Below are positions 1 through 64,000 of a stretch of 64,000 bases of DNA, one piece after another. The notes under the pieces were generated by a model. The model did not search any database and was not told the origin of the DNA. It saw nothing but the letters and a program-made list of their open reading frames with translations. Numbering within the stretch: the first letter of the stretch is position 1; the number at the start of each line of letters is the position of its first letter. A program made the position numbers and the translations under genes. The stretch lies in IMG/VR virus record IMGVR_UViG_3300020469_003050, positions 62,001 to 126,000 of that record; one strand, 5' to 3'.

Positions 1-672
1 CGTTATGCAATGCTTATTTTTGATGATGAGGGTGTAAGAAAAGACGTAGATGGTAAACCTGGTAAAGTAAAAGCTATGGGTCTCGACTTGAAACGTAGTG
101 ATACTCCTGATTATATGCAGAACTTTTTGAGTGATGTTCTTGTTAAAATTTTAACAGACGGAACGGAACAAGACGTAATCGAAATGGTTAAAGAGTTTAA
201 AAAAGAATTCAGAGCAAAGCCTGGTTGGGAAAAGGGTACTCCTAAACGTGTTAACAATCTTACTATGTATAGAAATAAAGTAAAAAAGATTGCAAAGCAA
301 CAAGGCAAAGATTTCAAACTAGAAGGCGAAGATAATAAGAAAGATAAAATTCATTTGCCAGGTCATGTCAGTGCGGCTTTGAATTGGAATACATTACGTG
401 AACTTCATGCAGACAAATACTCTATTGAGATTGTTGATGGTATGAAAACTATTGTATGTAAACTAAAACCTAATGCGTTAAAAATGACAAGTGTTGCATA
501 TCCAATTGATGAAAAACGTATCCCTGAATGGTTTCAAGAACTTCCTTTTGATGATGAGTTAATGGAAGCAACAATCATTGATAAGAAACTAGATAATCTT
601 ATTGGTGTTCTTAAGTGGGACCTAAGTGATGCTGATGCATCTGAACAATTTACAAATCTATTTGAGTTTTAA
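1..672 (+). CDS. Family B DNA polymerase, C-terminal part (5' truncated; T4 gp43-like)
   Basis: Frame 1 is open from base 1 (RYAML..., tail of the PolB KKRYA motif); KAMGLDLKRSDTP matches the PolB K.KG.E..RS.TP motif; clamp-binding-like C-terminus (LFEF). Confidence 0.9.
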   Translation, partial: RYAMLIFDDEGVRKDVDGKPGKVKAMGLDLKRSDTPDYMQNFLSDVLVKILTDGTEQDVIEMVKEFKKEFRAKPGWEKGTPKRVNNLTMYRNKVKKIAKQQGKDFKLEGEDNKKDKIHLPGHVSAALNWNTLRELHADKYSIEIVDGMKTIVCKLKPNALKMTSVAYPIDEKRIPEWFQELPFDDELMEATIIDKKLDNLIGVLKWDLSDADASEQFTNLFEF

Positions 673-1455
673 ATGTGTAAAGTAGGAATAGTCGGGTCTA
701 GTTATAGTGTAGGCAGACATCATAATTATGAAACTAAAGAAAACAATTTAGCATTGCCTTTCGAAGAATGGCTAAATCAATACACAACTAATATAAAGTT
801 TTTTAATTCTGCTTGTTCAAGCAAAGGTACAGAACTTTACCTAAATAAGATTGTGTACTTAAAAGAAAAACATGACATTGATATTTTATTAATGGAGTTA
901 GTAAACAATAGGTCACAGTTGAACTTTAAATGTCTTAGTCAACCTTATAAAAGAATAGAAGAAGTAAGTGATATGTCTGTTATCGAAGATGATGTGTATA
1001 GAGATTCAGCATCTATGTATGAATTTATGAGAGCATTAACGCAAGATATGGAAGAAGACTGGTTTGCAAAAACTAAGAAGGCTTTTATGTATTGGAAAGA
1101 AACACAAGAACAAATGGCTGTAAGCAATATGTCATTAGAATTTTGGGGTATGTTAGATGTATATCAAGCAATCAAACTATGTAAACTATTGAATATAAAA
1201 GTTGTAACATGGCATAAGTCTTGGGACTTTTTTGTTCATCCAGGCTTTAAATCAATGTTGGGTGATTCACTGTATGTAGATTTTAATGGTAAGAATGCAC
1301 ACGATTATTACGCAGAAAAGTATGGTGAAGAAAAAATACTTTGTGATGAAACACACTTTAATGACTTTGCCAATGAAGAAATGGTAAGAGACTTTATTGC
1401 ACCTGTATTAGAAAGAGCAAAAAAGATTGTTAATGTTAACAGGATGTCAAGGTAA
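673..1455 (+). CDS. Hypothetical protein, SGNH/GDSL-like
   Basis: N-terminal GIVGSSYS and C-terminal DETH resemble SGNH blocks I and V. Confidence 0.45.
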   Translation: MCKVGIVGSSYSVGRHHNYETKENNLALPFEEWLNQYTTNIKFFNSACSSKGTELYLNKIVYLKEKHDIDILLMELVNNRSQLNFKCLSQPYKRIEEVSDMSVIEDDVYRDSASMYEFMRALTQDMEEDWFAKTKKAFMYWKETQEQMAVSNMSLEFWGMLDVYQAIKLCKLLNIKVVTWHKSWDFFVHPGFKSMLGDSLYVDFNGKNAHDYYAEKYGEEKILCDETHFNDFANEEMVRDFIAPVLERAKKIVNVNRMSR

Positions 1456-2000
1456 TGTCATACACTGAACTAATAAATCGTAGAGCAACTAATGAGTCTT
1501 CTGATGAATGTTACACTCCAGAAGACCAAGTTATGCCTTTACTCAAATACTTGGATAAGGAGAAAACTTATTATGAAGCGACTAGTGAAAGAAGTGGTAG
1601 CATTGTGTCGGGATTTCGAAAATTCGGTTATTCTATTGTGCCTTCTGGCTCTAGGGATTTCTTTGATTGTACACGGAGTGATGTCTTTGATGGCATTATA
1701 ACAAATCCACCGTATAGTAAGAAAGACCAGTTTTTAGAACACTGCTATTCTTTAGAAAAACCCTTTGCATTATTACTTCCTGTTACAAGTTTTCAGGGTG
1801 CGAAGCGAGGGAAGATGTTTATGGACAAGGGAATGTCTGCACTTGTGTATAACTATAGGATAGATTTTACTGGAAAAGGATCACCTACTTTTGGGAATGC
1901 TTGGTTTATATGGGGTTTTATGCCTCCTAATCAAATACATTGGGTAGATAATCCAGTAGCAGGAAAAGTTAAAAAGAGTATTGACATTGGTATTGATTAG
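1455..2000 (+). CDS. Putative N6-adenine DNA methyltransferase (small phage type)
   Basis: DECYTP near the N-terminus and NPPYS catalytic motif. Confidence 0.7.
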   Translation: MSYTELINRRATNESSDECYTPEDQVMPLLKYLDKEKTYYEATSERSGSIVSGFRKFGYSIVPSGSRDFFDCTRSDVFDGIITNPPYSKKDQFLEHCYSLEKPFALLLPVTSFQGAKRGKMFMDKGMSALVYNYRIDFTGKGSPTFGNAWFIWGFMPPNQIHWVDNPVAGKVKKSIDIGID

Positions 2001-2009
2001 TGTTAATAT
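1981..2009 (+). promoter_or_regulatory. sigma70-like promoter for clamp gene
   Basis: TTGACA-N17-TAATAT, followed by an AGGAG RBS. Confidence 0.55.
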
Positions 2010-2040
2010 AGTATATTAAACCATAAGGAGAACTAATAAC

Positions 2041-2796
2041 ATGCAAGATATATTAAAAGATATCGTTAAACATACGCATTCGTTAGGTATTATTCAAGCG
2101 GCTAAGGTCACTACAGATGATACTGGTACAACGATTGATGCTATGGATGATGATAGAACAGTGGTGTTAAGGGGTAAACTACATACACCAGTAGCAGAGT
2201 TTAAAGGTAAGTTTGGTCTTGGTAGACTAGGCGTACTAAGTGGTTATCTTAATTACGAGGGAGAAGATAATCAAGGTAAAACAGTGAAAGCTGGTGTCGA
2301 AGTAGGACATGAAGAACGTAATGGTGAAATGGTTCCTACTCAACTATCGTTTTCAATTCCAGGTGCAATGGAATCAACTTATCGTGTAATCGTAAGTGAA
2401 CTGGTAGATGCACAAATCAAAACTGCAAACTTCAAAGGTGCTAAATGGGACGTTGAAGTTATGCCAACACAAAAAGCAATCAAGGACTTACAATACTTTT
2501 CAGGTATTCTAGGAGCCTATGATCCACTATTTACTGTTAAGACAGTAGACGGTGTACTGAAATTCTTTATCGGTGACCGTTCAACTGACAGAGTAGAACT
2601 TCCATTCGCACAGAATGTAAACGGTGAACTAAACACTGGTTGGAGTTTCCCTCTATCAACTGTATTAACAATCTTGAAACTTGGTGATACTAGCACGATG
2701 AGTGTTAAAATTTCAGACCAAGGTGCAATGATGATACAAGTAGACAGTGGCATTGGACTCTACGAATACATCTTACCAGCTAAATCAGGTAACTAG
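2041..2796 (+). CDS. DNA polymerase sliding clamp (gp45/PCNA-like)
   Basis: 251 aa, clamp-like beta-rich pattern ending in YEYILPA; next to PolB. Confidence 0.65.
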   Translation: MQDILKDIVKHTHSLGIIQAAKVTTDDTGTTIDAMDDDRTVVLRGKLHTPVAEFKGKFGLGRLGVLSGYLNYEGEDNQGKTVKAGVEVGHEERNGEMVPTQLSFSIPGAMESTYRVIVSELVDAQIKTANFKGAKWDVEVMPTQKAIKDLQYFSGILGAYDPLFTVKTVDGVLKFFIGDRSTDRVELPFAQNVNGELNTGWSFPLSTVLTILKLGDTSTMSVKISDQGAMMIQVDSGIGLYEYILPAKSGN

Positions 2797-2799
2797 AAA

Positions 2800-4341
2800 G
2801 TGATTGACTTAGGTAGAAATAATCTAAGTTCCGGTTATGCAATCTTCTTGCCGGCTATTTCGAATTTCTATGTTCGTAAAATCTCTCAACATTATGCGGA
2901 CAAAACAGATATGTTCCCACCAGAACGTATTCCAAAAGGTTTCGAACACGGCTTAGACGGATTAAATATACTGGACAAAGATAAAGGCTATGTGCATTAT
3001 TCTCATGGTCTTTATTCGGCAGGTCATGCCAATCTTGATTTAGAAGGTTCTAAAATCGATGATGGAATGGTTGTCAATCGTAACAGAGAAAACACAGTAC
3101 TAGTAGGAGATTCAGGAGGCTATCAGATTGGTAGTGGTGCTTGGAAACTTGACTGGTCTCAGTTTGAAAATGGTGCAGATTGGCAAAAGACAAGATGTGG
3201 TATTATGACATGGTTAGAAGAATACTGTGATTATAGTATGACACTTGATATTCCTATGTGGGGTTATCTTCCACAGTATCGTGATAAAACAGGTTTAAAA
3301 TCTGCTGATGAATGTTTAGAGAAAACAATATTCAATCACAAATTTTTTATTGATAACCGTATCCCGGGTAAAACTAAGTTTCTCAATACACTACATGGTG
3401 CTAATTGGGATACTAGTGAGAAATGGTATCAGGCAGTCAAACAATTCAATGATCCTAAAGTCTATGGCGATAGAGCATTTGAAGGTTGGGCTATGGCTGG
3501 TGACCATGCCGGTGATGCAGAACTTCTGCTAAGGCGATTAATCACAATGCGTGATGATGGCATGTTAGCAGGTGACGATGTTTGGATACACGTTCTAGGC
3601 ATTAGCGTTCTCCCATGGGGTTGTTTCTTAACAGCCATTCAAAGACAACTAAGAGAGCATGTTAATCCAAATATCACAATATCTTTTGATGCGGCCTCTC
3701 CCTATATAACTGCATCTAAAGGTTTGGCATACGATTATCCTGACTTGAGCGGAGGTGCTTGGTCTTATAAAACTAAAAAGTTGAACTGGAGACAAGATAT
3801 TTCTAATCCGGATCAACCTTGGATGTATGAAGGTGCTATTGGTTCACGACTTAATATGCGTGATATCAACTACATGCAACCAGGTATGTTGAATAGGAAC
3901 AAGAAGGAAGCAAAATCAAGTTGGGATAGTCTATCCTATATATTAATTCAAGCACATAATACGGAGTATCATATTCGAGGTATGCAAGATGCATTACGTA
4001 GATTCGACCACGAATATGAAATGTTACGTGACAAGATTGATATTCACAACATGAATTTAGGTAAAACTAATGTGTTAAGTGATGTTGTACCTGATACAGT
4101 ATTGTACTTTGCAAAGTTTGTTGAAGAACTTTTTGTATCAGATAAACCAATGGACATGTTAAGTGATTTTAAAGCATTTTTACGTAAGTGTGAAGGATCA
4201 CGTGTTCAAAACATTTCGACAACTCCAGACTTTATGGAGTTTGAGGAAGCAAACGTTAAGACAGATGAATTTGTAGAAGCCGTAAAAGGTAAACGTAAAG
4301 AATACGAAACACCTGATACAGTATCAGACTTATTTGGTTAA
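2800..4341 (+). CDS. tRNA-guanine transglycosylase-like protein (DpdA-like 7-deazaguanine insertase)
   Basis: TGT motifs GDSGGYQI, MTLDIP, HVLG and SFDAASP; clustered with folE/queD/queE. Confidence 0.75.
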   Translation: MIDLGRNNLSSGYAIFLPAISNFYVRKISQHYADKTDMFPPERIPKGFEHGLDGLNILDKDKGYVHYSHGLYSAGHANLDLEGSKIDDGMVVNRNRENTVLVGDSGGYQIGSGAWKLDWSQFENGADWQKTRCGIMTWLEEYCDYSMTLDIPMWGYLPQYRDKTGLKSADECLEKTIFNHKFFIDNRIPGKTKFLNTLHGANWDTSEKWYQAVKQFNDPKVYGDRAFEGWAMAGDHAGDAELLLRRLITMRDDGMLAGDDVWIHVLGISVLPWGCFLTAIQRQLREHVNPNITISFDAASPYITASKGLAYDYPDLSGGAWSYKTKKLNWRQDISNPDQPWMYEGAIGSRLNMRDINYMQPGMLNRNKKEAKSSWDSLSYILIQAHNTEYHIRGMQDALRRFDHEYEMLRDKIDIHNMNLGKTNVLSDVVPDTVLYFAKFVEELFVSDKPMDMLSDFKAFLRKCEGSRVQNISTTPDFMEFEEANVKTDEFVEAVKGKRKEYETPDTVSDLFG

Positions 4342-4362
4342 CGATAAAAGGAGGAACTAACT

Positions 4363-5655
4363 ATGTTAGAAAAACTTTTTGGATTATCTAAAAAGAATAC
4401 GACCGTCAGAACGGAAGTTATGGCCGGTCTTGCGACATTCCTTACTATGGCATATATCACAGTCGTAAACCCTGCGATTTTGTCAACCGAAGGTACTGGA
4501 ATGGATTTTGGTGCAGTATTCACCGCTACAATTATTGCGGCGGTAGTGGGTACCTTAATCATGGGACTATGGGCTAATTGGCCTGTAGCACTTGCTCCAG
4601 GAATGGGACTGAATGCCTTCTTTGCATTCGGTGTTATTTTTGGTATGGGTTACACATATCAACAAGCATTAGCGGCTGTGTTTATCGCAGGTGTTGTGTT
4701 TCTTGGTTTGAGTATGACACCAGCACGAAGGTATATTATTAATAGTATCCCGAAAGGCATGAAGCTAGGTATAGGAGCAGGTATTGGTCTGTTCTTAGCT
4801 ATTATCGGTCTTAAGAATGCAGGTGTCGTTGTTGATAATCCAGCAACACTAGTTGGACTAGGAGACATTTCTAGTTGGCCAGTATTACTTGCAGGTCTAG
4901 GTTTTGCATTAATGGCAATCTTAGATAAGCGAGGAGTACCAGGTTCAATTATTATTGGTATCTTAGCCGTAAGTGTGATTGCTTGGATCACAGGTATCGC
5001 TGACCTTAATGGTGTAGTTGGTGCAGTTCCAAGTCCAGCACATGCATTTACATTAGACTTTAGTTTGATTGCAACAGCCGGTTTCATCGGTGTAGCATTT
5101 GCATTCTTATTTGTTGATTTCTTTGATACGGCAGGTACACTTACAAGTGTTGCCAACCTTACAGGGAAAGTGAATAAGAAGGGAGAAGTAGAAGGTATCG
5201 ACAGAGCCCTTCTAGCAGATTCAACTGCAACAACTATTGGTGCTTTAGCAGGTACTAGTAACACAACTTCATATATTGAAAGTGGTGCTGGTATTAAAGA
5301 AGGTGGTAAGACAGGATTAACTGCGGTTGTCGTAGCAATCTTGTTTGCATTGTGTTTGGTGTTAGCACCATTGGCACAAAGCATTCCAGCATATGCAACT
5401 GCACCTGCGTTAGTCTTTATCGCTACGTATTTCTTACGTAATCTTAAAGATATTAATTGGGATGATGTAAGTGAATATGCACCAGCAGTATTGGCGGCAA
5501 TTATCATGCCACTAACATTTAATATTGCTTATGGTATTGCTTTAGGCTTTATTGCTCATGTAGTAATCAAAGCGGCAAGTGGTAGACATAGTGAACTTAA
5601 TATGGGTTCTCTTGCTATTGCGGCAGTATCAGTACTCTATTTTGTAGTACAATAA
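4363..5655 (+). CDS. NCS2/AzgA family purine permease
   Basis: TEVMAGLATFLTMAYI..VNP, APGMGLNAFF, DFFDTAGT and YIESGAGI..GGKTGL; many TM segments. Confidence 0.92.
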   Translation: MLEKLFGLSKKNTTVRTEVMAGLATFLTMAYITVVNPAILSTEGTGMDFGAVFTATIIAAVVGTLIMGLWANWPVALAPGMGLNAFFAFGVIFGMGYTYQQALAAVFIAGVVFLGLSMTPARRYIINSIPKGMKLGIGAGIGLFLAIIGLKNAGVVVDNPATLVGLGDISSWPVLLAGLGFALMAILDKRGVPGSIIIGILAVSVIAWITGIADLNGVVGAVPSPAHAFTLDFSLIATAGFIGVAFAFLFVDFFDTAGTLTSVANLTGKVNKKGEVEGIDRALLADSTATTIGALAGTSNTTSYIESGAGIKEGGKTGLTAVVVAILFALCLVLAPLAQSIPAYATAPALVFIATYFLRNLKDINWDDVSEYAPAVLAAIIMPLTFNIAYGIALGFIAHVVIKAASGRHSELNMGSLAIAAVSVLYFVVQ

Positions 5656-5664
5656 GATAAGTAT

Positions 5665-5691
5665 TTATAGGGGAGCATTGTTCCCCTATAA
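5665..5691 (+). terminator. Hairpin after permease
   Basis: TTATAGGGGA-gcattgt-TCCCCTATAA inverted repeat. Confidence 0.5.
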
Positions 5692-5719
5692 TCCAACATT
5701 TTTAACTAAGGAGGACAAA

Positions 5720-5923
5720 ATGGCATCAGGACAAAGAGCATTCGCTAAAAAGAAAGCACACAGACTTGAAAAACTCAGAGCGGTCCACAGGGCACTTGAC
5801 AATCAGATTAAAAAAGATTATAATAAGTATCAAGACGTTCAAGGCAAAAAGGTTGAAAAATTGAAATTAAAAGAAGAAATTGTATCCCTAGAAAATGAAT
5901 TAGGGTCACAGTTAAATGGGTAG
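5720..5923 (+). CDS. Small coiled-coil protein (DUF465-like)
   Basis: GAGGA RBS before ATG 5720; HRALDNQI...KKVEKLKLKEEI pattern. Confidence 0.55.
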   Translation: MASGQRAFAKKKAHRLEKLRAVHRALDNQIKKDYNKYQDVQGKKVEKLKLKEEIVSLENELGSQLNG

Positions 5924-6368
5924 TTACTATAACTACATGCTAAACGAAAGTAGAAAGGCTAATATGGAAGATGATATTAAAAAACAAAAACAAAATGCAA
6001 CAAGATGGATTTGGGTTACATTTCAGAAAGAAGGTATACACAAGTATCCAGCGGCACTTGATGACCCTGCGTTAGCAACTGGCGATGAGTATGATGTTAG
6101 TTTTCTAGGATATCCTCATAGACATATCTTTCATTTTCGTGTAGCAATTACAGTTACACACAACGACAGGGATATTGAGTTTATTCAATTCAAACGTTGG
6201 CTAGAGAAACTATATGCAGAGAAGACTTTAGAACTAGATTACAAGTCATGTGAAATGATGAGTGATGATTTGTTTGATAAGATTGCAGATAAGTATCCCG
6301 GTCGTAGTGTTAAAATTGAAGTATCCGAAGATGGAGAAAATGGGGCTTTGATTGAATATGGAACTTGA
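5916..6368 (+). CDS. queD: QueD-like T-fold enzyme (6-carboxytetrahydropterin synthase-like)
   Basis: HKYP...HRHIFH metal-binding His motif, SCEMM and EVSEDGEN; in a folE/queE cluster. Confidence 0.65.
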   Translation: MGSYYNYMLNESRKANMEDDIKKQKQNATRWIWVTFQKEGIHKYPAALDDPALATGDEYDVSFLGYPHRHIFHFRVAITVTHNDRDIEFIQFKRWLEKLYAEKTLELDYKSCEMMSDDLFDKIADKYPGRSVKIEVSEDGENGALIEYGT

Positions 6369-6918
6369 TTATAAAAATTCTCTAGCAGAAGATATACAAG
6401 CAATGGTTCGGGTAGTTCCGGACCATCCTAAACCTGGCATCATGTATCAAGACATGGCAAGTATTTTTAATCACCAAGATGGTTTATCTAAATGCATGAC
6501 ACTTATAAAAGATTGGATGTATGCTACTCAAGTAGCTTATAATTACACTCGAATCGTAGGATTAGAAGCACGTGGGTTTCCTTTAGCAGGATACTTAAGT
6601 GCAGATATGAATAGACCATTTGCTATGGCTAGAAAAAAAGGCAAGTTACCAGGACCAACAATTTTTACAGAATATGAACTTGAATACGGTACGGACGAAC
6701 TACACCTACAAACTGATTCAGTGTTAGAAGGCGACCGTGTTCTAGTACTTGATGATGTTATTGCAACCGGTGGAACACTGGAAGCAGTAACGTCATTGAT
6801 TACACGTATGGGTGCAGAAACAATAGGAATAGGAAGTATAATGGACTTGACTTTCTTAGGTGGTTCTGCTAAACTAAAATCTAAGGGATACAATGTTTAT
6901 AGTATCTTAAAGGAGTAG
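6358..6918 (+). CDS. apt: Adenine phosphoribosyltransferase-like
   Basis: PDHPKPGI, GLEARGF, RKKGKLPG, YELEYG and PRPP motif VLDDVIATGGT. Confidence 0.9.
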   Translation: MELDYKNSLAEDIQAMVRVVPDHPKPGIMYQDMASIFNHQDGLSKCMTLIKDWMYATQVAYNYTRIVGLEARGFPLAGYLSADMNRPFAMARKKGKLPGPTIFTEYELEYGTDELHLQTDSVLEGDRVLVLDDVIATGGTLEAVTSLITRMGAETIGIGSIMDLTFLGGSAKLKSKGYNVYSILKE

Positions 6919-6919
6919 T

Positions 6920-7351
6920 ATGTTAATTAATATTTTATGGGCTTCAATGACTGGTAATGCAGAAGACGTTGCAGATAATTTTGAAGTGATTGCTAAGAAA
7001 AGAAATCATGAGGTCAACTTAGTTGAACTCAACGATGTAACTGCTGATAAACTACAAGAAATGAAACTTGCAGTTGTGGTTACATCAACTACAGGTGATG
7101 GTGATTTGCCTCATAATGGTGACGAGTTTTGGGATTGGTTAGAGAACTCAACTAGTCAATTTAAAAATCTTACATATTCTGTTTGTGCATTAGGTGATAG
7201 TTCACATCAGACTTTTTGTGGAGCAGGTAATAAAATAAACAGTAAACTAGATGAACTAGGTGCAACACGTATTAAAAATATTATAGAATGTGATTGTGGC
7301 ACTGAAGGTTCAGAAGAATGGTTTAAAGAACTACTAAAGGAAATTGAATGA
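6920..7351 (+). CDS. Flavodoxin
   Basis: SMTGNAE, TSTTGDGDLP and LGDSSH..FCGAG. Confidence 0.9.
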   Translation: MLINILWASMTGNAEDVADNFEVIAKKRNHEVNLVELNDVTADKLQEMKLAVVVTSTTGDGDLPHNGDEFWDWLENSTSQFKNLTYSVCALGDSSHQTFCGAGNKINSKLDELGATRIKNIIECDCGTEGSEEWFKELLKEIE

Positions 7352-8430
7352 TATATCTTGTAGATTTGGAAAGTGTTGAATCCCGCTACACTAAGCAATG
7401 GAAGACACATTTCCCAAAAGTTCTTGGAAGCAACGGTTTGAATGTGACGGTGATAGACGGCCCTAGGGCAGGCATTCCCGAAGCCACTACACCCGGTGCT
7501 TTTCTGAACTTTGGTGGTACAAACATCTACAAGGCGGCACAGATAACAAAAATATCTCAAATGTTTTGCGAAGGCAAAATCAAAGATGGTGATTACTTTT
7601 TGTATGCTGATGCCTGGAACCCTACAGTAATACAGTTAAAATATATGGCTGAATTACTTGGGGTGAAAATCCGGATTGGGGGTATGTGGCATGCAGGTTC
7701 GTATGACCCTCAAGACTTTCTAGGAAGATTGATAGGGAACCAACCATGGGTCCGAAATGCTGAAATGTCAATGTATGAATGTTTCGATGATAACTACTTT
7801 GCAACTAAATTTCATATTGACATGTTTACCCAGACATTTTTTGAGGACGATAGGGATATCGACCGGCAACTCCTTCACTCTATTCGACAAGTGGGTTGGC
7901 CTATGGAATATATAGAAAGCGATTTAGCAAACTATAAAGGTATGGCGAAAGAGGACATGATATTATTTCCTCACAGGTTAGCGCCTGAAAAGCAACCAGA
8001 AGTTTTTGACTATCTCTCAGAGCAAATGCCTGAGTATAATTGGGTAAAGTGTCAAGAACTTAATCTATCTAAGGAAGAATACCACACAATGCTTGGTAAG
8101 GCGAAAATGGTTTTTAGTGCCAACTTACAAGAGACTTTGGGTATATCTGTATTTGAAGGACTTGTAGTTGGTGCTATACCATTAGTACCAGACAGACTAT
8201 CTTATACAGAAATGTGGTCAGATACGTTTAAATATCCTAGTGAATGGACAACTAGTTTAGATGCAGTAAAAGAGAATATAGAACAGATTAAAACGCATAT
8301 TCGTATCTTAATGAATAAGAACTCAGATATGAGCGAATCTATGAATAAAGAAATTGAGAATGTACGTAACTTTTATTCAGTAAATGACTTAGTTACTGAA
8401 TTGCATAAATATAACGAAATTAATGATTGA
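7348..8430 (+). CDS. GT-B (family 1/4-like) glycosyltransferase
   Basis: FPHRLAPEKQP and QETLGISVFEG..GAIPLVP C-terminal GT-B motifs. Confidence 0.75.
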   Translation: MIYLVDLESVESRYTKQWKTHFPKVLGSNGLNVTVIDGPRAGIPEATTPGAFLNFGGTNIYKAAQITKISQMFCEGKIKDGDYFLYADAWNPTVIQLKYMAELLGVKIRIGGMWHAGSYDPQDFLGRLIGNQPWVRNAEMSMYECFDDNYFATKFHIDMFTQTFFEDDRDIDRQLLHSIRQVGWPMEYIESDLANYKGMAKEDMILFPHRLAPEKQPEVFDYLSEQMPEYNWVKCQELNLSKEEYHTMLGKAKMVFSANLQETLGISVFEGLVVGAIPLVPDRLSYTEMWSDTFKYPSEWTTSLDAVKENIEQIKTHIRILMNKNSDMSESMNKEIENVRNFYSVNDLVTELHKYNEIND

Positions 8431-8455
8431 CATTAAACTCCCACTCATGTATAAT
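8427..8455 (+). promoter_or_regulatory. Consensus sigma70 promoter upstream of folE
   Basis: TTGACA-N17-TATAAT, exact consensus. Confidence 0.75.
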
Positions 8456-8522
8456 AATAACTGTATATGGGTGGGTTTACCACCATACAGTATACAACTA
8501 AAATATAAGGAACATAGTATAA

Positions 8523-9200
8523 ATGAAAAAGACTTCCGAAATAATCAGAGAGCGGATCAAATCTGCTAAAGGCAAGTTTCATAGTAACGATAATATAGCC
8601 GATTTCATCGAACCGGGTGAAATGGAATCACTTCAAAACGAAGTACAAACTTCAATGCAACAAGTATTAGAAAGTTTAGTTATCGATACAGAGAACGACC
8701 ACAACACACAAGAAACCGCAAAACGTGTAGCTAAAATGTTTTTACATGAAACATTTGGTGGGCGTTATGTACCAGAACCAAGAGTAACAAGTTTTCCTAA
8801 TATGGGATATAACAACTTGTATACGACAGGTCCAATTACTATTCGTAGTACTTGTGCCCATCACTTTCAAAATATTGTAGGTAGATGTTGGGTAGGTATC
8901 TTTCCAGAAGAAGAAGTTATTGGACTATCTAAGTTTAATAGACTTGTTCATCACATTGCAGAAAGACCTCAAATTCAAGAAGAAATGACAACACAAATTG
9001 CGGAGAAACTTGTACAGTATTCTAAGACTCCAAACGTTGCAGTTGTTGTTAAAGCAGAACATCATTGCATGACACATAGAGGTGTTAAAGAACACGAAAG
9101 CGATATGACTACGGCAATTATGTTAGGCAAATTTAGAGAGGATTCAAATCTTAAGCAAGAGTTTTATAATCTAATGCTTAGTATGAAAGGGCACAAATAG
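8523..9200 (+). CDS. folE: GTP cyclohydrolase I
   Basis: TAKRVAKM, STCAHH, GLSKFNR, PQIQE and HHCM..RGV. Confidence 0.95.
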   Translation: MKKTSEIIRERIKSAKGKFHSNDNIADFIEPGEMESLQNEVQTSMQQVLESLVIDTENDHNTQETAKRVAKMFLHETFGGRYVPEPRVTSFPNMGYNNLYTTGPITIRSTCAHHFQNIVGRCWVGIFPEEEVIGLSKFNRLVHHIAERPQIQEEMTTQIAEKLVQYSKTPNVAVVVKAEHHCMTHRGVKEHESDMTTAIMLGKFREDSNLKQEFYNLMLSMKGHK

Positions 9201-9201
9201 A

Positions 9202-10098
9202 ATGAAACTGAGATATTCAGAAGCATTCTATTCTGTACAAGGTGAAGGCAAATATGTAGGAGTACCTAGTGTATTTTTACGTACTTTTGGTTGTAACTTT
9301 CGATGCATGAACTTTGGTTTAGATAGAAGTGAACCAATGCGTGATGAAAAACACAAAATGGGCAATCGTTACAATGACGAAGTAAAAGATTTAATTGATA
9401 AAGGAGTACACGAAACAACAAAAGAATTTGAAGATTTACCAATCATACACACAGGCTGTGATACATACGCAAGTATCTATCCTGAATTTAAAAAATTCAA
9501 TATGCAAAGAACTGTGGATGAAGTTGTTGAACATTTATTAAGTTTAACACCTAATGGTAAATGGGTTCAAGATAACGGACAAGACGTTCATTTAATTATG
9601 ACAGGCGGTGAACCATTGTTAGCATGGCAACGATTGTACATCGACTTGTTTGAACACGAAAGGATGCAAGACTTAAAAAATGTTACATTTGAAACAAACA
9701 CTACACAAAGTTTATACCCAGAGTTTAAAGAATATCTCTCAACTAGGGCAAGATTTAAAACAACATTTAGTTGCTCTCCAAAACTCCCAGTTTCGGGAGA
9801 ACCTTGGGACACTGCTATCAAACCTGATATCGCTAGTGATTACAGTAACGTTCCTGGGTCTAGTATGTATTTTAAGTTTGTTGTTTCTGATAGTACAGAT
9901 GTTGATGATGCTGATAGAGCCGTCAAAGAGTATCGTGCAGTGGGTATTGAATGCCCTGTATACCTTATGCCTTTGGGTGGTAGAAGTGAAGAATATAATC
10001 TTACAATCAAAGATGTGGCAGAACTTTGCATGGAGAAAGGGTGGCGGTTCACGCCAAGATTACACATCAGCCTTTTCGGGAATGCCTGGGGAACCTAG
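9202..10098 (+). CDS. queE: 7-carboxy-7-deazaguanine synthase (radical SAM)
   Basis: FYSVQGEG, FLRTFGCNFRC...GCDT, TGGEPL, SPKL and RLH. Confidence 0.92.
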   Translation: MKLRYSEAFYSVQGEGKYVGVPSVFLRTFGCNFRCMNFGLDRSEPMRDEKHKMGNRYNDEVKDLIDKGVHETTKEFEDLPIIHTGCDTYASIYPEFKKFNMQRTVDEVVEHLLSLTPNGKWVQDNGQDVHLIMTGGEPLLAWQRLYIDLFEHERMQDLKNVTFETNTTQSLYPEFKEYLSTRARFKTTFSCSPKLPVSGEPWDTAIKPDIASDYSNVPGSSMYFKFVVSDSTDVDDADRAVKEYRAVGIECPVYLMPLGGRSEEYNLTIKDVAELCMEKGWRFTPRLHISLFGNAWGT

Positions 10099-10222
10099 AT
10101 ATGATATGCAACATGACGATGGTACCGCATCTAGGCATGAGGAAGATAAGACTTATGAGAATGAAGTCGAAGGAATTGAACAACGTATTCGTAAAGCCGG
10201 ATACTAGACAGAAGGAGTTAAT

Positions 10223-11371
10223 ATGAATAACTATATTTTTACAAGCGAAAGTGTTAGTTGTGGACATCCTGACAAAGTAGCAGACCAAATTAGTGATGCA
10301 CTAGTTGATGCTGGACTTAAAGCAGGTGATGAAACAACACGTGTAGCCATTGAGACACTTGTAACTACCAACCATGTTACGTTGGCGGGCGAAGTAAAAA
10401 ACTTTAATGTGAGCGATGATGAAATAAAAGAGATTGTTCGTAACAAAGTTAAAGAAATCGGATATGAACAAGTAGGATTTCATTGGGATAAACTAAAAAT
10501 CTATAATGAAATTCATGCACAGAGTGGTGACATTGGATTAGGTACTGATGATTTCGGTGCTGGTGACCAAGGACTTATGTTTGGTTATGCATCAAATGAA
10601 ACATCAAGTATGATGCCTGCTCCGATACATTATGCACATGAACTACTAAAAGCATTGAAACGTTTAAGAGTAGAAGAAGGATATGAGTACATACAACCTG
10701 ACTCAAAGTCTCAGGTAAGTTTACAATATGAAGGTGGCAAGGTAAAACGTGTAGACCAAGTGGTGGTCTCGTCACAACATAGTCCTCAATACGAACATTC
10801 TATCAGAATGCCTCTATCGAACATTGTACACGAAGTATTAGGAGATTTAGTTGACAATGATACAGTCAAACATTACAACCCTACAGGAAAATTTGAAATC
10901 GGTGGGCCTGACGGTGATACAGGACTTACAGGAAGAAAAATTATTGTGGATACCTATGGTGGTTTTGCTCCTCACGGTGGGGGTGCTTTTAGTGGAAAAG
11001 ATCCTACGAAAGTAGATAGGTCAGCGGCTTATATGGCACGTTGGTTAGCTAAGAACGTAGTAGCAGATAACATGGCAGATTGGTGTCAGATACAATTATC
11101 ATATGCTATTGGTGTAAAAGAACCTACTAGCATTTATGTAGATAGTAATGGACACAATCGTAGTATTCAAAGGTTTATTAGAGATAATATCGACTTGACA
11201 CCTAAAGGTATTATTGATAGATTTGATTTATTTAATTTTTATAAGTACAGTGAAAATTGTGTTTATGGTCACTTTGGTGACAAGAAAGTTCCATGGGAAC
11301 ATGTAGGGTGGAACGGTGTACAGTATGAAGATGCTGATTCACTAGAAGCTGAAATAAATGAAGGATGTTAG
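10223..11371 (+). CDS. metK: S-adenosylmethionine synthetase
   Basis: FTSESV..GHPDK, GAGDQG, GLTGRKIIVDTYGG and GGGAFSGKDPTKVDRS. Confidence 0.97.
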   Translation: MNNYIFTSESVSCGHPDKVADQISDALVDAGLKAGDETTRVAIETLVTTNHVTLAGEVKNFNVSDDEIKEIVRNKVKEIGYEQVGFHWDKLKIYNEIHAQSGDIGLGTDDFGAGDQGLMFGYASNETSSMMPAPIHYAHELLKALKRLRVEEGYEYIQPDSKSQVSLQYEGGKVKRVDQVVVSSQHSPQYEHSIRMPLSNIVHEVLGDLVDNDTVKHYNPTGKFEIGGPDGDTGLTGRKIIVDTYGGFAPHGGGAFSGKDPTKVDRSAAYMARWLAKNVVADNMADWCQIQLSYAIGVKEPTSIYVDSNGHNRSIQRFIRDNIDLTPKGIIDRFDLFNFYKYSENCVYGHFGDKKVPWEHVGWNGVQYEDADSLEAEINEGC

Positions 11372-11374
11372 CAG

Positions 11375-11713
11375 ATGTTTTATAAAACAAATGATGATGC
11401 ATTAGGTATTACAGTTAAAGAATTCGTTGATGAATGGTATGAAAAACAAGATTATATTCTTGTAGATATCAGAGATACAGAGGAACGTCAAAGTGCAGGT
11501 ACAGTTAAACAAACGTTTAACATTTCAATGTACGAAATACCTGACCAAATTGAAATGGCACCGACACATATCGTGTGTTTGATGTTATGTCAGGATAGCA
11601 CTAAGGCAGAACAAGTTACTAAGTATCTCAAAAATAATGGATATAATAATATGATTTATATTGAGGGAGGTATTGACGAATTATTAAAGGCTGTGCCTGA
11701 ATTGAAAGGATAA
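11375..11713 (+). CDS. Rhodanese-like domain protein
   Basis: LVDIR..EE, active-loop-like LCQDSTKA and YIEGGI. Confidence 0.75.
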   Translation: MFYKTNDDALGITVKEFVDEWYEKQDYILVDIRDTEERQSAGTVKQTFNISMYEIPDQIEMAPTHIVCLMLCQDSTKAEQVTKYLKNNGYNNMIYIEGGIDELLKAVPELKG

Positions 11714-11717
11714 CAAC

Positions 11718-12182
11718 ATGGATATAATGAAACCAAAGACTTGGTTTAAGTCAGAAGAAGAAACTGCCAGAGACCAAGCTAGATTGATAAAAGATGAAAA
11801 AGAACGTGATATTGCGTTAGCTGGTGTCGATTTAAAATACGGTCATATTACAAATAATGACCATGATAAGAAAGTAGCAACTTTAAAAGGTGAACCTTGG
11901 GTTAAAGTACTAAAGATGGAACTTGAACTGAATAAACCTGGTTCAGGCTTCTTTGAGATTGACTTTAACGAAGACTTTGTAGAGTATCTTGCAGACAATG
12001 GTTACGAAGGAAAAGACAACGATGCTATTGTAGATAGTTGGTTCAATGACTTATGTAAAAACATTGTAATGGAAGGCCTTGAAGACGAAGAAGGTACAAC
12101 AAAAACTGCTGATACTAAGAGCAAAGATGGTGTAATCATTCAACGACTAAAAACCGGTGATGATACTGCCGAATACTCTTGA
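11718..12182 (+). CDS. Hypothetical phage protein
   Basis: 154-aa ORF in operon. Confidence 0.6.
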   Translation: MDIMKPKTWFKSEEETARDQARLIKDEKERDIALAGVDLKYGHITNNDHDKKVATLKGEPWVKVLKMELELNKPGSGFFEIDFNEDFVEYLADNGYEGKDNDAIVDSWFNDLCKNIVMEGLEDEEGTTKTADTKSKDGVIIQRLKTGDDTAEYS

Positions 12183-12207
12183 CAAACTGAACAACCTGTG
12201 CTATTCT
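12179..12207 (+). promoter_or_regulatory. sigma70-like promoter
   Basis: TTGACA-N17-TATTCT with extended TG. Confidence 0.55.
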
Positions 12208-12237
12208 AATACTGTATATAACTAAGAGGATCAATTA

Positions 12238-13239
12238 ATGGCTACATTTATTCTTGTTGATAGTTTCAACATGTATCATAGAGCAAAACACGTAGCAATG
12301 CGTGGTGCGAATGTCGATATGAAAATCGGTATGGCTTTTCACATTATGATGAGTAGTGTCAAAATGTGTTATAACAAGTTCAATGCCGACCATGCAGTAT
12401 TTTGTTTAGAAGGACGTAGTTGGCGTAAAGACTTTTATGAACCTTATAAAGCAAATCGTAAGATTGCACGTGAGGCTTTGTCAGTACGTGAACAAGAAGA
12501 AAATCAAATCATGTTTGATGCATATGATAGCATGGTTGAATTCTTAAATAATAAAACTAATGTAACTATGTTGCACAATAAACAAGCAGAAGCAGATGAT
12601 ATGATTGCTTTGTTTATTGAATCACATCCAGATGATGAACATATTATTGTATCAAGTGATAGCGATTACATGCAACTAATACAAGACAATGTAAAGATTT
12701 ATGATGGTGTACAAAATCGTATCATTACTAAAGAAGGGTTCTTTAAAGATGATAAGAACATGACACCAATGAAAGACAAAAAGACTAAAGAACTTCTCCC
12801 TGCTCCAGACCCTGAGTGGTTACTGTTTGAGAAATGTATTCGTGGTGATACAAGTGATAATATCTTTAGTGCATATCCAGGTGTGCGTAAGAAAGGATCT
12901 CGTAACAAAACAGGAATGGTTGAAGCATTTGAAGACAAAGAAACAGGTGGATTCAATTGGAATAACTTCATGTTACAAAAGTGGACAGACCATAACGGTG
13001 TTGAACATACAGTACGTGAAGACTATGAACGTAACGAGAAACTTATCAATCTAACTGCACAACCAACAGAATTAAAAGTAGATTTCGTTCAGACTATTGC
13101 AGATGCAAGTCAACCTAAGAAAGTAGCAGGTGTAGGCATTAACTTTCTAAAATGGTGTGGCGAATGGGACTTACAAAATTTATCAAAGGCGCCTGATGAA
13201 ATGGCGGCTATCTTAAACAAAGCATATCCACATCAATGA
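12238..13239 (+). CDS. rnh: T4-like RNase H / 5'-3' flap exonuclease
   Basis: SWRKDFY..YKANR, EADD, SSDSDY.QL and GDTSDNI. Confidence 0.9.
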   Translation: MATFILVDSFNMYHRAKHVAMRGANVDMKIGMAFHIMMSSVKMCYNKFNADHAVFCLEGRSWRKDFYEPYKANRKIAREALSVREQEENQIMFDAYDSMVEFLNNKTNVTMLHNKQAEADDMIALFIESHPDDEHIIVSSDSDYMQLIQDNVKIYDGVQNRIITKEGFFKDDKNMTPMKDKKTKELLPAPDPEWLLFEKCIRGDTSDNIFSAYPGVRKKGSRNKTGMVEAFEDKETGGFNWNNFMLQKWTDHNGVEHTVREDYERNEKLINLTAQPTELKVDFVQTIADASQPKKVAGVGINFLKWCGEWDLQNLSKAPDEMAAILNKAYPHQ

Positions 13240-13946
13240 AACATTACATATTTGACGTAGACGGAACACTTACACCTAGTAGAGGTAAGATAGACACTGG
13301 CTTCTTAAACTTCTTTAATGAGTTTGTAGAAGAAAACAATGTTTATCTTGCAACGGGTAGTGATGCTCCTAAGACTATTGAACAAATCGGACAACCATTA
13401 TTTAACTCAGTTATCAAAGTTTATAACTGTAGTGGTAATTCAGTTTGGGAAAAAGGTAATAACATCTATAATAATGATTGGGTGTTGCCTCCTGTTCCAA
13501 AGATATTTCTGCAAAGGCAACTTGATGAAAGTAAATTTCCATTAAGAACTGGTACACATTTTGATGCAAGACCAGGCTTACTAAACTTTAGTATAATTGG
13601 TAGAGGTGCTGATACTAAACAAAGAGAAGAATATGTTAAGTATGATACCGAAACAAAAGAACGATGGATTATAGCAAAAGAATTCAATGAAAATTTTAGA
13701 AACGAGAATGTAGTAGCCCAGGTCGCTGGTGAAACTGGTTTAGATATTATGCCTATAGGTAAGGGAAAACAACAAATCATTAATGACTTTAATGAGTCAG
13801 ATAATATCATCTTTGTAGGTGATAAGACTATGGAAGGCGGAAATGATTATGACATTTCAGAAGCAGTAAAGAAACTAGAAAATGGTCAGAGTTATCAAGT
13901 TGAAGACTATGCAGACACATGGGACTTATTGTGCAGGATAGGCTAA
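13236..13946 (+). CDS. HAD-IIB phosphomannomutase (eukaryotic PMM-like)
   Basis: FDVDGTLTPSR, TGSD, NFSIIGR and GDKT..GGND. Confidence 0.85.
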   Translation: MKHYIFDVDGTLTPSRGKIDTGFLNFFNEFVEENNVYLATGSDAPKTIEQIGQPLFNSVIKVYNCSGNSVWEKGNNIYNNDWVLPPVPKIFLQRQLDESKFPLRTGTHFDARPGLLNFSIIGRGADTKQREEYVKYDTETKERWIIAKEFNENFRNENVVAQVAGETGLDIMPIGKGKQQIINDFNESDNIIFVGDKTMEGGNDYDISEAVKKLENGQSYQVEDYADTWDLLCRIG

Positions 13947-14995
13947 CATTAAATGGTACTGATTGGAGTAACCTATATCATTTAGATTACTCTGGTGGCT
14001 GTGGTGGTGAATATCTTACAGAACTAATTGCCGATAAAGCTGGTGCACCATTTGAAAAACCCACACTAACAAATTACGAAATAAAAGATAGCATAGGAAG
14101 TCAGTATGCTACACCTCATATCTATGACTATTCAGAACCTTTTCTTTTAAAAGGTCATTATGATACAGATTTACATAGCATAAGCACTTGGGGAATGAAT
14201 ATTAAATTATGGGATTATTTTAGATTTGATATTAAAAGACATTTAGACCATCTTAATGGCGATGCAACACGGGTGTTACGTTTTCCTAAACATGTAGATA
14301 AGATTAAAATTGCTAGAGAGCATAGATGTACAGCCTCATTAATTGTAAGAACACATTATGCTAAAAGAGATTATGAACAGTTTGAAGGAATGAAAAGTTT
14401 ATGGATGTATCCTGCTACACAAAGTGGAATAGTTTCAGTTAGAATGTTTTTGAGAAGACATCTTAAAGCCATGGATAATTTTGAACAAGATAGAGTCAAA
14501 GAGAGATTAGGTGATAAAATGTTTGAATGGTTTAAAAAGAGATATGACTCAGGAACAGGCATATACTATCATTGGCAATTAGAACAAGCACTTAGAAATA
14601 AAAATAAATTTTATAACAACGAAGACATTGACGGTTCTTTTGAAGATATAGTTGATACATTTATGGGAACTCATTCAGATATAAAAGTATCAGAATTTAG
14701 ACTACATAAAAGAACTGATAAAGACTTTGGTGGCGTATTTGAATGGAAACTAAATAGACTACAAAACTTTATTAACGCAACAGAATGGTTATTTGGTTTT
14801 AGCGAAGACCCTTTTAATATTGTTGAAAAAGTGACAGGGTTTAACATAAAGTCAGACTTAGTACATAGCTGGCAACAAGATAATATAAGGGTAATAAAAG
14901 ATTCTGGAATGAAATTTGATAGTACCCAAGAAGAATGTAAGGACTTTATCTTAAATTATTATAAGAATAATAATATAAAGGTAAAGGTAGAATAA
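13919..14995 (+). CDS. Hypothetical protein
   Basis: 358-aa ORF with an N-terminal YSGGCGGEYL loop; no confident family. Confidence 0.55.
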   Translation: MGLIVQDRLTLNGTDWSNLYHLDYSGGCGGEYLTELIADKAGAPFEKPTLTNYEIKDSIGSQYATPHIYDYSEPFLLKGHYDTDLHSISTWGMNIKLWDYFRFDIKRHLDHLNGDATRVLRFPKHVDKIKIAREHRCTASLIVRTHYAKRDYEQFEGMKSLWMYPATQSGIVSVRMFLRRHLKAMDNFEQDRVKERLGDKMFEWFKKRYDSGTGIYYHWQLEQALRNKNKFYNNEDIDGSFEDIVDTFMGTHSDIKVSEFRLHKRTDKDFGGVFEWKLNRLQNFINATEWLFGFSEDPFNIVEKVTGFNIKSDLVHSWQQDNIRVIKDSGMKFDSTQEECKDFILNYYKNNNIKVKVE

Positions 14996-15005
14996 GGAGT
15001 TACAT

Positions 15006-15980
15006 ATGTTTAGATTTTTTACACAGAAAGAATGGGCCTTATGGTCTTGGTTAGGGTCAGCATTAATCCTATCATCACTCTGGATACAAGTTGAGATTGA
15101 TGTTAAGATTAACGAATGGTTTGGTCAGTTTTATGATATGATTCAAAAAGCCTTAGCAACACCCAATGCTATCACTATTGGTGAGTATTGGGCTAGTTTA
15201 GGAACTTTTATATATCTAGCAATGATATATGTTGCTATTGCAGTAGCAGTGAGTTTCTTTACTGCACACTTTTTATTTAGATGGCGTACTGCAATGGTAG
15301 ATTGGTATCATAGTGTATATGATAAAGCAAGAACTATTGAAGGTGCCGCACAAAGGGTGCAAGAAGATACGATTAAATTTTCACGTATCATGGAAGGATT
15401 AGGTACAAGTTTCATTGAATCAATTATGGTTCTAGTACAGTTTGTTCCTATTCTATTTGGTTTATCAGTAGGTATTCCTATCTTCTTCTTTGGGGATTGG
15501 CAATACGGATTGATTACAGGTGCTATTGTTTGGTCAGTAGGTGGTACTTTATTCTTAATTGGGTTAGGTTGGTTGCTACGTCTAGTAGGAGTTGAATATG
15601 ACTTACAAAAGAAAGAAGCCGCATATCGAAAGATATTAGTTATTGCAGAAGATGATGGTAACGTTAGACCGAAAACAATTAATGAACTGTTTGAAGGCGT
15701 TCGGGCAATTCATTTTAAATCTTATTTGCGTTATTTGTATTTTAATGTAGGTCGTATTACATATCTACAAGCAAACGTATTAAGTGCCTATGTGTTCTTA
15801 GCACCTGCGATTGTGGCAGGGGTTGTGACATTAGGTGTCATGCAACAGATTATTCGTGCATTCGGTAGAGTAGAAGGTTCACTTCAATATCTATTTAAAG
15901 CATGGCCTACTCTTATTGAGTTAATGAGTGTGTTTAAACGTTTGCGTGAGTTTGAACGTCAAATAATTGAAAAGTCTTAG
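15006..15980 (+). CDS. SbmA/BacA-like peptide transporter
   Basis: INEWFGQFYD, FRWRTAM, IEGAAQRVQED, QKKEAAYRK and W.TLIELMSVFKRLREFE. Confidence 0.9.
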   Translation: MFRFFTQKEWALWSWLGSALILSSLWIQVEIDVKINEWFGQFYDMIQKALATPNAITIGEYWASLGTFIYLAMIYVAIAVAVSFFTAHFLFRWRTAMVDWYHSVYDKARTIEGAAQRVQEDTIKFSRIMEGLGTSFIESIMVLVQFVPILFGLSVGIPIFFFGDWQYGLITGAIVWSVGGTLFLIGLGWLLRLVGVEYDLQKKEAAYRKILVIAEDDGNVRPKTINELFEGVRAIHFKSYLRYLYFNVGRITYLQANVLSAYVFLAPAIVAGVVTLGVMQQIIRAFGRVEGSLQYLFKAWPTLIELMSVFKRLREFERQIIEKS

Positions 15981-16090
15981 TGTCAAATTTACATTACGTA
16001 ACTTTTTTGACACCGTGGAAAAGACCGACAAGAAAGGATAAATACATTTGTACGAAGTTAATTCGTGCAAATGGTTTCAATGGGTATTAA

Positions 16091-16585
16091 ATGTATACAA
16101 CAGAAATTATAAAAGACAAGTTTTGGATACTGGAAGATGCTGGAGTTAAACTCGGCACTATCAGAAAAGAAGATAGTACTTCTAACTTTGAAGTAATCAT
16201 GAGGAGTAAAGGTGTTGACTACCTAGACCTTGATGCTCTCACAACAAAGTATGGTAAGGCCATCTTAACACCGAAACTTGTCAATAAAATAGACAGTGTA
16301 GAATACGGAAAGGCACTTGACGAAGTTAATGGTTATCCGTGCAAACACAAGGCTTGTAACTCAGGTATGGAAGAGAAATCTGGAAAACAAATACCTGTTT
16401 ACACAAAGAGTGATACAAGCAAAACATATTATGCCGCTGGCTATTATGGCCTACATTTTAGTGGCGTTTGGCGTAATACGTATTGTGTCAAATTAGAAAC
16501 ATTGGATAATTATGAATTCGTCGGTCCATTCAAGACTAAGACAGAACTTGAAGCAGAGGTACTAAAAGCTAGTAAACAAGATTAA
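16091..16585 (+). CDS. Hypothetical phage protein
   Basis: 164-aa ORF preceded by GATAAATA and a hairpin (16045-16073). Confidence 0.6.
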   Translation: MYTTEIIKDKFWILEDAGVKLGTIRKEDSTSNFEVIMRSKGVDYLDLDALTTKYGKAILTPKLVNKIDSVEYGKALDEVNGYPCKHKACNSGMEEKSGKQIPVYTKSDTSKTYYAAGYYGLHFSGVWRNTYCVKLETLDNYEFVGPFKTKTELEAEVLKASKQD

Positions 16586-16773
16586 TGTATAAAAATTTAA
16601 AGGATTTAATCGCTATCATAAATCGAGCAAATTTAAGAGGCGACACAAGTATCCGTTTGTCAATCGAACAGGCAAAAGGCATTGAAAATGAACTAGCAAC
16701 TTTACTACTTGAACTAAAAGAAAGTGGTAAAGACAAGGACCAGGTACTCGACGGAGGCAAATTCCAATCATAA
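16585..16773 (+). CDS. Hypothetical protein
   Basis: Translationally coupled (TAATG) 62-aa ORF. Confidence 0.55.
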   Translation: MYKNLKDLIAIINRANLRGDTSIRLSIEQAKGIENELATLLLELKESGKDKDQVLDGGKFQS

Positions 16774-16786
16774 AAGGAGAATCTGA

Positions 16787-18058
16787 ATGATTCGTATGAT
16801 TAAGAAGGCGTTGAAGTGGACAGGGATTATCTCAGTTGCAGTGATATTATCATTTGTGGCTAACTCATATGTAAGAGAAATACAAGAGAAGATACATGAG
16901 GGCATCGGTTGGACATTTGAAAACGTCGGCGAAGGTCCTGGTAATTTTATATATGATTTGAATGGTTGGGTATTCAATGGTAAAGGATTTGATGGCGAAC
17001 GTGATATCAAGCATGTTATCCATGAGAGTTATAAGCAAGTTGTACAAGTAAAAATGGTACCGGGCGATGATGCCTTTGTTAACAATCTAGGTGGTCAAGG
17101 GACAGGTTTCTTTGCTAAAGTAACAGATACACATGGATATATTGTAACAAACTTTCACGTAATAGAAAGAAAAATAGCATTACCACTCAATATTAAGTTA
17201 GAAATTAATACTGCTACAGAATGGTGGCCGTATGAAGCAGAGATTGTAGGCTTTGATCCAGTAGCCGATATTGCGGTTCTGAGAGTAGAAAAGGTAGATG
17301 ATGAACCTTGGGAAGCACTAGAGTTTATCAAAGATTCAAGATTAGATATAACTGAAGGTGATCCAATAGTAGTTATTGGTCATGGAATGTCTTTACCTTA
17401 TACTGCGACAGTAGGTAGCATTAGTTATACAAACAGATTTGGTACAGGTCCATATACATTACATCTACAAGTAGATGCAGTTGTCAATCAAGGTAACAGT
17501 GGTGGTCCAGTATTAACTATGGACGGAAAAGTAGCTGGTGTTATACTTAGTATTCTATCTCCAGGAAGACAAACACCTGGATGGGATGGTGTAGGATTAG
17601 CAGTACAATCAGAAATTTCACAAAGGTCTCTTAATTACATATTAGACAATTGGACAGAAGAAGAACCTGTATCATGGGTTCCTTATGCTGAATTACCATT
17701 TTCATTTAAGATATGGACATATGATGAATTAAAAGATAAAGAGATACTAGACTTACCTCGTAAAGATAGAAAGATGATGTATGTTGATTTAGAAGGCATA
17801 GATGAAGATAGTCCCATATGGGAAGCCGGAGTACAACAAGGTGACATCTTTTTAGAGATTAATGGTAAAGAAGTATACGGACCTATGAATATCATCGAAG
17901 CAGGATTACATGCATTTCCTGGTGACACAATGACAATTAAAGTAAAACGTGGTGATGAATTTACAGGGTATGAAGAACTTGAATTTAGTTTTATACTTAA
18001 TGAAAAGGATCCGGCTCAATTACAGTCATGGCTTGACCAAAGAAACAAAGCAAGATAA
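16787..18058 (+). CDS. HtrA/DegP-like serine protease with PDZ domain
   Basis: Triad TNFHV / DIAVL / GNSGGP, N-terminal TM segment, C-terminal PDZ. Confidence 0.9.
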   Translation: MIRMIKKALKWTGIISVAVILSFVANSYVREIQEKIHEGIGWTFENVGEGPGNFIYDLNGWVFNGKGFDGERDIKHVIHESYKQVVQVKMVPGDDAFVNNLGGQGTGFFAKVTDTHGYIVTNFHVIERKIALPLNIKLEINTATEWWPYEAEIVGFDPVADIAVLRVEKVDDEPWEALEFIKDSRLDITEGDPIVVIGHGMSLPYTATVGSISYTNRFGTGPYTLHLQVDAVVNQGNSGGPVLTMDGKVAGVILSILSPGRQTPGWDGVGLAVQSEISQRSLNYILDNWTEEEPVSWVPYAELPFSFKIWTYDELKDKEILDLPRKDRKMMYVDLEGIDEDSPIWEAGVQQGDIFLEINGKEVYGPMNIIEAGLHAFPGDTMTIKVKRGDEFTGYEELEFSFILNEKDPAQLQSWLDQRNKAR

Positions 18059-18129
18059 ATATAAGTTAACTACGAACATTTATCATTAAATTTAGATAAA
18101 TACAAGTAGTAAAATAACAAGGAATTCAT

Positions 18130-18420
18130 ATGGCAAGACCTAAACCAACTATTCTACTTGAGCATACGGATAATAAAACCTACCGAAGTGAGCAAGTCCT
18201 TAAAGCAGAAGCCGTGTATGCGGTTTTTCACAAAGGAATAGCAATCAACCTACGTAGTTTAAATTCATTAGTAAATTTCCCAGGACCAAAGTATAAGAAA
18301 GTATCGTTCTCTAATCCAGGACATGCTATCAACCTGGCACAAAGATTAAATAGCTTATTCCGTTGTGAAGACTTTGAAGTTTATGTTTTGACCAAAGGCG
18401 AGAAACTAGAGTTAGACTAG
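18130..18420 (+). CDS. Hypothetical phage protein
   Basis: 96 aa, basic, YKKVSFSNPGHA; RBS present. Confidence 0.65.
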   Translation: MARPKPTILLEHTDNKTYRSEQVLKAEAVYAVFHKGIAINLRSLNSLVNFPGPKYKKVSFSNPGHAINLAQRLNSLFRCEDFEVYVLTKGEKLELD

Positions 18421-18800
18421 TGTTAAAAGATGAACTGATAAAGTATCTTAATGCACATACCAAAGGTCGAAAAGCAGGCCGCAAAGAATTCCGCCTCAAC
18501 GATATTTTCATTAGTTCCTCTGAAAACAATAAAAACTTTAGATTAACATCATTCGGTGCTAATATATTAAAATCCCATTTCAAAGAGTACGTAATCAAAC
18601 AAACCAATAAAGACGGAGATTTTATCAAACTTGAGCAATCGGGTAAGATGATTCTAGTGCTTGATAGATACTTAAAAAGTCCATATATACTAACGAATCA
18701 ACGTCTTAGAGTGTATGAGGAAGCTATTGCGGCTGAAATATCACTGCTTGGATTACAAGACTGGGTTGAACAAAAGTACATTATTTCCAAATTAGATTAA
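18420..18800 (+). CDS. Hypothetical protein
   Basis: Coupled ORF, 126 aa. Confidence 0.55.
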   Translation: MLKDELIKYLNAHTKGRKAGRKEFRLNDIFISSSENNKNFRLTSFGANILKSHFKEYVIKQTNKDGDFIKLEQSGKMILVLDRYLKSPYILTNQRLRVYEEAIAAEISLLGLQDWVEQKYIISKLD

Positions 18801-18836
18801 AAATAGTTGATTTTATTGGATAATTAATTAGGTCCA

Positions 18837-18892
18837 AAAACTTGACAGAATCAAGAATCGTGTTATTATGTATACATAATGAAAAACAAAGG
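18837..18892 (+). repeat. 56-bp promoter+RBS block, copy 1
   Basis: 54/56 identical to 26550-26605; TTGACA-N16-TATTAT and AAAGG RBS. Confidence 0.9.
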
Positions 18893-18902
18893 AAATGAAA
18901 AT

Positions 18903-20030
18903 ATGTCTGCACAAGTTTCAATGAATGATATGGATGTTAGGATCGTAAGACCTAGCGACATTAAAGCTGAAATCAACTATGCTTTTAATAGGCAAAGACC
19001 AGTGTTTATATGGGGCCCTCCGGGTGTCGGTAAATCTGAAATAGTTGATACTATTACGCAAGAAAGGTCAGGTTATATGATTGACCTTAGACTTGCTCTT
19101 ATGGAACCTACTGATTTAAGAGGTATCCCTTATTACAATGAAAAGACAGGTCAAATGATGTGGGCTCCTCCTGCTGATTTACCAAGTCAAGAACTTGCTG
19201 ACCAGTTTGAAAACATTGTATTGTTTTTAGATGAAATGAACCAAGCACCGCAATCAGTACAAGCGGCGGCTTATCAACTTATTCTTAATAGAAGGTTAGG
19301 TTCTTATACACTTCCTGATAATGTTCTAATCGTTGCCGCTGGTAACAGAGAATCAGATAGAGGTGTTGCTTATAGAATGCCTTCTCCACTTGCTAACAGA
19401 TTTGTACACTTAGAAATGGGTGTTGACTTTGAAGATTGGCAGACTTGGGCTCTTGAAAACAAAATCCATTCTGATGTTGTAGGTTACTTAACATCTAACA
19501 AGATGGACTTGTTTAACTTTGACCCTAAAACTGCATCAAGGGCTTTCGCAACTCCAAGGTCTTGGACATTTACATCACAGTTGATGCCTACTAAGGACGA
19601 GACTATTGATGATAGTAAACTTCATGACTTGATTGCAGGTACTGTCGGTGATGGTGTTGCTACTAAGTTTATGGCTCACAGAGCGATTTCAGGTAAACTC
19701 CCTAATCCAACTGATATCTTAAATGGTAAGGTGAAAACGGTATCTAGGGAAGCTAAGGAAATCTCAGCTATGTTTTCTTTAACTGCATCACTTTGTTACG
19801 AGTTAAAAGAACATGCCGAAAAGAACAAAGGCAAAATGGACGAGTTATACAAAATGGCTGATAACTTTTTCAGGTTCATGATGGATAACTTTGAAACTGA
19901 AATGATTGTTCTAGGTGGTAGAACTGCACTAAAAGTTTACAAACTTCCACTAGAGCCTAGGAAGGTTCCTTGTATCGAGGAGTTCTTTAAGAAATACGGT
20001 AAGTTAATTATCGAGGCTCATAACGCATAA
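18903..20030 (+). CDS. MoxR-like AAA+ ATPase
   Basis: Walker A GPPGVGKS, Walker B FLDEMN, AAGNR and LANRF; start placed at the ATG after the AAAGG RBS. Confidence 0.9.
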   Translation: MSAQVSMNDMDVRIVRPSDIKAEINYAFNRQRPVFIWGPPGVGKSEIVDTITQERSGYMIDLRLALMEPTDLRGIPYYNEKTGQMMWAPPADLPSQELADQFENIVLFLDEMNQAPQSVQAAAYQLILNRRLGSYTLPDNVLIVAAGNRESDRGVAYRMPSPLANRFVHLEMGVDFEDWQTWALENKIHSDVVGYLTSNKMDLFNFDPKTASRAFATPRSWTFTSQLMPTKDETIDDSKLHDLIAGTVGDGVATKFMAHRAISGKLPNPTDILNGKVKTVSREAKEISAMFSLTASLCYELKEHAEKNKGKMDELYKMADNFFRFMMDNFETEMIVLGGRTALKVYKLPLEPRKVPCIEEFFKKYGKLIIEAHNA

Positions 20031-20057
20031 GAGCAGACACTTTATTGCGTTTCCAAG

Positions 20058-20089
20058 GGAGAGAGGTCTTGACTTCTCTCCTTTTTTTT
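20058..20089 (+). terminator. Intrinsic terminator overlapping the next promoter
   Basis: GGAGAGAGG-tcttga-CTTCTCTCC followed by T8. Confidence 0.75.
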
Positions 20090-20097
20090 GTTATAAT
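20069..20097 (+). promoter_or_regulatory. sigma70 promoter of biosynthetic cassette
   Basis: TTGACT-N17-TATAAT with TG extension; the -10 ends 5 nt before ATG 20103. Confidence 0.65.
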
Positions 20098-20102
20098 TAG
20101 AT

Positions 20103-21467
20103 ATGATTTGGGAAACAATTAAAGCACAGGCAAAGATCCACGGCAGTAAAACTGCCCTGATATGCCATGATAAGAAATACACATATAGCGAATTAGTTGA
20201 TAGTGTGGAGAAACTATCTGCTACATTATCTACAGCCATCAGACCTGGTGAGCGAGTATTATTTGCGAGTGAAAAAGAATATCATTATGTAAGAATGGTG
20301 CTGGCGTGTGATGCCTTAGGAGTAACATTCATGCCAACGTTTCCCAATTTATCTGATGAGATAGTTGAACGTATAAAGAATGCAAGTCACCCAAATCATA
20401 TAATTCTAAGTGAGGACGATGCATCAAAACTAGAGCCACATAATAAAGGCTTAATGTTTGCCAAAGGTGCAGATGATTTGTATACCGTTATATTTACTAG
20501 CGGTACTACAGGAGAGCCTAAGGCGGTCCCACATACTAGAATGGCTTGCATTCAAGGTTCAATACAAAACATACTAATACAAACTTTAACAAGTGACGAT
20601 GTAATACTTTCACAACTTCCTCCTTGGACTATTGGTGGTCTGTATCTTTATACACTTCCAGGTCTAATGAAAGGGTGTACAGTAATTTGTGAAATGTTTA
20701 ATGCTAGACGTTACATACAAATATGTAAAGAATACAAACCTACTATAGGTATTATTGTTCCTGCTATGATGTTAGCATTATCTAAAACAAGAGGATGGAA
20801 AGAGGCAGACTTATCTCATTGGCGTGAGTTAGGTTTCGGTAGTACAGTTTGTCCTAAAGAAATGCTACAAGAACTATTTGATAAAGGAGCACCTGCATTA
20901 AGAAACTTATATGGTTGTACTGAAACTCATGTACCAATGTTTACACACTTAGCAACTCCAGATGATCCATATCCTTTACAGATTCATATTACTGATAACT
21001 ATGATTTTAAATTAGATAGATATGGTGTTGCTTGGATTAAAGGTGATTGTGTTACAGAAGGATACTTGAATCAAGAAACACCTATAGACAAAGATGGCTA
21101 TTGGTGTACTGGTGATGTATTAGAAACTCAGCATAATCTTTTATTTTATAAATCACGTAAAACTGATTTAATCAAAGTTAATAGTTATAATGTATCTCCT
21201 GTTAGAGTAGAGAATATGTTTTTACCACATGATAATGTTAACGAAGTTTGTGTAACATATCGTGACAGAGGTCTAGGAGAGAAAGAAATAGTTGCAGTAG
21301 TCAGTACGGATAGCGAGATAAATAGTCTTGAATTGATGGACTTTGTTAAAGACAAACTATTTCAGTACGAGATACCTAAAGAAATTATTGTTACTAAAAA
21401 CCCATTACCTAGAAATCCTATGGGAAAAGTTCAAAGACATGTTGTCAAAGAACAATTTGTGGAGTAG
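20103..21467 (+). CDS. AMP-binding acyl-CoA/acyl-ACP synthetase
   Basis: FTSGTTGEPK, YGCTE, TGD and PRNPMGK ANL-family motifs. Confidence 0.9.
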   Translation: MIWETIKAQAKIHGSKTALICHDKKYTYSELVDSVEKLSATLSTAIRPGERVLFASEKEYHYVRMVLACDALGVTFMPTFPNLSDEIVERIKNASHPNHIILSEDDASKLEPHNKGLMFAKGADDLYTVIFTSGTTGEPKAVPHTRMACIQGSIQNILIQTLTSDDVILSQLPPWTIGGLYLYTLPGLMKGCTVICEMFNARRYIQICKEYKPTIGIIVPAMMLALSKTRGWKEADLSHWRELGFGSTVCPKEMLQELFDKGAPALRNLYGCTETHVPMFTHLATPDDPYPLQIHITDNYDFKLDRYGVAWIKGDCVTEGYLNQETPIDKDGYWCTGDVLETQHNLLFYKSRKTDLIKVNSYNVSPVRVENMFLPHDNVNEVCVTYRDRGLGEKEIVAVVSTDSEINSLELMDFVKDKLFQYEIPKEIIVTKNPLPRNPMGKVQRHVVKEQFVE

Positions 21468-21469
21468 AT

Positions 21470-23146
21470 ATGAAAACTAAATTAAACAAACTTGTAATCG
21501 TTGGCGGTGGAATAAACGGTTGGTTCACTGCAGGTTACATGAAAAATAAACACCCTTGGTTAGATGTTAAAATAATTGAGAGTGATACTATTCCTATTAT
21601 AGGTGTAGGAGAGAGTGTAGTTCCTCAAGTAAATGATTTACTAGAAACTTTAGGACTTGAGGAAAGAGATTGGATGAGTTATACAAATTCAATTTATAAA
21701 TTAGGCAATAAGTTTGTTGGTTGGAGTTCACCAGGCAAACGACACCATGTTACAGACCATTGGAACGCACCAAAGGAAGATGTACAATACTATTCATTTT
21801 CATTTGCATTGCCAGAAAAACATCTAACATCTAGTTTTTATAATCAATTAACAACTGATGATTATTTTACTAACTCTAAAGGCGAGGCAGGAGTAGATGA
21901 TAAATGGAATGACTATTGGTTACAATTAGTACGTGAGGGTAAAAGAAATCCTAAAGAATCCTCACAAGATACGCATGAACAACATTATCTGATGGACGGT
22001 AATAAGGCACCATTTGATATGAATGACAATCCTTTACTCGGAGACTGGCAGTCATACTCATTTCATTTAGATGCAAATAGATTTCCAGAACTTATTAGAG
22101 ACAAAGTTGCTTTACCTAAAGGTGTTCAGCATATCATAGGTGATGTAAAAGAAATCATCAAAGATGAGGACGGTTATATTACTAAACTATTATTAGAAGA
22201 TGGCACAGAACACGAAGCCGATTTGTTTGTCGATTGTTCAGGTTTACATAAAGTATTAGTAGGTGGAATGAATAATGAATGGCATGATTATGACTTTATT
22301 CATACACAGGATGCAGTAGTTGGTCCATTAAAATATAAAGATGTTTATAACGAGTTTAGACCTTACACACAAACATATGCACAAGATGAAGGTTGGAACT
22401 TTATTATCTCATTATATAATAGAATGGGTTCAGGATATATCTTTGATAGAACTGAGATATCTCCAGAAGATGCAATGGAAAAGTTTAAAAAGTATTGGGA
22501 AGGTTATGAGTTTATCAAACCACCAAAACATATTTCATGGAAAGCAGGACGTATGGTCACACCATGGAATAAAAATGTGTTAAGTATAGGAATGAGTCAT
22601 TCATTTATTGAACCAATGGAAGGCAATGCAATGTACATATCACAATGGGGTATACAGTTATTAGATAGATTCGTAAATCGACAACAAGAAGATGATGAAA
22701 TTATATCAGCAGGAAGTATACATGCATACAATAAGAGTATGAACGGTTTAGAAGACCATGTTGCAGACTTTATTGCATATCATTATACACTTACGAATAG
22801 AGAAGATACTAACTTTTGGAAGAAACAAAAAGAGTATGGTAAGAAACATAATCATAAAGAAGCCATATGGAAAGAATACAAAAACCCTTATAATCAAATA
22901 GGAAATAGTTTATATCCAGACTATATGTGGATGACTGTAGCAACTGCCATGGGGCATTTCGATGATACAGTTGAACTAAATACTAAAAAAGAATTAATGA
23001 ATAAAGCAGATATCATGTTTGAATATTGCAGAAAATTAAGTGAGGCACAAGGAGAAATGGCTCCACATGCATATGATTGGCATAGAAAGTTTCTGTTTAA
23101 CGGAAAGAGCCATGAGGAAGTATTAGAGGAAGCATTAAAGAAATAA
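21470..23146 (+). CDS. Flavin-dependent (tryptophan halogenase family) halogenase
   Basis: IVGGG..GW, IGVGES, YKLGNKF (catalytic Lys position), DLFVDCSG and FIEPME. Confidence 0.88.
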   Translation: MKTKLNKLVIVGGGINGWFTAGYMKNKHPWLDVKIIESDTIPIIGVGESVVPQVNDLLETLGLEERDWMSYTNSIYKLGNKFVGWSSPGKRHHVTDHWNAPKEDVQYYSFSFALPEKHLTSSFYNQLTTDDYFTNSKGEAGVDDKWNDYWLQLVREGKRNPKESSQDTHEQHYLMDGNKAPFDMNDNPLLGDWQSYSFHLDANRFPELIRDKVALPKGVQHIIGDVKEIIKDEDGYITKLLLEDGTEHEADLFVDCSGLHKVLVGGMNNEWHDYDFIHTQDAVVGPLKYKDVYNEFRPYTQTYAQDEGWNFIISLYNRMGSGYIFDRTEISPEDAMEKFKKYWEGYEFIKPPKHISWKAGRMVTPWNKNVLSIGMSHSFIEPMEGNAMYISQWGIQLLDRFVNRQQEDDEIISAGSIHAYNKSMNGLEDHVADFIAYHYTLTNREDTNFWKKQKEYGKKHNHKEAIWKEYKNPYNQIGNSLYPDYMWMTVATAMGHFDDTVELNTKKELMNKADIMFEYCRKLSEAQGEMAPHAYDWHRKFLFNGKSHEEVLEEALKK

Positions 23147-23871
23147 TGACATACCAAAATAGAGTAACATTGAAAGTATTTTTTATGTTAGCAGTATCCG
23201 TAATTGGAATACCTGCTTACTTCTATATGGGTGGTTCATGGCAACTTGCTCTTGCTTTTACTTTGTATGGTTGTGTTACAAATGCATTATCACAAATTGC
23301 ATATCATAGATGGTTATGTCACGACCAGTTTGTTCCACATAGACTAGGACGTTTAGCAATGTTATATGGTATTGTTATGAGTGCTAATGGTAGTCCTATA
23401 CAATATGTTTACTCACATTTAAATCATCATAAGAATTCAGATAAAGAAAAAGATACACACAATCCAGCAGAGTTAGGATTGTTTAAAATGTGGTTAGGTC
23501 AGTATAAGTCACCAGAAGATTATATTAGTTTACGTTTCTTGTTAAGAAAACGTGATGTAGTTTTTGTTAATAGATATTACTGGAAACTATATGCATTGTT
23601 TACATTAATACATTTTATCATAACACCTTGGTTAGTTGTATGGCAAGCATTTAATTTTACTCACATGTGGATAGCATTAACTTGGTTGAACTATGCGGCT
23701 CACAAAGATGGTGGTCCTAGTAAACTAACTGGCTTTGCAAACATATGGATGATGGGCGAAGGTTGCCATGACATACATCATAAGTATGCGAGTAGATTAG
23801 ATATGTCACACGAAGATTTAACAGATTGGGCTGGCAGATATTATATACCAGCATTGTTGGCTAGAAGATGA
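23146..23871 (+). CDS. Membrane fatty-acid desaturase family protein
   Basis: His boxes HRWLCH, HLNHH and HDIHH; TM segments. Confidence 0.85.
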   Translation: MTYQNRVTLKVFFMLAVSVIGIPAYFYMGGSWQLALAFTLYGCVTNALSQIAYHRWLCHDQFVPHRLGRLAMLYGIVMSANGSPIQYVYSHLNHHKNSDKEKDTHNPAELGLFKMWLGQYKSPEDYISLRFLLRKRDVVFVNRYYWKLYALFTLIHFIITPWLVVWQAFNFTHMWIALTWLNYAAHKDGGPSKLTGFANIWMMGEGCHDIHHKYASRLDMSHEDLTDWAGRYYIPALLARR

Positions 23872-24038
23872 GAAGTTTATTAAAAATATGGCAGTATGCT
23901 TTAGGTTCTTATTCAGATGATAAGACAAAACCTTATGACAAACAAATGTTAATCATAAGAACTTTTTGGGTACTACTACACATTGCTACATGTGTAATGA
24001 TTATATTAGGTAACGGTCATTTGATGGGCTGGTGGTAA
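23868..24038 (+). CDS. 56-aa membrane protein (not in ORF track)
   Basis: MRSLLKIWQYALGSYSDDKTKPYDKQMLIIRTFWVLLHIATCVMIILGNGHLMGWW; ATGA and TAATG coupling at both ends. Confidence 0.7.
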   Translation: MRSLLKIWQYALGSYSDDKTKPYDKQMLIIRTFWVLLHIATCVMIILGNGHLMGWW

Positions 24039-24652
24039 TGAAAGTATTAGAAACTTTTACTGGTGCAGATAATTATGAATTCAAAGTAGTAGAATACGAT
24101 AGCACATTAAAGTCAGACCTAGAAGAATTCTGTCAGAAATGTGACAAGGTAGGTATTCTAAATAATGCAAGTTTAAAAGCATTGAAGTTTGGTAAATGGG
24201 GTAAGCAAGAGAATTGGTGGTTTGTTTATCATAAGGATGAAATAGTATCAATGGCAGGCGCACATTATTTGCCTCATGTACATGATAAATGTTATATGAT
24301 AAATTATAGATTAGCAACACTTCCTGAATGGAGAAACATGGCAGACGATAGACAAAATAGTAGAAGAATGTATCATGAGTTTGGATTTGCTAGACTTGTT
24401 CCTTTCATGGCTGATTGGGCTGTAGAACAAGGTGCAACTGATTGTGTAGTAACTACTGCATCAGAAGACCACAGTGAAGATAGAAGTGGTACGATGCATA
24501 AGATATGGAGATTTGCTTATGTAGTTTGGCCACATGAAGATAAGTTATCTCTATTACATAAAGATTTCCCATTGTATGGTATTAAGCAAGATGTTTGGAG
24601 ATTTAATTGGAGAAACTTTCGTACAGGTGAGAGGATAGAATATGCTAGATAA
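24038..24652 (+). CDS. GNAT-like acyltransferase (putative)
   Basis: IVSMAG..YRLATLPEWRN resembles GNAT motif A. Confidence 0.5.
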   Translation: MKVLETFTGADNYEFKVVEYDSTLKSDLEEFCQKCDKVGILNNASLKALKFGKWGKQENWWFVYHKDEIVSMAGAHYLPHVHDKCYMINYRLATLPEWRNMADDRQNSRRMYHEFGFARLVPFMADWAVEQGATDCVVTTASEDHSEDRSGTMHKIWRFAYVVWPHEDKLSLLHKDFPLYGIKQDVWRFNWRNFRTGERIEYAR

Positions 24653-25418
24653 AATAACATATGGTTGGAAAATGAGAATACTATGGATTGTATTGCATAT
24701 TGTATTAATTTACAGTATCATATCAGCGCCAGAGTATTTTTGGTATTCATTTGCATGGGGGTGTATAACAACTATGGTAGGCGGCTTTGCTGGTTGGCAT
24801 AGATATTGGGCACACAGAAGTTATCAGACAGGAAGGAAAAGACAAGTACTTCTTCTTTGGTGGGGTGCATTAGGCTTTCCAGGTAAACCACTTCCTACTA
24901 TAGGTGGACATAGATTGCATCACAAATATGCAGATGTAGAAGGCATGGATATTCATTCACCAAGAGAAAAATCATGGTGGGAAAACTTAATGGGATTCTA
25001 TGAAGACTTCCCTAAAGAAAGAAGAATTTTTAAAGACTTGTATATGGATCCGCAAGTAAGATTTATGCAACGATATTATTTTCAAATTATAACAGTTGCA
25101 ATGATTGTACTATTCTTAATTGATCCAATCTTACCAGGTTATGTATTAGGTATCACAGGTGTATATCAATTCTGGGTAGGTACATTTGGTATAGTACATT
25201 TGCTACACATATTTGGTAAAGCAGACCATGATACAGGAGACGATAGTAAAAATAGTTGGTTACTTGCATTGTTTACATTCGGAGAAGGTTGGCACAACAA
25301 TCATCATAACAATAGTTTAAGTTATACCACACAAGAAAAATGGTATCAGTTTGACCCAACCGGGTTAGTAATTAAATATTTCATAGCAACGGATTTAAAA
25401 CATGACCGTATATATTAA
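24642..25418 (+). CDS. Delta-9-type acyl desaturase
   Basis: HRYWAHRSY, HRLHH..D...DIHSP and GEGWHNNHH. Confidence 0.92.
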   Translation: MLDKITYGWKMRILWIVLHIVLIYSIISAPEYFWYSFAWGCITTMVGGFAGWHRYWAHRSYQTGRKRQVLLLWWGALGFPGKPLPTIGGHRLHHKYADVEGMDIHSPREKSWWENLMGFYEDFPKERRIFKDLYMDPQVRFMQRYYFQIITVAMIVLFLIDPILPGYVLGITGVYQFWVGTFGIVHLLHIFGKADHDTGDDSKNSWLLALFTFGEGWHNNHHNNSLSYTTQEKWYQFDPTGLVIKYFIATDLKHDRIY

Positions 25419-26550
25419 CGACTTGTCTTGCTTTACACCTTTCGGTGATTTAGAGCAAACATGGAAGGGCGTAACAGAAAACAAAGTAGCATACGGACCT
25501 ATTACTAAGTTTGACCCAAACGAAAGTAGATATACACGAAGCAAAGTAGCGGGCGAGTTTCATTTTAATGCAGAAGATTATCCTATCATAACTGAGTCAG
25601 AACGTGATAGACTTCCAGAATCTAATCAATGGGCTTTAGCATTAGCAAGTAAGATAGATTTAGATATTATAGATAAAAGCAGAACAGGTGTTATTGTATC
25701 ACCAGGCTTTTCAATGTACTTAGAAATACTAAAAGCAAATAAGGACAATGCAGATAACATTTATCATTACTGTCCTGATATGATTGCACACAATATAAAC
25801 ATGAAATATGGTTTAACTGGTGCTAGTGCAATGACATTAACCGCATGTAGTACAGGTGTTTATAGTGTAATATGGGCGGCTATGATGATTGAAATGGGAA
25901 TGATAGACCATGCTTTAGCAGGCTCAGTAGACGTAACAATACACCCTGATGCATTCAAACAGATGGGTAAATTAAGAGCATTGACAACTAAATTCAATGA
26001 TACACCAGAAAAAGCATCAAGACCTTATGATACAAAACGTGACGGTTTAGTATTAAGTGAGGGTGGTGCAATATTCTTATTAAGTAAAAATAAAACAAAT
26101 AAAACAATCTGTCAGATAGATGGTTATGCAGTAAACAATGATGCATATCAAACTGTCGCACCTCACCCTAACGGAGAAGAAGTGCAGAAATGTATGGCAG
26201 AGGCTCTAAAAGGCAGAATACCTAGTCTTATTAATGTACACGGTACATCTACTCCTATGGGAGATTATGCTGAATTAGATGCTATTAATAGACTAGGATT
26301 ACAAGAAGTGCCGATTACTGCGAACAAATCTCAACTAGGACATTGTATGGGAGCCGCTGGTTCTGTAGAGTTAGCTATGTCTATAATGTCTCTAAAACAT
26401 GCTATTATACCGCCTACGGTGAACGTAGAAGAGGTTGAAGAAGGATATAGTCCAAAGATATACAATAAGTCAACTAGTGCAGAAATAACGTCTGTATTGT
26501 GTAATTCCTTCGGTTTTGGCGGTACAAATGCTAGTATTTTAGTTAGTTGA
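25402..26550 (+). CDS. fabF: Beta-ketoacyl-ACP synthase II
   Basis: TACSTG (Cys), SRPYD..RDG, HGTST, KSQLGH and NSFGFGGTN. Confidence 0.92.
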   Translation: MTVYINDLSCFTPFGDLEQTWKGVTENKVAYGPITKFDPNESRYTRSKVAGEFHFNAEDYPIITESERDRLPESNQWALALASKIDLDIIDKSRTGVIVSPGFSMYLEILKANKDNADNIYHYCPDMIAHNINMKYGLTGASAMTLTACSTGVYSVIWAAMMIEMGMIDHALAGSVDVTIHPDAFKQMGKLRALTTKFNDTPEKASRPYDTKRDGLVLSEGGAIFLLSKNKTNKTICQIDGYAVNNDAYQTVAPHPNGEEVQKCMAEALKGRIPSLINVHGTSTPMGDYAELDAINRLGLQEVPITANKSQLGHCMGAAGSVELAMSIMSLKHAIIPPTVNVEEVEEGYSPKIYNKSTSAEITSVLCNSFGFGGTNASILVS

Positions 26551-26605
26551 AAACTTGACAATATCAAGAATCGTGTTATTATGTATACATAATGAAAAAC
26601 AAAGG
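26550..26605 (+). repeat. 56-bp promoter+RBS block, copy 2
   Basis: Near-identical to 18837-18892. Confidence 0.9.
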
Positions 26606-26615
26606 TAACTCAAAT

Positions 26616-27935
26616 ATGCAAGTACAAGAACAAAAATCTATTGACGATATTGTAGATGGTGCATTAAAAGATGCAGGTATCGAAATTGATGAGAACTCAG
26701 CAGAACCCGTAGTATTTGACTATACTGATAGGGAAGTCAAAGAAATGATTGTTGCTGGTAGAGTTAGAATGCTTATCAAACATCCGTTCTTTGGTACACT
26801 TGCTACAAGATTAAAATTAGTTGAGGCAGAATGGTGTCCAACAGCCGCAGTTGACGGCAAACATTTTTATTATAACTGTGATTTTTTCAGAACTCTAACA
26901 CCGGAAGAGATTGACTTTGTAGTAGGTCATGAGGTTCTTCACTGTGTTTATGACCATTGTGGTGAAGGTGGTCGTCTATTTGATTTCGATGAGAAGGATC
27001 GTGATGCTAAACTTTGGAACATAGCCGCTGACTATAAAGTTAATCAAGGTTGTGTTGAAAGTAGAATTGGTGTTATGCCAAAGTCTGCATTATTTGATCC
27101 TAAGTATCATGGTAAGTACACTGAGGAGATTTATCAGTATCTAAAAACTACAGGTCAAGGTCAAGATAAAGAAACACTTGACCAACATATCATGGGTAAT
27201 GGTAATGACTCAACAGGTGGTACTGGTGAAAACGATCCTACAGGACGTAAAGCACCAATCAAGATTTCTAAGGAAGAGGCAAAACAACTTAAAGACCAAA
27301 TGAAACAGGCTGTTGTTCAAGCGGCTCAAACTGCTGGTGCTGGTAATATGCCTGGTGATATTAAAAGACTTGTCAAATCTATGACAGAACCTAAGATGGA
27401 TTGGAGACAGTTACTTAATACATCTATTCTAAGTTTACTTAAATCAGATTTTACATGGATGAAACAATCAAGAAAATCTAGGTCAATGGGTGTTTATCTT
27501 CCAGGTCAAAACAATGATACTATGATTGACTTAGGTATTGGTCTTGATGTTTCAGGTTCTATTGACAATAAAATGTTAGCCGACTTCATGGGTGAAGTTG
27601 GAGGCATCATGCAACAGTTTCAGGACTTTAGACTTAGAGTTTGGACTTTCGATACTGAGGTCAACGAATATTCTTTCAAAGAATTCACACCAATGAATGC
27701 TGATGAGATTAAAGATTACGAAATCAAAGGCGGTGGTGGTACTGATTTTGATTGTAACTTTACTTTCATGGAAAACAACGATATCATTCCTGATAAGTTT
27801 GTAATGTTTACTGATGGGTATCCATTTGGTAGTTGGGGTAACCCAAACTATTGTGATACACTATTTGTTATTCATGGTAGTGACCAAATTATCCCACCAT
27901 TCGGCGAACACGCCTACTATCACAAAGCCGCATAA
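26616..27935 (+). CDS. Metallopeptidase-like + VWA domain protein (DUF2201-like), MoxR partner
   Basis: HEVLH, WNIAADY.VN, MIDAS DVSGS, GGGGTDF and FTDG. Confidence 0.85.
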   Translation: MQVQEQKSIDDIVDGALKDAGIEIDENSAEPVVFDYTDREVKEMIVAGRVRMLIKHPFFGTLATRLKLVEAEWCPTAAVDGKHFYYNCDFFRTLTPEEIDFVVGHEVLHCVYDHCGEGGRLFDFDEKDRDAKLWNIAADYKVNQGCVESRIGVMPKSALFDPKYHGKYTEEIYQYLKTTGQGQDKETLDQHIMGNGNDSTGGTGENDPTGRKAPIKISKEEAKQLKDQMKQAVVQAAQTAGAGNMPGDIKRLVKSMTEPKMDWRQLLNTSILSLLKSDFTWMKQSRKSRSMGVYLPGQNNDTMIDLGIGLDVSGSIDNKMLADFMGEVGGIMQQFQDFRLRVWTFDTEVNEYSFKEFTPMNADEIKDYEIKGGGGTDFDCNFTFMENNDIIPDKFVMFTDGYPFGSWGNPNYCDTLFVIHGSDQIIPPFGEHAYYHKAA

Positions 27936-27939
27936 ATAG

Positions 27940-27960
27940 TAGGGAGTGCAAAACTCCCTA
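27940..27960 (+). terminator. Hairpin after VWA gene
   Basis: TAGGGAGT-gcaaa-ACTCCCTA. Confidence 0.5.
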
Positions 27961-27984
27961 ATCATAAGAGACTAAATATCATTA

Positions 27985-28527
27985 ATGAGCGATACATTAC
28001 TATTGAATGCGGACTACAAACCTCTTGGACTCTCACCTCTTTCTACTCTAACATGGCAAGAAAGTATTAAACTTATCTGGCTTGATAAGATTAATATAGT
28101 TGAATGGCATGATGATTGGGAAGTACATAGTCCTAATCATACTATGAAAGTTCCAAGTGTAATAGCCGTACGTGAATACGTACAACAGGATAGAGAAGGT
28201 ATAAATTTCTCACGTAGGAACGTATTCATACGTGACCATTATACTTGTCAATATTGTTTAGATGCATTCTCTCCGAAAGAACTTACACTGGATCATGTTA
28301 TCCCTAGGTCAAAAGGTGGTAAGTCTGGTTGGGAGAATATGGTATCTGCATGTAAGAAATGTAATCTAGCAAAGGGATCCCGTACTGATATTAAGCCAGT
28401 TAGGACACCAATTAAACCAAACTTCTATAATCTAATGTCTCAAAAGAACTTTACACTAAAGATAAAACACCATATTTGGTTAAATTATTTAGATTGGCCA
28501 GAAGAATATGTTAATTTAGTAGCATAA
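27985..28527 (+). CDS. HNH endonuclease
   Basis: RDHYTCQYC, TLDHVIPRSKGG and WENMVSACKKCN. Confidence 0.92.
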   Translation: MSDTLLLNADYKPLGLSPLSTLTWQESIKLIWLDKINIVEWHDDWEVHSPNHTMKVPSVIAVREYVQQDREGINFSRRNVFIRDHYTCQYCLDAFSPKELTLDHVIPRSKGGKSGWENMVSACKKCNLAKGSRTDIKPVRTPIKPNFYNLMSQKNFTLKIKHHIWLNYLDWPEEYVNLVA

Positions 28528-28542
28528 TAATCAAATAAAGGC

Positions 28543-28571
28543 TTGACTTCACTCCCTCATTTTGTTATAAT
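28543..28571 (+). promoter_or_regulatory. sigma70 promoter
   Basis: TTGACT-N17-TATAAT. Confidence 0.65.
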
Positions 28572-28638
28572 AGTAGTTGAATAATAAGTTATTCTATTAT
28601 ATATAATAAACTAAACTAATGTCAAAGGAGTATACACA

Positions 28639-28923
28639 ATGACAGAAGCAAATAAACAATCGGAGGCTCCAGCAAGTGCAGAAGCACCAGCAGAGGCGCC
28701 GACGGTTACAGTAAATGACTTGGTTAATATTTACAATATTATTGACCTAGCATCAAAACGTGGCGCTTTTCAAGCCGCGGAATTATCATCAGTTGGAGCA
28801 ATCGCTAATAAAGTAAAGGCATTCGTTGACCATGTCCAAGCACAACAAAAGGCGGCGGCAGACGCGGCTGGTGAGGCGGCTGGCGAAAAGCCTGCTGAAA
28901 CTACAGAAGGAACGGATAGTTAA
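28639..28923 (+). CDS. Hypothetical phage protein
   Basis: AAGGAG RBS; IIDLASKRGAF core with low-complexity Ala/Glu ends. Confidence 0.65.
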   Translation: MTEANKQSEAPASAEAPAEAPTVTVNDLVNIYNIIDLASKRGAFQAAELSSVGAIANKVKAFVDHVQAQQKAAADAAGEAAGEKPAETTEGTDS

Positions 28924-28925
28924 TT

Positions 28926-29567
28926 ATGGCAACTATTACTAAACATATCGGTAGACATAAAGGCACGGGTCAACGCCTAAGTGTAGTCTTTATGCAAATA
29001 CCAGAAGACAAGGAACATGCTCTAGTAGTTTACTCAGACATGTTGCAAGATAAATTTCATGATGATTTTATGGCGGCAATTACATCGCCTGAAGGTCAAT
29101 CTGCAAATCATTTGCATGAGGCACTTCAACGTAAAACATTTTGGAATGGGGAAACAATGTTACAATCTCTACACTCTAGTGGTCACTTAAAAAAAGTACC
29201 AGTAGATGCAGTGATTATGCAACCAACGCCATCACAACAAATCCCACTAGCAGATATTCTTACAGAAATGGATAATATCAAAGAGGGAGCAGTTGAACCG
29301 TCACCTGACGTAGGCGAAATGCCAGGTCAGAGAATTGACGAACAAGTAGCACTTAATAGTGAAATGGATAATAAAGCAATCGCACAAAATCTTTTACAAC
29401 AGGCTGTTCTATTAGAGGACGAGGCTGTAAAGAAAAGAAATGAAGCGGTTAAGTATGATCCAACTCTAGCACAAAAGGCGGCAGAAGAACCGAAACGTGG
29501 TAGAGGTAGACCGAAAGGTACTACTAAGGAAGCTATGTCGGCGAAAACAACCTCAGCAGAGGTATAA
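28926..29567 (+). CDS. Hypothetical protein with AT-hook-like tail
   Basis: C-terminal KRGRGRPKG. Confidence 0.6.
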   Translation: MATITKHIGRHKGTGQRLSVVFMQIPEDKEHALVVYSDMLQDKFHDDFMAAITSPEGQSANHLHEALQRKTFWNGETMLQSLHSSGHLKKVPVDAVIMQPTPSQQIPLADILTEMDNIKEGAVEPSPDVGEMPGQRIDEQVALNSEMDNKAIAQNLLQQAVLLEDEAVKKRNEAVKYDPTLAQKAAEEPKRGRGRPKGTTKEAMSAKTTSAEV

Positions 29568-29571
29568 AACT

Positions 29572-29841
29572 ATGAGTAGGCGTAGTGAAATATTAGATGC
29601 AATTACACGTGAACGTGAAAAGCATACAGATATGCCCGGTTCAGAATTAGATATTAAGAACACACCCAATGATTGGGTTGCTATAGCATCTTATTATCTT
29701 GTTCAGAATACACGGAGAGCCACTATGCTTACTCCACCATCAGCGGAAGATTATAAGGATAACTTGGTAAAAGCAGGTGCAGTAATCTTAGCCGCAATCG
29801 AACACATAGATTCGATGAAAGATAAGGACGAACTATCGTAA
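29572..29841 (+). CDS. Hypothetical protein
   Basis: ATG 29572 after GAGG; likely the true start of the 29497 ORF. Confidence 0.55.
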   Translation: MSRRSEILDAITREREKHTDMPGSELDIKNTPNDWVAIASYYLVQNTRRATMLTPPSAEDYKDNLVKAGAVILAAIEHIDSMKDKDELS

Positions 29842-30185
29842 TGGAATTTGATAGAGAAGGAGAATTTGATAGGGTAATGGAAGAAATCTTTCCAGTAAGC
29901 ATTCCTTCTGCATTCGTTAAAAGTATCAGTGTAAAATTAGCAAACGGTCAGCAAGTCGTTTTAAAAGGCGATGAACTAGTAAATCCACTACCTGTTGCAA
30001 ATGACTTTAGTTGGGATAAACTTGTAGAGCAATTCGATGCCATAGAAGATATCCAAGTGTTTATTGATATGCCTGCCATTAGGCAGAACGTAGTAATGAA
30101 CGTAAAAAAGATACTAAATAATCATTTTAAAGAGTACTTAGAAAAGGAAGCTAAGAAAAAGCAGGAGAAGGATGATGGCGATTAA
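29841..30185 (+). CDS. Hypothetical protein
   Basis: Coupled ORF, 114 aa. Confidence 0.55.
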   Translation: MEFDREGEFDRVMEEIFPVSIPSAFVKSISVKLANGQQVVLKGDELVNPLPVANDFSWDKLVEQFDAIEDIQVFIDMPAIRQNVVMNVKKILNNHFKEYLEKEAKKKQEKDDGD

Positions 30186-30693
30186 TATGATTTTAGCCGC
30201 CGACGAATACGGTGGCATCGGTTACAAAAACGATTTACCTTGGGCAAAAATCAAACTAGATTTAAAATGGTTCGCAGGTTGGACAACTGATAATGTAGTT
30301 GTCATGGGCTCTAATACTTGGAAGAGTTTAGGAAAAATAGCCCCATTAAAAGACAGACTCAATTACGTAATAACTTCTAAACATATGGAAGACTTTCCAG
30401 GTGCTCATGATTTATATGACCACAATCAATATTCACTTGAAAGTATCATTACTGCAATTCAATCAAGACATGGAACTAAAGACATATACATTATAGGTGG
30501 TAAAAAACTTTATGATGATGGTTATAAGTTTTGTGATAAAATATTTTTAACTAGAATTGAAGGTGCATTTTCAGTAGACACTACAGTAGATATTATGGAA
30601 TATCTAAAAGAATTCAAAAAGACTAAAGCAACCAAATACGTAAACCCATACCCAGAACCTCATTGTACATTTGAGATATGGGATAGAAAATAG
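30172..30693 (+). CDS. folA: Dihydrofolate reductase
   Basis: GIGYKNDLPW, VVMGSNTWKS, LKDRLN and IIGG. Confidence 0.93.
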   Translation: MMAINMILAADEYGGIGYKNDLPWAKIKLDLKWFAGWTTDNVVVMGSNTWKSLGKIAPLKDRLNYVITSKHMEDFPGAHDLYDHNQYSLESIITAIQSRHGTKDIYIIGGKKLYDDGYKFCDKIFLTRIEGAFSVDTTVDIMEYLKEFKKTKATKYVNPYPEPHCTFEIWDRK

Positions 30694-30701
30694 GATAGTA
30701 A

Positions 30702-31571
30702 ATGGCTAATTGGGAAGAAGAGGAATACCTTTCCTTACTACAACATGTAATGGATACAGGCGAGAAGCGAGACCAAGAACGAACTGGTACAGGAACTCGT
30801 AGTATATTTTATGCACATTTAAACTTTCAACTTGAAGCTGGTCTACCTTTATTAACAACTAAAAAAGTAAACTTCAAAGCAATACTAAGTGAATTACTTT
30901 GGTTCTTAGAAGGGTCTAGTGATGAACGTAGACTAGCAGAAATTCATTACGGTGATAAACGAGAGAATTTAATTGGTAAGAGAACTATTTGGACTGACAA
31001 TGCTGACAAGCAAGGTAAAGAATTAGGCTTTACTAACACTGATACAGTAAAGAACTTAGGACCAGTGTATGGTGTTCAATGGAGAAATTCTAACGGTGTT
31101 GACCAGATAGCTGAAATTATAAAAACTATTAAAGAGAATCCACAATCACGTAGACATATTCTTAATGCATGGAATCCAAGGGATGTAGATATGATGGCTT
31201 TACCACCATGTCATACTATGTCACAATTCTATGTATCTAATGATAGAAAATTATCTTGTAACATGTATCAACGTAGTGCAGATTTATTTTTAGGAGTTCC
31301 ATTTAACATTGCATCATATTCATTATTAACTTATATGATTGCACATGTTTGTAAGTTAGGTGTTGGTGATTTTAATCATATCTTTGGTGACTGTCACGTA
31401 TATGAGGATCACTTTGATGCAGTCAAAGAGCAATTAGAAAGACAAGCAGAACATTTTCCTAAACTAAAAATTAATAGAACTGTTGAGTCTATAGATGATT
31501 TTAAAATAGAAGATTTTGAATTGATTGGTTACGACCCTCAGCCTTTTATTAAAGCATCGATGTCAGTTTAG
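30702..31571 (+). CDS. thyA: Thymidylate synthase
   Basis: RTGTGT, PLLTTKK, LPPCH and YQRSADLFLGVPFN. Confidence 0.97.
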   Translation: MANWEEEEYLSLLQHVMDTGEKRDQERTGTGTRSIFYAHLNFQLEAGLPLLTTKKVNFKAILSELLWFLEGSSDERRLAEIHYGDKRENLIGKRTIWTDNADKQGKELGFTNTDTVKNLGPVYGVQWRNSNGVDQIAEIIKTIKENPQSRRHILNAWNPRDVDMMALPPCHTMSQFYVSNDRKLSCNMYQRSADLFLGVPFNIASYSLLTYMIAHVCKLGVGDFNHIFGDCHVYEDHFDAVKEQLERQAEHFPKLKINRTVESIDDFKIEDFELIGYDPQPFIKASMSV

Positions 31572-32007
31572 CAACTCTATCTTTATGTCTACCACCTTCA
31601 AATTTGGTAGTTAAAAACTTATCAACAATTTTTAATGCATCTTTTGTAGAAGTAAAATCTGCACCTAAACATAATACGTTTGCATCATTATGTAGTCTTG
31701 CCATTTCTGCTTCTTTAGGAGTGCGAACTGTTACTGCACGAATATGTGGATATCGATTGGCCGCTATTGCTACACCAAACCCAGAACCACATACTAAAAT
31801 CCCTCTATCAAAAACTGACTTCATTTCTAAAGCCAAACTCTTTACTACATCTGGATAATCTACTTTTGCTTTACTATCATAGCAACCACAATCTAAATAT
31901 GTTACTATATCGCTTGTTATATCTTTGTCAATAGGAACAAGATGTTTCTCTATTGCACATTTTAATTCATAACCTCTATGGTCTGAACCTGTTATTAAAT
32001 CAGTCAT
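31549..32007 (-). CDS. rpiB: Ribose-5-phosphate isomerase B
   Basis: GSDHRG, DYPD, CGSGFG, ARLHNDAN and FEGGRH; start reassigned to ATG 32007. Confidence 0.92.
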   Translation of the reverse strand: MTDLITGSDHRGYELKCAIEKHLVPIDKDITSDIVTYLDCGCYDSKAKVDYPDVVKSLALEMKSVFDRGILVCGSGFGVAIAANRYPHIRAVTVRTPKEAEMARLHNDANVLCLGADFTSTKDALKIVDKFLTTKFEGGRHKDRVAKLTSML

Positions 32008-32696
32008 TAAAAATCTATTTCCCTTCCTTTGTTTTCCCATGTACCAAATCTTGTAGGCTCTGCACCTTTAGGTCCACCCAACTCAGTAGGTATTTCCCAC
32101 GGTAAAGGTTTAGATTTATCTATTATTGGTTTAGGTAAACAAAATACTAAATGTGTTCTTAATATCTTACTTGCGTTTATGGCGGTGTGTCTTTTTGTAG
32201 TATCAACTTTATATACTCCACCATATGGTATTCTGCATACTTTATCATCGATAACCATAAAACATTTATCATCAGTTACTAAAGGAATATGCAATCTTGG
32301 TGTGTTGTCTTTATGATATGTTAAACATTTTTTCATTCCTAACATCATAAATCTACCTCTCAGGACTCCATATTCTTCGTATAATGCATTTACTACTTCG
32401 CCTATATATGTACCTTTCCATATATCACAAACTAGATTAAATACATCTTCTTCTAGTACTACATCACGTACTTTAGGTCCTGAGTTTTCGTAATCTTGTT
32501 CTGGAAAGTAATTATCCCAATCGTATAGCAAACTGCCACAACTATCAGTTAATTGCTTTTCACCCTCAATACCTTCTCTACATTGAACTGCTATCTGATA
32601 TTCATTATCAATAAGTTTCTGTTCAATGTCAAGTCCTTTGAACTCTCCTACAAGTCTCTTGTAATCGAATTCTATGTCTAATTTTTCTACACTCAT
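32007..32696 (-). CDS. 2OG-Fe(II)/Asp-Asn beta-hydroxylase-like oxygenase
   Basis: YHKD...RLHIPL...HTAIN...RTHLV. Confidence 0.7.
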   Translation of the reverse strand: MSVEKLDIEFDYKRLVGEFKGLDIEQKLIDNEYQIAVQCREGIEGEKQLTDSCGSLLYDWDNYFPEQDYENSGPKVRDVVLEEDVFNLVCDIWKGTYIGEVVNALYEEYGVLRGRFMMLGMKKCLTYHKDNTPRLHIPLVTDDKCFMVIDDKVCRIPYGGVYKVDTTKRHTAINASKILRTHLVFCLPKPIIDKSKPLPWEIPTELGGPKGAEPTRFGTWENKGREIDF

Positions 32697-33613
32697 TCAA
32701 AGTCCTCGTAATGTTTGTCGTGTTCTTGCAAAGCATAAGACAAACATAATCTATTAATATATCCGTCTCTTTCAAAATGATTGTCTTTATCTTTTGTACT
32801 AATGCCAAAGATAACACTATCACTTGGTTCTATTTCTAATGTCTTTGCTAACTCGATTTGTTTCTGTCTATATTTATTACACATATAATCAGGACTGAAC
32901 TCTTTCATTAATTCTGAATGTATTTTCATTCCAGCCATCTGTGTATAAAAGTGTTGATTTTGTAATTGCAATGCGGTACGTTCAACATTTCTTTTATATA
33001 ACATACCTGTACGCAATCCTCCAGTAGCGAATGTCTTACTGAAACTAAATGCTACATGGGTTATGCATTTATGATTTAAATCTAATCTAGGTACTTCTGC
33101 TACACCAAACAAACAACAATCTATGAATATAGCAACATTTCTTTTATTACATGTTTCTATTATTCTATCCCAGTCAAAATGTACGTTCCCAGTAGCACTA
33201 AAAGGATAACTTATAATCAAAGATGAATTGATTGGTATGTCTTTATATGTATCTAATACAGGTATCCCTAGGTCCCTGTGATACGTGTACTCGCCTCTGA
33301 GTACATGTAAGTATTTTGCAGTCTCATAGAAGTCGGTAAATGCATCAGTAATACCGTTAGTAACTAATCTATTAGTAAACTTATCAAGTCCCATTATCTT
33401 AAACTTTTTACTAGAATGTATCCACTCATCATATTGTTCTAAGAATGCCATTTGGTCATGTAATATTGAAAAGTCATAAGAGTCATTAAAGATATTAACT
33501 GAACTTCCTACCTCAATAACATCTTCATCTACAATAGCTTTTGCTTTACGAATAGCCTGTTCTCTATTCTCACAATGTTCTGTAAATAAATCTATCTTAT
33601 CTAATCTTTTCAT
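32693..33613 (-). CDS. PLP-dependent aminotransferase-like (fold I)
   Basis: PFSATGN, IFIDC and FSFSKTF..GLRTG (PLP lysine). Confidence 0.7.
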   Translation of the reverse strand: MKRLDKIDLFTEHCENREQAIRKAKAIVDEDVIEVGSSVNIFNDSYDFSILHDQMAFLEQYDEWIHSSKKFKIMGLDKFTNRLVTNGITDAFTDFYETAKYLHVLRGEYTYHRDLGIPVLDTYKDIPINSSLIISYPFSATGNVHFDWDRIIETCNKRNVAIFIDCCLFGVAEVPRLDLNHKCITHVAFSFSKTFATGGLRTGMLYKRNVERTALQLQNQHFYTQMAGMKIHSELMKEFSPDYMCNKYRQKQIELAKTLEIEPSDSVIFGISTKDKDNHFERDGYINRLCLSYALQEHDKHYEDFE

Positions 33614-34760
33614 TTGGATATATTCTTACTTGGTGGCCTGGTGCCCTTTTTGGTATCTTACTATCTGCACTTGAAACACAACTTTCACTAATACACGGCT
33701 TAGGCTTATCAAATAGTTTAAATCCACTTTCGATATATCCTAGTGGTTCATCTGCACAACTGTAAGAACGTTTAATACTTCCGTCTGGTTCTCTTATGAT
33801 AACACCTTTGAAGCCACTAGTACAATCCCAACCTTTGAACTTATTAAAGTTGAAAGCATTAAATCTTTCTGCTTGGTCTATGTACCACTTCTTGCCTTTG
33901 CTATCTTCAAACTCTACTTGCATGATTGGTGGGACACCTTTATCATCACCATTCATTATGTCTTGGTTCCACATAGTCTTTGCTGGCTTAGGTCTTATAA
34001 TCTTTTTACCTGTTGTCTTTTGTAAATCATCTGTGTATGCACGTTGTGGCATACCATTCTGCATAATCTCTAATTGCTTATCTGTATAACCTTTAACAAC
34101 AAAAGAAGCAGTAGGATCAGATTGAGGCTTTAACGTAACATTAATACCTCTGTTATGAAAGTATAATGCATTATCCCAATCAACATCAAATCTTTCAGGA
34201 ACAAGAACCATATTAATAGTTACTTGTATATCATATTCCATACATAATAAAAGTTTGTCTGCAAATTCTTCTGGCTTTGCAAACTCTCTATGATAACTGG
34301 CTGTAATACTTGCTCTATGCATTTTACCTACTATCTCAGCATACTTTATAAACCAATCTTTTTTACGAGAGATATTACTAGTCATATGAACGCTAGTGTA
34401 ATTACAATTATCGACATCATCAGCCAAATGTTGTAAGATGTCCAAGTATCCTGGATGGAAAGTAGGCTCACCACCAGATAAACTAAAATGAAAACTATTA
34501 AACCCATTATCACGTGCTTGCCTCTTTATCTCATCAATAGTTGCTAAACACAATTCTGTAGGTCTATGGTCTTTTCTATCTGACCTAGCATAAGGCCAAC
34601 AGTAACTACATTTATAATTACAGAAACGACCTAGTAACCAAGACACTGAGAATAAATCTCTATACAATAAAGTACGTTGTCCTACTTTGACAATATCATC
34701 AAAAGGTATCTTAGTAAAATCATACTGTGACCATTTAAGTGATTGCTTATCTATTTCCAT
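33597..34760 (-). CDS. Radical SAM protein (class C)
   Basis: WLLGRFCNYKCSYC, SGGEPT and C-terminal Cys cluster (WDCTSG...C...C...C). Confidence 0.9.
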   Translation of the reverse strand: MEIDKQSLKWSQYDFTKIPFDDIVKVGQRTLLYRDLFSVSWLLGRFCNYKCSYCWPYARSDRKDHRPTELCLATIDEIKRQARDNGFNSFHFSLSGGEPTFHPGYLDILQHLADDVDNCNYTSVHMTSNISRKKDWFIKYAEIVGKMHRASITASYHREFAKPEEFADKLLLCMEYDIQVTINMVLVPERFDVDWDNALYFHNRGINVTLKPQSDPTASFVVKGYTDKQLEIMQNGMPQRAYTDDLQKTTGKKIIRPKPAKTMWNQDIMNGDDKGVPPIMQVEFEDSKGKKWYIDQAERFNAFNFNKFKGWDCTSGFKGVIIREPDGSIKRSYSCADEPLGYIESGFKLFDKPKPCISESCVSSADSKIPKRAPGHQVRIYPNEKIR

Positions 34761-34761
34761 C

Positions 34762-36189
34762 TTATACCTTATATTTCTTCATTGCGTTATACAACTCTGG
34801 TAATTGTTTTTCCATGTTTTCGTTTCTGATTCCATCAAGTTTCTCATTGTATTGCCAGAACTTCTTGTTATTTTCTTCTGTGAACCAATCTTCATCATAC
34901 ATAAACTTAATATTATTATCAAGTAATTGGTCCATTTTCATTATAGCCCACTCTTTGTTTGCAGGCTTAATCATTCCCATTGCCATAGGATTTTTCTTAG
35001 CGAGTGAATGATAGTCAATATTATTTACTATTTCTGTTTTGAACTCTGTTCTAAATTCTTCCCATTTATCACGTACTTGGTCTTTTACTTCTAATGGTAG
35101 AAATCTTGTTGCTAATTCATGTGGTTTATGTATTGGGTGTGCATTAATAAATGGCTTAGGATTATTCTTTAGCATAGGAGATATAACTGCAAAGTCTTGT
35201 TCTATCTTCCACTTTAAGAAATCTGTAAAATGAAAAGCATTCAGGGCACCAATAGTAAATGCTATCCAGGCTCTGAAATTCATTTTCTCTAAACCAACTT
35301 CATCTAGTCTTACTAAATTCTTTTCCATTAGTTTTGACTTAAGTGGGTTACGTACATATTCTAATGTCTCACCTATTCCGTCCATTGATATACCAAACTG
35401 AACTTGCTTAAATTGTTTCCATAACTCTAATGCTCTAGGTTGAATGTTAGTTAAGTTAGTATTGTATTCAAGTGTCATTTCTTTTGCTTTATCTACTTCG
35501 ACACAATACTTTAAGAAATCATAATGTTCTTCAATGATAAGAGGTTCACCACCTACTAGATAAACATGTTGCATTCCTTTTACGTTTTCTTTTAAATTCT
35601 CCCAGAAGTGATCCTTCTTAACCCAATCGTAATCGTTTGATACAAATCTACCTTTGTTATTCTTATACATTTCTACGATACCATGTGTATCTTTAAACTT
35701 ATTTGTACCCCACATCTTAACATAATCATCGTACCAAGAACTACTATCCATCGGAGAACACATACGACATTTTAAGTTACAGAAATTACCTAAACGAATA
35801 TCATAGTAAGTTTGTTTTATATGATTTAAATCTATTGTACCATCTTCTGAGGTATGTTCTTTCGCTTGTTCAAATGTTATATGTTGAGCAAATCTTTCGC
35901 CATCGTTAATACGTCTGGACTTCATACCTGATTTTTCTTCACGTAAACATCTAATACACTCTGCATGCCATTTGTTATCTAACATTGTTTTACGAATTTC
36001 TTTTGCTAGTGGAGAGTTAATCGCATCAGTAATCTTATCTTGTTTAAGATTATAGTTTGTCCCATCTTCTTTCTTATAGATACCTCGAGTAGGTCCTTGA
36101 TTGGCATGACAACATACACGCAAATCTCCATTTGCACGTGTTGAGATATTAATCCAAGGTAATATGCAAAATGTATCAGGCATATTCAT
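34762..36189 (-). CDS. Radical SAM protein with N-terminal Twitch/SPASM-like domain (class A)
   Basis: FCILPW..RVCC..CIRC; CNLKCRMC; GGEPL. Confidence 0.9.
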   Translation of the reverse strand: MNMPDTFCILPWINISTRANGDLRVCCHANQGPTRGIYKKEDGTNYNLKQDKITDAINSPLAKEIRKTMLDNKWHAECIRCLREEKSGMKSRRINDGERFAQHITFEQAKEHTSEDGTIDLNHIKQTYYDIRLGNFCNLKCRMCSPMDSSSWYDDYVKMWGTNKFKDTHGIVEMYKNNKGRFVSNDYDWVKKDHFWENLKENVKGMQHVYLVGGEPLIIEEHYDFLKYCVEVDKAKEMTLEYNTNLTNIQPRALELWKQFKQVQFGISMDGIGETLEYVRNPLKSKLMEKNLVRLDEVGLEKMNFRAWIAFTIGALNAFHFTDFLKWKIEQDFAVISPMLKNNPKPFINAHPIHKPHELATRFLPLEVKDQVRDKWEEFRTEFKTEIVNNIDYHSLAKKNPMAMGMIKPANKEWAIMKMDQLLDNNIKFMYDEDWFTEENNKKFWQYNEKLDGIRNENMEKQLPELYNAMKKYKV

Positions 36190-37414
36190 TCATCTCCGTA
36201 TCCTCAAAGTTCTTTTCTCCGTTTCCTCTGAAATCTAATTCTTTTCCACATGTCTTGCCACATATCCATAATCTGTCAGGAGAGTTTATCTCCCAACTAT
36301 CTACTAAATCATTTGAAAAGTATGGTGAGTTTAGTATATCATGAATGCTATGCTTTGACAAGTCATTAAATCCTTCTCCGTATTTTCTATTCATAATAGC
36401 ATTGTCTTCGATACGTCTAGGTGTTGCCATGTCATGTCCTACTTTACTGTAGTAATGTCCTTGCCAACAACAAGGCCAAACTTTACCTTCGTAATCTACA
36501 AATATACTTTTATCTCTCATAGTCTGACAAGCAATGTCTGTAGCTTTTACATAATTATCAAATGTCTTATGTTTCTTAATCACTTTTTCAACGTTGTTTG
36601 TTGTATTTGCATTATCTGTTTTCTCTGGTGCCTTCAATATAGTAGCCATTGCTTTTGCTTTTTCTTCTGTAGTTTTTGCTTTTTTCTTTTCCATGGCTAC
36701 GTGTTGTTTCGCAACAAATTTCAATTCTGTTTTTGTTTCTACTTTTTCTTCTTTGTCGCCTGCATAATGTGTAGGTATTACATAGCGATTAGATTTCTTA
36801 TATCTAAATTTAACAAAGCCCATCTTATCTGCTAATGCTTTGGCTTCTTCAATTTGATGTTCGTTGTGTGCAAATGCAATAAAGTCCCATCTTGCTAGTC
36901 CACCAGCATCTATGAATGCCTGTGCATTTTCCATTATCTTGTTAAAGTTTGTATTCACTCTATATAAATGATTAGTATCCTCTAACCCATCTACTGCGAA
37001 AATAACTTTATCAGGCTTTCTCATTATACTTGCTAACTCTATCCACCACTCTGGTTTATGTACTGAACCATTCGTACTCAGCGTTACTTGTGGAACTCCA
37101 GCGTCTTTGTACATTCTTATAATCTCTAATAGATGAGGATACATAATTGGATCACCAAAGTTACCATTGATAAAAACATGATTAGGTAAGAACGGTTTCA
37201 TTTCTTCTATCATGTTTGTTAACAACTGTGGATCTGTATCAAGTAAATGTACATCATCACGTTTCTTTAATACTACTTCACCACCTTCTACTGCACCATC
37301 CATACCAGTAGTTCTTCCACACATAGGACATAATGCATTACATCGTGAGGTTAACTCTAAGTGTAACACACCTACATCAAATTTTATATATCTTAGTTTC
37401 TCTTGCTTCGCCAT
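36176..37414 (-). CDS. Radical SAM protein with C-terminal SPASM-like domain (class B)
   Basis: CNALCPMC, GNFGDP, YRVN and PCCW...CGKTCG. Confidence 0.9.
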   Translation of the reverse strand: MAKQEKLRYIKFDVGVLHLELTSRCNALCPMCGRTTGMDGAVEGGEVVLKKRDDVHLLDTDPQLLTNMIEEMKPFLPNHVFINGNFGDPIMYPHLLEIIRMYKDAGVPQVTLSTNGSVHKPEWWIELASIMRKPDKVIFAVDGLEDTNHLYRVNTNFNKIMENAQAFIDAGGLARWDFIAFAHNEHQIEEAKALADKMGFVKFRYKKSNRYVIPTHYAGDKEEKVETKTELKFVAKQHVAMEKKKAKTTEEKAKAMATILKAPEKTDNANTTNNVEKVIKKHKTFDNYVKATDIACQTMRDKSIFVDYEGKVWPCCWQGHYYSKVGHDMATPRRIEDNAIMNRKYGEGFNDLSKHSIHDILNSPYFSNDLVDSWEINSPDRLWICGKTCGKELDFRGNGEKNFEDTEMNEYA

Positions 37415-38994
37415 TTTAAAAATAACTCTTCCGGATATCCGTATGCGTGATTAATTTCTTCTAATTTCATTCCTCTAGTTGGTGAACCATCCCAATCTGC
37501 ACTATGCAATCTAAGATGTTTGTTTTTATCGCACATTTTCTTTACTACTTCTTTGTAGATATCTCTACGTTCTTCATATGATAGTAACCACGTAGTATAT
37601 CTTGTTGTAATATAATTACTACTCCATACCACACTATCAAATCCTTCTTCATGTGGTTGAATTCTATCTACAAGAGGCTGATAGTCTCTACATAAATCTG
37701 CTACTCCGTATGTTATATTAGGATTATGTTTAACTTTCTCATGCATTTCATAGAAGTCTTCCATTGTATCAAAGATTCTTAGAATGCTTTTTTGATATGC
37801 CTCTTTTGCTTTTTCTCTTTCACTATCCCAATTAGGTGACATGAAATCAAAGTCTTCATAAATTGATATCAGGGCTTTATCAGTCTTATACCATTCATCG
37901 TGTAAATAATCTAAGTACTGATTAAAGTCTCTCGGATCCCATTCAGTGTGTAACCATTTTCTTGCTTCTAAACTGTTCTCTGATATATCAAAGTAATGTA
38001 GACCTACATTCTCTACATCAGTATTAGGGTTCCAATTATTTAAGAATGCAAATGTTTTAAATCCTGCGGCTACACTGTAAATATTCTTTAGTGGAAACTT
38101 TCTAGGAACAAATATAACATCATTTACTGACTCTGTATTCATAACCCATATGGCATCTGGTGAGCGTTGAACTGTATAGGCTTGATATTGTAAGAAGTCT
38201 TTTTTAGTTTGACCTAGATTACTTTCGTGTGCTTTAAAGTTAGCACAATCTTCTCTAAAGAACTTTTTGAATTCTTCTTGTTCTTCTTTAATCTCTGGAT
38301 ACAAATATGTTTTAGTCTTACGAGCCTGCTCATCAAAGTTTAATACTGATAGTCCTGCTTTTAAACTCTCATTGATTAGATTCCAACCAAAGCCTGTACG
38401 ATTAATTGTTTCTTGTTCTGTTCCCGGTGACAAATACTTAGGCGTATGTCCGTCATGAAAGTTTTCTGTACTTCTCACAGCCTGTCTAACTTCCTGTTGC
38501 TTAACCCCAAAGTCTCCAAACGCAGGTCTTCCCATTGCTTTCCACATAGGATAATTGATAACGAAACATTGCTCATGTAATCTAAACCATCTATCTTTGT
38601 GTTGGTCATCAAGTATATGTCCCATTAATAAAAACTTATTTGCTTTAGCATCTGCTAACCAATCATGATTGCAATACTCTCTGAATAAACTATAACCATG
38701 TTCCAGTGGTTGCCACGTATCATATAATATGTTACCGTATGCTTGAACTACTAAAAGAACAATATCACTTTCTTCTGGATCATTGGCTAAGTCTGCTAGT
38801 ATCTTATCAACTGTATCCTCTTCGTAAATCTTATGTCTATAATGACTGTAATTGTTTCTAAGAAAGTTATAAGTCATCTGTCTAGTGTATTGTGATATTT
38901 CGTCATCACCAATAGTTTTAGATGTATCTAATACTGCACATCTAACTCTCTTGCTAAAATTGGTTGAACGTTGATGGTCTGTGTGTTTAGTCAT
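37393..38994 (-). CDS. Hypothetical protein (533 aa)
   Basis: Long ORF within the operon; no recognised motif. Confidence 0.6.
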   Translation of the reverse strand: MTKHTDHQRSTNFSKRVRCAVLDTSKTIGDDEISQYTRQMTYNFLRNNYSHYRHKIYEEDTVDKILADLANDPEESDIVLLVVQAYGNILYDTWQPLEHGYSLFREYCNHDWLADAKANKFLLMGHILDDQHKDRWFRLHEQCFVINYPMWKAMGRPAFGDFGVKQQEVRQAVRSTENFHDGHTPKYLSPGTEQETINRTGFGWNLINESLKAGLSVLNFDEQARKTKTYLYPEIKEEQEEFKKFFREDCANFKAHESNLGQTKKDFLQYQAYTVQRSPDAIWVMNTESVNDVIFVPRKFPLKNIYSVAAGFKTFAFLNNWNPNTDVENVGLHYFDISENSLEARKWLHTEWDPRDFNQYLDYLHDEWYKTDKALISIYEDFDFMSPNWDSEREKAKEAYQKSILRIFDTMEDFYEMHEKVKHNPNITYGVADLCRDYQPLVDRIQPHEEGFDSVVWSSNYITTRYTTWLLSYEERRDIYKEVVKKMCDKNKHLRLHSADWDGSPTRGMKLEEINHAYGYPEELFLKWRSKRN

Positions 38995-39793
38995 TCACTT
39001 TTTCCCAACTGTCTATCATAATATCTTCATAACTTTTGCCACCATACTGTCCGTGTACAATCATATGAACTCTTACTTCATCTGTATCATTCATCACTGC
39101 ATGTTGATGTCCCACATTCATCTTAATCATACGACCAGGTTTCCACGGAACATATGCATTATCGTCAATCATTTTAAAATAACAATGCTCGGGATTGTTT
39201 AATGATATATTCAATGGTCCTAACTTATTATGTTCATAATCATTATGAGGAGTAATGTATCCGCCTGGTTCTAAGTACATATAACGAACTCTATCGAATG
39301 ACATATAACCTGGAATAGACTTAATCATTTCTACTGTCTTAGGACATTTGTCTGCAATCTCTGTCCAATGATATGCTTCTCTCACTTCTTCTTCGCTTTT
39401 AAAATCAAAACCCATGGCTTTAACATCTTTACTATCCCAATGCTGAGATACATGTTTACCTAAACCATGTAATGTTAAACTACGCCAGCCTCTGTGTCCA
39501 TAATCATCTGGGTTACTTTCATCGTAATCATTTTTTCTATGTTGAATAGCTTCATTATACACTGCCATTGCTTCGCCCCAACATGCTTTCCAATCGAACT
39601 CAGGAACATCTAACTCTAACCAAGGGATGCCTGACTCGTGTGAAATCCATTTAGCTTTTCTGAATCTTGCTGACTCTGGAAACTTAGGCTCATTGAATAT
39701 TGCATCTATAAATGCACTAGGTACAGTATCAAAACTATAACTATTTCTATCTTTAAATACTTCTTCGATTATGTTTGGGTAATTAATTGTCAA
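38987..39793 (-). CDS. Asp/Asn beta-hydroxylase-like 2OG oxygenase
   Basis: LEPGGYITPHND, HAVMN and RVHMIVH. Confidence 0.8.
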   Translation of the reverse strand: MTINYPNIIEEVFKDRNSYSFDTVPSAFIDAIFNEPKFPESARFRKAKWISHESGIPWLELDVPEFDWKACWGEAMAVYNEAIQHRKNDYDESNPDDYGHRGWRSLTLHGLGKHVSQHWDSKDVKAMGFDFKSEEEVREAYHWTEIADKCPKTVEMIKSIPGYMSFDRVRYMYLEPGGYITPHNDYEHNKLGPLNISLNNPEHCYFKMIDDNAYVPWKPGRMIKMNVGHQHAVMNDTDEVRVHMIVHGQYGGKSYEDIMIDSWEKVND

Positions 39794-41330
39794 TGTCTAA
39801 CTCCTGCTGATTAACGTGAAACCCTGAATCTTCTAACTCTTTTAGTAATCTATCATCGAACTCTCCGTCCCAATCTTCACCATCTTCTGGTGTCCAATCT
39901 AAAAGAGGAGCCATCTCAGGAAACACATCTCTAAAATTTGTATCTCTTATACCGTCCATCTTATTGATATACTCAATAAACTCTGGCATACGTTGTCGTG
40001 ACCAGTCACCACTATTCATAAATGAAAGCATACCTCTTAGTCTTTTAATACCGTAGTTTGCATTTTTCCATTCATCATAGTTTGTGACACCATCACATTT
40101 TTCCCAGTTTGCATCAAGCCACTCAATAAACTTGTCATACTTTGCAACTGTCATTTCTTTGAACCACTTAGGTAAAACTTTAACATTTAAATGAGGTGGG
40201 TGATAAACAAAGTGATAGTTAATCATACCTGCACCTAGTGGCCATAAGTTAATCTTTTTAAAATTCTGTTCAATCTTCCACTTAACAAAGTCAGGAAGAT
40301 AATATATGTTAAGAGCCTGAACTGCACAAGCAACTGTAACTTCTACGTTAGGTCCTGTGTTATCTAATAAATGAAATTGTCTTACTGTGTGTTCCCATTC
40401 ACTTGGAAAACGTATGTAATCATTCATAAGACCTATACTGTCTACGCTATAATGGAAACGTACACGCTTGAATTGTTTCCACAAGTCAAATAAACGTTGT
40501 GGCATTTCTAAACCATTTGAGTTATATCTTAATTCAATACCGGGAGCATATCCTCTTTCTACAACTTCTTCAAGTAAAGTATAATGTTCTTCAATGATTG
40601 TAGCTTCCCCACCAGCAAAGTATAACTGTTTCATATGTGGGATTTGGTCATACAACTGATCCCAAAATGCATCATTCTTTTTATGCCAGTTATATGTTGC
40701 ACCATCTATCTGACCTTTGTTACCCCATTGCATAGTTTCTTTTAATGATTCGTTTTCAATCTGTGGATGTAATTTAATCCAATCTTTAACCCACATTGAA
40801 CTGTCATGAGGAGAACACATAATACATTTAAGATTACATTTAGAACCTAAACGCAAGTCTAAGTATCTAATCTTTGGAGGGATTGCACCGTCTTCTGTTG
40901 TCTCATCAAGTATCTCTTTCATATCAACTCTACGAGACCAGTACTCTGTTTCCCAATATCTTTTTGACATATGACCTGCATCTTCCTCTTTGTAACATTT
41001 CATACAACTAGGAGGCATTTCGTTATTAAGCATTTGCTTTCTAACATTCTTCATATAATCATTATTCCAACTTGACATCAAGTCACTATGATTTAAGTTT
41101 GAAGGTTTACCATCAGCATTTTTTAGAACACCTACTTCTCCGCCGTGTTCTTTATCATTTGTAGGACCAACTGAACTTGCATTTGCCGTACAACATACAC
41201 GCATATGTCCATTAGGTCTTGTACTTAAATGAACCCACGGTAACAAACAAAATGTTTTTGTAGGTGCACCTGTTCTTCGAACAAATTCGTTTAAGTTTTT
41301 CTCTAATTCTGGATTGTTTTTCTTGGACAT
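39783..41330 (-). CDS. Radical SAM protein with N-terminal Twitch-like domain (class A)
   Basis: FCLLPW..RVCC..CMKC; CNLKCIMC; AGGEA. Confidence 0.9.
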   Translation of the reverse strand: MSKKNNPELEKNLNEFVRRTGAPTKTFCLLPWVHLSTRPNGHMRVCCTANASSVGPTNDKEHGGEVGVLKNADGKPSNLNHSDLMSSWNNDYMKNVRKQMLNNEMPPSCMKCYKEEDAGHMSKRYWETEYWSRRVDMKEILDETTEDGAIPPKIRYLDLRLGSKCNLKCIMCSPHDSSMWVKDWIKLHPQIENESLKETMQWGNKGQIDGATYNWHKKNDAFWDQLYDQIPHMKQLYFAGGEATIIEEHYTLLEEVVERGYAPGIELRYNSNGLEMPQRLFDLWKQFKRVRFHYSVDSIGLMNDYIRFPSEWEHTVRQFHLLDNTGPNVEVTVACAVQALNIYYLPDFVKWKIEQNFKKINLWPLGAGMINYHFVYHPPHLNVKVLPKWFKEMTVAKYDKFIEWLDANWEKCDGVTNYDEWKNANYGIKRLRGMLSFMNSGDWSRQRMPEFIEYINKMDGIRDTNFRDVFPEMAPLLDWTPEDGEDWDGEFDDRLLKELEDSGFHVNQQELDIDN

Positions 41331-41337
41331 ACTGTAT

Positions 41338-42408
41338 TTATTTCACCTTAATTTTCGTTACTTCTGTGTCCGATACACAACTGCACCAAGTTTGTGGGCA
41401 TATTAATCCATCTGTAGGAAAGTCTATTTCATCTGGTTTGTTTATATGTCCATGAACTAGTTTAGTAAAACAACTGTTACCACTTGTTATAGTTCCATTT
41501 AATTGAACAACTAATGCTTCAATTCCTATCATACACTTCCAGCCTTTCCACGTATTGTGTCCTTGTTCCATAATATGATTTGGGTTATTGAATACTACTG
41601 ATTTGCCTGTCTTAGTATTAAGATAACGCATTTGTTTACCCATACTTTTTCTAAGGAACTTTCTTTTTGCTACAAGATGTACTGCTTCTTTTGAATCACT
41701 TTGTTCTATATCTTGCCAATGCTTTGGTTGTCCATCATATCTACGCAATATTTCAAACGCACCTTCTGGATATACAAACGTATTGTTACTGCCTAATGTT
41801 TCTTGTAATGCTTTTGAATTATGCGTTATACATTTAGAATTCTCATGGTAATACTTTGCCGCTTCAATACATCTATCAAGTAACGGAGGATATATAGCTG
41901 ACTGAATAGAACATATTGTTCCCTTATCCATAAGTATGTTTGATACATCTGTTACATGTTTATAATCTGCACTTTGTGGATGATAACTTATAATAACTTC
42001 ATCAAATATATTTGCATTCTTCTCCCACCAGCGTAGGGTTCTTGAACCATTGGTCAATATTCTCACGCTGGAACTTGAGTCATATTCTTTCATTTTATGA
42101 AATACCTCTGAGAACTTAGGCCATACTGTTGGTTCGCCACCTAATAAGTTCCATAGTATTCTTTTACCTGGTGCATACTTTCTGTAATGGTCTGTTAATC
42201 TTTTTGTAAACTCTAATACTACATCAACTTCTGGCCAAGGAGTTGAACCATCATGAAACTCCTCATCACAATAAGTACAGGCATAATTACAGGTATTACC
42301 CATCATCCAATCAACTACGATATAATCATTACCAACTATAGGTTCGTATCTATCATATTGACTATGATACGAATCATTGGCTTTATATCTTAGTTTTAAT
42401 TCAGCCAT
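41338..42408 (-). CDS. Radical SAM protein (class C)
   Basis: WMMGNTCNYACTYC, GGEPT and WKCMIG...CPQTWCSC. Confidence 0.9.
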   Translation of the reverse strand: MAELKLRYKANDSYHSQYDRYEPIVGNDYIVVDWMMGNTCNYACTYCDEEFHDGSTPWPEVDVVLEFTKRLTDHYRKYAPGKRILWNLLGGEPTVWPKFSEVFHKMKEYDSSSSVRILTNGSRTLRWWEKNANIFDEVIISYHPQSADYKHVTDVSNILMDKGTICSIQSAIYPPLLDRCIEAAKYYHENSKCITHNSKALQETLGSNNTFVYPEGAFEILRRYDGQPKHWQDIEQSDSKEAVHLVAKRKFLRKSMGKQMRYLNTKTGKSVVFNNPNHIMEQGHNTWKGWKCMIGIEALVVQLNGTITSGNSCFTKLVHGHINKPDEIDFPTDGLICPQTWCSCVSDTEVTKIKVK

Positions 42409-43499
42409 TACTTGAACTGCTCCGCAAATGCATCGAACTCTTTACCACATTTCTGTGAACATACCATTGGTTTCCCTGCATGTACATTTGGTTGTTTCCA
42501 ACTATCTACTAATCTATGAGAAAAGTATTCATTGTTTAATACATATTCTATTCCATGTCTCTTAGCATCAAATTCATCTTTACCACCTGACTGTTGTAGA
42601 AGTTCCCATACTTGATTTTCTCCTGGCTTCTGCCACCACTTATACATATTACCAGCTACCCAACAACATGGAAGAATTAATCCTTCTGCACTAATATACA
42701 TATTCTTTTCAGCCGCAACTTTACAACTGATTTGTACATTATCAAAATACTTTTCTAATGAACCATGCTTGTTTGTAATTTCTTTAATCTTATCTAGTGC
42801 TTTATTCTGATACTTAACTTCCTTTGGTTGTTGTAGTAATTGTGTTTCAGCACCTTTTCTATTCTTTGCTTGATGTTCATCTTTCTTAACTTGTTTCATT
42901 GTAGAAAAGAAACGACCTGTCTTTTTAGGTATGAACTTTTTAAAGCCTGTTTTCTCTGCTAATGCTCTAGCCTCTTCTACTTGATGTTCATTGTGTTCAA
43001 AGATTAAGTAATCCCAATGTGCTTTACCACCTGCCTCAATAAACGCTACCGCATTTTCCCACGCTATATCCCAATTAACATTCTGTCTATATAAATGATT
43101 TGTATCTTTCAGTCCATCAAATCCAAACTTAACATAACTCCAGTTACCTAATGTCTTTGCTAATTCTCTCCACCACTCTGGTTTCTTCGCACCAGCGTTG
43201 GTATTCATTCCCAGCGTTAACTCCCGTTTCTGTGAACGAAAGTATTGCATGACTTCTAATGTATCTTTAGCAACAATAGGATCACCAAAGTTACCACACA
43301 TATAAATTCTTTCTAACTGCTTTACAAACTCTGGAGGCATCATCTCCTGAATATCTTGTAATGATAATTCATGCATACCAAGATTAGGATTATCTTTACC
43401 ACCATGTACGTTTCTATCGCACATAGGACAAGCGGCTTGACACTTTTCAGTTATTTCCAAGTGTATTGCTCTTACTTCATCATATTTGTAAATCATCAT
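42408..43499 (-). CDS. Radical SAM protein with C-terminal SPASM-like domain (class B)
   Basis: CQAACPMC, GNFGDP and PCCW...CSQKCG. Confidence 0.9.
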   Translation of the reverse strand: MMIYKYDEVRAIHLEITEKCQAACPMCDRNVHGGKDNPNLGMHELSLQDIQEMMPPEFVKQLERIYMCGNFGDPIVAKDTLEVMQYFRSQKRELTLGMNTNAGAKKPEWWRELAKTLGNWSYVKFGFDGLKDTNHLYRQNVNWDIAWENAVAFIEAGGKAHWDYLIFEHNEHQVEEARALAEKTGFKKFIPKKTGRFFSTMKQVKKDEHQAKNRKGAETQLLQQPKEVKYQNKALDKIKEITNKHGSLEKYFDNVQISCKVAAEKNMYISAEGLILPCCWVAGNMYKWWQKPGENQVWELLQQSGGKDEFDAKRHGIEYVLNNEYFSHRLVDSWKQPNVHAGKPMVCSQKCGKEFDAFAEQFK

Positions 43500-44775
43500 A
43501 GTCCTTTTTTATGATTTCATATATTTCTGGTATGTAATCTTTTATGTGTTGATTTCTTACTTTATCAAATCTCTTTGTTGCTCTTGCTAGATGTATAGGA
43601 TTATATTGTTCCTTGTCATTCAACATTTGATATAATGCAGGAATAACTCTATATGAATATCTGTTCTCCCATGGTTCAATCTCTTTTATTAACGAATAAA
43701 TGTATGGAGTACGAATATCTACTGGGATATTTCTTATTGAAGACCACTCTGGTGTTCTAAGAATCTCTGGTCTCATAGTTATACCTATACTTTGTGCCCA
43801 CTTAATCGTATCAAGCAAATTAAATAAATTATATGCTTGCCATGTAAAACTTATTTCACTTACCGCATGTGGATGTTTTTGTGCTATTTCATGATATAAT
43901 CTAATTGTTTTGTCTATCGTTTTAAATTTAACTGGTGTTCTGATATATTCAACTACTGATTCAGTTCCATCAATACTATAATTGAATGATACGTTATTAA
44001 ACTTTGCTAATTTATCAACAAATCTTCTATTATTATTTGTACAGTTTGTAGTAAAATGTAATGGAACATTAAGATATTTCTTATCAATTAATATATCTAA
44101 GAACTTATCAACTTCTGGCATAATAGTGGGTTCTCCGCCTAAGAACTTAATTCTATTTCCTTTGTCTGCCGCTTCTAATAAAAATTCTATATTATGCTCA
44201 TTTGCTAAAACATCTGACCTTATTATCTTTCCATGACCTAAAATAGGACGTAATAATTCTTGATTATCTTGTACTTCTTTTTCTATTTGTGAACTTGATA
44301 TAGGTCCGCACATTCTACATTTTAAATTACATAAGTTGCCTGGTCTAACGTCAATATCTATTGGTGCATTCCATTGATTACCTGTTTCTATATTTGGTTC
44401 AATCTTTGTACTGTACATAGTATTGAAATTAATTCTATCACTTCTACCACCTGCACTTTCTAAGTTATAACATTTAACACAAACATCTGGTTGTTCATTA
44501 CGCAAGAATTTCTTTCTGAACTCTTTGTAATAATCATTACTCCAACGTTTCTTTAAATCTAATTCAGTATCATCTTCTACTACATTGTACTCGGTTGACA
44601 TACAACAAACTCTTTGCCCTTCATTACTGTGAACATACATATGTGCAAATGGTGCCGCACAAAAGTTACTTGTATCGGCTTTGCCATTTTGGTGTTCCTT
44701 CAACAATTCTTTAAAAGCCTCTCTTGCTTTTATTTTCTCTTTGTCTATATAACCTCTGACTTGAGCATTTTTCAC
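43480..44775 (-). CDS. Radical SAM protein with N-terminal Twitch-like domain (class A)
   Basis: FCAAPF..RVCC..CVKC; CNLKCRMC; GGEPT. Confidence 0.9.
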   Translation of the reverse strand: MKNAQVRGYIDKEKIKAREAFKELLKEHQNGKADTSNFCAAPFAHMYVHSNEGQRVCCMSTEYNVVEDDTELDLKKRWSNDYYKEFRKKFLRNEQPDVCVKCYNLESAGGRSDRINFNTMYSTKIEPNIETGNQWNAPIDIDVRPGNLCNLKCRMCGPISSSQIEKEVQDNQELLRPILGHGKIIRSDVLANEHNIEFLLEAADKGNRIKFLGGEPTIMPEVDKFLDILIDKKYLNVPLHFTTNCTNNNRRFVDKLAKFNNVSFNYSIDGTESVVEYIRTPVKFKTIDKTIRLYHEIAQKHPHAVSEISFTWQAYNLFNLLDTIKWAQSIGITMRPEILRTPEWSSIRNIPVDIRTPYIYSLIKEIEPWENRYSYRVIPALYQMLNDKEQYNPIHLARATKRFDKVRNQHIKDYIPEIYEIIKKDYDDLQI

Positions 44776-46188
44776 TTATTTCTCTCCGATAATCATATAC
44801 CGGTTGTAATGCTCCAATTCTAGTGTCCCAGTGAATATATTTTTAGATAGTTTCAACTCTTTAGCCCAACTATCAACATCTGTTTTAGTATTAACAACTG
44901 TTTCATCTTCATGTTCAATAAAATCATTATTCTGTAATATCACTAGTGTACCCTTTGGAATAGCATTCCACCATTTGTCAAACTCTGCAATATGTTCGCA
45001 ACTTGTATTGATTACACATGTTGGATGACCAATAGTATGTGTTGTATCCATGACTTCGAACTTAACTGCATCACTGTATTTATAATGTTTTATTGGCAGT
45101 GTTTCCTCAGAAAACTTCAATTCTGCTATATCTTTTACGAATGATTTGAACTTCATATTGTCAATTATATACTCTTTATTGAGTGTATCTGCTGGATTAT
45201 CTGTAGTAGGATCACTATCAAAGCTATAGATATTACCTTCAATCTTGCATCTTTCAAACAATAATGCTGGTAAAACTCCATACCAACCTGCACAAGTGTA
45301 AATAGTTTTACCTAAGTTTATATCATAATTATTCACAATGTCAATTAACCACAGTTTAGACTGTAACTGTCCTCTACTAAATGCATCAGTCAACGCTTGA
45401 CCTTCAAATCTTTTAGTCATTTTCTTCATATTCATAGGAATACTATACTTGCCTTCAGTAAGAGTGTGAACTAATTCAAATACTTTTGTTTTAAATATTG
45501 TTGCACTTTTTACGTTAGCAATATCTTCATTAGATTCATCAAAACCCTGAATAACTTTAAATAATAAATATAAGTCTGGATCAGTATCAACTGCAATAAT
45601 ATTTTTTAATGCACTTAATATTTCATCATCAGGGTATTCAATATTCATTATTACTCTGAATAATAATTCTGTTTGTGATTTAATAAAATTATGATTACCA
45701 CAAACATTTTTTAATGCACCTAATCCTTCTTCATCATCTATTATTTTTTCTAGTACATTAAATAATAAAAATACTAAGTCTCTATCAAACTCACCACCTT
45801 CCGCACAAATAGTATTTTTTAAATCATCTAATGTATCTGCATTGTCTGGATACATTCCATTCAAAACTCTAAACACAAGATACATTGATTTTCTATCAAT
45901 AGTTTCACATGCCATAAAGTTTCTTAATGCGTCCAATGAATCATCGTTTTGAGATATTTTGTCTAACACTTTAAACAGGACGAATGTGTTATCACAAACT
46001 TGTCTCTCATAAACGAGATTCATTAGAGCATTCATATTCGCTCTATGTTTCTTACCTAAGAAGTAAGAGCATAAAGTAAATATACTACTGAGTTCCTCAG
46101 TATTAACAACTCTTTCTAATTCAGATAGCATAGGTCTACTATTCCCATAAAGGAGATTTAATCTATCTGCAATTTCATACGGCTTCAT
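44776..46188 (-). CDS. Helical-repeat protein fused to SAM-dependent methyltransferase-like domain
   Basis: About 6 LFxV...L.ALKN repeats; DAFSRGQLQSKLWL, CAGWYG, SFDSD and INTSCEH. Confidence 0.6.
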   Translation of the reverse strand: MKPYEIADRLNLLYGNSRPMLSELERVVNTEELSSIFTLCSYFLGKKHRANMNALMNLVYERQVCDNTFVLFKVLDKISQNDDSLDALRNFMACETIDRKSMYLVFRVLNGMYPDNADTLDDLKNTICAEGGEFDRDLVFLLFNVLEKIIDDEEGLGALKNVCGNHNFIKSQTELLFRVIMNIEYPDDEILSALKNIIAVDTDPDLYLLFKVIQGFDESNEDIANVKSATIFKTKVFELVHTLTEGKYSIPMNMKKMTKRFEGQALTDAFSRGQLQSKLWLIDIVNNYDINLGKTIYTCAGWYGVLPALLFERCKIEGNIYSFDSDPTTDNPADTLNKEYIIDNMKFKSFVKDIAELKFSEETLPIKHYKYSDAVKFEVMDTTHTIGHPTCVINTSCEHIAEFDKWWNAIPKGTLVILQNNDFIEHEDETVVNTKTDVDSWAKELKLSKNIFTGTLELEHYNRYMIIGEK

Positions 46189-47132
46189 TACTTAAGCCCC
46201 ATTTTCAAAAAGAATTGTTTCGATCCAACTGTAATCACTCCACTGTACTGTTCGTATGACATTGGAAATCTTAAGTTGAAATTTTGTGAACTAGGAAAAG
46301 GTCTAGGGACATCTCCTGTTTCGCCAACTAATACCACTCTTTTAGTGTCTGGTATCATATCATACCAATCCTGGAAATTGGTTAGATAACTTACACTGCA
46401 ATTAATGATAGTACCTGGGATCTCATTGTATGGAGTAGATAATTTTCCATCAGCTAAACGTGTTTGAAACTCATTTTCTATATAATTAACCTCAAACAAA
46501 TCTTGCGTATTTGATTTAAATTTCCAATCCTGCAATAATTCTTTTTTGTGAAATTCATCTGCTAAGAACTGACACGTACCATTAATATCGAATGAACGAA
46601 TATTCTCAAATCGCATCTTAGTATCTAAGAGCATAGAACCTAATAATCCCATACCCCCTCCTAATAGATAAACAACACCAATATATTTCTGACCATATAC
46701 GTAAATCATTTGTTGTACAATCCAACTATACAGTTTTGCATTATCTTTATTTGCAAATGTACTCATATCTACGTTAGGATAGTTATATATTATTTCTTTA
46801 AATCTATCGACAATAGTATCATTGTCTGTTAAATTAACGTGTGCTAAGAATTCCATTGCACATCGATAATTATGTAATTGCTGACTTACGTTCTCTAAAG
46901 AATATTCAACTGCCATTTTCTGATAGTCGTATTCTTTTACAAGTAAGTCACGCCTTCTTTTAGTCTTTCTGTTAGGCTTTTCTGTTATTTCAATAGTTTC
47001 ATTTTTAGGAATATCAGGTAATTCTTCTGAACTTATATCTACTGACGGATCTTTACTGTCGTAAAGGTCATCTGACTTTGTAATTTTACTTTTGTCAAAC
47101 CTAGCCTTTCTTCTTTCTTTTATATTACTCAT
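46188..47132 (-). CDS. Methyltransferase-like paralog
   Basis: LGGGMG, RSFDIN and INCSVSY, aligning by eye with the neighbour's C-terminal domain. Confidence 0.5.
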   Translation of the reverse strand: MSNIKERRKARFDKSKITKSDDLYDSKDPSVDISSEELPDIPKNETIEITEKPNRKTKRRRDLLVKEYDYQKMAVEYSLENVSQQLHNYRCAMEFLAHVNLTDNDTIVDRFKEIIYNYPNVDMSTFANKDNAKLYSWIVQQMIYVYGQKYIGVVYLLGGGMGLLGSMLLDTKMRFENIRSFDINGTCQFLADEFHKKELLQDWKFKSNTQDLFEVNYIENEFQTRLADGKLSTPYNEIPGTIINCSVSYLTNFQDWYDMIPDTKRVVLVGETGDVPRPFPSSQNFNLRFPMSYEQYSGVITVGSKQFFLKMGLK

Positions 47133-49902
47133 TGTTAAAGTCCTGTTTAAATTGAGAATTTAACCAATCATAGTCATTGATTAATCCTAGTTTTTCTGGG
47201 TTGTCTGCGTTCTCACTACCAAACTTTCTGCCAGCGTTTGCTCCTGCAACTGAATACTTACCATACTTTGCATTATCATCAGATACAGTACACCAAGTAT
47301 CTAATCGTTCTTTATCCTCATCTGCTTTGAGATTATGAATAATACCTGAACTCAACTTAGTACACTCTCTGAAAGCAGACTTCCAGGTGTCGTATGGGTT
47401 AGTATTAAATGCGGTGTAGTTAGCAACTACAGGCATAGGTTTAAACTTTTCTGAAATTGATGTAGTAAAGTCAATGTTCCAATCTTTCGCATCACGTAAT
47501 AATTGTGTTGGAAATAATTTAAGTCCACCGAAACCATATATTAATCCATTGATAGGATTTTTAGACTTCCAAACATGAACTGCATCTTCGTCCCACACTG
47601 TAGGAAAGTATTCGAACTTAAATTCATCTAATAATATTGCATCTGCATCAAGTACATAAAACATTTTCGTATCTGCAACTTCGGCCGCACGTTTATGAGC
47701 ATTAAAGATACCTTTAACTCCGTGAACTCGTTTTGCATTTGGTACACGTGAAAGTAATTTAGCATAGTTTTCTTCTGCTTCTTTTTCACGATAGGAAAGA
47801 AACACTACATCAAAGGGTATATCGGCTGATGATGGCGTCTTCGATTTGACTGGCTTTTTATTCTTAAAATTCATCTTACGAATTTTATCATCATCCGGCT
47901 TCAATTCTTTTAGAGCGGCAGTGGGTATAAGGCTCAGTCCACCATATTGATGAACGTAACCAGTGTAGGGATTAGACTTAGGCCATACATGAAAATGTGA
48001 TTTATGGTGTCTGTCTACATAGAATGTTCTACTGAAATCTTCTGTTAATTCTACATCATTATTGATAGCCCAAAAATAACCTGACTTGGTCATCTTCGTT
48101 GCTCTCATATATGCTTTTGCAAGACCTTTACTTGCATCAATTACATCGATATTCTCATGGTCGTTAAAGTACTTGGCATGTTCTTTATACATACCTTCAT
48201 CGAAATAAAATGCAGGATGTCCTACAACTCTACTCGCAACTTCATCAACTCTGATAATATTTTTAAATCTATCGAATGAGAAGTCTTGCTCAGTTAGTTT
48301 AAACTTATCTAAGTGAGGTCTATGAACTAAATATACTCCAGCCTCTTTGCCTTCTTCACTTTTAAATGCAAATACATTTTCGATAGAAAAGATATCGGGA
48401 TAGTAATCAAATTGAAAATCATCTAACAACTCTACCGCGGTATCTATTACCCAATAAAACACTCTACCCTTTGACTGCTTATATGCTTTGAAAGGATCAC
48501 GTGTAAAATACTTTTTAATATTATGTTTATCTGGTATTCTCATACCATAACTATCATGCAGATTTACATTATCTGGATGATAATCTTTATTACTGAATGC
48601 TAATCCACCATGACCTAAATCTTTACCTGTTCTTGCACGTTGTCTCCATATATGTGTTGGACCCAAGTTATATAAATCAGGATAAAAATCATCAATCATT
48701 GGATTAATTAATTTTAAATCTGGATTGACCATCCAGAAAGTATATTCTTTTGCAAGTTTAACTGCTTCTTCAACTGTTCTTGCTTCAACTATTTCTATTT
48801 CTTTTAATCTACCTACAATTAAATCAATATCTTTTTGTTGTTCTTCATCAGGTTTATGAGGAACAAGTCGTACACCGTTACGCACAGGCATACCAGTTGA
48901 TGTATTAACTTTAAAATTATGAATTTTATCTCTATCGTAAATAAATGGATAGAAATTAATATCAAATTCTTCTACATCATCATGAATTAACCAATACATA
49001 TCTGTATCAACTTCGTGACTTAAATCATGCATGTCTTTTGTTCTAATTACAGGAAACTCTAAATCTTTACACATAGCATCTTTTTCATAGACTGCTTTCT
49101 TTTTAAAGTTAAATATTTCGTAATCTTTTTCTTTAAACATAGGACCTTCTTTAGGAAATAATCCTAGTCCATGATATTCACGTGTTAAATTAGTTATTGG
49201 ATTTTGTTTCTGCCATACAACTACTTTTTGTTTCTCTTTATCTAAGCCAAACGCAAAAGAATAATCAAATTCGAATTTATTAAATATTTCTGTATTAGGA
49301 TGAATTAAATAATAAAAATCAGTACGAGTCATTTCTCTGCACTTAGTATGCACATCAACATTATTATCGCCAGTAACTGTTTTTATTTCAGGAAAGCGTT
49401 GTTTTAATCTTTTTAAATTAACTTTACCGTAGTCTTTTTCCCAATAAAATATTTCATATGTTTCTGTTGTTGGTTTATATTTTACGAATTGTTTGGTATC
49501 ATGCTCTTTGAACTCTCCAGTCAAATAATAAGCATCTTTGATATGTTCTTCTGATTGTTTTAATACTTCGCTAGTCTTAAATAATTTGACACCAACAACT
49601 GAACGCCATGAATTTCTTTCATCAGCATTCCAGACATGAGTTATATTTTCATCCCATTCATTGGTCTGAAAGTCATAATCAAAATGTGGATTGACTTCGA
49701 CATCTGGATCAATAACCCAGAAGTGTTTAGTATTAGCAACGGTACCAATTTTCTTGATTGCTGACGTTAACTTAGGGTCATTCCAATCTTCTAAATTGAT
49801 TTTAACCATACGAAAATTAGGGTACTTTTCTTTTATTCTATCGTACCTTTCGTTGGTCTCTCTATCGTTCTTATATGTTAGAAAAAATCCATCGTAAGCC
49901 AT
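47125..49902 (-). CDS. Multi-repeat GT-A glycosyltransferase-like protein
   Basis: Seven ~120-aa repeats; the last has GVKGIFNAH..FYVLDAD (DxD). Confidence 0.65.
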   Translation of the reverse strand: MAYDGFFLTYKNDRETNERYDRIKEKYPNFRMVKINLEDWNDPKLTSAIKKIGTVANTKHFWVIDPDVEVNPHFDYDFQTNEWDENITHVWNADERNSWRSVVGVKLFKTSEVLKQSEEHIKDAYYLTGEFKEHDTKQFVKYKPTTETYEIFYWEKDYGKVNLKRLKQRFPEIKTVTGDNNVDVHTKCREMTRTDFYYLIHPNTEIFNKFEFDYSFAFGLDKEKQKVVVWQKQNPITNLTREYHGLGLFPKEGPMFKEKDYEIFNFKKKAVYEKDAMCKDLEFPVIRTKDMHDLSHEVDTDMYWLIHDDVEEFDINFYPFIYDRDKIHNFKVNTSTGMPVRNGVRLVPHKPDEEQQKDIDLIVGRLKEIEIVEARTVEEAVKLAKEYTFWMVNPDLKLINPMIDDFYPDLYNLGPTHIWRQRARTGKDLGHGGLAFSNKDYHPDNVNLHDSYGMRIPDKHNIKKYFTRDPFKAYKQSKGRVFYWVIDTAVELLDDFQFDYYPDIFSIENVFAFKSEEGKEAGVYLVHRPHLDKFKLTEQDFSFDRFKNIIRVDEVASRVVGHPAFYFDEGMYKEHAKYFNDHENIDVIDASKGLAKAYMRATKMTKSGYFWAINNDVELTEDFSRTFYVDRHHKSHFHVWPKSNPYTGYVHQYGGLSLIPTAALKELKPDDDKIRKMNFKNKKPVKSKTPSSADIPFDVVFLSYREKEAEENYAKLLSRVPNAKRVHGVKGIFNAHKRAAEVADTKMFYVLDADAILLDEFKFEYFPTVWDEDAVHVWKSKNPINGLIYGFGGLKLFPTQLLRDAKDWNIDFTTSISEKFKPMPVVANYTAFNTNPYDTWKSAFRECTKLSSGIIHNLKADEDKERLDTWCTVSDDNAKYGKYSVAGANAGRKFGSENADNPEKLGLINDYDWLNSQFKQDFNNE

Positions 49903-49928
49903 TGTTGTCCTGTCAAATTCATACTAGT

Positions 49929-49957
49929 ATTATAGCAGATTACGTCTTGCTTGTAAA
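49929..49957 (-). promoter_or_regulatory. Minus-strand sigma70 promoter
   Basis: Reverse complement reads TTTACA-N17-TATAAT with TG extension, upstream of the 925-aa gene. Confidence 0.6.
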
Positions 49958-51505
49958 GACCAAAGTTTTGTAATAATTCGCAAAATCCCTAGCATCTTGC
50001 TCGTTATTGACTATTGGCATACCTTTGATATTCAGTGAAGTATTCAGTAACATAGGACAACCTGTTTTATCATAAAAACGTGTTAATAATTCATGTAGAC
50101 CTGCATGTTGTTCTTTGTTAACTGTTTGGACACGTGAAGTTCCATCTTTATGAATAATTGCTGGAAAATCTTTTGGGTGCTTACACTTAGCTATGAACTG
50201 CATATAAGGACCTGAAGGACCATCGAAATAATCATTCACGTATTCTTCTAATATCATAGGCGCAAACGGTCTGAACTGTTGTCTGCGTTTTATTTCATTT
50301 ACAGTATCTTTTATGTCATTCCCTCTAGGATCTGCACATAAACTACGATTACCTAATGCACGTGGACCGAACTCTGCACGACCTGATGCTATACCACAAA
50401 TAGACCCTTGAAGTAAAGCATTAAGTACATCTTCGACAGGATACTCTCCAGGTATGTCATGTCCAAGATATGGGCTTTTCCATTGAATTCTTTCACGTGA
50501 ATATTTCTGAGCAACACCGATACAACTACCAGCATCGCCAGGATTAGGCATAATCCATACTGACTTGAAATAATCTTTTATCATACTATTCGCACTACAA
50601 TTTAAAGCACAACCACCCATCAGAACTAAATTCTCTGAGTGACACATTGCTTTAGATTTAATTAATATTTCGGATAGTATCATTTCATACACATGTTGCG
50701 TTGCGGCGGCTAAGTCGAATAAGTCTTGTTCCTCTTTTAATTCAGGTAAGAACCATCGACAACCACGATGCAAATTCTGTGTAAATTTAATTAGGGTATT
50801 CTTTTGCATAGTATATCCAACTAATCCAGACTCATGAATAATACCGAACTCATCATATATATGTTGAATTAATTCTTTACCTTCATATAATCTGTGTGGA
50901 TCACCATAAGCGGCCATACCCATTAAAATATATTCATCTTCGTTAGGCTTTAATCCAAGACGTTGAGTCATTGCTGAATAAAATAAACCTATTGAACTTG
51001 GATAACTCTGAGAATATACTTTCTCTAATCTCATTCCATGTCCCTTCCAGAACGTAAGTGTTTCGAATTCTCCTATTGAATCGATAACAACTATCGTAGC
51101 TTCATCATACGGCGAAGTAAAGTAACCACTTGCGGCATGAGTATAATGATGCTTTTGATATTTAATTGGAATATGTTTTAATTGTGGAAACTTTTCTAAG
51201 TATTGACTCGGTAATTCAGACGTATCTAAACTTAATTTCCATTGACCTGCACGTAATTGACGTAATTTTTTAAGCATTGGTTTCTCATACCAAGCAATTA
51301 AATCAGGCTTACCCCCATAATGAATAGCATCTGTTAATAGAGCCTCATTTAAATCAGGGTCATTTTTCTTTTTAGAATAACGTTCCGCATGCCCGGCGAA
51401 TTTAATCTCGCCTTCATCAATAATAGCTACTGCGGCGTCATGATTTATGGCACCACTAATACCCATTATTACGGGTTCACGCCTATTTATAAATGAACGG
51501 ATCAC
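49940..51505 (-). CDS. Carbamoyltransferase (NodU/CmcH family)
   Basis: HDAA, HAERY, HHYTHA, EFGPRALGNRS, RPFAP and LNTSLN. Confidence 0.93.
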   Translation of the reverse strand: MIRSFINRREPVIMGISGAINHDAAVAIIDEGEIKFAGHAERYSKKKNDPDLNEALLTDAIHYGGKPDLIAWYEKPMLKKLRQLRAGQWKLSLDTSELPSQYLEKFPQLKHIPIKYQKHHYTHAASGYFTSPYDEATIVVIDSIGEFETLTFWKGHGMRLEKVYSQSYPSSIGLFYSAMTQRLGLKPNEDEYILMGMAAYGDPHRLYEGKELIQHIYDEFGIIHESGLVGYTMQKNTLIKFTQNLHRGCRWFLPELKEEQDLFDLAAATQHVYEMILSEILIKSKAMCHSENLVLMGGCALNCSANSMIKDYFKSVWIMPNPGDAGSCIGVAQKYSRERIQWKSPYLGHDIPGEYPVEDVLNALLQGSICGIASGRAEFGPRALGNRSLCADPRGNDIKDTVNEIKRRQQFRPFAPMILEEYVNDYFDGPSGPYMQFIAKCKHPKDFPAIIHKDGTSRVQTVNKEQHAGLHELLTRFYDKTGCPMLLNTSLNIKGMPIVNNEQDARDFANYYKTLVFTSKT

Positions 51506-51599
51506 GCTTCTTTAATTCCTCTAATCTCTTTTTCATTTCTCTACGTCTTTTAAACTCTGTCCAAGGATAAAGAATTATATCAATTATCTTTCTAATCAT
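51483..51599 (-). CDS. 38-aa peptide ending PFIYK (not in ORF track)
   Basis: MIRKIIDIILYPWTEFKRRREMKKRLEELKKRDPFIYK; ATGA-coupled to the upstream gene, AAAGGA RBS. Confidence 0.65.
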   Translation of the reverse strand: MIRKIIDIILYPWTEFKRRREMKKRLEELKKRDPFIYK

Positions 51600-52315
51600 G
51601 ATTTATTTCCTTTAATATCCACATGTAATATCTCTGCCCATTCGGCATGAGCCTCTTCATCTGGATGCATATATCGTTCATCTCCTTCTACAGGAAAGAA
51701 CTTTTTATTTTCATACATATAAGTAAAAAACGTTTGGTCTTCATATATTTTACTCATATCTAATTGTTTATAAACTGAAACCATATCACTTTGCTCACAT
51801 AACTCAGTAAACTTAGTTGGCTCTAATAAATTAGGTGTTAAATTAAGTGAATTAAATATTATATAAGGTATCTTATTAGCAGTAAAGAAATTCTGGAGTG
51901 TCATTAAATGAATTAAATAACAATGAAAATCATATACTGGTGACCAGAAATGCTTCATATACAACTGATTAAATAAATCTAAATCACGGTTGTTTTGCTC
52001 ATCTAAATTAATATTCCCATGATATTCATGCGATGGAATATTATGAACTAATAAATTCTTTTTCTCAATAAAATGCTCTCTACGATTAGGAGCGGTCATA
52101 CCAATAGCAACGAAATCAACTGTTTCTTTATTAACTAATTTATCGCTTATAGTAGTAATAGTATTACGAACAATATAATTATTCGATACCCCACGCTGAG
52201 CCTCAGTCTCTACTCCATCAATATTCATTTTATCAGCTAGAATAAAAGGCCATGCTCGGTCTTTATGGGCTAGACCAGTTCCATAAGTGAAACTGCATCC
52301 GTTTGCATATAACAT
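51596..52315 (-). CDS. SGNH/GDSL-like hydrolase or acyltransferase
   Basis: NGCSFTYG, GVSN and HPDEEAH. Confidence 0.7.
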   Translation of the reverse strand: MLYANGCSFTYGTGLAHKDRAWPFILADKMNIDGVETEAQRGVSNNYIVRNTITTISDKLVNKETVDFVAIGMTAPNRREHFIEKKNLLVHNIPSHEYHGNINLDEQNNRDLDLFNQLYMKHFWSPVYDFHCYLIHLMTLQNFFTANKIPYIIFNSLNLTPNLLEPTKFTELCEQSDMVSVYKQLDMSKIYEDQTFFTYMYENKKFFPVEGDERYMHPDEEAHAEWAEILHVDIKGNKS

Positions 52316-52325
52316 ATTTTAATCC

Positions 52326-52925
52326 TTATTCATTATTATATCTGAAACAGCCAAGTAATGCAAGTCTTTTTTGGTCTGAATTGACTACTTGATGTTCCCA
52401 ATTAGTATTAATGTACCAGACATCTCCAGGAGTTTGCATTTCTTTTACTACTGCTTTGCGTTTTTTAATCTCAAAACTCTGAATACCATTTAATACACAT
52501 ACAAATCTATCTAATTCAGGTTGGTCTATATGCCAAGGTAAAGTCTCATTTGGCTCCATAACTGCATATCTTAGACGATATACTGGACCACCTAATATCT
52601 TTTCTAAACTTTCAACTGCTGGTTTAAGTCTTAAAAATCTCTCATCTAAGTAATTAAAATCTGTTTCTACAGGCTCATAGTCTGGATCATCATAACGAGT
52701 ACGCTGGAACGTTTGGATATCACGCTGGTCATAACCCGCTGGCATATAAGAATCTTGTTCTTTATACATACCTGAACGTGAACGTAATGCACTAGTAGAA
52801 GCCATAGTCGAACTTGCCGTGTGAAAACAATCTCTAAAAAGATGAATTTCTGGACCCGTAATAGAACCCATATTATCGAATAGGGGTAATTTAATTCTTT
52901 TATTTGCTATTGCTCTGCGATCCAT
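52326..52925 (-). CDS. Asp/Asn beta-hydroxylase-like 2OG oxygenase
   Basis: LPWHID, HQVVN and RLALL; start reassigned to ATG 52925 after AGGAG. Confidence 0.7.
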   Translation of the reverse strand: MDRRAIANKRIKLPLFDNMGSITGPEIHLFRDCFHTASSTMASTSALRSRSGMYKEQDSYMPAGYDQRDIQTFQRTRYDDPDYEPVETDFNYLDERFLRLKPAVESLEKILGGPVYRLRYAVMEPNETLPWHIDQPELDRFVCVLNGIQSFEIKKRKAVVKEMQTPGDVWYINTNWEHQVVNSDQKRLALLGCFRYNNE

Positions 52926-52980
52926 AGGAAACTCCTGATAAATAATATCTGTACATAATGTATTTATACAAGAAGGGATT

Positions 52981-53217
52981 ATGAGTAAAACACTAAAAGT
53001 ACTTAAAGAACTAGCATTAAAAGACCATGAGGTAACTCTAACAGAACAACATATTAGTGCGGGAACCAAGTTTTCAGAACTAGGAATAGACAGTTTAGAT
53101 GCAATAGAAATGATGGTATCGCTAGAAGACGAACTAGACATAGAACTCAACAACGACCGATTAGAGAAGATTTCGAACATCGCACAACTAGTAGAGTATC
53201 TACGAGAGTTTGATTAA
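52981..53217 (+). CDS. acpP: Acyl carrier protein
   Basis: 78 aa, acidic, LGIDSLDAIEM phosphopantetheine motif and LEDELDIEL. Confidence 0.9.
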   Translation: MSKTLKVLKELALKDHEVTLTEQHISAGTKFSELGIDSLDAIEMMVSLEDELDIELNNDRLEKISNIAQLVEYLREFD

Positions 53218-53301
53218 AAGAAAAAGGCAAGGGCGTAGCCCGGAGCGAAGCGACTTCTTCGGCAAATTTTTTTGGAGCTGATAAACAACTGACTTATTAA
53301 T

Positions 53302-53511
53302 ATGAGCAAGATTACCGATACACAGCCAATATACCTCAACCGTACCATAACAGTAGAATACAGTAGACTATGGGGTAGATACACGCTGAACCAAGGTACC
53401 ATGTCAATATTAGATACAGATGACCGTGCTTTAGCTTACTCAATATATCGTAGAAGAACTGGTCAAGATATTACTCTTAAAGAATTCCTAACTTTGGTTA
53501 AATACACATAA
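53302..53511 (+). CDS. Hypothetical protein
   Basis: 69-aa ORF, weak support. Confidence 0.35.
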   Translation: MSKITDTQPIYLNRTITVEYSRLWGRYTLNQGTMSILDTDDRALAYSIYRRRTGQDITLKEFLTLVKYT

Positions 53512-53574
53512 CAGACTATTAACGATAGAGGATATAGTAACAAACAGAACTAAACCACTTAACTGAGATAAACT

Positions 53575-53868
53575 ATGAAAACAACCTATACACGGGACGC
53601 AAGTAGATACAGAAGATTCATACTTGAGCATATTCACACATCAAAGGGTTATCGACATACTGCTTATCTTAGTGGAAAAGTTTTAATGATTACACATTCA
53701 CTACCACTCTTATACAGATACTTACACACTCTAGGGCCTGCGAATAGTGACACCACTGACCGGGACAGGATTATAACACATAAGTACGTTACTAACAGAA
53801 CTTCATATAGTGACGATATAAGTAAGCAAGAAGAAAGACAGAAACAGAATGAAGATACTTCCAAGTGA
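53575..53868 (+). CDS. Hypothetical protein
   Basis: 97-aa ORF, weak support. Confidence 0.35.
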   Translation: MKTTYTRDASRYRRFILEHIHTSKGYRHTAYLSGKVLMITHSLPLLYRYLHTLGPANSDTTDRDRIITHKYVTNRTSYSDDISKQEERQKQNEDTSK

Positions 53869-54031
53869 CGATTTAAATCACAATCCAGACTATAATAAAC
53901 ACTATAAGCGATACTTCCCAGAACTGCACCCTAATTACACAGTTAAGCACAGTATACCGGAAAGGTTTAAAAACGCTCTAGCTAAGGTTGTGGTATGGTT
54001 TAAATCCCCTATAGACGATAAGTGGAAATAA
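53849..54031 (+). CDS. Hypothetical protein
   Basis: 60-aa ORF. Confidence 0.35.
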   Translation: MKILPSDDLNHNPDYNKHYKRYFPELHPNYTVKHSIPERFKNALAKVVVWFKSPIDDKWK

Positions 54032-54254
54032 TTCAATTAATTAATTAATTTATTTAATTTATAGCATTCCTTTTAGGAACAACGTCCCTCCTTCCACGGT
54101 AATTATTTTATTTTCCTGCAACATATGGGCTAAACCCCCCTTTAAGACGCCATAGAGTGCGATACAGAGTGATTCGCACCAGGATTTAATACTATCCTTA
54201 ACCGTACCATAACCGTCTCTCTACGTTGCTTATAACGGTTTATTAATTGTGTTG

Positions 54255-54288
54255 AAAACTTGACAAAACCGCGAATCAGTGCTATAGT
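54255..54288 (+). promoter_or_regulatory. Repeated phage promoter
   Basis: AAAACTTGACA..GAATCAGTGC-TATAGT. Confidence 0.7.
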
Positions 54289-54318
54289 ATATACATAATG
54301 AGAAATGAGAGGGAAACA

Positions 54319-54666
54319 ATGCAAGAACAATTAGACAGTTTAATTCAGAATATTAAAGATGATTATTTCAAGTGGACTTCACGTAACGGTACGAAAGAGT
54401 TAACAGAAGTTAACAAGAACATGATTGCTGAATTTAATTCAAAGATTACCCTTAAAGAGGGTCAAAAGTATATCAAAGTCATTAGTGGAAGTTCAGTATG
54501 GGGCTTTATCGCTAAGTCTGACTTTAATAAAGGAAGTAAGTGTTTTTCGAAGGGTGATATCCTTAAAGCCGCTGGATGGCAGGCTCCTGCTTTAAATGCC
54601 GCTAGAGGTAATATCTTTGACGATGATTACACTATACAATGGACAGGTCCTCTATATCTGAATTAA
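54319..54666 (+). CDS. Hypothetical phage protein
   Basis: GAGGG RBS; KYIKV, VWGF and GDILKAAGWQAPA..ARGNI, a pattern I associate with aquatic myovirus early genes. Confidence 0.7.
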   Translation: MQEQLDSLIQNIKDDYFKWTSRNGTKELTEVNKNMIAEFNSKITLKEGQKYIKVISGSSVWGFIAKSDFNKGSKCFSKGDILKAAGWQAPALNAARGNIFDDDYTIQWTGPLYLN

Positions 54667-54679
54667 TTCGGATAGATGA

Positions 54680-54965
54680 CCCAGAGTACTTTTTAGGGGT
54701 GCCCCTAGTTTTGAACTCTTTAAACTCATAAACTGAATTGCGGACTACTTTTTCATAATCCGGTTTTTGTCCTTAAAATAAAACCGGATAGCTTATATCG
54801 GCCTCTATGGGAAACCGTATGCTACAGGGACAATTTATGCAGAGGGCCCTATGCTTTAAGTGAAACTACCGGGGGTTGAACCGTTGAACGAACAGTTGCG
54901 TGTAGCCCGGCGTACAATATACAAGAATACCGGAAAAGGGTGTCTTGCATAGCACTCTTTCCACC
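54680..54965 (+). ncRNA. Candidate structured RNA / multi-hairpin element
   Basis: Five consecutive inverted repeats in a relatively GC-rich gap with no credible ORF. Confidence 0.35.
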
Positions 54966-55024
54966 TCTCCAGGAACTCAATACTAGAACAAAACATGAAC
55001 AAACCTCCCGGAAACCTTTATTAA

Positions 55025-55057
55025 AAAACTTGACAATATCGAGAATCATGTTATATT
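55025..55057 (+). promoter_or_regulatory. Repeated phage promoter
   Basis: AAAACTTGACA-atatcgaGAATCATGT-TATATT. Confidence 0.75.
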
Positions 55058-55088
55058 ATTAATATATGATAAAGAAAGAGAGAGAAAA

Positions 55089-55287
55089 TATGACAGTTAA
55101 AACACTAGAACAAGCCTTTGCTGATGCGGTTATTAACCCTGAGAACCTTAAGGCTAACGGTAACGTCAACTGGAACTATGTTGATGCTGACTGTTATATG
55201 GATGCCGATGGTGATTCTATCGACAATTATTTAGAACAATTTAATGCGTTGGCTGACGCCTATTTAAGCCAGAAAGTGAGTATATAA
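55089..55287 (+). CDS. Hypothetical protein
   Basis: NWNYVDAD motif; follows the promoter; start approximate. Confidence 0.55.
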
Positions 55288-55496
55288 TGAGTAAGACCGG
55301 AGCATGGATAATGGAACTCCAAGAACAGTTCGAAGATAAAGTTGCTGACATCATAAAAGAGTCAGAGAATGTTGCAGAAGCATATGCAAGTTCAGTTAAA
55401 TTAAACAATGAGAACCACTATGTTAATTGGGATAATTCAGAAATAGAGTGTCTGGTTGATGATATGTGGAGTGAAGTTTGGAGCGAATATCAATGA
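55287..55496 (+). CDS. Hypothetical protein
   Basis: Coupled acidic ORF. Confidence 0.6.
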   Translation: MSKTGAWIMELQEQFEDKVADIIKESENVAEAYASSVKLNNENHYVNWDNSEIECLVDDMWSEVWSEYQ

Positions 55497-55666
55497 GTAC
55501 AGTATTAGGTATTAGCGGTATTATCTGCTTAGTATTAGGTGTTGGGTGTATCGACGGTGGTTATAACGGTGTCCCAATGAATGATAACTGGATTGGTTTC
55601 GGTATGTTTTCCGTTACTGGAATCCTTTTGATGTTAGGATGTTTAGCTACACAAGAGGGAGAGTAG
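55493..55666 (+). CDS. Small two-TM membrane protein
   Basis: ATGA-coupled; two hydrophobic segments. Confidence 0.55.
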   Translation: MSTVLGISGIICLVLGVGCIDGGYNGVPMNDNWIGFGMFSVTGILLMLGCLATQEGE

Positions 55667-55667
55667 A

Positions 55668-55886
55668 TTGGGACCATTTGATTTTAATACACAGTGGAAA
55701 CGTGCGGACAGATTGAAACAGTTCATACACCGCCTTCCCGAAGATATAGACCCTAACTATAAAGCTATGTGGGAACAGAAGCTACAGAACATAGCATGGG
55801 ATCCTAAGACGTATTACGATAGATATAAATTGGTATATACTATAAACGGTCTATACAATGCAACTATAATAAAGGAGGCTAGATGA
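55668..55886 (+). CDS. Hypothetical protein
   Basis: 72-aa ORF in operon. Confidence 0.5.
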   Translation: MGPFDFNTQWKRADRLKQFIHRLPEDIDPNYKAMWEQKLQNIAWDPKTYYDRYKLVYTINGLYNATIIKEAR

Positions 55887-56248
55887 AGACAGAGTATAAC
55901 AAAGATGATATCCATAAGGATATAGGTAAGAGTAAGTACAGAGTAAGACAACAGTATGTCTCATGGGTAGAGTATGATGTTGTTGCTAACTCTAAAGAAG
56001 AAGCACAAGAGGCCGTGCTAGAGCAAGGTGGTATTGAGAGAATACAATACAGAGAAGGGTTCCACAATGGTAATGAAGTGGAAGTCTATGCACAAGACTG
56101 GAACACAGACTACAGTGCAGAACTATATGAAACTAATAAGATTGCAGAATGCATACCATATGAAGATAGTGACAGTATAGACTATGGTGACTATAACTGG
56201 AGCACAGATGATTATGAATGGAAGAATGCAGAAGAAGAAACAGCCTAA
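55883..56248 (+). CDS. Hypothetical acidic protein
   Basis: GGAGG RBS; V.ANSKEEA motif. Confidence 0.6.
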   Translation: MKTEYNKDDIHKDIGKSKYRVRQQYVSWVEYDVVANSKEEAQEAVLEQGGIERIQYREGFHNGNEVEVYAQDWNTDYSAELYETNKIAECIPYEDSDSIDYGDYNWSTDDYEWKNAEEETA

Positions 56249-56625
56249 GGTAAAGAATGATACGGGACACTGGATAGCACCAGATGGTACTGTAGTATCT
56301 ATCCCTGATATGGACTATCTACTAGAGCAGAATAAGACATCACAGACAGAGTGGTTACGTGGGTATCGTAAGTGGAAACGTTCACAGGCAAAACCCTAAC
56401 CAATAGTGCCCGAGGTTTGGCCTGGTGGCGTTGGTAAATAAAATAAAATAATAATTCCGGAACTTTTGTATATATAGCGGAAGGTGGCTTGGTCCTTAGG
56501 TGGCGTTTGGTCGCAGACCATTTTTTGAGTTCATTTACTATATGGGATCCTACTTTTTTATTCTGGTTCCACTTCCCAAAAAAATACGCAGAAATTTTTC
56601 ACTTATAGTTTCCTTATAGGGTGCC

Positions 56626-56659
56626 AAAACTTGACAAACCGTAACTAATCGTGTATACT
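56626..56659 (+). promoter_or_regulatory. Repeated phage promoter
   Basis: AAAACTTGACA-N17-TATACT. Confidence 0.7.
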
Positions 56660-56688
56660 ACGTATATCTTAATTAAGGAGTTTCCCCT

Positions 56689-57018
56689 ATGATTGTTTCT
56701 AATATCCACAACCGTATCTCTAGTGAATCTAGTCAGTTTGCTACTACTCAGTATAATAACTTTCTATCTAAGCACGATTTAGAGCCTGATACTGAATTTG
56801 TTAACTTCAAGCATGACTATCTCGTATTAGAACCAGGATTAACTCATTTAGACTATGCTGATTGTTTAACTGCTAATCAGTATAGTGAGTATGTAGATAC
56901 GTATAAAGAAGATGCGTTTGAAGTAGTTCCTTTTCATCCACATACTCAATTAGCTATTCTACATCATAATAATATGATTGCTGATGAGATATATAATAAT
57001 CCAAAATACTATCAATAA
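56689..57018 (+). CDS. Hypothetical protein
   Basis: AAGGAG RBS, 109 aa. Confidence 0.6.
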   Translation: MIVSNIHNRISSESSQFATTQYNNFLSKHDLEPDTEFVNFKHDYLVLEPGLTHLDYADCLTANQYSEYVDTYKEDAFEVVPFHPHTQLAILHHNNMIADEIYNNPKYYQ

Positions 57019-57050
57019 AAACTTGACAAAGTAGAGAATCATGTTATATT
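57018..57050 (+). promoter_or_regulatory. Repeated phage promoter
   Basis: AAAACTTGACA..GAGAATCATGT-TATATT. Confidence 0.75.
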
Positions 57051-57168
57051 AATTAAGTAATTAGAGAAAGGTTTAATCAATGAGAATATATGGTATGGCT
57101 ATAGCATTATATAACTTTCGTATAGCAAGAGAAAAGCGAATTATCGAACTACTAAGGAGTGTAGAATA

Positions 57169-57549
57169 ATGTGGGTATGTGATAACTTAAGTTCAGTAGT
57201 TGATAAGCTAGACGAGTCAATACCGCTAGAGGGGCAAGTTCATTCAGTTAATAAGAATAAGTGTTTAGAACGACTACGTAAAGCAATCAATGTCACACAT
57301 GATATATTCAATAACGGATTATGTAATAGGGGTCGAGAACTACGTGTTCTAGGCTTACGTAAGGATCAATTACCATTACCTGAATATCGTTATGGGTATT
57401 ATCATGAAGGTCAGTGGGATCGAATTCGGGAGATAGTATCACCTATTATGGAACAGATTATCCTTGATGCGGCTGTAGAACAAAATCTACATATGGAATT
57501 AATCCCTAATAGTGTATCGGGTAAGATTGAATTGCAGGTAGCTTCTTAA
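57169..57549 (+). CDS. Hypothetical protein
   Basis: AAGGAG RBS; HDIFNNGLCN motif. Confidence 0.6.
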   Translation: MWVCDNLSSVVDKLDESIPLEGQVHSVNKNKCLERLRKAINVTHDIFNNGLCNRGRELRVLGLRKDQLPLPEYRYGYYHEGQWDRIREIVSPIMEQIILDAAVEQNLHMELIPNSVSGKIELQVAS

Positions 57550-57873
57550 TGTGGGTATATCATTTTTTCACATTCTGGGTTATACTGTTTGTAGTGTATG
57601 CGATAGGAGAATGGTTGGCGTATGTATTCTGATGCGATAATCCTAATGGGTTTGTCAGTAGTTCTAGGCGTAGTCGTACTAGGGTGTGATTACTTGCAAT
57701 ACCGTTATCAGATGTATCGTGAAATGAAACGTGTCACTAGGGAGCTCCGGAGGACTAGACAACAATAGATTATATATGACGTTATTAAAGTATTTAAAAA
57801 TTTTCCGAAAGAAGAAGTGTTCTTTTGCGGCGCCTTTTCGGACGGGCAGTACTAAAAATAAATCAACAGAGAG

Positions 57874-58194
57874 GTGGTAGATATGAGTACATTAACAATG
57901 ACGGATCGATATGAACGAACAGAAGAGGACGAATACGGTCCCGGCTATAAACAAGCCAAGATGTTCCTACAGTTTTCTAAGATAGAAGACTCACAAGGGA
58001 ACCCTAAACCGCTTACGTCAGTTCTAACTGATGATAATAAACGTGTGCGTGTTACACTAGAACAAGCACGTAAAATGAAAGCACTAGAGCAAACTATCGA
58101 AAAGCCTTACGATAAACAAAAGTTTGCTGATACCATTCAATACGAGAAAGGTCTACGTGCTTGGTTGAAATCTCCTGTTCTGGATATGTTGTAA
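57874..58194 (+). CDS. Hypothetical protein
   Basis: 106-aa ORF. Confidence 0.55.
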   Translation: MVDMSTLTMTDRYERTEEDEYGPGYKQAKMFLQFSKIEDSQGNPKPLTSVLTDDNKRVRVTLEQARKMKALEQTIEKPYDKQKFADTIQYEKGLRAWLKSPVLDML

Positions 58195-58225
58195 AACTTG
58201 ACAGATATGAGAATCATGTTATACT
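58193..58225 (+). promoter_or_regulatory. Repeated phage promoter
   Basis: AAAACTTGACA..GAGAATCATGT-TATACT. Confidence 0.75.
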
Positions 58226-58258
58226 GTAAGTATAGTCAATTAAAGAGAGGAAACTATT

Positions 58259-58555
58259 ATGATGAGTAAAGAATTAGAAAATGCAATCCTAGCCCTAGGT
58301 CGTTTAACTTCTACTAGTGATATGTCTGTATTAGCAGACCACTTTCGTAGGCATCAAACGTTTCTAGGTAAACAAAAGGGTGCTGGTCTTAAGATTGGTG
58401 ATACTATAGAATGGGAATATGGCGGACTTCTCAAGCAAGGTGTCATTACTAAGAACAATCGTTCTACAGTAGACGTTACTAACGTTGGGAATAACACGGG
58501 TTTTAAAACTAGAACTCGACTTCATAAATCAATGATTACTAGAAAGGTAGCATAA
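58259..58555 (+). CDS. Hypothetical protein (SH3-like C-terminus)
   Basis: LKIGDTIEW...GVITK pattern; RBS present. Confidence 0.55.
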   Translation: MMSKELENAILALGRLTSTSDMSVLADHFRRHQTFLGKQKGAGLKIGDTIEWEYGGLLKQGVITKNNRSTVDVTNVGNNTGFKTRTRLHKSMITRKVA

Positions 58556-58556
58556 T

Positions 58557-58835
58557 ATGACAAATCTATATCTATTTGACCACGCAAGTGGTAACACTGA
58601 CAATAATACTAACAACATTATTGTTGACCATGCATTTGGTAATACCGGCATTGACTTCTCTAAAGTTAATGTAACAGAAGTAGACGGCATTGATATGACC
58701 GACTATCCAAAATTCTGTGATGCTTATATCTCTGAGGCTGAAATCAATGGTGTCGAAGCCACTGAGGAACAGTTGGAAGAGATTAATGAAAATGGGGAGT
58801 TCGTACTCGAATCAGTTTACGACTTCATCTATTAA
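58557..58835 (+). CDS. Hypothetical acidic protein
   Basis: DYPKFCDAYI..A motif. Confidence 0.6.
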   Translation: MTNLYLFDHASGNTDNNTNNIIVDHAFGNTGIDFSKVNVTEVDGIDMTDYPKFCDAYISEAEINGVEATEEQLEEINENGEFVLESVYDFIY

Positions 58836-58996
58836 TGGAATCACTTCAAGTATTTTGGGATACACTTCAACCCTTAATCATTACCGGTATAACTGTTGGT
58901 GTAGTACTAGCAGTTATAGTTGGCTCTATTAAATTCGGTTGGCGATATGCGCCCTGGATTGTGTTATTAGGACTAGTTATTTTATTCCTAAACTAA
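58835..58996 (+). CDS. 53-aa membrane protein (not in ORF track)
   Basis: MESLQVFWDTLQPLIITGITVGVVLAVIVGSIKFGWRYAPWIVLLGLVILFLN; TAATG-coupled. Confidence 0.55.
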   Translation: MESLQVFWDTLQPLIITGITVGVVLAVIVGSIKFGWRYAPWIVLLGLVILFLN

Positions 58997-59006
58997 ATAG
59001 CGAGGT

Positions 59007-59474
59007 ATGAAAATGATAATTCGAAATATAGCTATAGGTCTCCTACTCCTCACTTGTTGGGGTATGATTATATCTGGCACGGTCTCAATGGCTAGGGCAC
59101 AGATGGTAGATAACAATCCTTTAAATTTAAATCCACCACAAGAAGAACCTGATGCAGAAGTAACAACTCCAGAGATTAAATTACTTTGCAGGTTCCCGGA
59201 GACATTAGATTTCGCTATCGCTATGTACATACTTCCAGAATATGGACGTGCTAGTGTCAAACCACTAAGTGAAGAATACGATGCAGTACCTTGGGTACCA
59301 GTACATCTACAACCAAGCAATGACGGTACTGAATATCGTCTATGGTTACAATTAGACAATGGCTTTATGGTGTTTGCAGTTAACAGACAAACTCTAGCCT
59401 ATACAGTTTTACAATCTATAAATATGTTAGGGAAGCAACTATACCAAGGTGGTTGGTGTGCTATTGTAGAATAA
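59007..59474 (+). CDS. Secreted/periplasmic hypothetical protein
   Basis: Signal-peptide-like N-terminus ending ARA. Confidence 0.55.
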   Translation: MKMIIRNIAIGLLLLTCWGMIISGTVSMARAQMVDNNPLNLNPPQEEPDAEVTTPEIKLLCRFPETLDFAIAMYILPEYGRASVKPLSEEYDAVPWVPVHLQPSNDGTEYRLWLQLDNGFMVFAVNRQTLAYTVLQSINMLGKQLYQGGWCAIVE

Positions 59475-59699
59475 TTGTATATGAAAATTATATATAATAA
59501 TCAACTTATTGATATTGATGAATTGAGTGGGTTAATGACCGAAGATGAACTTATACACTTAATAGAAGTATTCGGGTTTCCAGGTTGGGCTTCACCGGGT
59601 TTCTATCGTTGTGTAGAGTTAGGCTTTATTGAAGAAGGTCTTGATGAATGGGATTACATTCATGCTTATATAGAACGTGACCCGGCTACTCTACATTAA
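59475..59699 (+). CDS. Hypothetical protein
   Basis: Acidic 74-aa ORF. Confidence 0.5.
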   Translation: MYMKIIYNNQLIDIDELSGLMTEDELIHLIEVFGFPGWASPGFYRCVELGFIEEGLDEWDYIHAYIERDPATLH

Positions 59700-60700
59700 A
59701 AGTTACGTTGTAAAGTTTTAGCAAACCCACGATTAATCTCAGAACCCCAATGCGGAGCCCGGAACTTTGGGTCTCCTTTTTTATAATTACTGATATCTCT
59801 AGCACAACACTTATTAATGTAAAACCATTTTGCTTTTTCAGTTAGACTATTAAAGTCTCCTGTAACAAACCACTTATCGAATTGTGGTTTAAAGTCTCCG
59901 GGTATTGTAACATTAGCTTTGTCGAATATAGAACCAGTATTTGAATTATTCATATTGTGCATAGATATCTCAGCAAGAGGTATTTTACGTTCTCTGCATA
60001 TTAATTTGATTGCAACACGGTATTGATTAATTAAGTAGATGCTATGTGGGTTATCTAAGCATAGACTTTTACTTAACTTAGGATGAACTTCATTCAGTTT
60101 ACGTGTAACCCATTCGCCCTCATAGTTAAAACTAATCTTATCTTCACTAAGTCTTAAATCATGTCTTTGCCATTTTTCCGTTTCATATGGCATATCAGTA
60201 TCACCGTAACGCCAGACAGATGTATGTCTAACAGTATTAGGCCACATGATTGCTATACCTTTACAAGTGTCATGTGTATTTAAAAAATTTAAGATATTAT
60301 TATATGTGGTAGTAATAGAACCACCTTCTACACCATAATTTAAACATGGGTGACCTGTGTATGTCTTTAGAAAATATGACACGGTTTCTTCAACATGATT
60401 ACCTGTACCTAAAACATGAGAACAACCAAACACTGCAACTGAATTTGCTACATCTTGTTTGTCAGTATCAATTTCTCTAAACCCTATATCATTATAGTAA
60501 TACTCTATTGGCTTTTTGGATGCATGATAAGTCCAACTTTTGCCTATTGCATCAGAACTTTCTAAGTGATTTGACTTTTCAAGGTCATTCATATATTGTT
60601 TTGTAACTTTATAAGTACCATGTGCCATCCAATCTATTCCTAGATTTTCTATTGTGACAGGATCATCAAAGTTTAAACCTATTTTAATTTCTCTCGGCAT
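59696..60700 (-). CDS. SGNH-like protein, paralog 3
   Basis: N..GFR, FGCSHVLGTG, NYGVEGGS and ARD...PHWG. Confidence 0.65.
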   Translation of the reverse strand: MPREIKIGLNFDDPVTIENLGIDWMAHGTYKVTKQYMNDLEKSNHLESSDAIGKSWTYHASKKPIEYYYNDIGFREIDTDKQDVANSVAVFGCSHVLGTGNHVEETVSYFLKTYTGHPCLNYGVEGGSITTTYNNILNFLNTHDTCKGIAIMWPNTVRHTSVWRYGDTDMPYETEKWQRHDLRLSEDKISFNYEGEWVTRKLNEVHPKLSKSLCLDNPHSIYLINQYRVAIKLICRERKIPLAEISMHNMNNSNTGSIFDKANVTIPGDFKPQFDKWFVTGDFNSLTEKAKWFYINKCCARDISNYKKGDPKFRAPHWGSEINRGFAKTLQRNF

Positions 60701-61922
60701 GTAATTCTAACCATTGTTTTATATAAAGTTTATTAATAACTTCACCCCAATGTCCACCTTGAGGCCCGTTCTCATCTGTATAAGATACTATGTCCCTACA
60801 TTTGACACGATTTACAATATACAACTGTTCTTTACTAAGAGTACCATCTGGATTACTATAGTCTATCCACTTCTTATCATTACTTTCTATACAGCCTAGT
60901 ACTATATCCTTATATGCGTCTGGTACACATTCACTTAAAACATATGGAGACACAGGTTTGACATCCTCAGTCCACATCCAGGCTGGATTGTCTGCACGTA
61001 ACTCATAAACTCTTTCATCACCCATGATAGCATGAATGGTTTCTTGTGCAAGTGTTCGTCTGTAATACATTTCAGGGTTCGGAAGAAAGTCGTGTTCGTG
61101 TACTTGTAAATGTTCCCACATTTTATTTGGACCAATATTGTCCCGATAGTTTTTAGGTGTGCATTGTCCCGGTAACAAATCCCTCCTGTGCCAAACAGAA
61201 TCAAAATACTGACCTTGTGCATCATATCCTTCTCGTTGATAACCTATGTTCTTTGTAAACCTATAAGGGTAAGTCCATAGAACAAATATACCTTTTGGTT
61301 TACCATATTTTCTACATAGATGAACAAAATTATGCATGATAGTATCATTGCCAGTTCCACCTACGGATAAATTAATTACTGGTGCATTTAATTTTTTTGA
61401 TAATATTTCTCCCATCGTTTCATTCATATACTGACCTATACCAAATGTATGTGAGCAACCTGTAATGACATAACTATTCCTCCAATCTACTTCATCAAAG
61501 TCAGTATCACATCTAAACCCTTGTTTGTTAAGACGATATTCAATAGGTACATTATAATATTTCCACTGTTCTCCGATATGCTTTTTCATGTTTTCAGTCT
61601 TATCGTCTGTATCAAGCCCCAGGAATCCAGTAGTCCAATAAGGTTTTTTGCCCTTCTTCTGATGTTTCAACCATTTTAAAGGAGTAGCAGATACTCCTGG
61701 ATTGCTATTATCATTCAACTTAGTAGAAAATATATACTCAGCTGGATGTGTAATATTAACAGAATTTCTCCACCCTAAATCAAATTCATCCATTGGCAAA
61801 TCGTTAGCACCGTCCCAAGTATCAAACCTCATATATTCCCATGGTAGTTTTCCCTGCTTTTCAATCCACTTATCTTTTTCTTTTTCTACTAATTGTTTTC
61901 TTTTTCTATCGAACTCTGACAT
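60684..61922 (-). CDS. SGNH-like protein, paralog 2
   Basis: LNKQGFR, GCSHTFGIG, NLSVGGTGN and CRD...GGHWG. Confidence 0.65.
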   Translation of the reverse strand: MSEFDRKRKQLVEKEKDKWIEKQGKLPWEYMRFDTWDGANDLPMDEFDLGWRNSVNITHPAEYIFSTKLNDNSNPGVSATPLKWLKHQKKGKKPYWTTGFLGLDTDDKTENMKKHIGEQWKYYNVPIEYRLNKQGFRCDTDFDEVDWRNSYVITGCSHTFGIGQYMNETMGEILSKKLNAPVINLSVGGTGNDTIMHNFVHLCRKYGKPKGIFVLWTYPYRFTKNIGYQREGYDAQGQYFDSVWHRRDLLPGQCTPKNYRDNIGPNKMWEHLQVHEHDFLPNPEMYYRRTLAQETIHAIMGDERVYELRADNPAWMWTEDVKPVSPYVLSECVPDAYKDIVLGCIESNDKKWIDYSNPDGTLSKEQLYIVNRVKCRDIVSYTDENGPQGGHWGEVINKLYIKQWLELHAERN

Positions 61923-61924
61923 TA

Positions 61925-63172
61925 CTAATTCCTTGACAAAAGTTCTAAGAACTTACCGGCATAATAATCTTGCATTATCGGACCCCAATGTCCACCAATA
62001 GGACCAAGTTCTGGATCCATTGACTTTATATCTCTTGCTTTACATTTGTTTAAGATAAACAACTGTTCTTTCTCACTAAAGCTATCCCAAGGTTTGAACT
62101 TCTCAGGTTCTCTCTTTTTATTCTCAATACAGTTTATTACAATATCATGAGTCCACTTTGGTACCATTGTTCTTAAACTTACTGGTTTTGTCTTTTCTGT
62201 ATCTTCTCTCCAGATCCAACCTGGAAATTCTGCACACAATTCGAACACATTTTCTTTTCCCATTATTGCATGAAACGTTTCACGTGCCAGTGTTCTTCTA
62301 TAAAAATGTCTAGGGTTTGGTACAAACTCAGTAATATGATGATGTAGATTTCTTAAACTTTCAGGATAGTGATTCATTTTTTTATTGAGTTTAGCTGGAG
62401 TATCTTCTCCTGGCATTATATCCTGTCTTTGCCATACTGGTTCGTACACAGAATCCCATGCATCAACTCCCTTTGGTTGATAAGCCAATGGCTCACTGTA
62501 TCTAGGAGAATATGTCCAGAGTACAAATAATCCTTTTGGTTTACCATATTTTTGGATAGCATGGACAACATTGTGCATCATGACATCATTACCTGTTCCA
62601 CCTACACCTAAATTAATAACAGGTGTATTAAGTTTTCTACTTATTATTTGTCCTATAGTTTGCTCGTACTTGTTGCCTACGCCCATTACATGAGAGCATC
62701 CTACAATAACATAGCTATTTTGCCAATCATATCGGTCGAAGTCTAATGGATTTCTAAAGCCTTCTTTGTTTAATCTGTATTCTACTTGATTGTCAGACCA
62801 GTACCAATCAGGACCAATCTCTTGTTTTAGGTCTAACCATGTTTCTTTTTTATCTCCACCAAAGAACTCAGCTATCCAATAAGGATCTTTTCCCTCTGGT
62901 TCAATACAAGCCCAATTAGTTTCAGGTGGGGGAGTAGGTGTATCTTCTACTGTTTTGTCTCTAGTACTTTCAATAGGTATTAACGCATTTACAGAACTCC
63001 AAAAGCCCAATTCAAAATCATTGATTGGCATTACGGTTGCATAACCCCAATCTTGTACCCTCATATAAAACCAAGGTCTTTGTTTCTTTAGATTAGGTCT
63101 ATCTGCCCAAGGGTTATCCCCTTGGTTCTTTACATACTCTTTGAATTTCAGATATTCTTCTTTTTTATTCAT
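61925..63172 (-). CDS. SGNH-like protein, paralog 1
   Basis: LNKEGFR, GCSHVMGVG, NLGVGGTGN and ARD...GGHWG. Confidence 0.65.
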   Translation of the reverse strand: MNKKEEYLKFKEYVKNQGDNPWADRPNLKKQRPWFYMRVQDWGYATVMPINDFELGFWSSVNALIPIESTRDKTVEDTPTPPPETNWACIEPEGKDPYWIAEFFGGDKKETWLDLKQEIGPDWYWSDNQVEYRLNKEGFRNPLDFDRYDWQNSYVIVGCSHVMGVGNKYEQTIGQIISRKLNTPVINLGVGGTGNDVMMHNVVHAIQKYGKPKGLFVLWTYSPRYSEPLAYQPKGVDAWDSVYEPVWQRQDIMPGEDTPAKLNKKMNHYPESLRNLHHHITEFVPNPRHFYRRTLARETFHAIMGKENVFELCAEFPGWIWREDTEKTKPVSLRTMVPKWTHDIVINCIENKKREPEKFKPWDSFSEKEQLFILNKCKARDIKSMDPELGPIGGHWGPIMQDYYAGKFLELLSRN

Positions 63173-63182
63173 GTGTAAGTCC

Positions 63183-63269
63183 TTGACAATCTGGTCGAAT
63201 CATTATATACTATATTTATGTTCGTAGTTAAAGGGGAAAACTTGACAACTATAAAAAAGGTGTTATTAT
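63183..63269 (+). promoter_or_regulatory. Tandem sigma70-like promoters
   Basis: TTGACA-N17-TATACT (63183-63211) and AAAACTTGACA-N16-TATTAT (63237-63269). Confidence 0.6.
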
Positions 63270-63302
63270 AATATTATGATGAATTCAGCAGAGGTATATG
63301 AT

Positions 63303-64000
63303 ATGGAACATGTAGGTGGTAAACACACTCACTTTGAAAGAAACGTACTTTATCACCACAAGTATAATTTCCAAATAGATAATTCAGGTGTTGACTATAA
63401 AGATATTTTAGAACGTGAAGAAATTGGTTTCTCACGTGAGCAAGTTGTAGCGGCGGCTATTGTTGCCGATAGTTTCAATGAAGGTACATATGTAAAAGCA
63501 CAAGGTGGTGTTTTTGATTTTGCTGATACAAAACAAGGTAGTCGATATCTTCAAATGAAAATTCCGAATAAAGATATTCTTGTAGGTATTCTACATTTAT
63601 ATCCACATCTAATCGAAGATAAGCACATTGAAAGTGCAAAAGAAATTATTAAAGAACTTGAAATGGACTTCATGTTTAAAATCATGTCAGAAAAAATGAC
63701 AGAATTTGAAAGTGGCATTGCAAGTATACTGGCGTCTACAGATAAACTAGCCAAGCAATTTTGGGGTGTAGCCGCATATCTACCGACTTATGCAGTTAAG
63801 AAAGTATGGGAACGGGAAGTTACTGACCGTAGTGAAAACTCAGTACACATAACATCAACACGCAACGATGGTAAAGTGTTCATGGACATTACAGTATTGA
63901 AATCAAGTGCGAGTCAAACATATCCTGGTTTCAACGTATCTGCTATTTCTAGTGACGGCAATCGTGTAAGTTTCTTTAGTACTAAAAGTGGTTGGGAAGT
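63303..64000 (+). CDS. Hypothetical protein, 3' truncated
   Basis: Frame appears open from MEHVGGKHTHF toward the window end; GAGG RBS. Confidence 0.6.
   Translation, partial: MEHVGGKHTHFERNVLYHHKYNFQIDNSGVDYKDILEREEIGFSREQVVAAAIVADSFNEGTYVKAQGGVFDFADTKQGSRYLQMKIPNKDILVGILHLYPHLIEDKHIESAKEIIKELEMDFMFKIMSEKMTEFESGIASILASTDKLAKQFWGVAAYLPTYAVKKVWEREVTDRSENSVHITSTRNDGKVFMDITVLKSSASQTYPGFNVSAISSDGNRVSFFSTKSGWE

What the first reader, a model, noticed from the sequence alone, without database searches (positions are those of the whole stretch)
33597..44775. Radical SAM paralogs recur as A/B/C sets
Seen: three architectures. A = N-terminal C..PW/F..CC..CxxC then CNLKCxMC (43480, 39783, 34762). B = CxAxCPMC with GNFGDP and C-terminal PCCW (42408, 36176). 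C = WxxGxxCNYxCxYC with C-terminal WxC (41338, 33597). Transcription order is A-B-C-A-oxygenase-unknown-B-A-C, i.e. two complete triads plus one extra A. Inference: a three-component functional unit or heteromeric complex that was duplicated and diverged to act on different sites.
Basis: partly seen in the sequence, partly recalled or inferred. Interest (0 to 1): 0.6.

Follow-up and report, generated by a model that had tools for sequence, protein, structure and literature searches.

The report
Variable radical-SAM gene island in jumbo phage
Seven radical-SAM enzyme genes of three real families sit in one operon of an uncultured 343-kb marine phage, but they are a conserved three-gene core plus freely varying extras copied from a bacterial sugar-coat gene cluster, not two duplicated triads.

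Summary
All seven ORFs, their motifs and the order A-B-C-A-oxygenase-unknown-B-A-C are as described. The three classes are separate, well-supported clades. A is NCBIfam NF033640 (N-terminal twitch radical SAM). B and C are unnamed radical-SAM families with a C-terminal four-Cys auxiliary domain.

The "two duplicated triads / heteromeric complex" reading is only partly supported. The phage (342,607 bp, T4-type capsid) has 11 A, 3 B and 2 C genes. In 40 distinct related arrays, A ranges 0-6, B 0-3 and C 0-3. Copy numbers do not covary positively, and A-B-C triplets are no commoner than chance.

What is conserved is one specific trio: orthologs of B1, A2 and C2, which are not adjacent in this window. 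Accessory radical-SAM genes are inserted between them. The same trio, at 45-66% identity, lies in chromosomes of bacteria whose record titles place them in Bdellovibrionota. There it is often contiguous and, in the one locus whose neighbours I annotated, sits among GT2 and GT-C glycosyltransferases.

Best reading: a host-derived, hypervariable glycan or glycoconjugate tailoring island. The substrate and chemistry are inferred, not shown.

The parts
43480..44775 (-). A1: class A radical SAM with N-terminal twitch domain (431 aa). Accessory and fast-changing.
   Evidence: NF033640 294.8 bits against cut-off 170. Only 68-69% identical in the closest relatives, where neighbouring genes are 86-98%.
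42408..43499 (-). B1: class B radical SAM with a C-terminal Cys domain (363 aa). Member of the conserved core trio.
   Evidence: PF04055 33.2 bits. Orthologs at 48-87% identity in 9 of 10 array-bearing phage records and about 45% in bacterial chromosomes. Invariant Cys in alignment A1.
41338..42408 (-). C1: class C radical SAM (356 aa). Accessory.
   Evidence: PF04055 36.9 bits. 21% identical to C2 and in a different deep subclade.
39783..41330 (-). A2: class A radical SAM (515 aa). Member of the conserved core trio.
   Evidence: NF033640 437 bits. Orthologs at 64-92% in 9 of 10 phage records and 58-67% in bacterial genomes. AlphaFold model pLDDT 86.
38987..39793 (-). 2-oxoglutarate/Fe(II) oxygenase of the Asp/Arg-hydroxylase (LpxO/OlsC-like) family (268 aa).
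   Evidence: PF05118 61.4 bits. Weak LpxO and OlsC hits.
37393..38994 (-). Unknown 533-aa protein that travels with the oxygenase.
   Evidence: No Pfam, NCBIfam or PHROG family. Found together with the 268-aa oxygenase in relatives.
36176..37414 (-). B2: class B radical SAM (412 aa). Accessory.
   Evidence: PF04055 45.1 bits and SPASM 22.8 bits at residues 296-371. Orthologs found in only about 15 viral loci.
34762..36189 (-). A3: class A radical SAM (475 aa). Semi-conserved.
   Evidence: NF033640 353 bits. Homologs at about 35-44% in many arrays. Closest paralog is the solitary A at genome position 302964 (283 bits).
33597..34760 (-). C2: class C radical SAM (387 aa). Highly conserved 3' anchor of the island and member of the core trio.
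   Evidence: More than 599 viral stretches at 65-100% identity. 4859 protein clusters at E<=1e-5. 58-65% identical orthologs in 8 bacterial genomes. Model pLDDT 87; nearest structure BlsE, Z 16.4.
32693..33613 (-). PLP-fold (aminotransferase class I/II-like) protein, 306 aa.
   Evidence: PF00155 25.2 bits. Homologs follow C2 in many loci and occur in bacterial locus L115.
32007..32696 (-). Second Asp/Arg-hydroxylase-like oxygenase (229 aa) with a DUF1674-type C-terminal motif.
   Evidence: PF05118 35.4 bits and PF07896 37.7 bits. Homologs follow C2 in 32 loci.
31549..32040 (-). RpiB/LacAB-type sugar-phosphate isomerase. Last gene of the co-directional block.
   Evidence: PF02502 154.6 bits.
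44776..46188 (-). Unknown 470-aa protein: variable helical-repeat N-terminus and a conserved C-terminal part.
   Evidence: No family found. The C-terminal 30-60% is conserved upstream of B1 in relatives and in bacterial locus L115 at 33%.
46188..47132 (-). Unknown 314-aa protein.
   Evidence: No family found. Conserved in relatives.
47125..49902 (-). 925-aa protein with weak GT2-like (GT-A) signals. By eye it holds several divergent repeats of one module.
   Evidence: PF00535 21.1 bits, below the cut-off. Atlas neighbours are viral hypotheticals, some carrying GT2 or GT92. A single-module homolog (39%) lies in bacterial locus L115. Self-BLAST did not confirm the repeats.
49940..51505 (-). NodU/CmcH/TobZ-type carbamoyltransferase.
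   Evidence: PF16861 178 bits and PF02543 147 bits.
51596..53180 (-). DUF6071 protein and a cupin-domain protein. Probable 5' end of the co-directional block.
   Evidence: PF19547 38.4 bits. PF07883 20.4 bits, below the cut-off.
49929..49957 (-). Best sigma-70-like promoter match in the region (TTTACA-17-TATAAT, 11 of 12, TG), in the 38-nt gap upstream of the 925-aa gene.
   Evidence: Promoter-like sites overall are no more frequent than in shuffles, so this is only a lead.

Best explanation
The seven genes belong to three ancient families of radical-SAM enzymes. Each has the CxxxCxxC SAM cluster plus one four-cysteine auxiliary (twitch-type) cluster domain. That domain is N-terminal in class A (NCBIfam NF033640) and C-terminal in classes B and C.

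The genes lie in one tightly packed, co-directional block of about 21.6 kb (window 31549-53180). The block also holds a GT-like multi-module protein, a carbamoyltransferase, two Asp/Arg-hydroxylase-type oxygenases, a PLP-fold protein and a sugar-phosphate isomerase.

The block is a phage-borne version of a bacterial cell-envelope glycan or glycoconjugate biosynthesis and tailoring locus. A conserved core (orthologs of B1, A2 and C2) does the invariant chemistry. The other radical-SAM genes (A1, C1, B2, A3, and the many different ones in related phages) are exchangeable tailoring enzymes. Their number and order change from phage to phage.

Each enzyme is expected to cleave SAM reductively to a 5'-deoxyadenosyl radical and abstract a hydrogen from a C-H bond of a shared substrate. 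The likely substrate is a sugar, nucleotide-sugar or lipid-linked glycan. The outcome would be epimerisation, oxidation, dehydration, decarboxylation or C-C bond formation, as in BtrN, BlsE and DesII.

The enzymes would act in sequence as separate proteins rather than as a fixed A:B:C complex.

Shown: the families, the core and accessory structure, the hypervariability, and the bacterial counterpart among glycosyltransferases.
Inferred: the substrate class, the reaction types, sequential action, and a Bdellovibrionota host.
For: Families:
- define the classes.
- Invariant Cys sets: A has C28/C46/C109/C112 plus C165/C169/C172. B has C25/C29/C32 plus C296/C315/C385/C389. C has C47/C51/C54 plus C313/C335/C356/C361.

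Genome census:
- 17 radical-SAM ORFs: 11 A, 3 B, 2 C and 1 other.

Hypervariability:
- 40 distinct arrays in 63 loci upstream of the C2 anchor, with no positive covariation and no excess of ABC triplets.

Core trio:
- B1 and A2 orthologs are present in 9 of 10 array-bearing records.
- C2 is at 65-100% identity in every locus fetched (a consequence of searching with C2), and it matches 4859 protein clusters.
- B1-A2-C2 are directly adjacent in L104.
- The trio is contiguous in 5 of 8 bacterial genomes that carry a C2 ortholog, in different orders and orientations.

Glycan context:
- Bacterial locus G167 (2.9-Mb contig) holds A2 at 66.5%, C2 at 66% and B1 at 45% identity.
- Beside them are four GT2 glycosyltransferases, a PMT_2 (GT-C) protein, an FAD amine oxidoreductase, and homologs of the phage 470-aa, 925-aa and PLP-fold proteins.
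- The locus is flanked by housekeeping genes.
- The window flanks hold a carbamoyltransferase, RpiB/LacAB and a weak GT2 signal.
- The second phage island holds a DegT aminotransferase and an NAD epimerase/dehydratase.

Structure:
- The C2 model's nearest solved structure is the sugar-nucleoside decarboxylase BlsE (Z 16.4, 271 residues). This effectively ties with peptide-modifying enzymes.

Fe-S support:
- The phage encodes an A-type Fe-S carrier.
Against: - No substrate is identified.
- Within the phage arrays most non-radical-SAM genes have no family. No bona fide glycosyltransferase passes a curated cut-off in the window itself.
- Fold matches are generic for the SPASM/twitch clade. They include peptide maturases (SuiB, anSME, SkfB, CteB, EpeE) at Z values within 1-2 of BlsE.
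- The glycan context rests mainly on one bacterial locus annotated in detail (G167) and a partly annotated second (G039).
- PMT_2 and Asp/Arg-hydroxylase families also act on proteins and on lipid A. The substrate could be a glycoprotein or a lipid.
- Arrays were viewed through a 10-kb flank, so many are truncated.
- The bacterial co-occurrence statistics are not corrected for phylogeny.
Confidence: 0.55

Rival explanations
1. First reader's model. An A+B+C three-component unit, possibly a heteromeric complex, was duplicated as a block and diverged. The window then holds two triads plus a spare A.
For: - The three classes co-localise and co-occur in bacteria.
- B and C genes are immediately adjacent in 10 of 23 full-length bacterial C genes.
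- A conserved B1-A2-C2 trio stays contiguous through rearrangements.
- From my own knowledge, two radical-SAM proteins can work as one enzyme (CofG/CofH).
Against: - Copy numbers do not covary: 11:3:2 in this genome, and 0-18: 0-5: 1-4 in related records.
- Correlations across 40 arrays are negative or nil. ABC triplets are at the chance level, and only 2 of 40 arrays have equal numbers.
- The conserved trio cuts across the proposed triads.
- Within-class paralogs are not sisters, and A3's nearest paralog lies outside the island.
- A occurs alone in 29 of 49 bacterial genomes.
- No cross-class gene fusions were seen.
Confidence: 0.12
2. The enzymes are peptide or protein maturases (RiPP-like, or modifying a phage or host protein such as a virion or surface protein), as most characterised SPASM/twitch radical-SAM enzymes are.
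For: - Nearest solved structures include SuiB, anSME, CteB, SkfB, EpeE and PqqE.
- Weak NCBIfam hits to many peptide maturases.
- Asp/Asn-beta-hydroxylase-family oxygenases lie in the operon.
- A PMT_2 family protein (which includes protein mannosyltransferases) lies in the bacterial locus.
Against: - No PqqD/RRE domain was detected in any of the seven proteins.
- The genes overlap or abut, leaving no room for a precursor-peptide gene inside the array.
- All scores to peptide-maturase models are far below their cut-offs.
- The bacterial context is dominated by glycosyltransferases.
Confidence: 0.15
3. The island hypermodifies phage DNA or nucleotides as an anti-restriction measure. This would explain its hypervariability and its position next to thymidylate synthase.
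For: - ThyA, or ThyX in some relatives, lies just beyond the C2 end of the island in many loci.
- C-class proteins give weak viperin and QueE-type hits.
- By recall, radical-SAM, PLP, carbamoyl and glycosyl chemistry all occur in known thymidine and cytosine hypermodification pathways.
- Hypervariability fits an arms race.
Against: - ThyA is on the opposite strand, convergent with the island. It is the only PF00303 gene in the genome. It is replaced by the non-homologous ThyX in relatives, which fits ordinary dTMP synthesis.
- In one relative C2 sits in a different neighbourhood with no ThyA.
- Orthologous loci lie in bacterial chromosomes among GT2 and GT-C genes.
- Viperin-model scores are 40-47 bits against a cut-off of 180.
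Confidence: 0.08

Closest known systems
NCBIfam NF033640, 'twitch domain-containing radical SAM protein' (N_Twi_rSAM)
   Same: A1, A2, A3 and eight further genes of this phage match end to end, well above the cut-off. They share the N-terminal four-Cys domain followed by CxxxCxxC.
   Different: I found no paper on the family's function. Here it occurs at 11 copies per phage genome, and up to 18 in a half-complete relative. It is always with or near two other unnamed radical-SAM families.
Sugar-acting twitch radical-SAM enzymes: BlsE, BtrN, DesII
   Same: A radical-SAM core plus one auxiliary-cluster domain. BlsE is the top structural match of C2 (Z 16.4, rmsd 4.0, 271 residues). BtrN and DesII are also listed. 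The carbohydrate gene context is similar.
   Different: Sequence identity is only 11-18%. No family model is passed. The Z values are not clearly above those of peptide-modifying relatives. The auxiliary domain of class A sits at the opposite end of the protein.
SPASM/twitch peptide maturases: anSME, SuiB, CteB, SkfB, EpeE, PqqE
   Same: They share the superfamily clade, and these are the top fold matches for A2 (Z about 12) and C2 (Z about 15). Pfam SPASM hits are weak.
   Different: - No RRE domain was detected.
- There is no precursor-peptide gene.
- Only four invariant auxiliary Cys are present (twitch-like), not the seven-Cys SPASM pattern.
- The genes sit in a glycosyltransferase-rich context.
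Radical-SAM-rich phage genomes reported without explanation
   Same: - A T4-like marine environmental genome has 12 radical-SAM genes plus an A-type Fe-S carrier (PMC5332604).
- Aeromonas phage 332-Vera has 8 (PMC12390700).
- Campylobacter phage CP220 and Vibrio phage K566 have clusters.
- This phage likewise has 17 radical-SAM genes and an A-type carrier.
   Different: Those reports count the genes. They do not resolve families, a conserved core, hypervariable arrays or bacterial counterparts.
Host-like cell-surface glycan gene islands of marine T4-like phages and hypervariable bacterial glycan loci (from my own knowledge)
   Same: Strain-to-strain gene-content variation in a fixed genomic position. 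The mix includes transferases, aminotransferases, epimerases and carbamoyltransferases.
   Different: Here the variable part is dominated by radical-SAM paralogs rather than by glycosyltransferases.

Membership tests
Radical SAM superfamily (PF04055) | CxxxCxxC cluster motif and a Pfam score over the gathering threshold. | tested here: met
   All seven proteins have the motif. Six score 33-48 bits against a cut-off of 29.5. A2 scores 25.6 on Pfam but 437 bits on NF033640.
NF033640 N_Twi_rSAM (class A) | Whole-protein score of at least 170 bits, with the match covering the N-terminal Cys domain and the radical-SAM core. | tested here: met
   A1 scores 294.8, A2 437.0 and A3 353.1 bits, over profile positions 2-397 of 398. 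Four invariant N-terminal Cys are present.
NF033640 N_Twi_rSAM (classes B and C) | Whole-protein score of at least 170 bits. | tested here: not met
   B1 scores 38.7, B2 46.4, C1 29.4 and C2 40.1 bits, matching only the radical-SAM core.
SPASM domain (two auxiliary clusters) | A seven-Cys motif that binds two auxiliary [4Fe-4S] clusters. | tested here: not met
   Only four invariant auxiliary Cys are present in A and C, and four plus one nearly invariant in B. Pfam SPASM scores are at or below the cut-off. The pattern fits the one-cluster twitch type. Cluster content itself is not testable here.
RiPP radical-SAM maturases | An RRE/PqqD-like leader-binding domain and an adjacent precursor-peptide gene. 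| tested here: not met
   No such domain appears in the Pfam or NCBIfam scans. Gene junctions overlap or are at most 8 nt, so no small ORF fits inside the array. Sensitivity for divergent RREs is limited.
Viperin / prokaryotic viperin (NF038283) | A score of at least 180 bits. | tested here: not met
   C1 scores 46.6 and C2 39.7 bits, over the N-terminal core only.
   Searches give ratios of A:B from 1 to 10 and A:C from 0 to 9. Array correlations are not positive. ABC triplets number 9 against 8.4 expected.
Conserved core trio (B1, A2, C2 orthologs) | The same three orthologs recur together, and stay adjacent, in distant genomes. | tested here: met
   Found in 9 of 10 array-bearing phage records. 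All 8 bacterial genomes with a C2 ortholog also have an A2-like gene next to it, or one gene away, plus a B gene. The three are contiguous in 5 of them. They are also contiguous in L104.
Glycan / glycoconjugate biosynthesis locus | Glycosyltransferases and sugar-modifying enzymes in the same locus, with a glycan product demonstrated. | tested here: inconclusive
   Context is met in bacterial locus G167, which has 4 GT2 genes and PMT_2. It is partly met in the phage: carbamoyltransferase, RpiB, DegT, an epimerase/dehydratase and a sub-threshold GT2 signal. The product is not testable with these tools.

The most novel reading that the evidence does not exclude
B1, A2 and C2 together form an obligate three-radical-SAM machine that builds a so far undescribed modified sugar or glycoconjugate scaffold. 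The exchangeable A, B and C paralogs then diversify that scaffold into a strain-specific 'code'. An abundant, uncultured lineage of about 340-kb marine phages carries the system to remodel the envelope of its host. That host is possibly a predatory Bdellovibrionota bacterium, for which no jumbo phage is known to me.
Probability: 0.15. Interest if true: 0.8.

Novelty: new variant of a known kind. Interest (0 to 1): 0.55.

Why it matters
Radical-SAM-rich phage genomes have been noticed but left unexplained (PMC5332604, PMC12390700). This analysis gives them a structure:
- three enzyme families;
- a conserved trio;
- exchangeable accessory paralogs, up to 18 of one family in a half-complete genome;
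- a bacterial chromosomal counterpart among glycosyltransferases.

The C2 family alone spans thousands of protein clusters in ocean metagenomes, so the lineage is abundant.

The work yields concrete targets for discovering new radical carbohydrate chemistry: the orthologs of B1, A2 and C2, and the NF033640 family, on whose function I found no paper. It also yields a testable host hypothesis for an uncultured jumbo phage. Finally, it points to cultured systems with related arrays, namely Vibrio phages K566 and K567.

Tried and rejected
- **DNA and protein searches with no result.** Megablast of the island against cultured phages found no match. tblastn of C2 against phages found none. Class A against plasmids found none.
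- **Sequence search of solved structures.** Nothing useful came back.
- **Co-fold.** The co-fold of A2 with C2 gave no verdict (score 0.00, below the mark). This is no evidence either way.
- **Promoter and terminator scan.** Sites are no more frequent than in shuffles, and no signal divides the array into triads.
- **925-aa protein.** Self-BLAST did not confirm the repeats I see by eye.
- **Suspected A-A fusions.** The '889-aa open frame' rows suggested fusions. They are rejected: the two ORFs are separated by a stop.
- **Second island.** Its accessory proteins are unrelated to those of the window.
- **PHROG 'tail protein'.** The gene at window 4363-5655 turned out to be a permease homolog, so it says nothing about virus type. 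The NCLDV capsid family was not found. A T4 Gp23 capsid and a terminase were found.
- **Fold searches.** They are generic for the SPASM/twitch clade and do not discriminate the substrate.
- **Literature.** Eight literature searches in all found no functional study of NF033640 or of these arrays.
- **Conserved partner proteins.** NCBIfam and Pfam gave nothing for them.

Full report
**1. What is there**

The window is positions 62001-126000 of a 342,607-bp virus record with direct terminal repeats. The virus is a tailed phage with a T4-type major capsid protein. That protein is 69% identical to those of PA5oct-type jumbo phages. A large terminase is present and no NCLDV capsid was found.

From about 53180 down to 31549 every sizeable ORF is on the minus strand. 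Gene junctions overlap or are a few bases apart. Their motifs read exactly as described, and the order is A1-B1-C1-A2-oxygenase-unknown-B2-A3-C2.

Pfam calls all seven radical SAM. A1, A2 and A3 pass NCBIfam NF033640, 'twitch domain-containing radical SAM protein', at 295-437 bits against a cut-off of 170. B and C pass no specific family.

**2. Are the classes real?**

Yes.
- Among all 17 CxxxCxxC radical-SAM ORFs of the genome, within-class BLASTP scores are 39-283 bits (A), 157-214 (B) and 65 (C). Between-class scores never exceed 40 bits.
- In a tree of the 17 proteins plus 72 homologs, each class is one side of a branch with support 99, 100 and 98.
- Alignments show the architecture. Each class has the SAM-cluster triad plus four invariant Cys in an auxiliary domain. 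That domain is N-terminal in A and C-terminal in B and C.
- Four Cys fit a one-cluster twitch domain rather than a seven-Cys SPASM domain.

One caveat: homologs from other loci were labelled by best BLAST hit, which favours monophyly for those rows.

**3. Test of the triad model inside this genome**

The genome has 11 A, 3 B, 2 C and one unrelated MoaA/TrsS-like radical-SAM gene.
- A second island, at genome positions 137439-146886, reads B-A-x-x-A-x-A-A (x = a gene that is not radical SAM). A DegT aminotransferase and an NAD epimerase/dehydratase lie next to it.
- Five A genes are solitary.
- A3's best paralog is the solitary A at genome position 302964, not A1 or A2.
- C1 and C2 are 21% identical and fall in different deep subclades.

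None of this looks like a block duplication of an A-B-C unit.

**4. Test across related phages**

C2 is extremely widespread. More than 599 stretches in IMG/VR are 65-100% identical, and 4859 protein clusters match at E<=1e-5. It serves as a fixed 3' anchor.

I fetched 80 loci with 10-kb flanks and classified every ORF. Among the 63 loci with a full upstream flank there are 40 different arrays. Examples are AAAAAA-C, CCB-C, BBAAC-C, AAAAABB-C and CAAAAAA-C.
- A ranges 0-6, B 0-3, and C (besides the anchor) 0-3.
- Spearman correlations are A-B -0.30, A-C -0.10 and B-C -0.07.
- A-B-C triplets number 9 against 8.4 in shuffles.
- Only 2 of 40 arrays have equal numbers.
- 11 arrays lack B and one has no other radical-SAM gene at all.

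Whole records give the following A/B/C counts:

| Record | A/B/C | Note |
|---|---|---|
| this genome | 11/3/2 | complete |
| G001 | 11/2/3 | 86% complete |
| G003 | 10/1/3 | |
| G004 | ~15/4/2 | |
| G005 | 18/5/~2 | 51% complete |
| G006 | 0/0/1 | |
| G007 | 6/5/1 | |
| G008 | 2/2/2 | |

In G006, C2 sits alone in a different neighbourhood. The exact window order survives only in close relatives. Even there A1 and B2 are 68-69% identical while their neighbours are 86-98%. This suggests gene-by-gene replacement.

The limits are that flanks truncate many arrays and most records are fragments.

**5. What is conserved**

Orthologs of three particular genes recur:
- B1 at 48-87% identity;
- A2 at 64-92%;
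- C2 at 65-100%.

B1 and A2 are present in 9 of 10 array-bearing records. In phage arrays B1 tends to open the array, C2 closes it, and A2 lies between. Variable genes are inserted around them.

So a three-gene module with one member of each class does exist.

**6. Bacterial counterparts**

A scan of one genome per prokaryote species for A2 gave four loci. Two come from records titled Bacteriovoracaceae and Bdellovibrionales. In the first, B1-A2-C2 orthologs (46%, 67% and 63% identity) are directly adjacent.

- NF033640 is over its cut-off in 48 of 201 genomes, often at 8 or more copies on megabase contigs.
- This compares with 2 of 151 in the phylum of a Planctomycetota-titled genome and 0 of 14 control genomes.
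- In the 201 genomes, A occurs in 49, B in 17 and C in 19. All three occur in 11, and A occurs alone in 29.
- The pairwise associations are strong (Fisher 2e-7 to 4e-11) but are not phylogeny-corrected.
- C2 orthologs (58-65%) occur in 8 genomes. Wherever the contig extends beyond C2 (7 of the 8; in G205 it lies at a contig edge), an A2-like gene is adjacent or one gene away. All 8 genomes have a B gene.
- The three are contiguous in 5 genomes, in different orders and orientations. Adjacency that survives rearrangement is the classic signature of functional coupling.
- Ten of 23 full-length bacterial C genes have a B gene immediately next to them.

**7. Functional context**

The bacterial locus on a 2.9-Mb contig (G167) contains:
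- homologs of the phage 470-aa protein, of a gene from the second island and of one module of the 925-aa protein;
- four GT2 glycosyltransferases (up to 114 bits);
- an FAD amine oxidoreductase;
- a PMT_2 (GT-C) protein;
- a homolog of the PLP-fold protein;
- two A3-like genes, then A2, C2 and B1, then further B, C and A genes.

MoxR, DUF58 and PrkA housekeeping genes flank it. Only island genes hit the phage proteome, so it is not a prophage of this type.

A second bacterial locus (G039) holds 41-51% orthologs of the A genes of the second phage island. They sit with kinase-like and SGNH/GDSL proteins, between BipA/Dus and YceG.

In the phage, the island is flanked by a NodU/TobZ-type carbamoyltransferase, an RpiB/LacAB isomerase, two Asp/Arg-hydroxylase (LpxO/OlsC-like) oxygenases, a PLP-fold protein and a weakly GT2-like 925-aa protein.

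Together this points to envelope glycan or glycoconjugate biosynthesis and tailoring. It does not prove it.

**8. Structure**

The AlphaFold models of A2 and C2 are confident (pLDDT 86 and 87).
- C2 aligns over its whole length to the twitch enzyme BlsE (Z 16.4). EpeE, SkfB, SuiB, CteB, viperin, PqqE, anSME and MoaA follow at Z 14.5-15.4. BtrN scores 11.8.
- A2 aligns only through its core (residues about 152-441) at Z about 12 to anSME, CteB, viperin-like enzymes and BlsE. Its N-terminal domain is not covered.

The folds place both proteins in the SPASM/twitch clade. They do not discriminate sugar from peptide substrates.

**9. Mechanism proposed**

- Established knowledge of the superfamily: each enzyme reduces its SAM-bound cluster, cleaves SAM, and the 5'-deoxyadenosyl radical abstracts a substrate hydrogen. 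The single auxiliary cluster serves electron transfer or substrate anchoring, as in BtrN, MoaA and SkfB.
- Inferred from context: the substrate is a sugar, a nucleotide-sugar or a lipid-linked glycan. The core trio installs an invariant modification. Accessory paralogs add position- or residue-specific changes such as epimerisation, oxidation, dehydration or decarboxylation. The oxygenases, the PLP enzyme, the carbamoyltransferase and the GT-like proteins complete the decoration.
- Inferred: the phage uses the island to change the host envelope, or to decorate itself, during infection. Its hypervariability mirrors that of bacterial surface-glycan loci.
- Weak inference: a Bdellovibrionota host. 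It rests on 58-67% identity of the core genes, the enrichment of NF033640 in that phylum, and low GC in both.

**10. Rivals**

- The duplicated-triad or complex model fails the covariation tests. A weaker form, in which the core trio acts as one unit, remains open.
- A peptide or protein substrate is compatible with the folds and with the hydroxylase and PMT_2 families. However, no RRE domain and no precursor gene are present.
- DNA hypermodification would explain the hypervariability and the neighbouring ThyA or ThyX. But that gene is convergent on the other strand, is the only one in the genome, and is replaced by a non-homolog in relatives. The bacterial counterparts also argue against this rival.

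**11. Known or new**

Class A belongs to a named family, but I found no paper on its function. B and C have no family model. Reports exist of phages with 8-12 radical-SAM genes (PMC5332604, PMC12390700), but they do not dissect them.

As far as the searched literature shows, the following are new:
- the three-family structure;
- the conserved trio;
- the hypervariable accessory set;
- the bacterial glycan-locus counterpart.

I rate it a new variant of a known kind: a host-like glycan island, dominated here by radical-SAM paralogs.

Noticed in passing
genome positions 137439-146886 (L003:7439-16886), outside the window: A second radical-SAM island reads B-A-x-x-A-x-A-A (x = a gene that is not radical SAM). 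It lies next to a DegT aminotransferase and an NAD epimerase/dehydratase. Its A genes have 41-51% orthologs clustered in a bacterial chromosome (G039).
   Followed up: partly
window 32007-32696 (-): An Asp/Arg-hydroxylase-like oxygenase ends in a DUF1674 (SDHAF4-type) C-terminal motif (Pfam E 2.7e-9). This is an odd combination in a phage.
   Followed up: no
window 4363-5655 (+): PHROGs calls this ORF a 'tail protein' (phrog_27398). Its tblastn matches in cultured records are annotated as YieG-type inorganic anion / sulfate permease-family transporters. The PHROG label looks wrong, and the phage appears to encode a membrane permease.
   Followed up: partly
window 21470-23146 (+): A tryptophan-halogenase-like protein (phrog_2928, E 5e-92).
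   Followed up: no
genome positions 33777-34079 (outside the window): An A-type Fe-S cluster carrier (PF01521, 58 bits). It matches the earlier report that radical-SAM-rich T4-like marine phages carry Fe-S assembly genes.
   Followed up: partly
L106 (contig CAWFCE010000002.1, positions 825416-846750): A 1.27-Mb contig labelled 'Candidatus Parcubacteria' carries B1, A2, A3 and C2 orthologs at 41-59% identity, within a run of 11 radical-SAM genes. A contig of that size with this content is unexpected for that phylum. The label and binning were not checked.
   Followed up: no
L011-L013, L017, L023-L025 compared with window 43480-44775 and 36176-37414: In the closest relatives A1 and B2 are only 68-69% identical, while flanking genes are 86-98%. 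This suggests single-gene replacement by recombination inside an otherwise collinear island.
   Followed up: partly
L083 (11149-11814, -) and other loci downstream of C2: The thymidylate synthase beyond the C2 end of the island is ThyA in some relatives and the non-homologous ThyX in others. This is positional conservation with non-orthologous replacement.
   Followed up: partly
L107 (Vibrio phage K566, positions 158148-177254): A cultured 255-kb Vibrio phage has its own cluster of at least four radical-SAM genes, including a class A homolog at 23% identity. A PagP-like lipid A acyltransferase gene and a nicotinamide phosphoribosyltransferase gene lie nearby. It is a possible experimental model.
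   Followed up: partly
window 52326-53180 (-): The cupin ORF as listed begins with a long Ser-rich, low-complexity stretch. The true start is probably an internal Met, so the 5' end of the block is uncertain.
   Followed up: no

What the first reader, a model, noticed from the sequence alone, without database searches (positions are those of the whole stretch)
47125..49902. 925-aa protein built from seven degenerate GT-A-like repeats
Seen: a recurring aromatic core: FWVIDPD, YYLIHPN, YWLIHDD, FWMVNPD, YWVIDTA, FWAINND and FYVLDAD, each followed by an F..(F/Y)-rich stretch and usually an H/V-x-W/F motif. Only repeats 1 and 7 keep a DxD. It has its own promoter. Inference: a processive glycan polymerase or scaffold with inactive repeats acting as ruler or binding modules.
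Basis: partly seen in the sequence, partly recalled or inferred. Interest (0 to 1): 0.6.

Follow-up and report, generated by a model that had tools for sequence, protein, structure and literature searches.

The report
Phage glycosyltransferase with six pseudo-domains
A marine jumbo phage encodes a 925-residue soluble protein made of seven copies of one sugar-transferase (GT-A) domain, of which only the last keeps all its conserved residues; the other six are conserved inactive-looking copies whose number ranges from 0 to 13 among relatives, an arrangement I found described nowhere.

Summary
All seven motifs are present: 7 observed against 0.06 expected, and none of 20,000 shuffles reached 7. 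They mark seven homologous modules, and a profile built from stand-alone relatives hits all seven.

The last module is predicted to be a GT-A fold (Z 11.5 to B4GALNT1, Z 10.6 to STIV A197). In the full model, R1, R2 and R6 also match GT-A structures. R3-R5 are truncated.

In 121 homologs, only the C-terminal module keeps 13-17 of 17 family-invariant residues (17 in most). It is also the only module with an invariant D811 and R845-E846-x-x-K849 cap. R1-R6 keep 3-9 of 17, yet dN/dS is 0.04-0.23.

Repeat number ranges from 1 to 14, largely through gain or loss of an R2-R3-R4 block. One-domain forms occupy the same slot in a conserved phage gene island: NodU-like carbamoyltransferase, DUF6071, a methyltransferase-like protein and many N-twitch radical-SAM enzymes. 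Cellular one-domain members lie among GT2, GT4 and GT-C genes.

Best reading: one active glycosyltransferase carrying a variable arm of pseudo-GT-A domains. A processive polymerase is not supported. Acceptor, donor and the role of the arm are unknown.

The parts
47125..49902 (-). Whole ORF, 925 aa plus stop (P0001): seven GT-A-derived modules and a helical cap. Soluble, with no transmembrane segment.
49468..49902 (-). R1 (aa 1-145): full-size pseudo-GT-A module. It keeps D65-x-D67 and 9 of 17 family-invariant residues and is constant across architectures.
   Evidence: In the full model, 1-143 matches beta-1,4-galactosyltransferase 8xc8 at Z 9.4. dN/dS 0.077.
49060..49467 (-). R2 (aa 146-281): full-size pseudo-module with H-x-N in place of DxD and 6 of 17 invariants. 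First unit of the expandable R2-R3-R4 block.
   Evidence: 146-283 matches CgT 5hea at Z 7.7. dN/dS 0.083.
48802..49059 (-). R3 (aa 282-367): truncated pseudo-module lacking beta1-alpha1, with H-D-D and 3 of 17 invariants.
   Evidence: dN/dS 0.225
48535..48801 (-). R4 (aa 368-456): truncated pseudo-module with N-x-D and 5 of 17 invariants.
   Evidence: dN/dS 0.165
48223..48534 (-). R5 (aa 457-560): truncated pseudo-module with D-x-A and 3 of 17 invariants.
   Evidence: dN/dS 0.04
47818..48222 (-). R6 (aa 561-695): full-size pseudo-module with N614-x-D616 (D-x-D in most orthologs) and 8 of 17 invariants. It carries the only Pfam hit, a sub-threshold Glycos_transf_2 match.
   Evidence: 559-696 matches PmHS2 8viw at Z 7.4. 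dN/dS 0.095.
47398..47817 (-). R7 (aa 696-835): intact GT-A core with 17 of 17 invariants (S703 Y704 E706 G731 A735 H736 T745 D752 D754 F761 W778 N782 Y789 G790 G792 G793 K795) plus D811. Proposed catalytic module.
   Evidence: dN/dS 0.013
47128..47397 (-). Helical C-terminal cap (aa 836-925) carrying the invariant R845-E846-x-x-K849. Found only after the last module. E846 is a candidate catalytic base (inference).
49929..49957 (-). Sigma-70-like promoter match, TTTACA-17-TGcTATAAT, overlapping the 3' end of the carbamoyltransferase gene.
49940..51505 (-). NodU/NolO-type carbamoyltransferase. It lies directly upstream of the family gene in many loci.
51596..52315 (-). DUF6071 protein, syntenic with the carbamoyltransferase.
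46188..47132 (-). 314-aa protein with no family match ('u314'). Its start overlaps the stop of the repeat gene by 8 nt. Conserved downstream in the closer loci.
44776..46188 (-). 470-aa protein ('u470'), the neighbour most constantly linked to the family. Its C-terminal 200 aa are class-I-methyltransferase-like (a lead only) and homologous to the domain fused to the GT paralog at L002.
33597..44775 (-). Rest of the island: seven radical-SAM enzymes (several of the NF033640 N-terminal-twitch type), an Asp/Arg-hydroxylase-type oxygenase and a 533-aa unknown protein.

Best explanation
The gene encodes a soluble cytoplasmic enzyme with one working active site. The last module (aa 696-835, GT-A fold with DxD) together with its helical cap (aa 836-925, R-E-x-x-K) most likely transfers a sugar or similar group from a nucleotide-activated donor to an acceptor. 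Six GT-A-derived pseudo-domains precede it. They have lost most of the residues that are invariant in the family, and R3-R5 have also lost the first beta-alpha unit of the nucleotide-binding half. Selection nevertheless keeps them as folded modules. They form a non-catalytic arm whose length changes in evolution, mainly by gain or loss of an R2-R3-R4 block between constant ends (R1 and R6-R7). The protein belongs to a conserved phage biosynthetic island (carbamoyltransferase, DUF6071, methyltransferase-like u470, many radical-SAM enzymes, 2OG-type hydroxylases). In other phages the same slot holds a one-domain version. Shown here: repeat homology, predicted fold, residue-conservation pattern, selection, repeat-number variation and synteny. 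Inferred: that R7 is catalytically active, that the donor is an NDP-sugar, that the sugar is then carbamoylated by the adjacent enzyme, and that the arm binds or spaces the acceptor or partner enzymes.
For: All seven modules match a profile of stand-alone relatives. The R7 model has pLDDT 89.6, and its residues 2-142 align with GT-A enzymes: B4GALNT1 at Z 11.5 (139 residues, rmsd 2.8), STIV A197 at Z 10.6 and SpsA at Z 9.5; Foldseek gives WrtF, SunS and RmlT at E 4e-5 to 2e-4. The full model (pLDDT 80.9) matches tandem GT-A proteins (K4CP, LH3, COLGALT1, Mimivirus R699, PmHS2), and R1, R2 and R6 each match GT-A chains. In 121 homologs, the C-terminal module of the apparently full-length proteins keeps 13-17 of the 17 invariants (17 in most), while other modules keep 0-13. 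D811 and R845-E846-K849 are invariant and exist only in the last unit. dN/dS against a 93%-identical ortholog is 0.013 for R7 and 0.04-0.23 for R1-R6. Repeat counts run 5-14 among long homologs and 1-13 in IMG/VR loci. The block grammar is R1[R2R3R4]n R5R6R7. Synteny with the carbamoyltransferase, DUF6071, u470 and radical-SAM genes holds across one-, two-, seven-, twelve- and thirteen-repeat forms. A paralog in the same genome fuses the GT domain to a u470-like domain (E 3e-18). One-domain members in a Streptomyces genome and a Bacteriovoracaceae chromosome lie among GT4, GT2, GT-C (PMT_2) and FkbM methyltransferase genes. The protein has no transmembrane segment.
Against: There is no biochemical evidence for any activity. 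Pfam Glycos_transf_2 is below threshold (21.1 against 23.3 bits) and falls on R6, not R7. No solved structure is a sequence relative. Nucleotidyltransferases of the same fold score almost as high as glycosyltransferases (Z 9.7-10.3), so the fold alone does not fix the chemistry. R1 keeps an almost invariant DxD, and the penultimate repeat keeps one in most orthologs, so further nucleotide- or metal-binding sites, or even activities, are not excluded. I could not inspect the model's coordinates, so the shape of the arm is unknown. Truncated R3-R5 rest on sequence homology and the model's secondary structure only.
Confidence: 0.65

Rival explanations
1. Multi-site enzyme or polymerase: R1, the penultimate repeat and R7 are all active transferases that together build an oligo- or polysaccharide, as the two GT-A domains of K4CP or PmHS2 do.
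For: R1 keeps DxD in nearly all orthologs, and the penultimate repeat keeps it in most. The best Foldseek matches of the full model are two-domain polymerases K4CP and PmHS2. R1 and R6 are full-size GT-A-like modules in the model.
Against: R1 and R6 keep only 8-9 of 17 invariants, lack H736 and have no R-E-x-x-K cap. In this phage R6 reads N-x-D. One-domain forms sit in the same island slot. The protein has no QxxRW motif and no membrane segment.
Confidence: 0.12
2. The family is not a glycosyltransferase but another enzyme of the same fold, such as a nucleotidyltransferase making an activated sugar, or a phospho-sugar or polyol-phosphate transferase.
For: MobA, IspD, HddC and Aq1419 score Z 9.2-10.3, close to the best glycosyltransferase. 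There is no Pfam glycosyltransferase assignment for R7.
Against: There is no G-x-G-x-R loop. An hhhhDxD strand motif is typical of GT-A transferases (established knowledge of the fold). The top structural hits are glycosyltransferases. Cellular members sit among GT2, GT4 and GT-C genes.
Confidence: 0.1
3. The whole protein is non-enzymatic: a structural, virion or host-interaction protein built from a recycled enzyme fold, with repeat number tuned like that of a fibre.
For: Rapid repeat-number change (1-14) is typical of phage structural and host-interaction proteins (general knowledge).
Against: The last module keeps every invariant of a family that also exists as 225-240-aa stand-alone proteins in bacteria. 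dN/dS of R7 is 0.013. The gene lies in an enzyme island, not among structural genes.
Confidence: 0.05
4. The repeats are themselves the substrate: a multi-copy scaffold modified by the neighbouring radical-SAM, hydroxylase and methyltransferase-like enzymes, by analogy with multi-core peptide precursors fused to an enzyme.
For: The gene is tightly linked to many radical-SAM/SPASM-type enzymes and Asp/Arg-hydroxylase-type oxygenases, which often act on peptides. Copy number is variable.
Against: The repeats are predicted to be folded 90-140-aa alpha/beta domains with pLDDT mostly 80-90, not short linear cores. Islands with a one-domain form carry as many radical-SAM genes.
Confidence: 0.03

Closest known systems
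GLT25D1/COLGALT1 and LH3/PLOD3 (collagen glycosyltransferases with a non-catalytic GT-A domain)
   Same: A non-catalytic GT-A lobe precedes a catalytic GT-A lobe in one chain. In GLT25D1 the N-lobe still binds UDP-galactose while the C-lobe is catalytic (PMC12987934 abstract). Both proteins are among the Foldseek matches of the full model. R1 here likewise keeps a DxD.
   Different: Those enzymes have one accessory domain, whereas this protein has six and its relatives 0-13, three of them truncated. No sequence relationship was shown. The acceptor here is unknown.
Two-domain GT-A polymerases (E. coli K4CP chondroitin polymerase, Pasteurella PmHS2)
   Same: Tandem GT-A domains in one soluble or peripheral chain. 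They are the best Foldseek matches of the full model (E 3e-6), and R6-R7 aligns with K4CP at Z 7.7.
   Different: In the polymerases both domains are active, each with its own DxD and acceptor site. Here only the last module keeps the family's conserved set.
Small viral GT-A glycosyltransferases (STIV A197, PBCV-1 A64R domain 1)
   Same: A minimal GT-A core of about 190-200 residues with DxD, encoded by a virus: Z 10.6 and 8.1-9.3.
   Different: They are single domains with no pseudo-domain array and show no detectable sequence similarity.
Pfam Glycos_transf_2 (PF00535) / CAZy GT2
   Same: Same fold class and the same position of the DxD strand. There is a weak profile match around the DxD of R6.
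   Different: The score is below the gathering threshold, and R7 has no hit at all. The family has its own invariant set (G..AH, YG.GG.K, RE..K) and no Pfam model.

Membership tests
GT-A fold nucleotide-diphospho-sugar transferase superfamily | Rossmann-like alpha/beta/alpha core with a central mixed sheet | tested here: met
   R7 model: Z 11.5, 10.6 and 9.5 to B4GALNT1, A197 and SpsA over about 135-139 residues. R1, R2 and R6 in the full model: Z 9.4, 7.7 and 7.4. These are predicted structures only. R3-R5 are truncated and have no separate match.
GT-A fold nucleotide-diphospho-sugar transferase superfamily | DxD metal and nucleotide-sugar binding motif at the end of the hydrophobic strand | tested here: met
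   D752-A-D754 in R7 is invariant in 47 of 47 family members. It is also present in R1 and absent from R2-R6 of this protein.
GT-A fold nucleotide-diphospho-sugar transferase superfamily | Transfer of a glycosyl group from an NDP-sugar | not testable with these tools
   This needs an enzyme assay. Context among GT2, GT4 and GT-C genes in cellular genomes is supportive only.
Pfam PF00535 Glycos_transf_2 | Profile score at or above the gathering threshold (23.3 bits) | tested here: not met
   21.1 bits for the whole protein, with the best stretch in R6. R7 alone gives no hit at E up to 1.
Membrane-embedded processive GT2 synthases (BcsA, hyaluronan or chitin synthase type) | Transmembrane channel and QxxRW motif | tested here: not met
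   Maximum 19-residue hydropathy is 0.92 and there is no QxxRW. Structural matches to BcsA and HAS are weak (Z 8.7-9.3, rmsd above 5 A).
Dual-active-site GT-A polymerases (K4CP or PmHS2 type) | Two or more modules, each with a complete catalytic residue set | tested here: not met
   Only the last module keeps 17 of 17 invariants and the RE..K cap. The others keep 3-9 of 17 in this protein.
Sugar nucleotidyltransferases of the same fold (IspD, MobA, RmlA type) | Glycine-rich G-x-G-(T/S)-R loop after strand 1 | tested here: not met
   No GxGxR anywhere in the protein. After strand 1 the family has S-Y-x-E instead.
Uncharacterised phage/Bdellovibrionia/Streptomyces family defined here (alignment A2) | Seventeen invariant residues of the core plus D811 and R845-E846-x-x-K849 in the cap | tested here: met
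   R7 plus cap keeps all of them. Relatives number 734 (one-domain search) and 231 (long forms), at least 594 IMG/VR loci and 49 loci in cellular-genome assemblies.

The most novel reading that the evidence does not exclude
The variable arm of pseudo-glycosyltransferase domains is a functional device in its own right. It would act as a modular ruler or multivalent docking scaffold between a nucleotide-binding N-terminal module (R1) and the catalytic C-terminal module. On this reading it either sets the spacing or reach of glycosylation on a polymeric acceptor (a virion or host-envelope component), or organises the radical-SAM-rich island's enzymes into an assembly line. Phages would tune its length by adding or removing R2-R3-R4 blocks. 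I know of no other expandable array of pseudoenzyme domains.
Probability: 0.25. Interest if true: 0.75.

Novelty: new variant of a known kind. Interest (0 to 1): 0.6.

Why it matters
Glycosyltransferases with one dead accessory GT-A domain are known (GLT25D1, LH3). I found no described case of five to thirteen pseudo-GT-A modules in tandem that are kept by selection and vary in number between close relatives. The family has no Pfam model or name, yet it is common: at least 594 IMG/VR loci, and this gene is near-identical in marine metagenomes of ten or more studies. It is also a core gene of a large uncharacterised radical-SAM island in marine jumbo phages, which occurs in Bdellovibrionia too. 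Finding its acceptor would open that island to study. It would also give a tractable system for asking what pseudoenzyme domains do and how repeat number is selected.

Tried and rejected
- Self-BLASTP of the protein found no internal repeats at E up to 10. The repeats were seen only with shuffle-calibrated local alignment and profiles.
- PHROGs, NCBIfam and Pfam gave no family above threshold for the protein.
- PDB sequence searches with the domain and with its profile gave nothing meaningful.
- The phage collection gave only one annotated hit, Ralstonia phage RsoM2USA, where the gene and all its neighbours are 'hypothetical protein'.
- Literature searches for the island, for DUF6071 and for tandem inactive GT-A domains in phages found no description of this family. 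A pelagimyophage paper only mentions radical-SAM cassettes in hypervariable regions.
- I tested whether repeat number tracks the number of radical-SAM genes. It does not: one-domain islands carry as many.
- The 314-aa downstream protein is not homologous to the genes downstream of the cellular family members. The Bacteriovoracaceae 314-aa neighbour is instead a second family paralog.
- dN/dS against the 78% ortholog L014 was discarded because indels put segments out of register and dS is saturated.
- Joints in the read-laying table have short sides in metagenome contigs, so I did not take them as repeat-number polymorphism.
- I did not run the large representative search or a complex prediction. 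No claim here rests on absence of relatives or on a specific protein-protein contact.
Full report
**Where it is.** The interval 47125-49902 is closed on the plus strand and open on the minus strand, giving a 925-aa protein, P0001. The window is bases 62001-126000 of a 342,607-bp virus record with direct terminal repeats, that is, a complete jumbo phage genome of about 35% G+C. The gene lies in a run of minus-strand genes from about 31.5 to 53.2 kb, where GC skew is inverted relative to the flanks.

**Promoter.** A near-consensus promoter, TTTACA-17-TGcTATAAT, lies 27 nt before the start codon. Its hexamers are conserved in orthologs whose spacer has diverged. The next gene overlaps the stop codon by 8 nt, so the gene is also part of an operon-like array.

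**Fold.**
- With a 47-sequence alignment, the last module plus tail (aa 691-925) folds with pLDDT 89.6.
- Residues 2-142 of that model align with GT-A enzymes: B4GALNT1 at Z 11.5 (139 residues, rmsd 2.8), STIV A197 at Z 10.6, a Leptospira glycosyltransferase at Z 10.1 and SpsA at Z 9.5. Foldseek gives WrtF, SunS and RmlT.
- Nucleotidyltransferases of the same fold score nearly as high, at Z 9.7-10.3.
- The remaining 90 residues form a helical cap with no clear match.
- The full-length model (33 orthologs, pLDDT 80.9, pTM 0.51) gives each module a beta-alpha-beta-alpha-beta pattern, except R3-R5, which lack the first beta-alpha unit.
- In that model, R1 (1-143) matches a beta-1,4-galactosyltransferase at Z 9.4, R2 (146-283) matches CgT at Z 7.7, and R6 (559-696) matches PmHS2 at Z 7.4.
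- Two-module stretches match tandem GT-A proteins: CHSY3-CHPF, K4CP and Mimivirus R699. Foldseek adds LH3 and COLGALT1.
R3-R5 are truncated derivatives, supported by sequence homology and the model's secondary structure only.

**Which modules can work?**
- The one-domain family has 14 invariant and 20 near-invariant positions. I followed 17 of them: S703 Y704 E706 G731 A735 H736 T745 D752 D754 F761 W778 N782 Y789 G790 G792 G793 K795.
- Across 121 long homologs, the C-terminal module of the apparently full-length proteins keeps 13-17 of these, and 17 in most. All other modules keep 0-13.
- The first and penultimate modules are the best preserved, at 8-12 of 17, usually with DxD. The middle modules keep 0-8.
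- In P0001 the counts are 9, 6, 3, 5, 3, 8 and 17.
- D811 and R845-E846-x-x-K849 are invariant wherever the alignment covers them, and R-E-x-x-K occurs only once in the protein.
- E846 lies about 94 residues after the DxD, where inverting GT2 enzymes carry their catalytic base. That role for E846 is my inference.
- The protein has no QxxRW, no G-x-G-x-R loop and no membrane segment.

**Are the degenerate modules decaying?** No. Against an ortholog of 92.8% nucleotide identity and equal length, dN/dS is as follows:

| Segment | dN/dS |
|---|---|
| R1 | 0.077 |
| R2 | 0.083 |
| R3 | 0.225 |
| R4 | 0.165 |
| R5 | 0.040 |
| R6 | 0.095 |
| R7 | 0.013 |
| Cap | 0.113 |

Mean identity across 33 seven-repeat orthologs is 57-72% for R1-R6 and 86% for R7.

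**Repeat-number variation.**
- Homologs of 515-1536 aa carry 5 to 14 modules.
- Among the best 80 of at least 594 IMG/VR loci, the family ORF has 1, 2, 3, 4, 5, 6, 7, 8 or 13 modules.
- Within the close clade the grammar is regular:
  - 5 modules = R1 R2 R3 R6 R7
  - 7 modules = R1 to R7
  - 10 modules = R1 [R2 R3 R4]x2 R5 R6 R7
  - 13 modules = R1 [R2 R3 R4]x3 R5 R6 R7
- The ends are constant and the middle expands by a block of about 297 aa.
- A distant 12-module clade (29% identity) has units that resemble each other more than they resemble specific units of P0001, which suggests independent expansion.

**Context.**
- Directly upstream lie a NodU/NolO-type carbamoyltransferase, a DUF6071 protein and a cupin.
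- Downstream lie a 314-aa and a 470-aa protein without families, and then seven radical-SAM enzymes. Several of these are of the N-terminal-twitch type, NF033640.
- The run also holds two Asp/Arg-hydroxylase-type oxygenases, an aminotransferase and RpiB.
- The same order is found around a 12-module homolog of 29% identity and around 13-module and other 7-module forms. It is also found around 369-aa (two modules by the repeat profile) and 232-aa (one-domain) forms, which sit in exactly the same slot.
- The most constant neighbours are the u470 homolog and the radical-SAM genes.
- u470 looks like a class-I methyltransferase, on a language-model lead only.
- Its C-terminal 200 residues are homologous to the domain fused behind a GT paralog elsewhere in this genome (L002, E 3e-18). 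This fusion argues that the two work together.
- A third paralog lies at L003.

**Cellular relatives.**
- One-domain members occur in Streptomyces, Saccharopolyspora, Dyadobacter and Bdellovibrionia.
- In Streptomyces filamentosus the gene lies between a GT4-type and a GT2-type glycosyltransferase and an FkbM methyltransferase.
- In a Bacteriovoracaceae chromosome two paralogs and a u470 homolog lie next to three GT2 genes and a PMT_2 (GT-C) gene.
- This is the best indirect evidence that the family acts in glycan or glycoconjugate assembly.
- Multi-module forms were seen only on phage-like contigs or small MAG contigs.

**Occurrence.** The gene is near-identical in marine, seawater and viral metagenomes of ten or more studies. 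Short identical contigs occur in two RNA libraries, which is compatible with expression but does not prove it.

**Interpretation.** The evidence fits one catalytic GT-A module with an N-terminal arm of six pseudo-GT-A domains. The closest known design is GLT25D1, whose non-catalytic N-lobe binds UDP-galactose and whose C-lobe is catalytic (PMC12987934); LH3 is similar. Here the accessory part is multiplied and variable. A processive or multi-site polymerase is unlikely, but it is not excluded for R1 and the penultimate module, which keep DxD. Donor, acceptor and the arm's role remain unknown. The constant ends and the expandable middle make a spacer or docking function the most attractive idea, and it is untested. 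Adjacency to a NodU-type O-carbamoyltransferase suggests a sugar that is subsequently carbamoylated, as in Nod factors and several antibiotics (established knowledge of that family). For this locus that remains an inference.

**Limits.**
- All folds are predictions.
- I could not read model coordinates or PAE.
- Repeat counts depend on a profile threshold (domain E up to 0.01).
- The word search sees only 0.55-1.75 times the query length, so forms longer than about 1,620 aa may exist.

Noticed in passing
window 33597-44775 (minus strand): Seven radical-SAM genes lie in one run, several with the SPASM/twitch domain at the N-terminus (NF033640, scores 295-437 bits). They are interleaved with Asp/Arg-hydroxylase-type oxygenases and a 533-aa unknown protein. 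The cassette recurs in many phage contigs and in Bdellovibrionia. Its product is unknown.
   Followed up: partly
window 4363-27935 (plus strand): This is a metabolic region unusual for a phage. It holds a xanthine/uracil permease (4363-5655), SAM synthetase MetK (10223-11371), an SbmA/BacA-type transporter (15006-15980) and a DegP-like trypsin-PDZ protease (16787-18058). It also holds a MoxR-type AAA ATPase (18879-20030) with a DUF2201 VWA/metallopeptidase (26592-27935), an AMP-binding enzyme (20103-21467), a tryptophan-halogenase-type flavoenzyme (21470-23146), a fatty-acid desaturase (24642-25418) and a beta-ketoacyl synthase (25402-26550). MetK would feed the radical-SAM enzymes. The remaining genes look like natural-product chemistry.
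   Followed up: no
L002 1504-3117 (G000:C1 about 334.7 kb): A paralog of 537 aa has an intact GT-A domain plus cap fused to a C-terminal domain homologous to the 470-aa neighbour of the repeat gene (E 3e-18). This is a gene-fusion link between the two families.
   Followed up: partly
L003 1255-2235 (G000:C1 about 147 kb): A third paralog (326 aa, DGD motif) represents the roughly 300-aa subfamily. In many other phage loci that subfamily sits just upstream of the repeat-bearing gene. Here it lies elsewhere in the genome.
   Followed up: no
window 30702-32040: A thymidylate-synthase-family gene (plus strand, E 2e-101) and an RpiB-type sugar-phosphate isomerase (minus strand) flank the strand switch at the end of the island.
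   Followed up: no
L014 (ENA long-read contig, 335,506 bp): In this 78%-identical relative the carbamoyltransferase and the downstream genes are split into many short ORFs while the repeat gene is intact. This is most likely uncorrected long-read frameshift error rather than real gene decay.
   Followed up: no
P0092 (1536 aa): A distant 14-module homolog has a strict two-unit alternation at the DxD position (W-D / P-D) and a precomputed PF12974 hit. It appears to be a separately evolved, more regular array.
   Followed up: no
L103 (MAG contig): Two repeat-bearing family genes lie side by side (12 and 6 modules) directly after a carbamoyltransferase.
   Followed up: no

Follow-up and report, generated by a model that had tools for sequence, protein, structure and literature searches.

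We identified a stand-alone acyl carrier protein (ACP1) beside a radical SAM operon in the window, that is, the whole 64-kb stretch of DNA that was analysed, which is part of the complete 342.6-kb genome of a marine jumbo phage. ACP1 is a real, selected carrier protein, and at the level of sequence the comparative data are likely best read as a distributed, carrier-dependent pathway. Specifically, we propose, with somewhat more confidence than doubt, that ACP1 is a working stand-alone carrier of a phage-restricted ACP family, and that this family, its gene island and a scattered set comprising a ligase/beta-ketoacyl-ACP synthase (KS) cassette, a further carrier (ACP3) and an AcpS phosphopantetheinyl transferase act as one pathway. 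This explanation is built on gene identities, folds, conserved neighbourhoods and the phyletic pattern.

Table 1. Features of the window, in window coordinates.
Feature	Coordinates	Strand	Evidence or remark
MoxR-like AAA ATPase, cassette flank	18879..20030	+	Profile search
AMP-forming ligase, 454 aa	20103..21467	+	Closest solved relatives are 4-coumarate/feruloyl-CoA ligases
Flavin-dependent halogenase, tryptophan-halogenase family	21470..23146	+	PF04820, E 4e-88
Fatty-acid-desaturase-like paralog, 241 aa, accessory	23146..23871	+	Missing from clade C cassette
GNAT-fold acyltransferase-like protein, 206 aa, core cassette member	24032..24652	+	Atlas structure rows
FA_desaturase-family protein, 258 aa, accessory	24642..25418	+	PF00487, E 7.5e-11
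FabF-like beta-ketoacyl-ACP synthase (KS), Cys-His-His triad	25402..26550	+	Profile and alignment
DUF2201 metallopeptidase/VWA-like partner of AAA ATPase, cassette flank	26592..27935	+	Profile search
Remaining operon genes	31549..49902	-	Profile searches
NodU/CmcH-type carbamoyltransferase	49940..51505	-	Carbam_trans_N, E 1e-42; Carbam_trans_C, E 1e-52
Conserved 38-aa basic ORF, between SGNH-like and carbamoyltransferase genes	51483..51599	-	ORF calls
DUF6071 protein with SGNH-like blocks	51596..52315	-	PF19547, E 1.4e-9, and alignment
First operon gene, 199-aa Asp/Asn-beta-hydroxylase-type cupin, putative Fe(II)/2OG oxygenase	52326..52925	-	Weak Cupin_2 match
Divergent spacer between ACP1 and cupin gene, exactly 55 bp	52926..52980	.	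Sequence
ACP1, stand-alone acyl carrier protein, 78 aa	52981..53217	+	PF00550 PP-binding; phosphopantetheine site Ser38 in DSLD
Terminator-like hairpin and T-run after ACP1	53246..53271	+	Terminator scan

The PP-binding profile matched ACP1 with an E-value of 1.7e-12 (47.9 bits; cut-off 20.8). Ser38 lies inside the motif GIDSLDAIE, of which DSLD is unchanged across an alignment of 15 family members. The AlphaFold2 model (pLDDT 86.9) has four helices, with Ser38 capping the N-terminus of helix II (residues 38-52), and its top Foldseek matches were type II ACPs at a TM-score of 0.77, including B. subtilis malonyl-ACP and many AcpP structures. An earlier note on this DNA had described an ACP with an intact DSL serine, and profile, alignment and fold all agree with that description. 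ACP1 is not a chance open reading frame, because orthologs of 86-97% identity keep its head-to-head arrangement, dN/dS against a 90%-identical ortholog is 0.15, and the gene is covered in an RNA library.

ACP1 scored 47.3 bits against the AcpP equivalog model TIGR00517, under the cut-off of 70.45 bits, and matched phrog_5934 in PHROGs at E 2.5e-11. A word-based protein search with ACP1 returned orthologs of at least 86% identity and nothing else, and a DNA search of GenBank phages with the ACP1 region gave no match. At 50% identity, ACP1 and its paralog ACP2 belong to a family of only about eight clusters among 1.8 billion representatives; the family is small and phage-only. Beyond the family itself, the ACP1/ACP2 profile matched best to ACP domains from giant multi-ACP synthases and not to AcpP. 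We judged the 33%-identical ACP of a 470-kb megaphage (L018), whose neighbours are NAD-salvage, kinase and phosphatase genes, to lie outside the family. The family tree (78 columns) did not resolve the branching of lone and module ACPs, including that of ACP1 and ACP2.

The spacer confirms the earlier observation that the ACP lies head-to-head with, and 55 bp from, the first gene of the radical SAM operon: the minus-strand cupin gene starts at 52925 and ACP1 at 52981. SD-like sequences, GGAG and AAGGG, precede the start codons of the pair. A sigma-70 scan found no site inside the spacer. A T4-type late-promoter motif within the spacer on the operon strand, TATAAATA, was dropped as rare genome-wide, with 28 copies of which 6 are upstream of ORFs. 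ACP1 looks monocistronic from its sequence context. Contigs from a marine metatranscriptome library span 52968-53282, including ACP1 and ending past the terminator-like hairpin, which indicates presence in an RNA library and falls short of proving transcription. Library contigs also stop at 52954 (two runs, one sample) before others start at 52968, which is suggestive only.

The divergent operon runs for 21 kb along the minus strand, from 52925 to 31549, and its roughly 20 genes all point the same way and are tightly packed. In the family alignment of its ACP-linked cupin, H132, D134, H178 and R187 are invariant, and Atlas features place the protein at 0.98 to an Asp_Arg_Hydrox/cupin viral cluster. 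The DUF6071 protein may be an SGNH enzyme, as read from its motifs (N-terminal GCSFTYG, then GVSN, and C-terminal DEEAH). The ATG of the 38-aa ORF overlaps the stop of the SGNH-like gene (ATGA), and the ORF is also called in L005, L039, L042 and L105. The carbamoyltransferase, the true start of which is probably 51466, is 49% identical to a protein of Ralstonia phage RsoM2USA and has homologs in many cyanophages. The remaining genes encode the operon's seven radical SAM proteins, several of which have SPASM-like parts. Among them are also genes for a 925-aa GT2-like protein, two unknowns and a further unknown of 533 aa, two oxygenases of the Asp/Arg-hydroxylase type, RpiB and an aminotransferase-like protein.

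ACP1 had been taken for a lone carrier, but the whole genome holds three PP-binding matches, and three only: ACP1, ACP2 and ACP3. ACP2 is 58% identical to ACP1 and is flanked by a radical SAM gene and the gene for a hydrolase of 340 aa, in a module 130 kb from ACP1. Both ACP2 (46.8 bits) and ACP3 (68.8 bits) score under the TIGR00517 cut-off, ACP3 being AcpP-like and at its edge. The reported absence of a phosphopantetheinyl transferase is correct for the 64-kb window but not for the genome, which encodes an AcpS at genome positions 315977-316390 (TIGR00516, 85.7 bits; cut-off 59.8); PHROGs contains no AcpS family. The genome also encodes about 17 radical SAM enzymes, its own SAM synthetase and IscA-type Fe-S carriers. 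The 340-aa protein of the ACP2 module folds as an alpha/beta-hydrolase in which S185, D288/D312 and H321 are invariant, and its family (333-345 aa) is a new alpha/beta-hydrolase family, here ABH, with a Ser-Asp-His triad. The best matches of the small (~310-aa) radical SAM enzyme were TrsS, MoaA, Tes and BlsE, all far under their cut-offs and too weak to place it in a subfamily.

The Fe/2OG cupin oxygenase, the small radical SAM enzyme and the ABH hydrolase are recurrent neighbours of the ACP1 family, and the cupin adjoins a family ACP in every lineage in which both were seen. At the site that ACP1 occupies in the window, four relatives (G001, G025, L042 and L043) have a radical SAM-ACP-hydrolase-hydrolase block facing the cupin; the radical SAM and hydrolase genes are absent from this locus in the present phage. 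L039 has two ACPs at the site, where a lone ACP lies slightly shifted, between the SGNH-like gene and the cupin. A radical SAM-ACP pair followed by small genes matching those of the window is found in L046-L048. The ACPs of L105 and L103 are head-to-head with cupins of just 41-43% identity, that of L105 again being a lone ACP, and L119 carries a co-directional radical SAM-ACP-cupin trio elsewhere in its genome. The position of the hydrolase varies by lineage: beside the ACP, directly after the KS (G002 and L041), or, in G040, closing the radical SAM operon at its 3' end. These neighbourhoods suggest that in relatives the cupin and the radical SAM-ACP-hydrolase block form an accessory island heading the conserved radical SAM/carbamoyltransferase operon. 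Here, that island appears to be split, with the cupin and ACP1 kept at the operon head and radical SAM-ACP2-hydrolase far away.

The ligase/KS cassette spans 20103-26550 and contains no PP-binding match, in line with the earlier statement that it has no ACP. The sole full-length ligase of the genome is a distant one, 26 kb from ACP1, with the carrier neither fused nor adjacent; its best NCBIfam match is a long-chain fatty-acid-CoA ligase subfamily. The halogenase (phrog_2928) has PDB matches that include PrnA, RebH and cyanophage VirX1. The GNAT-like protein, with TM-scores of 0.58-0.69 to GNAT families in the Atlas, is present in all cassette variants. Across these variants the invariant core is ligase-halogenase-GNAT-KS, and the desaturase-like genes are dispensable. 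In L097 the flanking AAA ATPase and DUF2201 genes lie side by side, and the cassette is missing from between them.

Aligned to 4jga, the KS retains the motifs TACSTG, HGTST and GH. Its match in PHROGs was marginal, and tblastn against GenBank phages gave at most 35% identity, mostly to short or unannotated records probably carrying host fabF, with no match in RsoM2USA. We looked for FabD, FabG and SDR in the phage genome and found none. Because its triad is complete and the genome lacks FabD and SDR, the KS must use ACP-bound substrates and host helpers.

A paralog of the GNAT-like protein adjoins a second, short AMP-binding gene at genome 43.8-45.0 kb. This pair is echoed in L097, where a small radical SAM homolog adjoins a short AMP-binding gene, followed by a 192-aa ORF of no assigned family.

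All seven records with an operon-head ACP of the ACP1 family also contain the ligase/KS cassette, and an ACP was found in none of the 21 KS-negative records with the SGNH-carbamoyltransferase operon, which include records of 342 kb (92% complete), 246 kb and 203 kb. The co-occurrence of ACP and cassette thus held up: among the records examined, none without the cassette has the cupin-ACP island. AcpS occurs only in KS-positive G000 and G008, and ACP3 is inserted after IscA solely in KS-positive lineages. The island was seen solely in lineages that also carry the ligase-halogenase-GNAT-KS cassette, ACP3 and AcpS, all scattered. The distance from ACP1 to the cassette is 26-30 kb in all cases, which is uninformative because synteny is conserved. 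Most of the records compared are fragments, and the phages are related, so very few gains or losses may be enough to account for the co-occurrence.

The idea of one distributed system, as first put forward, is supported by the pairing of operon-head ACP and cassette, but not in every part. The operon core occurs without any ACP in G005 and in RsoM2USA, and clade C (G008, G020-G023) has the cassette while the cupin and ACP are absent from the operon head. No family ACP, cupin or hydrolase was found anywhere in the clade C fragments (13-35% complete, up to 127 kb), for the hydrolase family even at E 0.01. The only ACPs seen in these fragments are of the ACP3 type, in G008 and G021.

In the pathway that we propose, AcpS would convert the phage ACPs to their holo forms, and the 4-coumarate-CoA ligase (4CL)-like enzyme would adenylate a carboxylic acid and load it onto ACP1 or ACP2; for ACP1, we infer this loading. 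The tethered group could then be hydroxylated by the cupin and modified by the small radical SAM enzyme, possibly with one extension by the FabF-like KS using malonyl-ACP3 or host malonyl-ACP. Finally, one of three enzymes (alpha/beta-hydrolase, GNAT or SGNH-like) may release or shuttle the product, or transfer it to an acceptor that the large operon builds. The KS could pair just as naturally with AcpP-like ACP3, which counts against this explanation. SGNH and GNAT enzymes had been suggested as the partners of the ACP; there is indeed a GNAT-fold gene in the cassette and an SGNH-like gene two genes from ACP1, but it is with the cupin oxygenase and the small radical SAM enzyme that ACP1 has its closest evolutionary association.

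It is possible, if unlikely, that ACP1 and ACP2 instead serve the local cupin/radical SAM/hydrolase module and the adjacent operon, and that the cassette is a separate pathway using ACP3 or host AcpP. ACP1 and ACP2 would then be primed or acylated by host enzymes or by another phage enzyme. The cupin and small radical SAM genes are the tightest ACP neighbours, even where the trio lies elsewhere (L119), and clade C has the cassette together with ACP3 and AcpS although its operon head lacks an ACP. Likewise, it is ACP3 that scores near the AcpP cut-off, far above ACP1, and outside its family the ACP1/ACP2 profile is nearest to giant multi-ACP synthase domains. Against such a separation, the hydrolase family shifts between three places (ACP module, end of KS cassette, end of operon), no cassette-free record has the island, and in L097 the small radical SAM homolog sits beside the short AMP-binding gene and the 192-aa ORF.

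The ACPs, AcpS, KS, desaturase-like proteins and ligase (as an acyl-ACP synthetase) might also be auxiliary metabolic genes that remodel or boost host fatty-acid and membrane-lipid synthesis, with ACP1 as an extra carrier for fatty-acid synthesis. Phage ACPs are a known auxiliary class (phrog_5934), the KS is FabF-like, FA_desaturase-family genes are in the cassette, the top NCBIfam match of the ligase is to a fatty-acid enzyme, and type II fatty-acid-synthesis ACPs superpose on the ACP1 model. We nevertheless consider this improbable: the desaturases are dispensable to a cassette core whose tryptophan-type halogenase and GNAT have no role in bulk lipid synthesis, the phage lacks FabD, FabG and SDR, and ACP1 and ACP2 fall under the AcpP equivalog cut-off and have genes for an oxygenase, a radical SAM enzyme and a hydrolase linked to them. 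That ACP1 is a functionless, redundant leftover of duplication and relocation of the radical SAM-ACP-hydrolase module is very improbable. Its paralog ACP2 does sit in a complete module elsewhere in the genome, and the radical SAM and hydrolase genes found at the ACP1 site in relatives are gone here. However, ACP1 combines a dN/dS of 0.15 with an intact DSLD, is preceded by an SD-like sequence and followed by a terminator-like site, and is covered in the RNA library; lone ACPs facing the cupin also recur in L105 and, slightly displaced, in L039.

A more far-reaching version, which we regard as doubtful, is that the phage encodes a complete, genome-scattered, carrier-dependent secondary-metabolite pathway, in which a halogenated or hydroxylated acyl unit built on ACPs is attached to a peptide or glycan heavily modified by radical SAM enzymes. 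Its parts would be AcpS, the three ACPs, the ligase, KS, halogenase, GNAT, hydrolase family and Fe/2OG oxygenase, together with the ~17 radical SAM enzymes, which the phage SAM synthetase and IscA-type Fe-S carriers would supply. If true, this would mean a virus-made hybrid natural product, or a virion or cell-surface decoration, during infection. A phage ACP is usually catalogued as a lone auxiliary gene that serves host lipid metabolism; the carrier studied here belongs to a modular set, the pieces of which co-occur, though scattered in the genome, across a widespread group of marine jumbo phages. If the pieces cooperate, phages can encode their own carrier-protein-based biosynthesis, which is more than a boost to pathways of the host. 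The hydrolase gene, with its changing position, provides a handle on which pieces interact, and the analysis defines two uncharacterised families with clear catalytic residues, the Ser-Asp-His hydrolase and the ACP-linked cupin.

Like the phage ACPs known as auxiliary metabolic genes, ACP1 is a small PP-binding protein that a phage encodes as a stand-alone gene; it differs from them in being one of three and in coming with an AcpS of the phage, a ligase, a FabF-like KS, a dedicated hydrolase and a GNAT. Carrier-tethered Fe/2OG tailoring with an alpha/beta-hydrolase shuttle is found in the coronamic acid (CmaA-E/CmaT) and syringomycin (SyrB1/SyrB2/SyrC/SyrP) pathways. By analogy, the phage set may follow a similar logic, with a stand-alone carrier beside a cupin-fold Fe/2OG enzyme, a separate adenylating enzyme, more than one carrier, and a triad-bearing alpha/beta-hydrolase beside the carrier (here at ACP2 and in relatives, absent at the ACP1 locus). 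Unlike those systems, the phage cupin has HxD...H, a hydroxylase-type triad and not a halogenase-type site, and the adenylating enzyme is 4CL-like, unfused to the carrier and 26 kb off. The phage also adds a radical SAM enzyme and a FabF-like KS. The comparison is one of gene-set logic.

Ligase-desaturase-ACP cassettes for terminal alkynes are known as JamABC and TtuABC, and JamD is a flavin halogenase. The phage genome resembles these in apparently combining a ligase, membrane-type desaturase-like proteins, an ACP and a flavin halogenase. We rejected membership in this group, as the cassette has no adjacent ACP and the clade C cassette has no desaturase-like genes; moreover, in contrast to JamABC, the cassette ligase is short and 4CL-like. 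In goadvionin- and selidamide-type hybrid lipopeptides, a GNAT attaches ACP-bound acyl chains to ribosomal peptides. The phage may be comparable in its dependence on an ACP and in having a GNAT-fold gene clustered with a KS, near a maturase-like battery of radical SAM enzymes and hydroxylases. We found no convincing RiPP precursor peptide gene and nothing like a leader or core peptide, the only small ORF being the strongly conserved basic 38-aa one. A sugar or nucleoside would be just as plausible a substrate of the operon as a peptide.

Predicted clusters of carbamoyltransferase, halogenase, 2OG-dioxygenase and cupin genes have been described in cyanophages such as S-SSM6a (Iyer et al.), and this phage shares with them a carbamoyltransferase, an amino-acid-type halogenase, 2OG oxygenases and cupins. 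The text of that paper mentions neither 'radical SAM' nor 'acyl carrier', and thus describes no ACP, KS, AcpS or radical SAM battery. The present phage is closer to the Ralstonia jumbo phage RsoM2USA than to the cyanophages. In mitomycin biosynthesis, the carrier MmcB is reported to be loaded by an acyl-AMP ligase, and its cargo is then modified while tethered (PMC8621148). ACP1 may similarly be a stand-alone handle for several tailoring steps. The mitomycin pathway is actinobacterial, with contiguous genes, and the likeness is one of pathway logic.

We identified three ACPs and one AcpS in the whole phage genome, whose source record (342,607 bp) has direct terminal repeats and an estimated completeness of 100%. 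The window covers positions 62001-126000 of this record. In ACP1, Ser38 sits within GIDSLDAIE, and DSLD is invariant in 15 members of the family. The predicted structure is a four-helix bundle (pLDDT 86.9) in which helix II begins at Ser38, and type II ACPs superpose on it with a TM of 0.77. Comparison with a 90%-identical ortholog gave a dN/dS of 0.15, and a Shine-Dalgarno-like sequence precedes the gene. ACP1 is real and functional-looking, and is not a FAS AcpP. Among 1.8 billion representatives searched by profile, the family accounted for only about eight clusters at 50% identity, and the next-ranking hits were ACP domains of giant multi-ACP synthases. Marine and viral metagenomes of 13 studies contain sequence nearly identical to window positions 51000-54500; the phage lineage is therefore widespread in seawater.

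The earlier note had described an ACP with an intact serine lying head-to-head with the first gene of a radical SAM operon and 55 bp from it, and this arrangement was confirmed (see table). In a marine metatranscriptome library, the ACP1 region is represented by contigs 52968-53118 and 53130-53282, and contigs of the cupin gene stop at 52954 in two runs from one sample. These limits fit two back-to-back transcripts; the end of a contig is, however, no proof of a transcript end, and the library may contain carried-over DNA.

Carrier-related features of the phage genome and the genes of the cassette and operon
Feature	Position	Strand	Remarks
ACP1	window 52981-53217	+	78 aa; PP-binding match, E 1.7e-12
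Terminator-like hairpin	window 53246-53271		3' of ACP1
ACP2	genome 245086-245319	-	58% identical to ACP1
ACP3	genome 34124-34363		AcpP-like; 68.8 bits against a 70.45-bit equivalog cut-off
AcpS-type phosphopantetheinyl transferase	genome 315977-316390 (L004, a piece of this genome, 1471-1884)		137 aa
4CL-like AMP ligase	cassette, window 20103-26550	+	
Trp-halogenase-family enzyme	cassette, window 21470-23146	+	
Two FA-desaturase-like proteins	cassette, window 20103-26550	+	
GNAT-fold protein	cassette, window 20103-26550	+	
FabF-like ketosynthase (KS)	cassette, window 20103-26550	+	Cys-His-His triad intact
Closely packed operon	window 52925 to 31549	-	headed by a 199-aa gene
Asp/Asn-beta-hydroxylase-type cupin	first operon gene	-	invariant HxD...H plus Arg
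DUF6071 protein	operon, after cupin	-	SGNH-like motifs
Conserved 38-aa ORF	window 51483-51599	-	between SGNH-like gene and carbamoyltransferase
NodU/CmcH-type carbamoyltransferase	window 49940-51505	-	start probably 51466 rather than the GTG at 51505
925-aa GT2-like protein, then two unknowns	operon, after carbamoyltransferase	-	
Seven radical SAM proteins, two more Asp/Arg-hydroxylase-type oxygenases, a 533-aa unknown	operon	-	
Aminotransferase-like protein and RpiB	last operon genes in order	-	

The 38-aa ORF of the operon is very basic, ends in KRDPFIYK, overlaps the SGNH stop with its start (ATGA) and was found in every relative examined. The soil phage Ralstonia RsoM2USA also has the operon core (radical SAM, SGNH-like and carbamoyltransferase genes), but no ACP, AcpS or KS was found in it. 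The core is independent of the ACP and older than ACP, AcpS and KS. Judged by the carbamoyltransferase (49% identity) and a radical SAM gene (52%), the closest isolated relative is this Ralstonia solanacearum jumbo phage (343.8 kb; L096, MG752970 109476-139035), which suggests that the marine group and the soil phage are distant kin.

The 6.5-kb cassette splits a MoxR-like AAA ATPase gene (window 18879-20030) from its DUF2201 (metallopeptidase/VWA) partner (26592-27935). As these two genes adjoin each other in distant relatives (L097/L098), the cassette looks like an inserted island. Its minimal form, ligase-halogenase-GNAT-KS, occurs in a clade of KS-positive relatives, clade C (G008, G020-G023). 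The flavin-dependent halogenase is related both to tryptophan halogenases and to VirX1 (PDB 6qgm), a cyanophage halogenase. In a second operon (genome 38891-45042, minus strand; L011 2392-8543), a short AMP-binding core of 236 aa is accompanied by a 182-aa GNAT-like paralog of the 206-aa gene in the cassette, by three sulfotransferase-like paralogs and by a PP-loop ATPase. L097 carries an IMPDH-like gene and a small radical SAM homolog, then a similar pair of AMP-binding (233 aa) and 192-aa genes.

ACP2 is flanked by a radical SAM gene of ~312-324 aa and a gene for a 340-aa protein that matched nothing in Pfam, NCBIfam or PHROG. The AlphaFold2 model of this protein has an alpha/beta-hydrolase (ABH) fold (pLDDT 90.8) matching esterases and thioesterases, and S185 (in DSKH), D288, D312 and H321 are invariant among 22 aligned sequences. 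We infer that it acts as a thioesterase or acyl shuttle. In the region at genome 32729-34363 (L003 94-1728), an IscA/HesB-type gene lies directly 5' of ACP3, and another IscA and a nitroreductase-like gene are found just upstream of the pair. An ACP-ISC interaction in E. coli is reported in a 2026 mBio paper (PMC13343975). The AcpS has no PHROG family match and turned up among relatives in G008 alone. Neither FabD nor an SDR-type reductase was found in the genome.

The genome encodes ~17 radical SAM genes, counted by paralogy to Pfam-confirmed members, with paralogs at window 33597-44775 and at genome 137439-146886, 9335, 56062, 208229 and 302964; a second radical SAM cluster lies just past the 3' end of the window. 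Several have a SPASM-like Cys-rich part N-terminal to the radical SAM core. The phage SAM synthetase MetK (window 10223-11371, all three domains present) plausibly supplies these ~17 enzymes. The window also encodes a xanthine/uracil permease-family transporter (4363-5655), an HtrA/DegP-like trypsin-PDZ protease (16787-18058) and an SbmA/BacA-like transporter (15006-15980; a very strong match, 461 bits). In bacteria, members of the SbmA/BacA family take up peptide antibiotics; such a transporter is, to our knowledge, unusual for a phage.

Close relatives retain the divergent cupin and ACP1 layout. In four loci (G001, G025, L042, L043), radical SAM-ACP-ABH333-ABH340 faces the same operon at the position of the lone ACP1; in G001 this module adjoins homologs of three tandem paralogs of 334, 412 and 415 aa (window 59696-63172, minus strand; the latter two 45% identical). 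L039 and L040 have two ACPs, one between the SGNH-like gene and the cupin and the other within radical SAM-ACP-ABH, and in L046-L048 the small genes found 3' of ACP1 come after radical SAM-ACP. A lone ACP lies head-to-head with a cupin of only 43% identity in L105, and an ACP faces a 41%-identical cupin in L103 and L104, short contigs ending soon after the ACP. A cupin-anchored scan found a co-directional small radical SAM-ACP-cupin trio in a different genomic place, beside a MetK homolog (L119), and in G040 a cupin faces a small radical SAM gene at the contig end. The ABH position varies: after the ACP in most lineages, directly 3' of KS in L041 and G002, and after RpiB as the last radical SAM operon gene in G040. 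These layouts thus point to the cupin and the small radical SAM enzyme as the steadiest partners of the ACP1 family, with ABH a frequent one.

Over 45 related IMG/VR records, KS was present in 19. Ten of these had some kind of ACP, and the remaining nine are mostly fragments with an estimated completeness of 4-20%. AcpS was found only in the KS-positive records G000 and G008. Wherever ACP3 was detected in KS-positive records (G008, G010, G011, G015, G021), it comes after IscA. Among KS-negative records, G005 keeps the paired IscA genes and G028 has an HscB-like and two IscA genes, both with no ACP found. In KS-negative lineages SGNH is the first operon gene, and the cupin/ACP block is missing between conserved flanking genes. 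The cassette, ACP3 and AcpS, joined in a subset by the cupin-ACP island, are thus scattered yet co-distributed accessories.

The earlier note had proposed that a lone ACP joins the operon and the distant ligase/FabF cassette into one distributed system, to be checked by co-occurrence. Three observations bear on such a link: the changing place of the ABH gene, the phyletic distribution and the pairing of ACP3 with IscA. KS is present in all seven records with an operon-head ACP. Another 21 records have the SGNH-carbamoyltransferase operon but lack KS, and no ACP of any type was detected in them; they include G005 (342 kb, 92% complete), G006 (246 kb) and G007 (203 kb). However, clade C has the cassette with no cupin, family ACP or ABH found in fragments of up to 127 kb; within it, ACP3 occurs in G008 and G021 and AcpS in G008. 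A small number of evolutionary events within this group of related phages may also underlie the co-occurrence, and the records are mostly fragments. We consider one distributed carrier-dependent system the best-supported reading, with a probability slightly above even. It calls for three corrections, one being that the operon core does not depend on the ACP. The cassette indeed has no ACP, and ACP1 is alone at the operon head, but it is one of three carriers; no PPTase lies in the window, but the phage has its own elsewhere. In place of the SGNH/GNAT enzymes proposed to act on the ACP-bound chains, the cupin, small radical SAM enzyme and ABH emerge as the primary partners.

In the distributed system, AcpS would prime the phage ACPs and the 4CL-like ligase would load an acid onto ACP1 or ACP2. 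The tethered group may then be hydroxylated by the cupin and modified by the small radical SAM enzyme. The FabF-like KS could possibly add one malonyl unit, carried on ACP3 or a host ACP; extension beyond one round would require host reductases. An ABH, GNAT or SGNH-like enzyme would release, shuttle or transfer the product to an acceptor from the large operon.

For cyanophage clusters that combine carbamoyltransferases with a halogenase, 2OG dioxygenases and cupins, Iyer et al. (PMC7824862) predicted synthesis of a halogenated metabolite or decoration of polysaccharide; neither 'acyl carrier' nor 'radical SAM' occurs in the text of that paper. The system proposed here would be a new form of carrier-protein-dependent biosynthesis in a phage. 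In the coronamic acid and syringomycin pathways, carrier-tethered tailoring relies on stand-alone carriers together with an adenylating enzyme, a cupin of the Fe/2OG type and a shuttle of the alpha/beta-hydrolase type. By analogy, the predicted phage pathway resembles this tailoring, a likeness in logic and not in membership.
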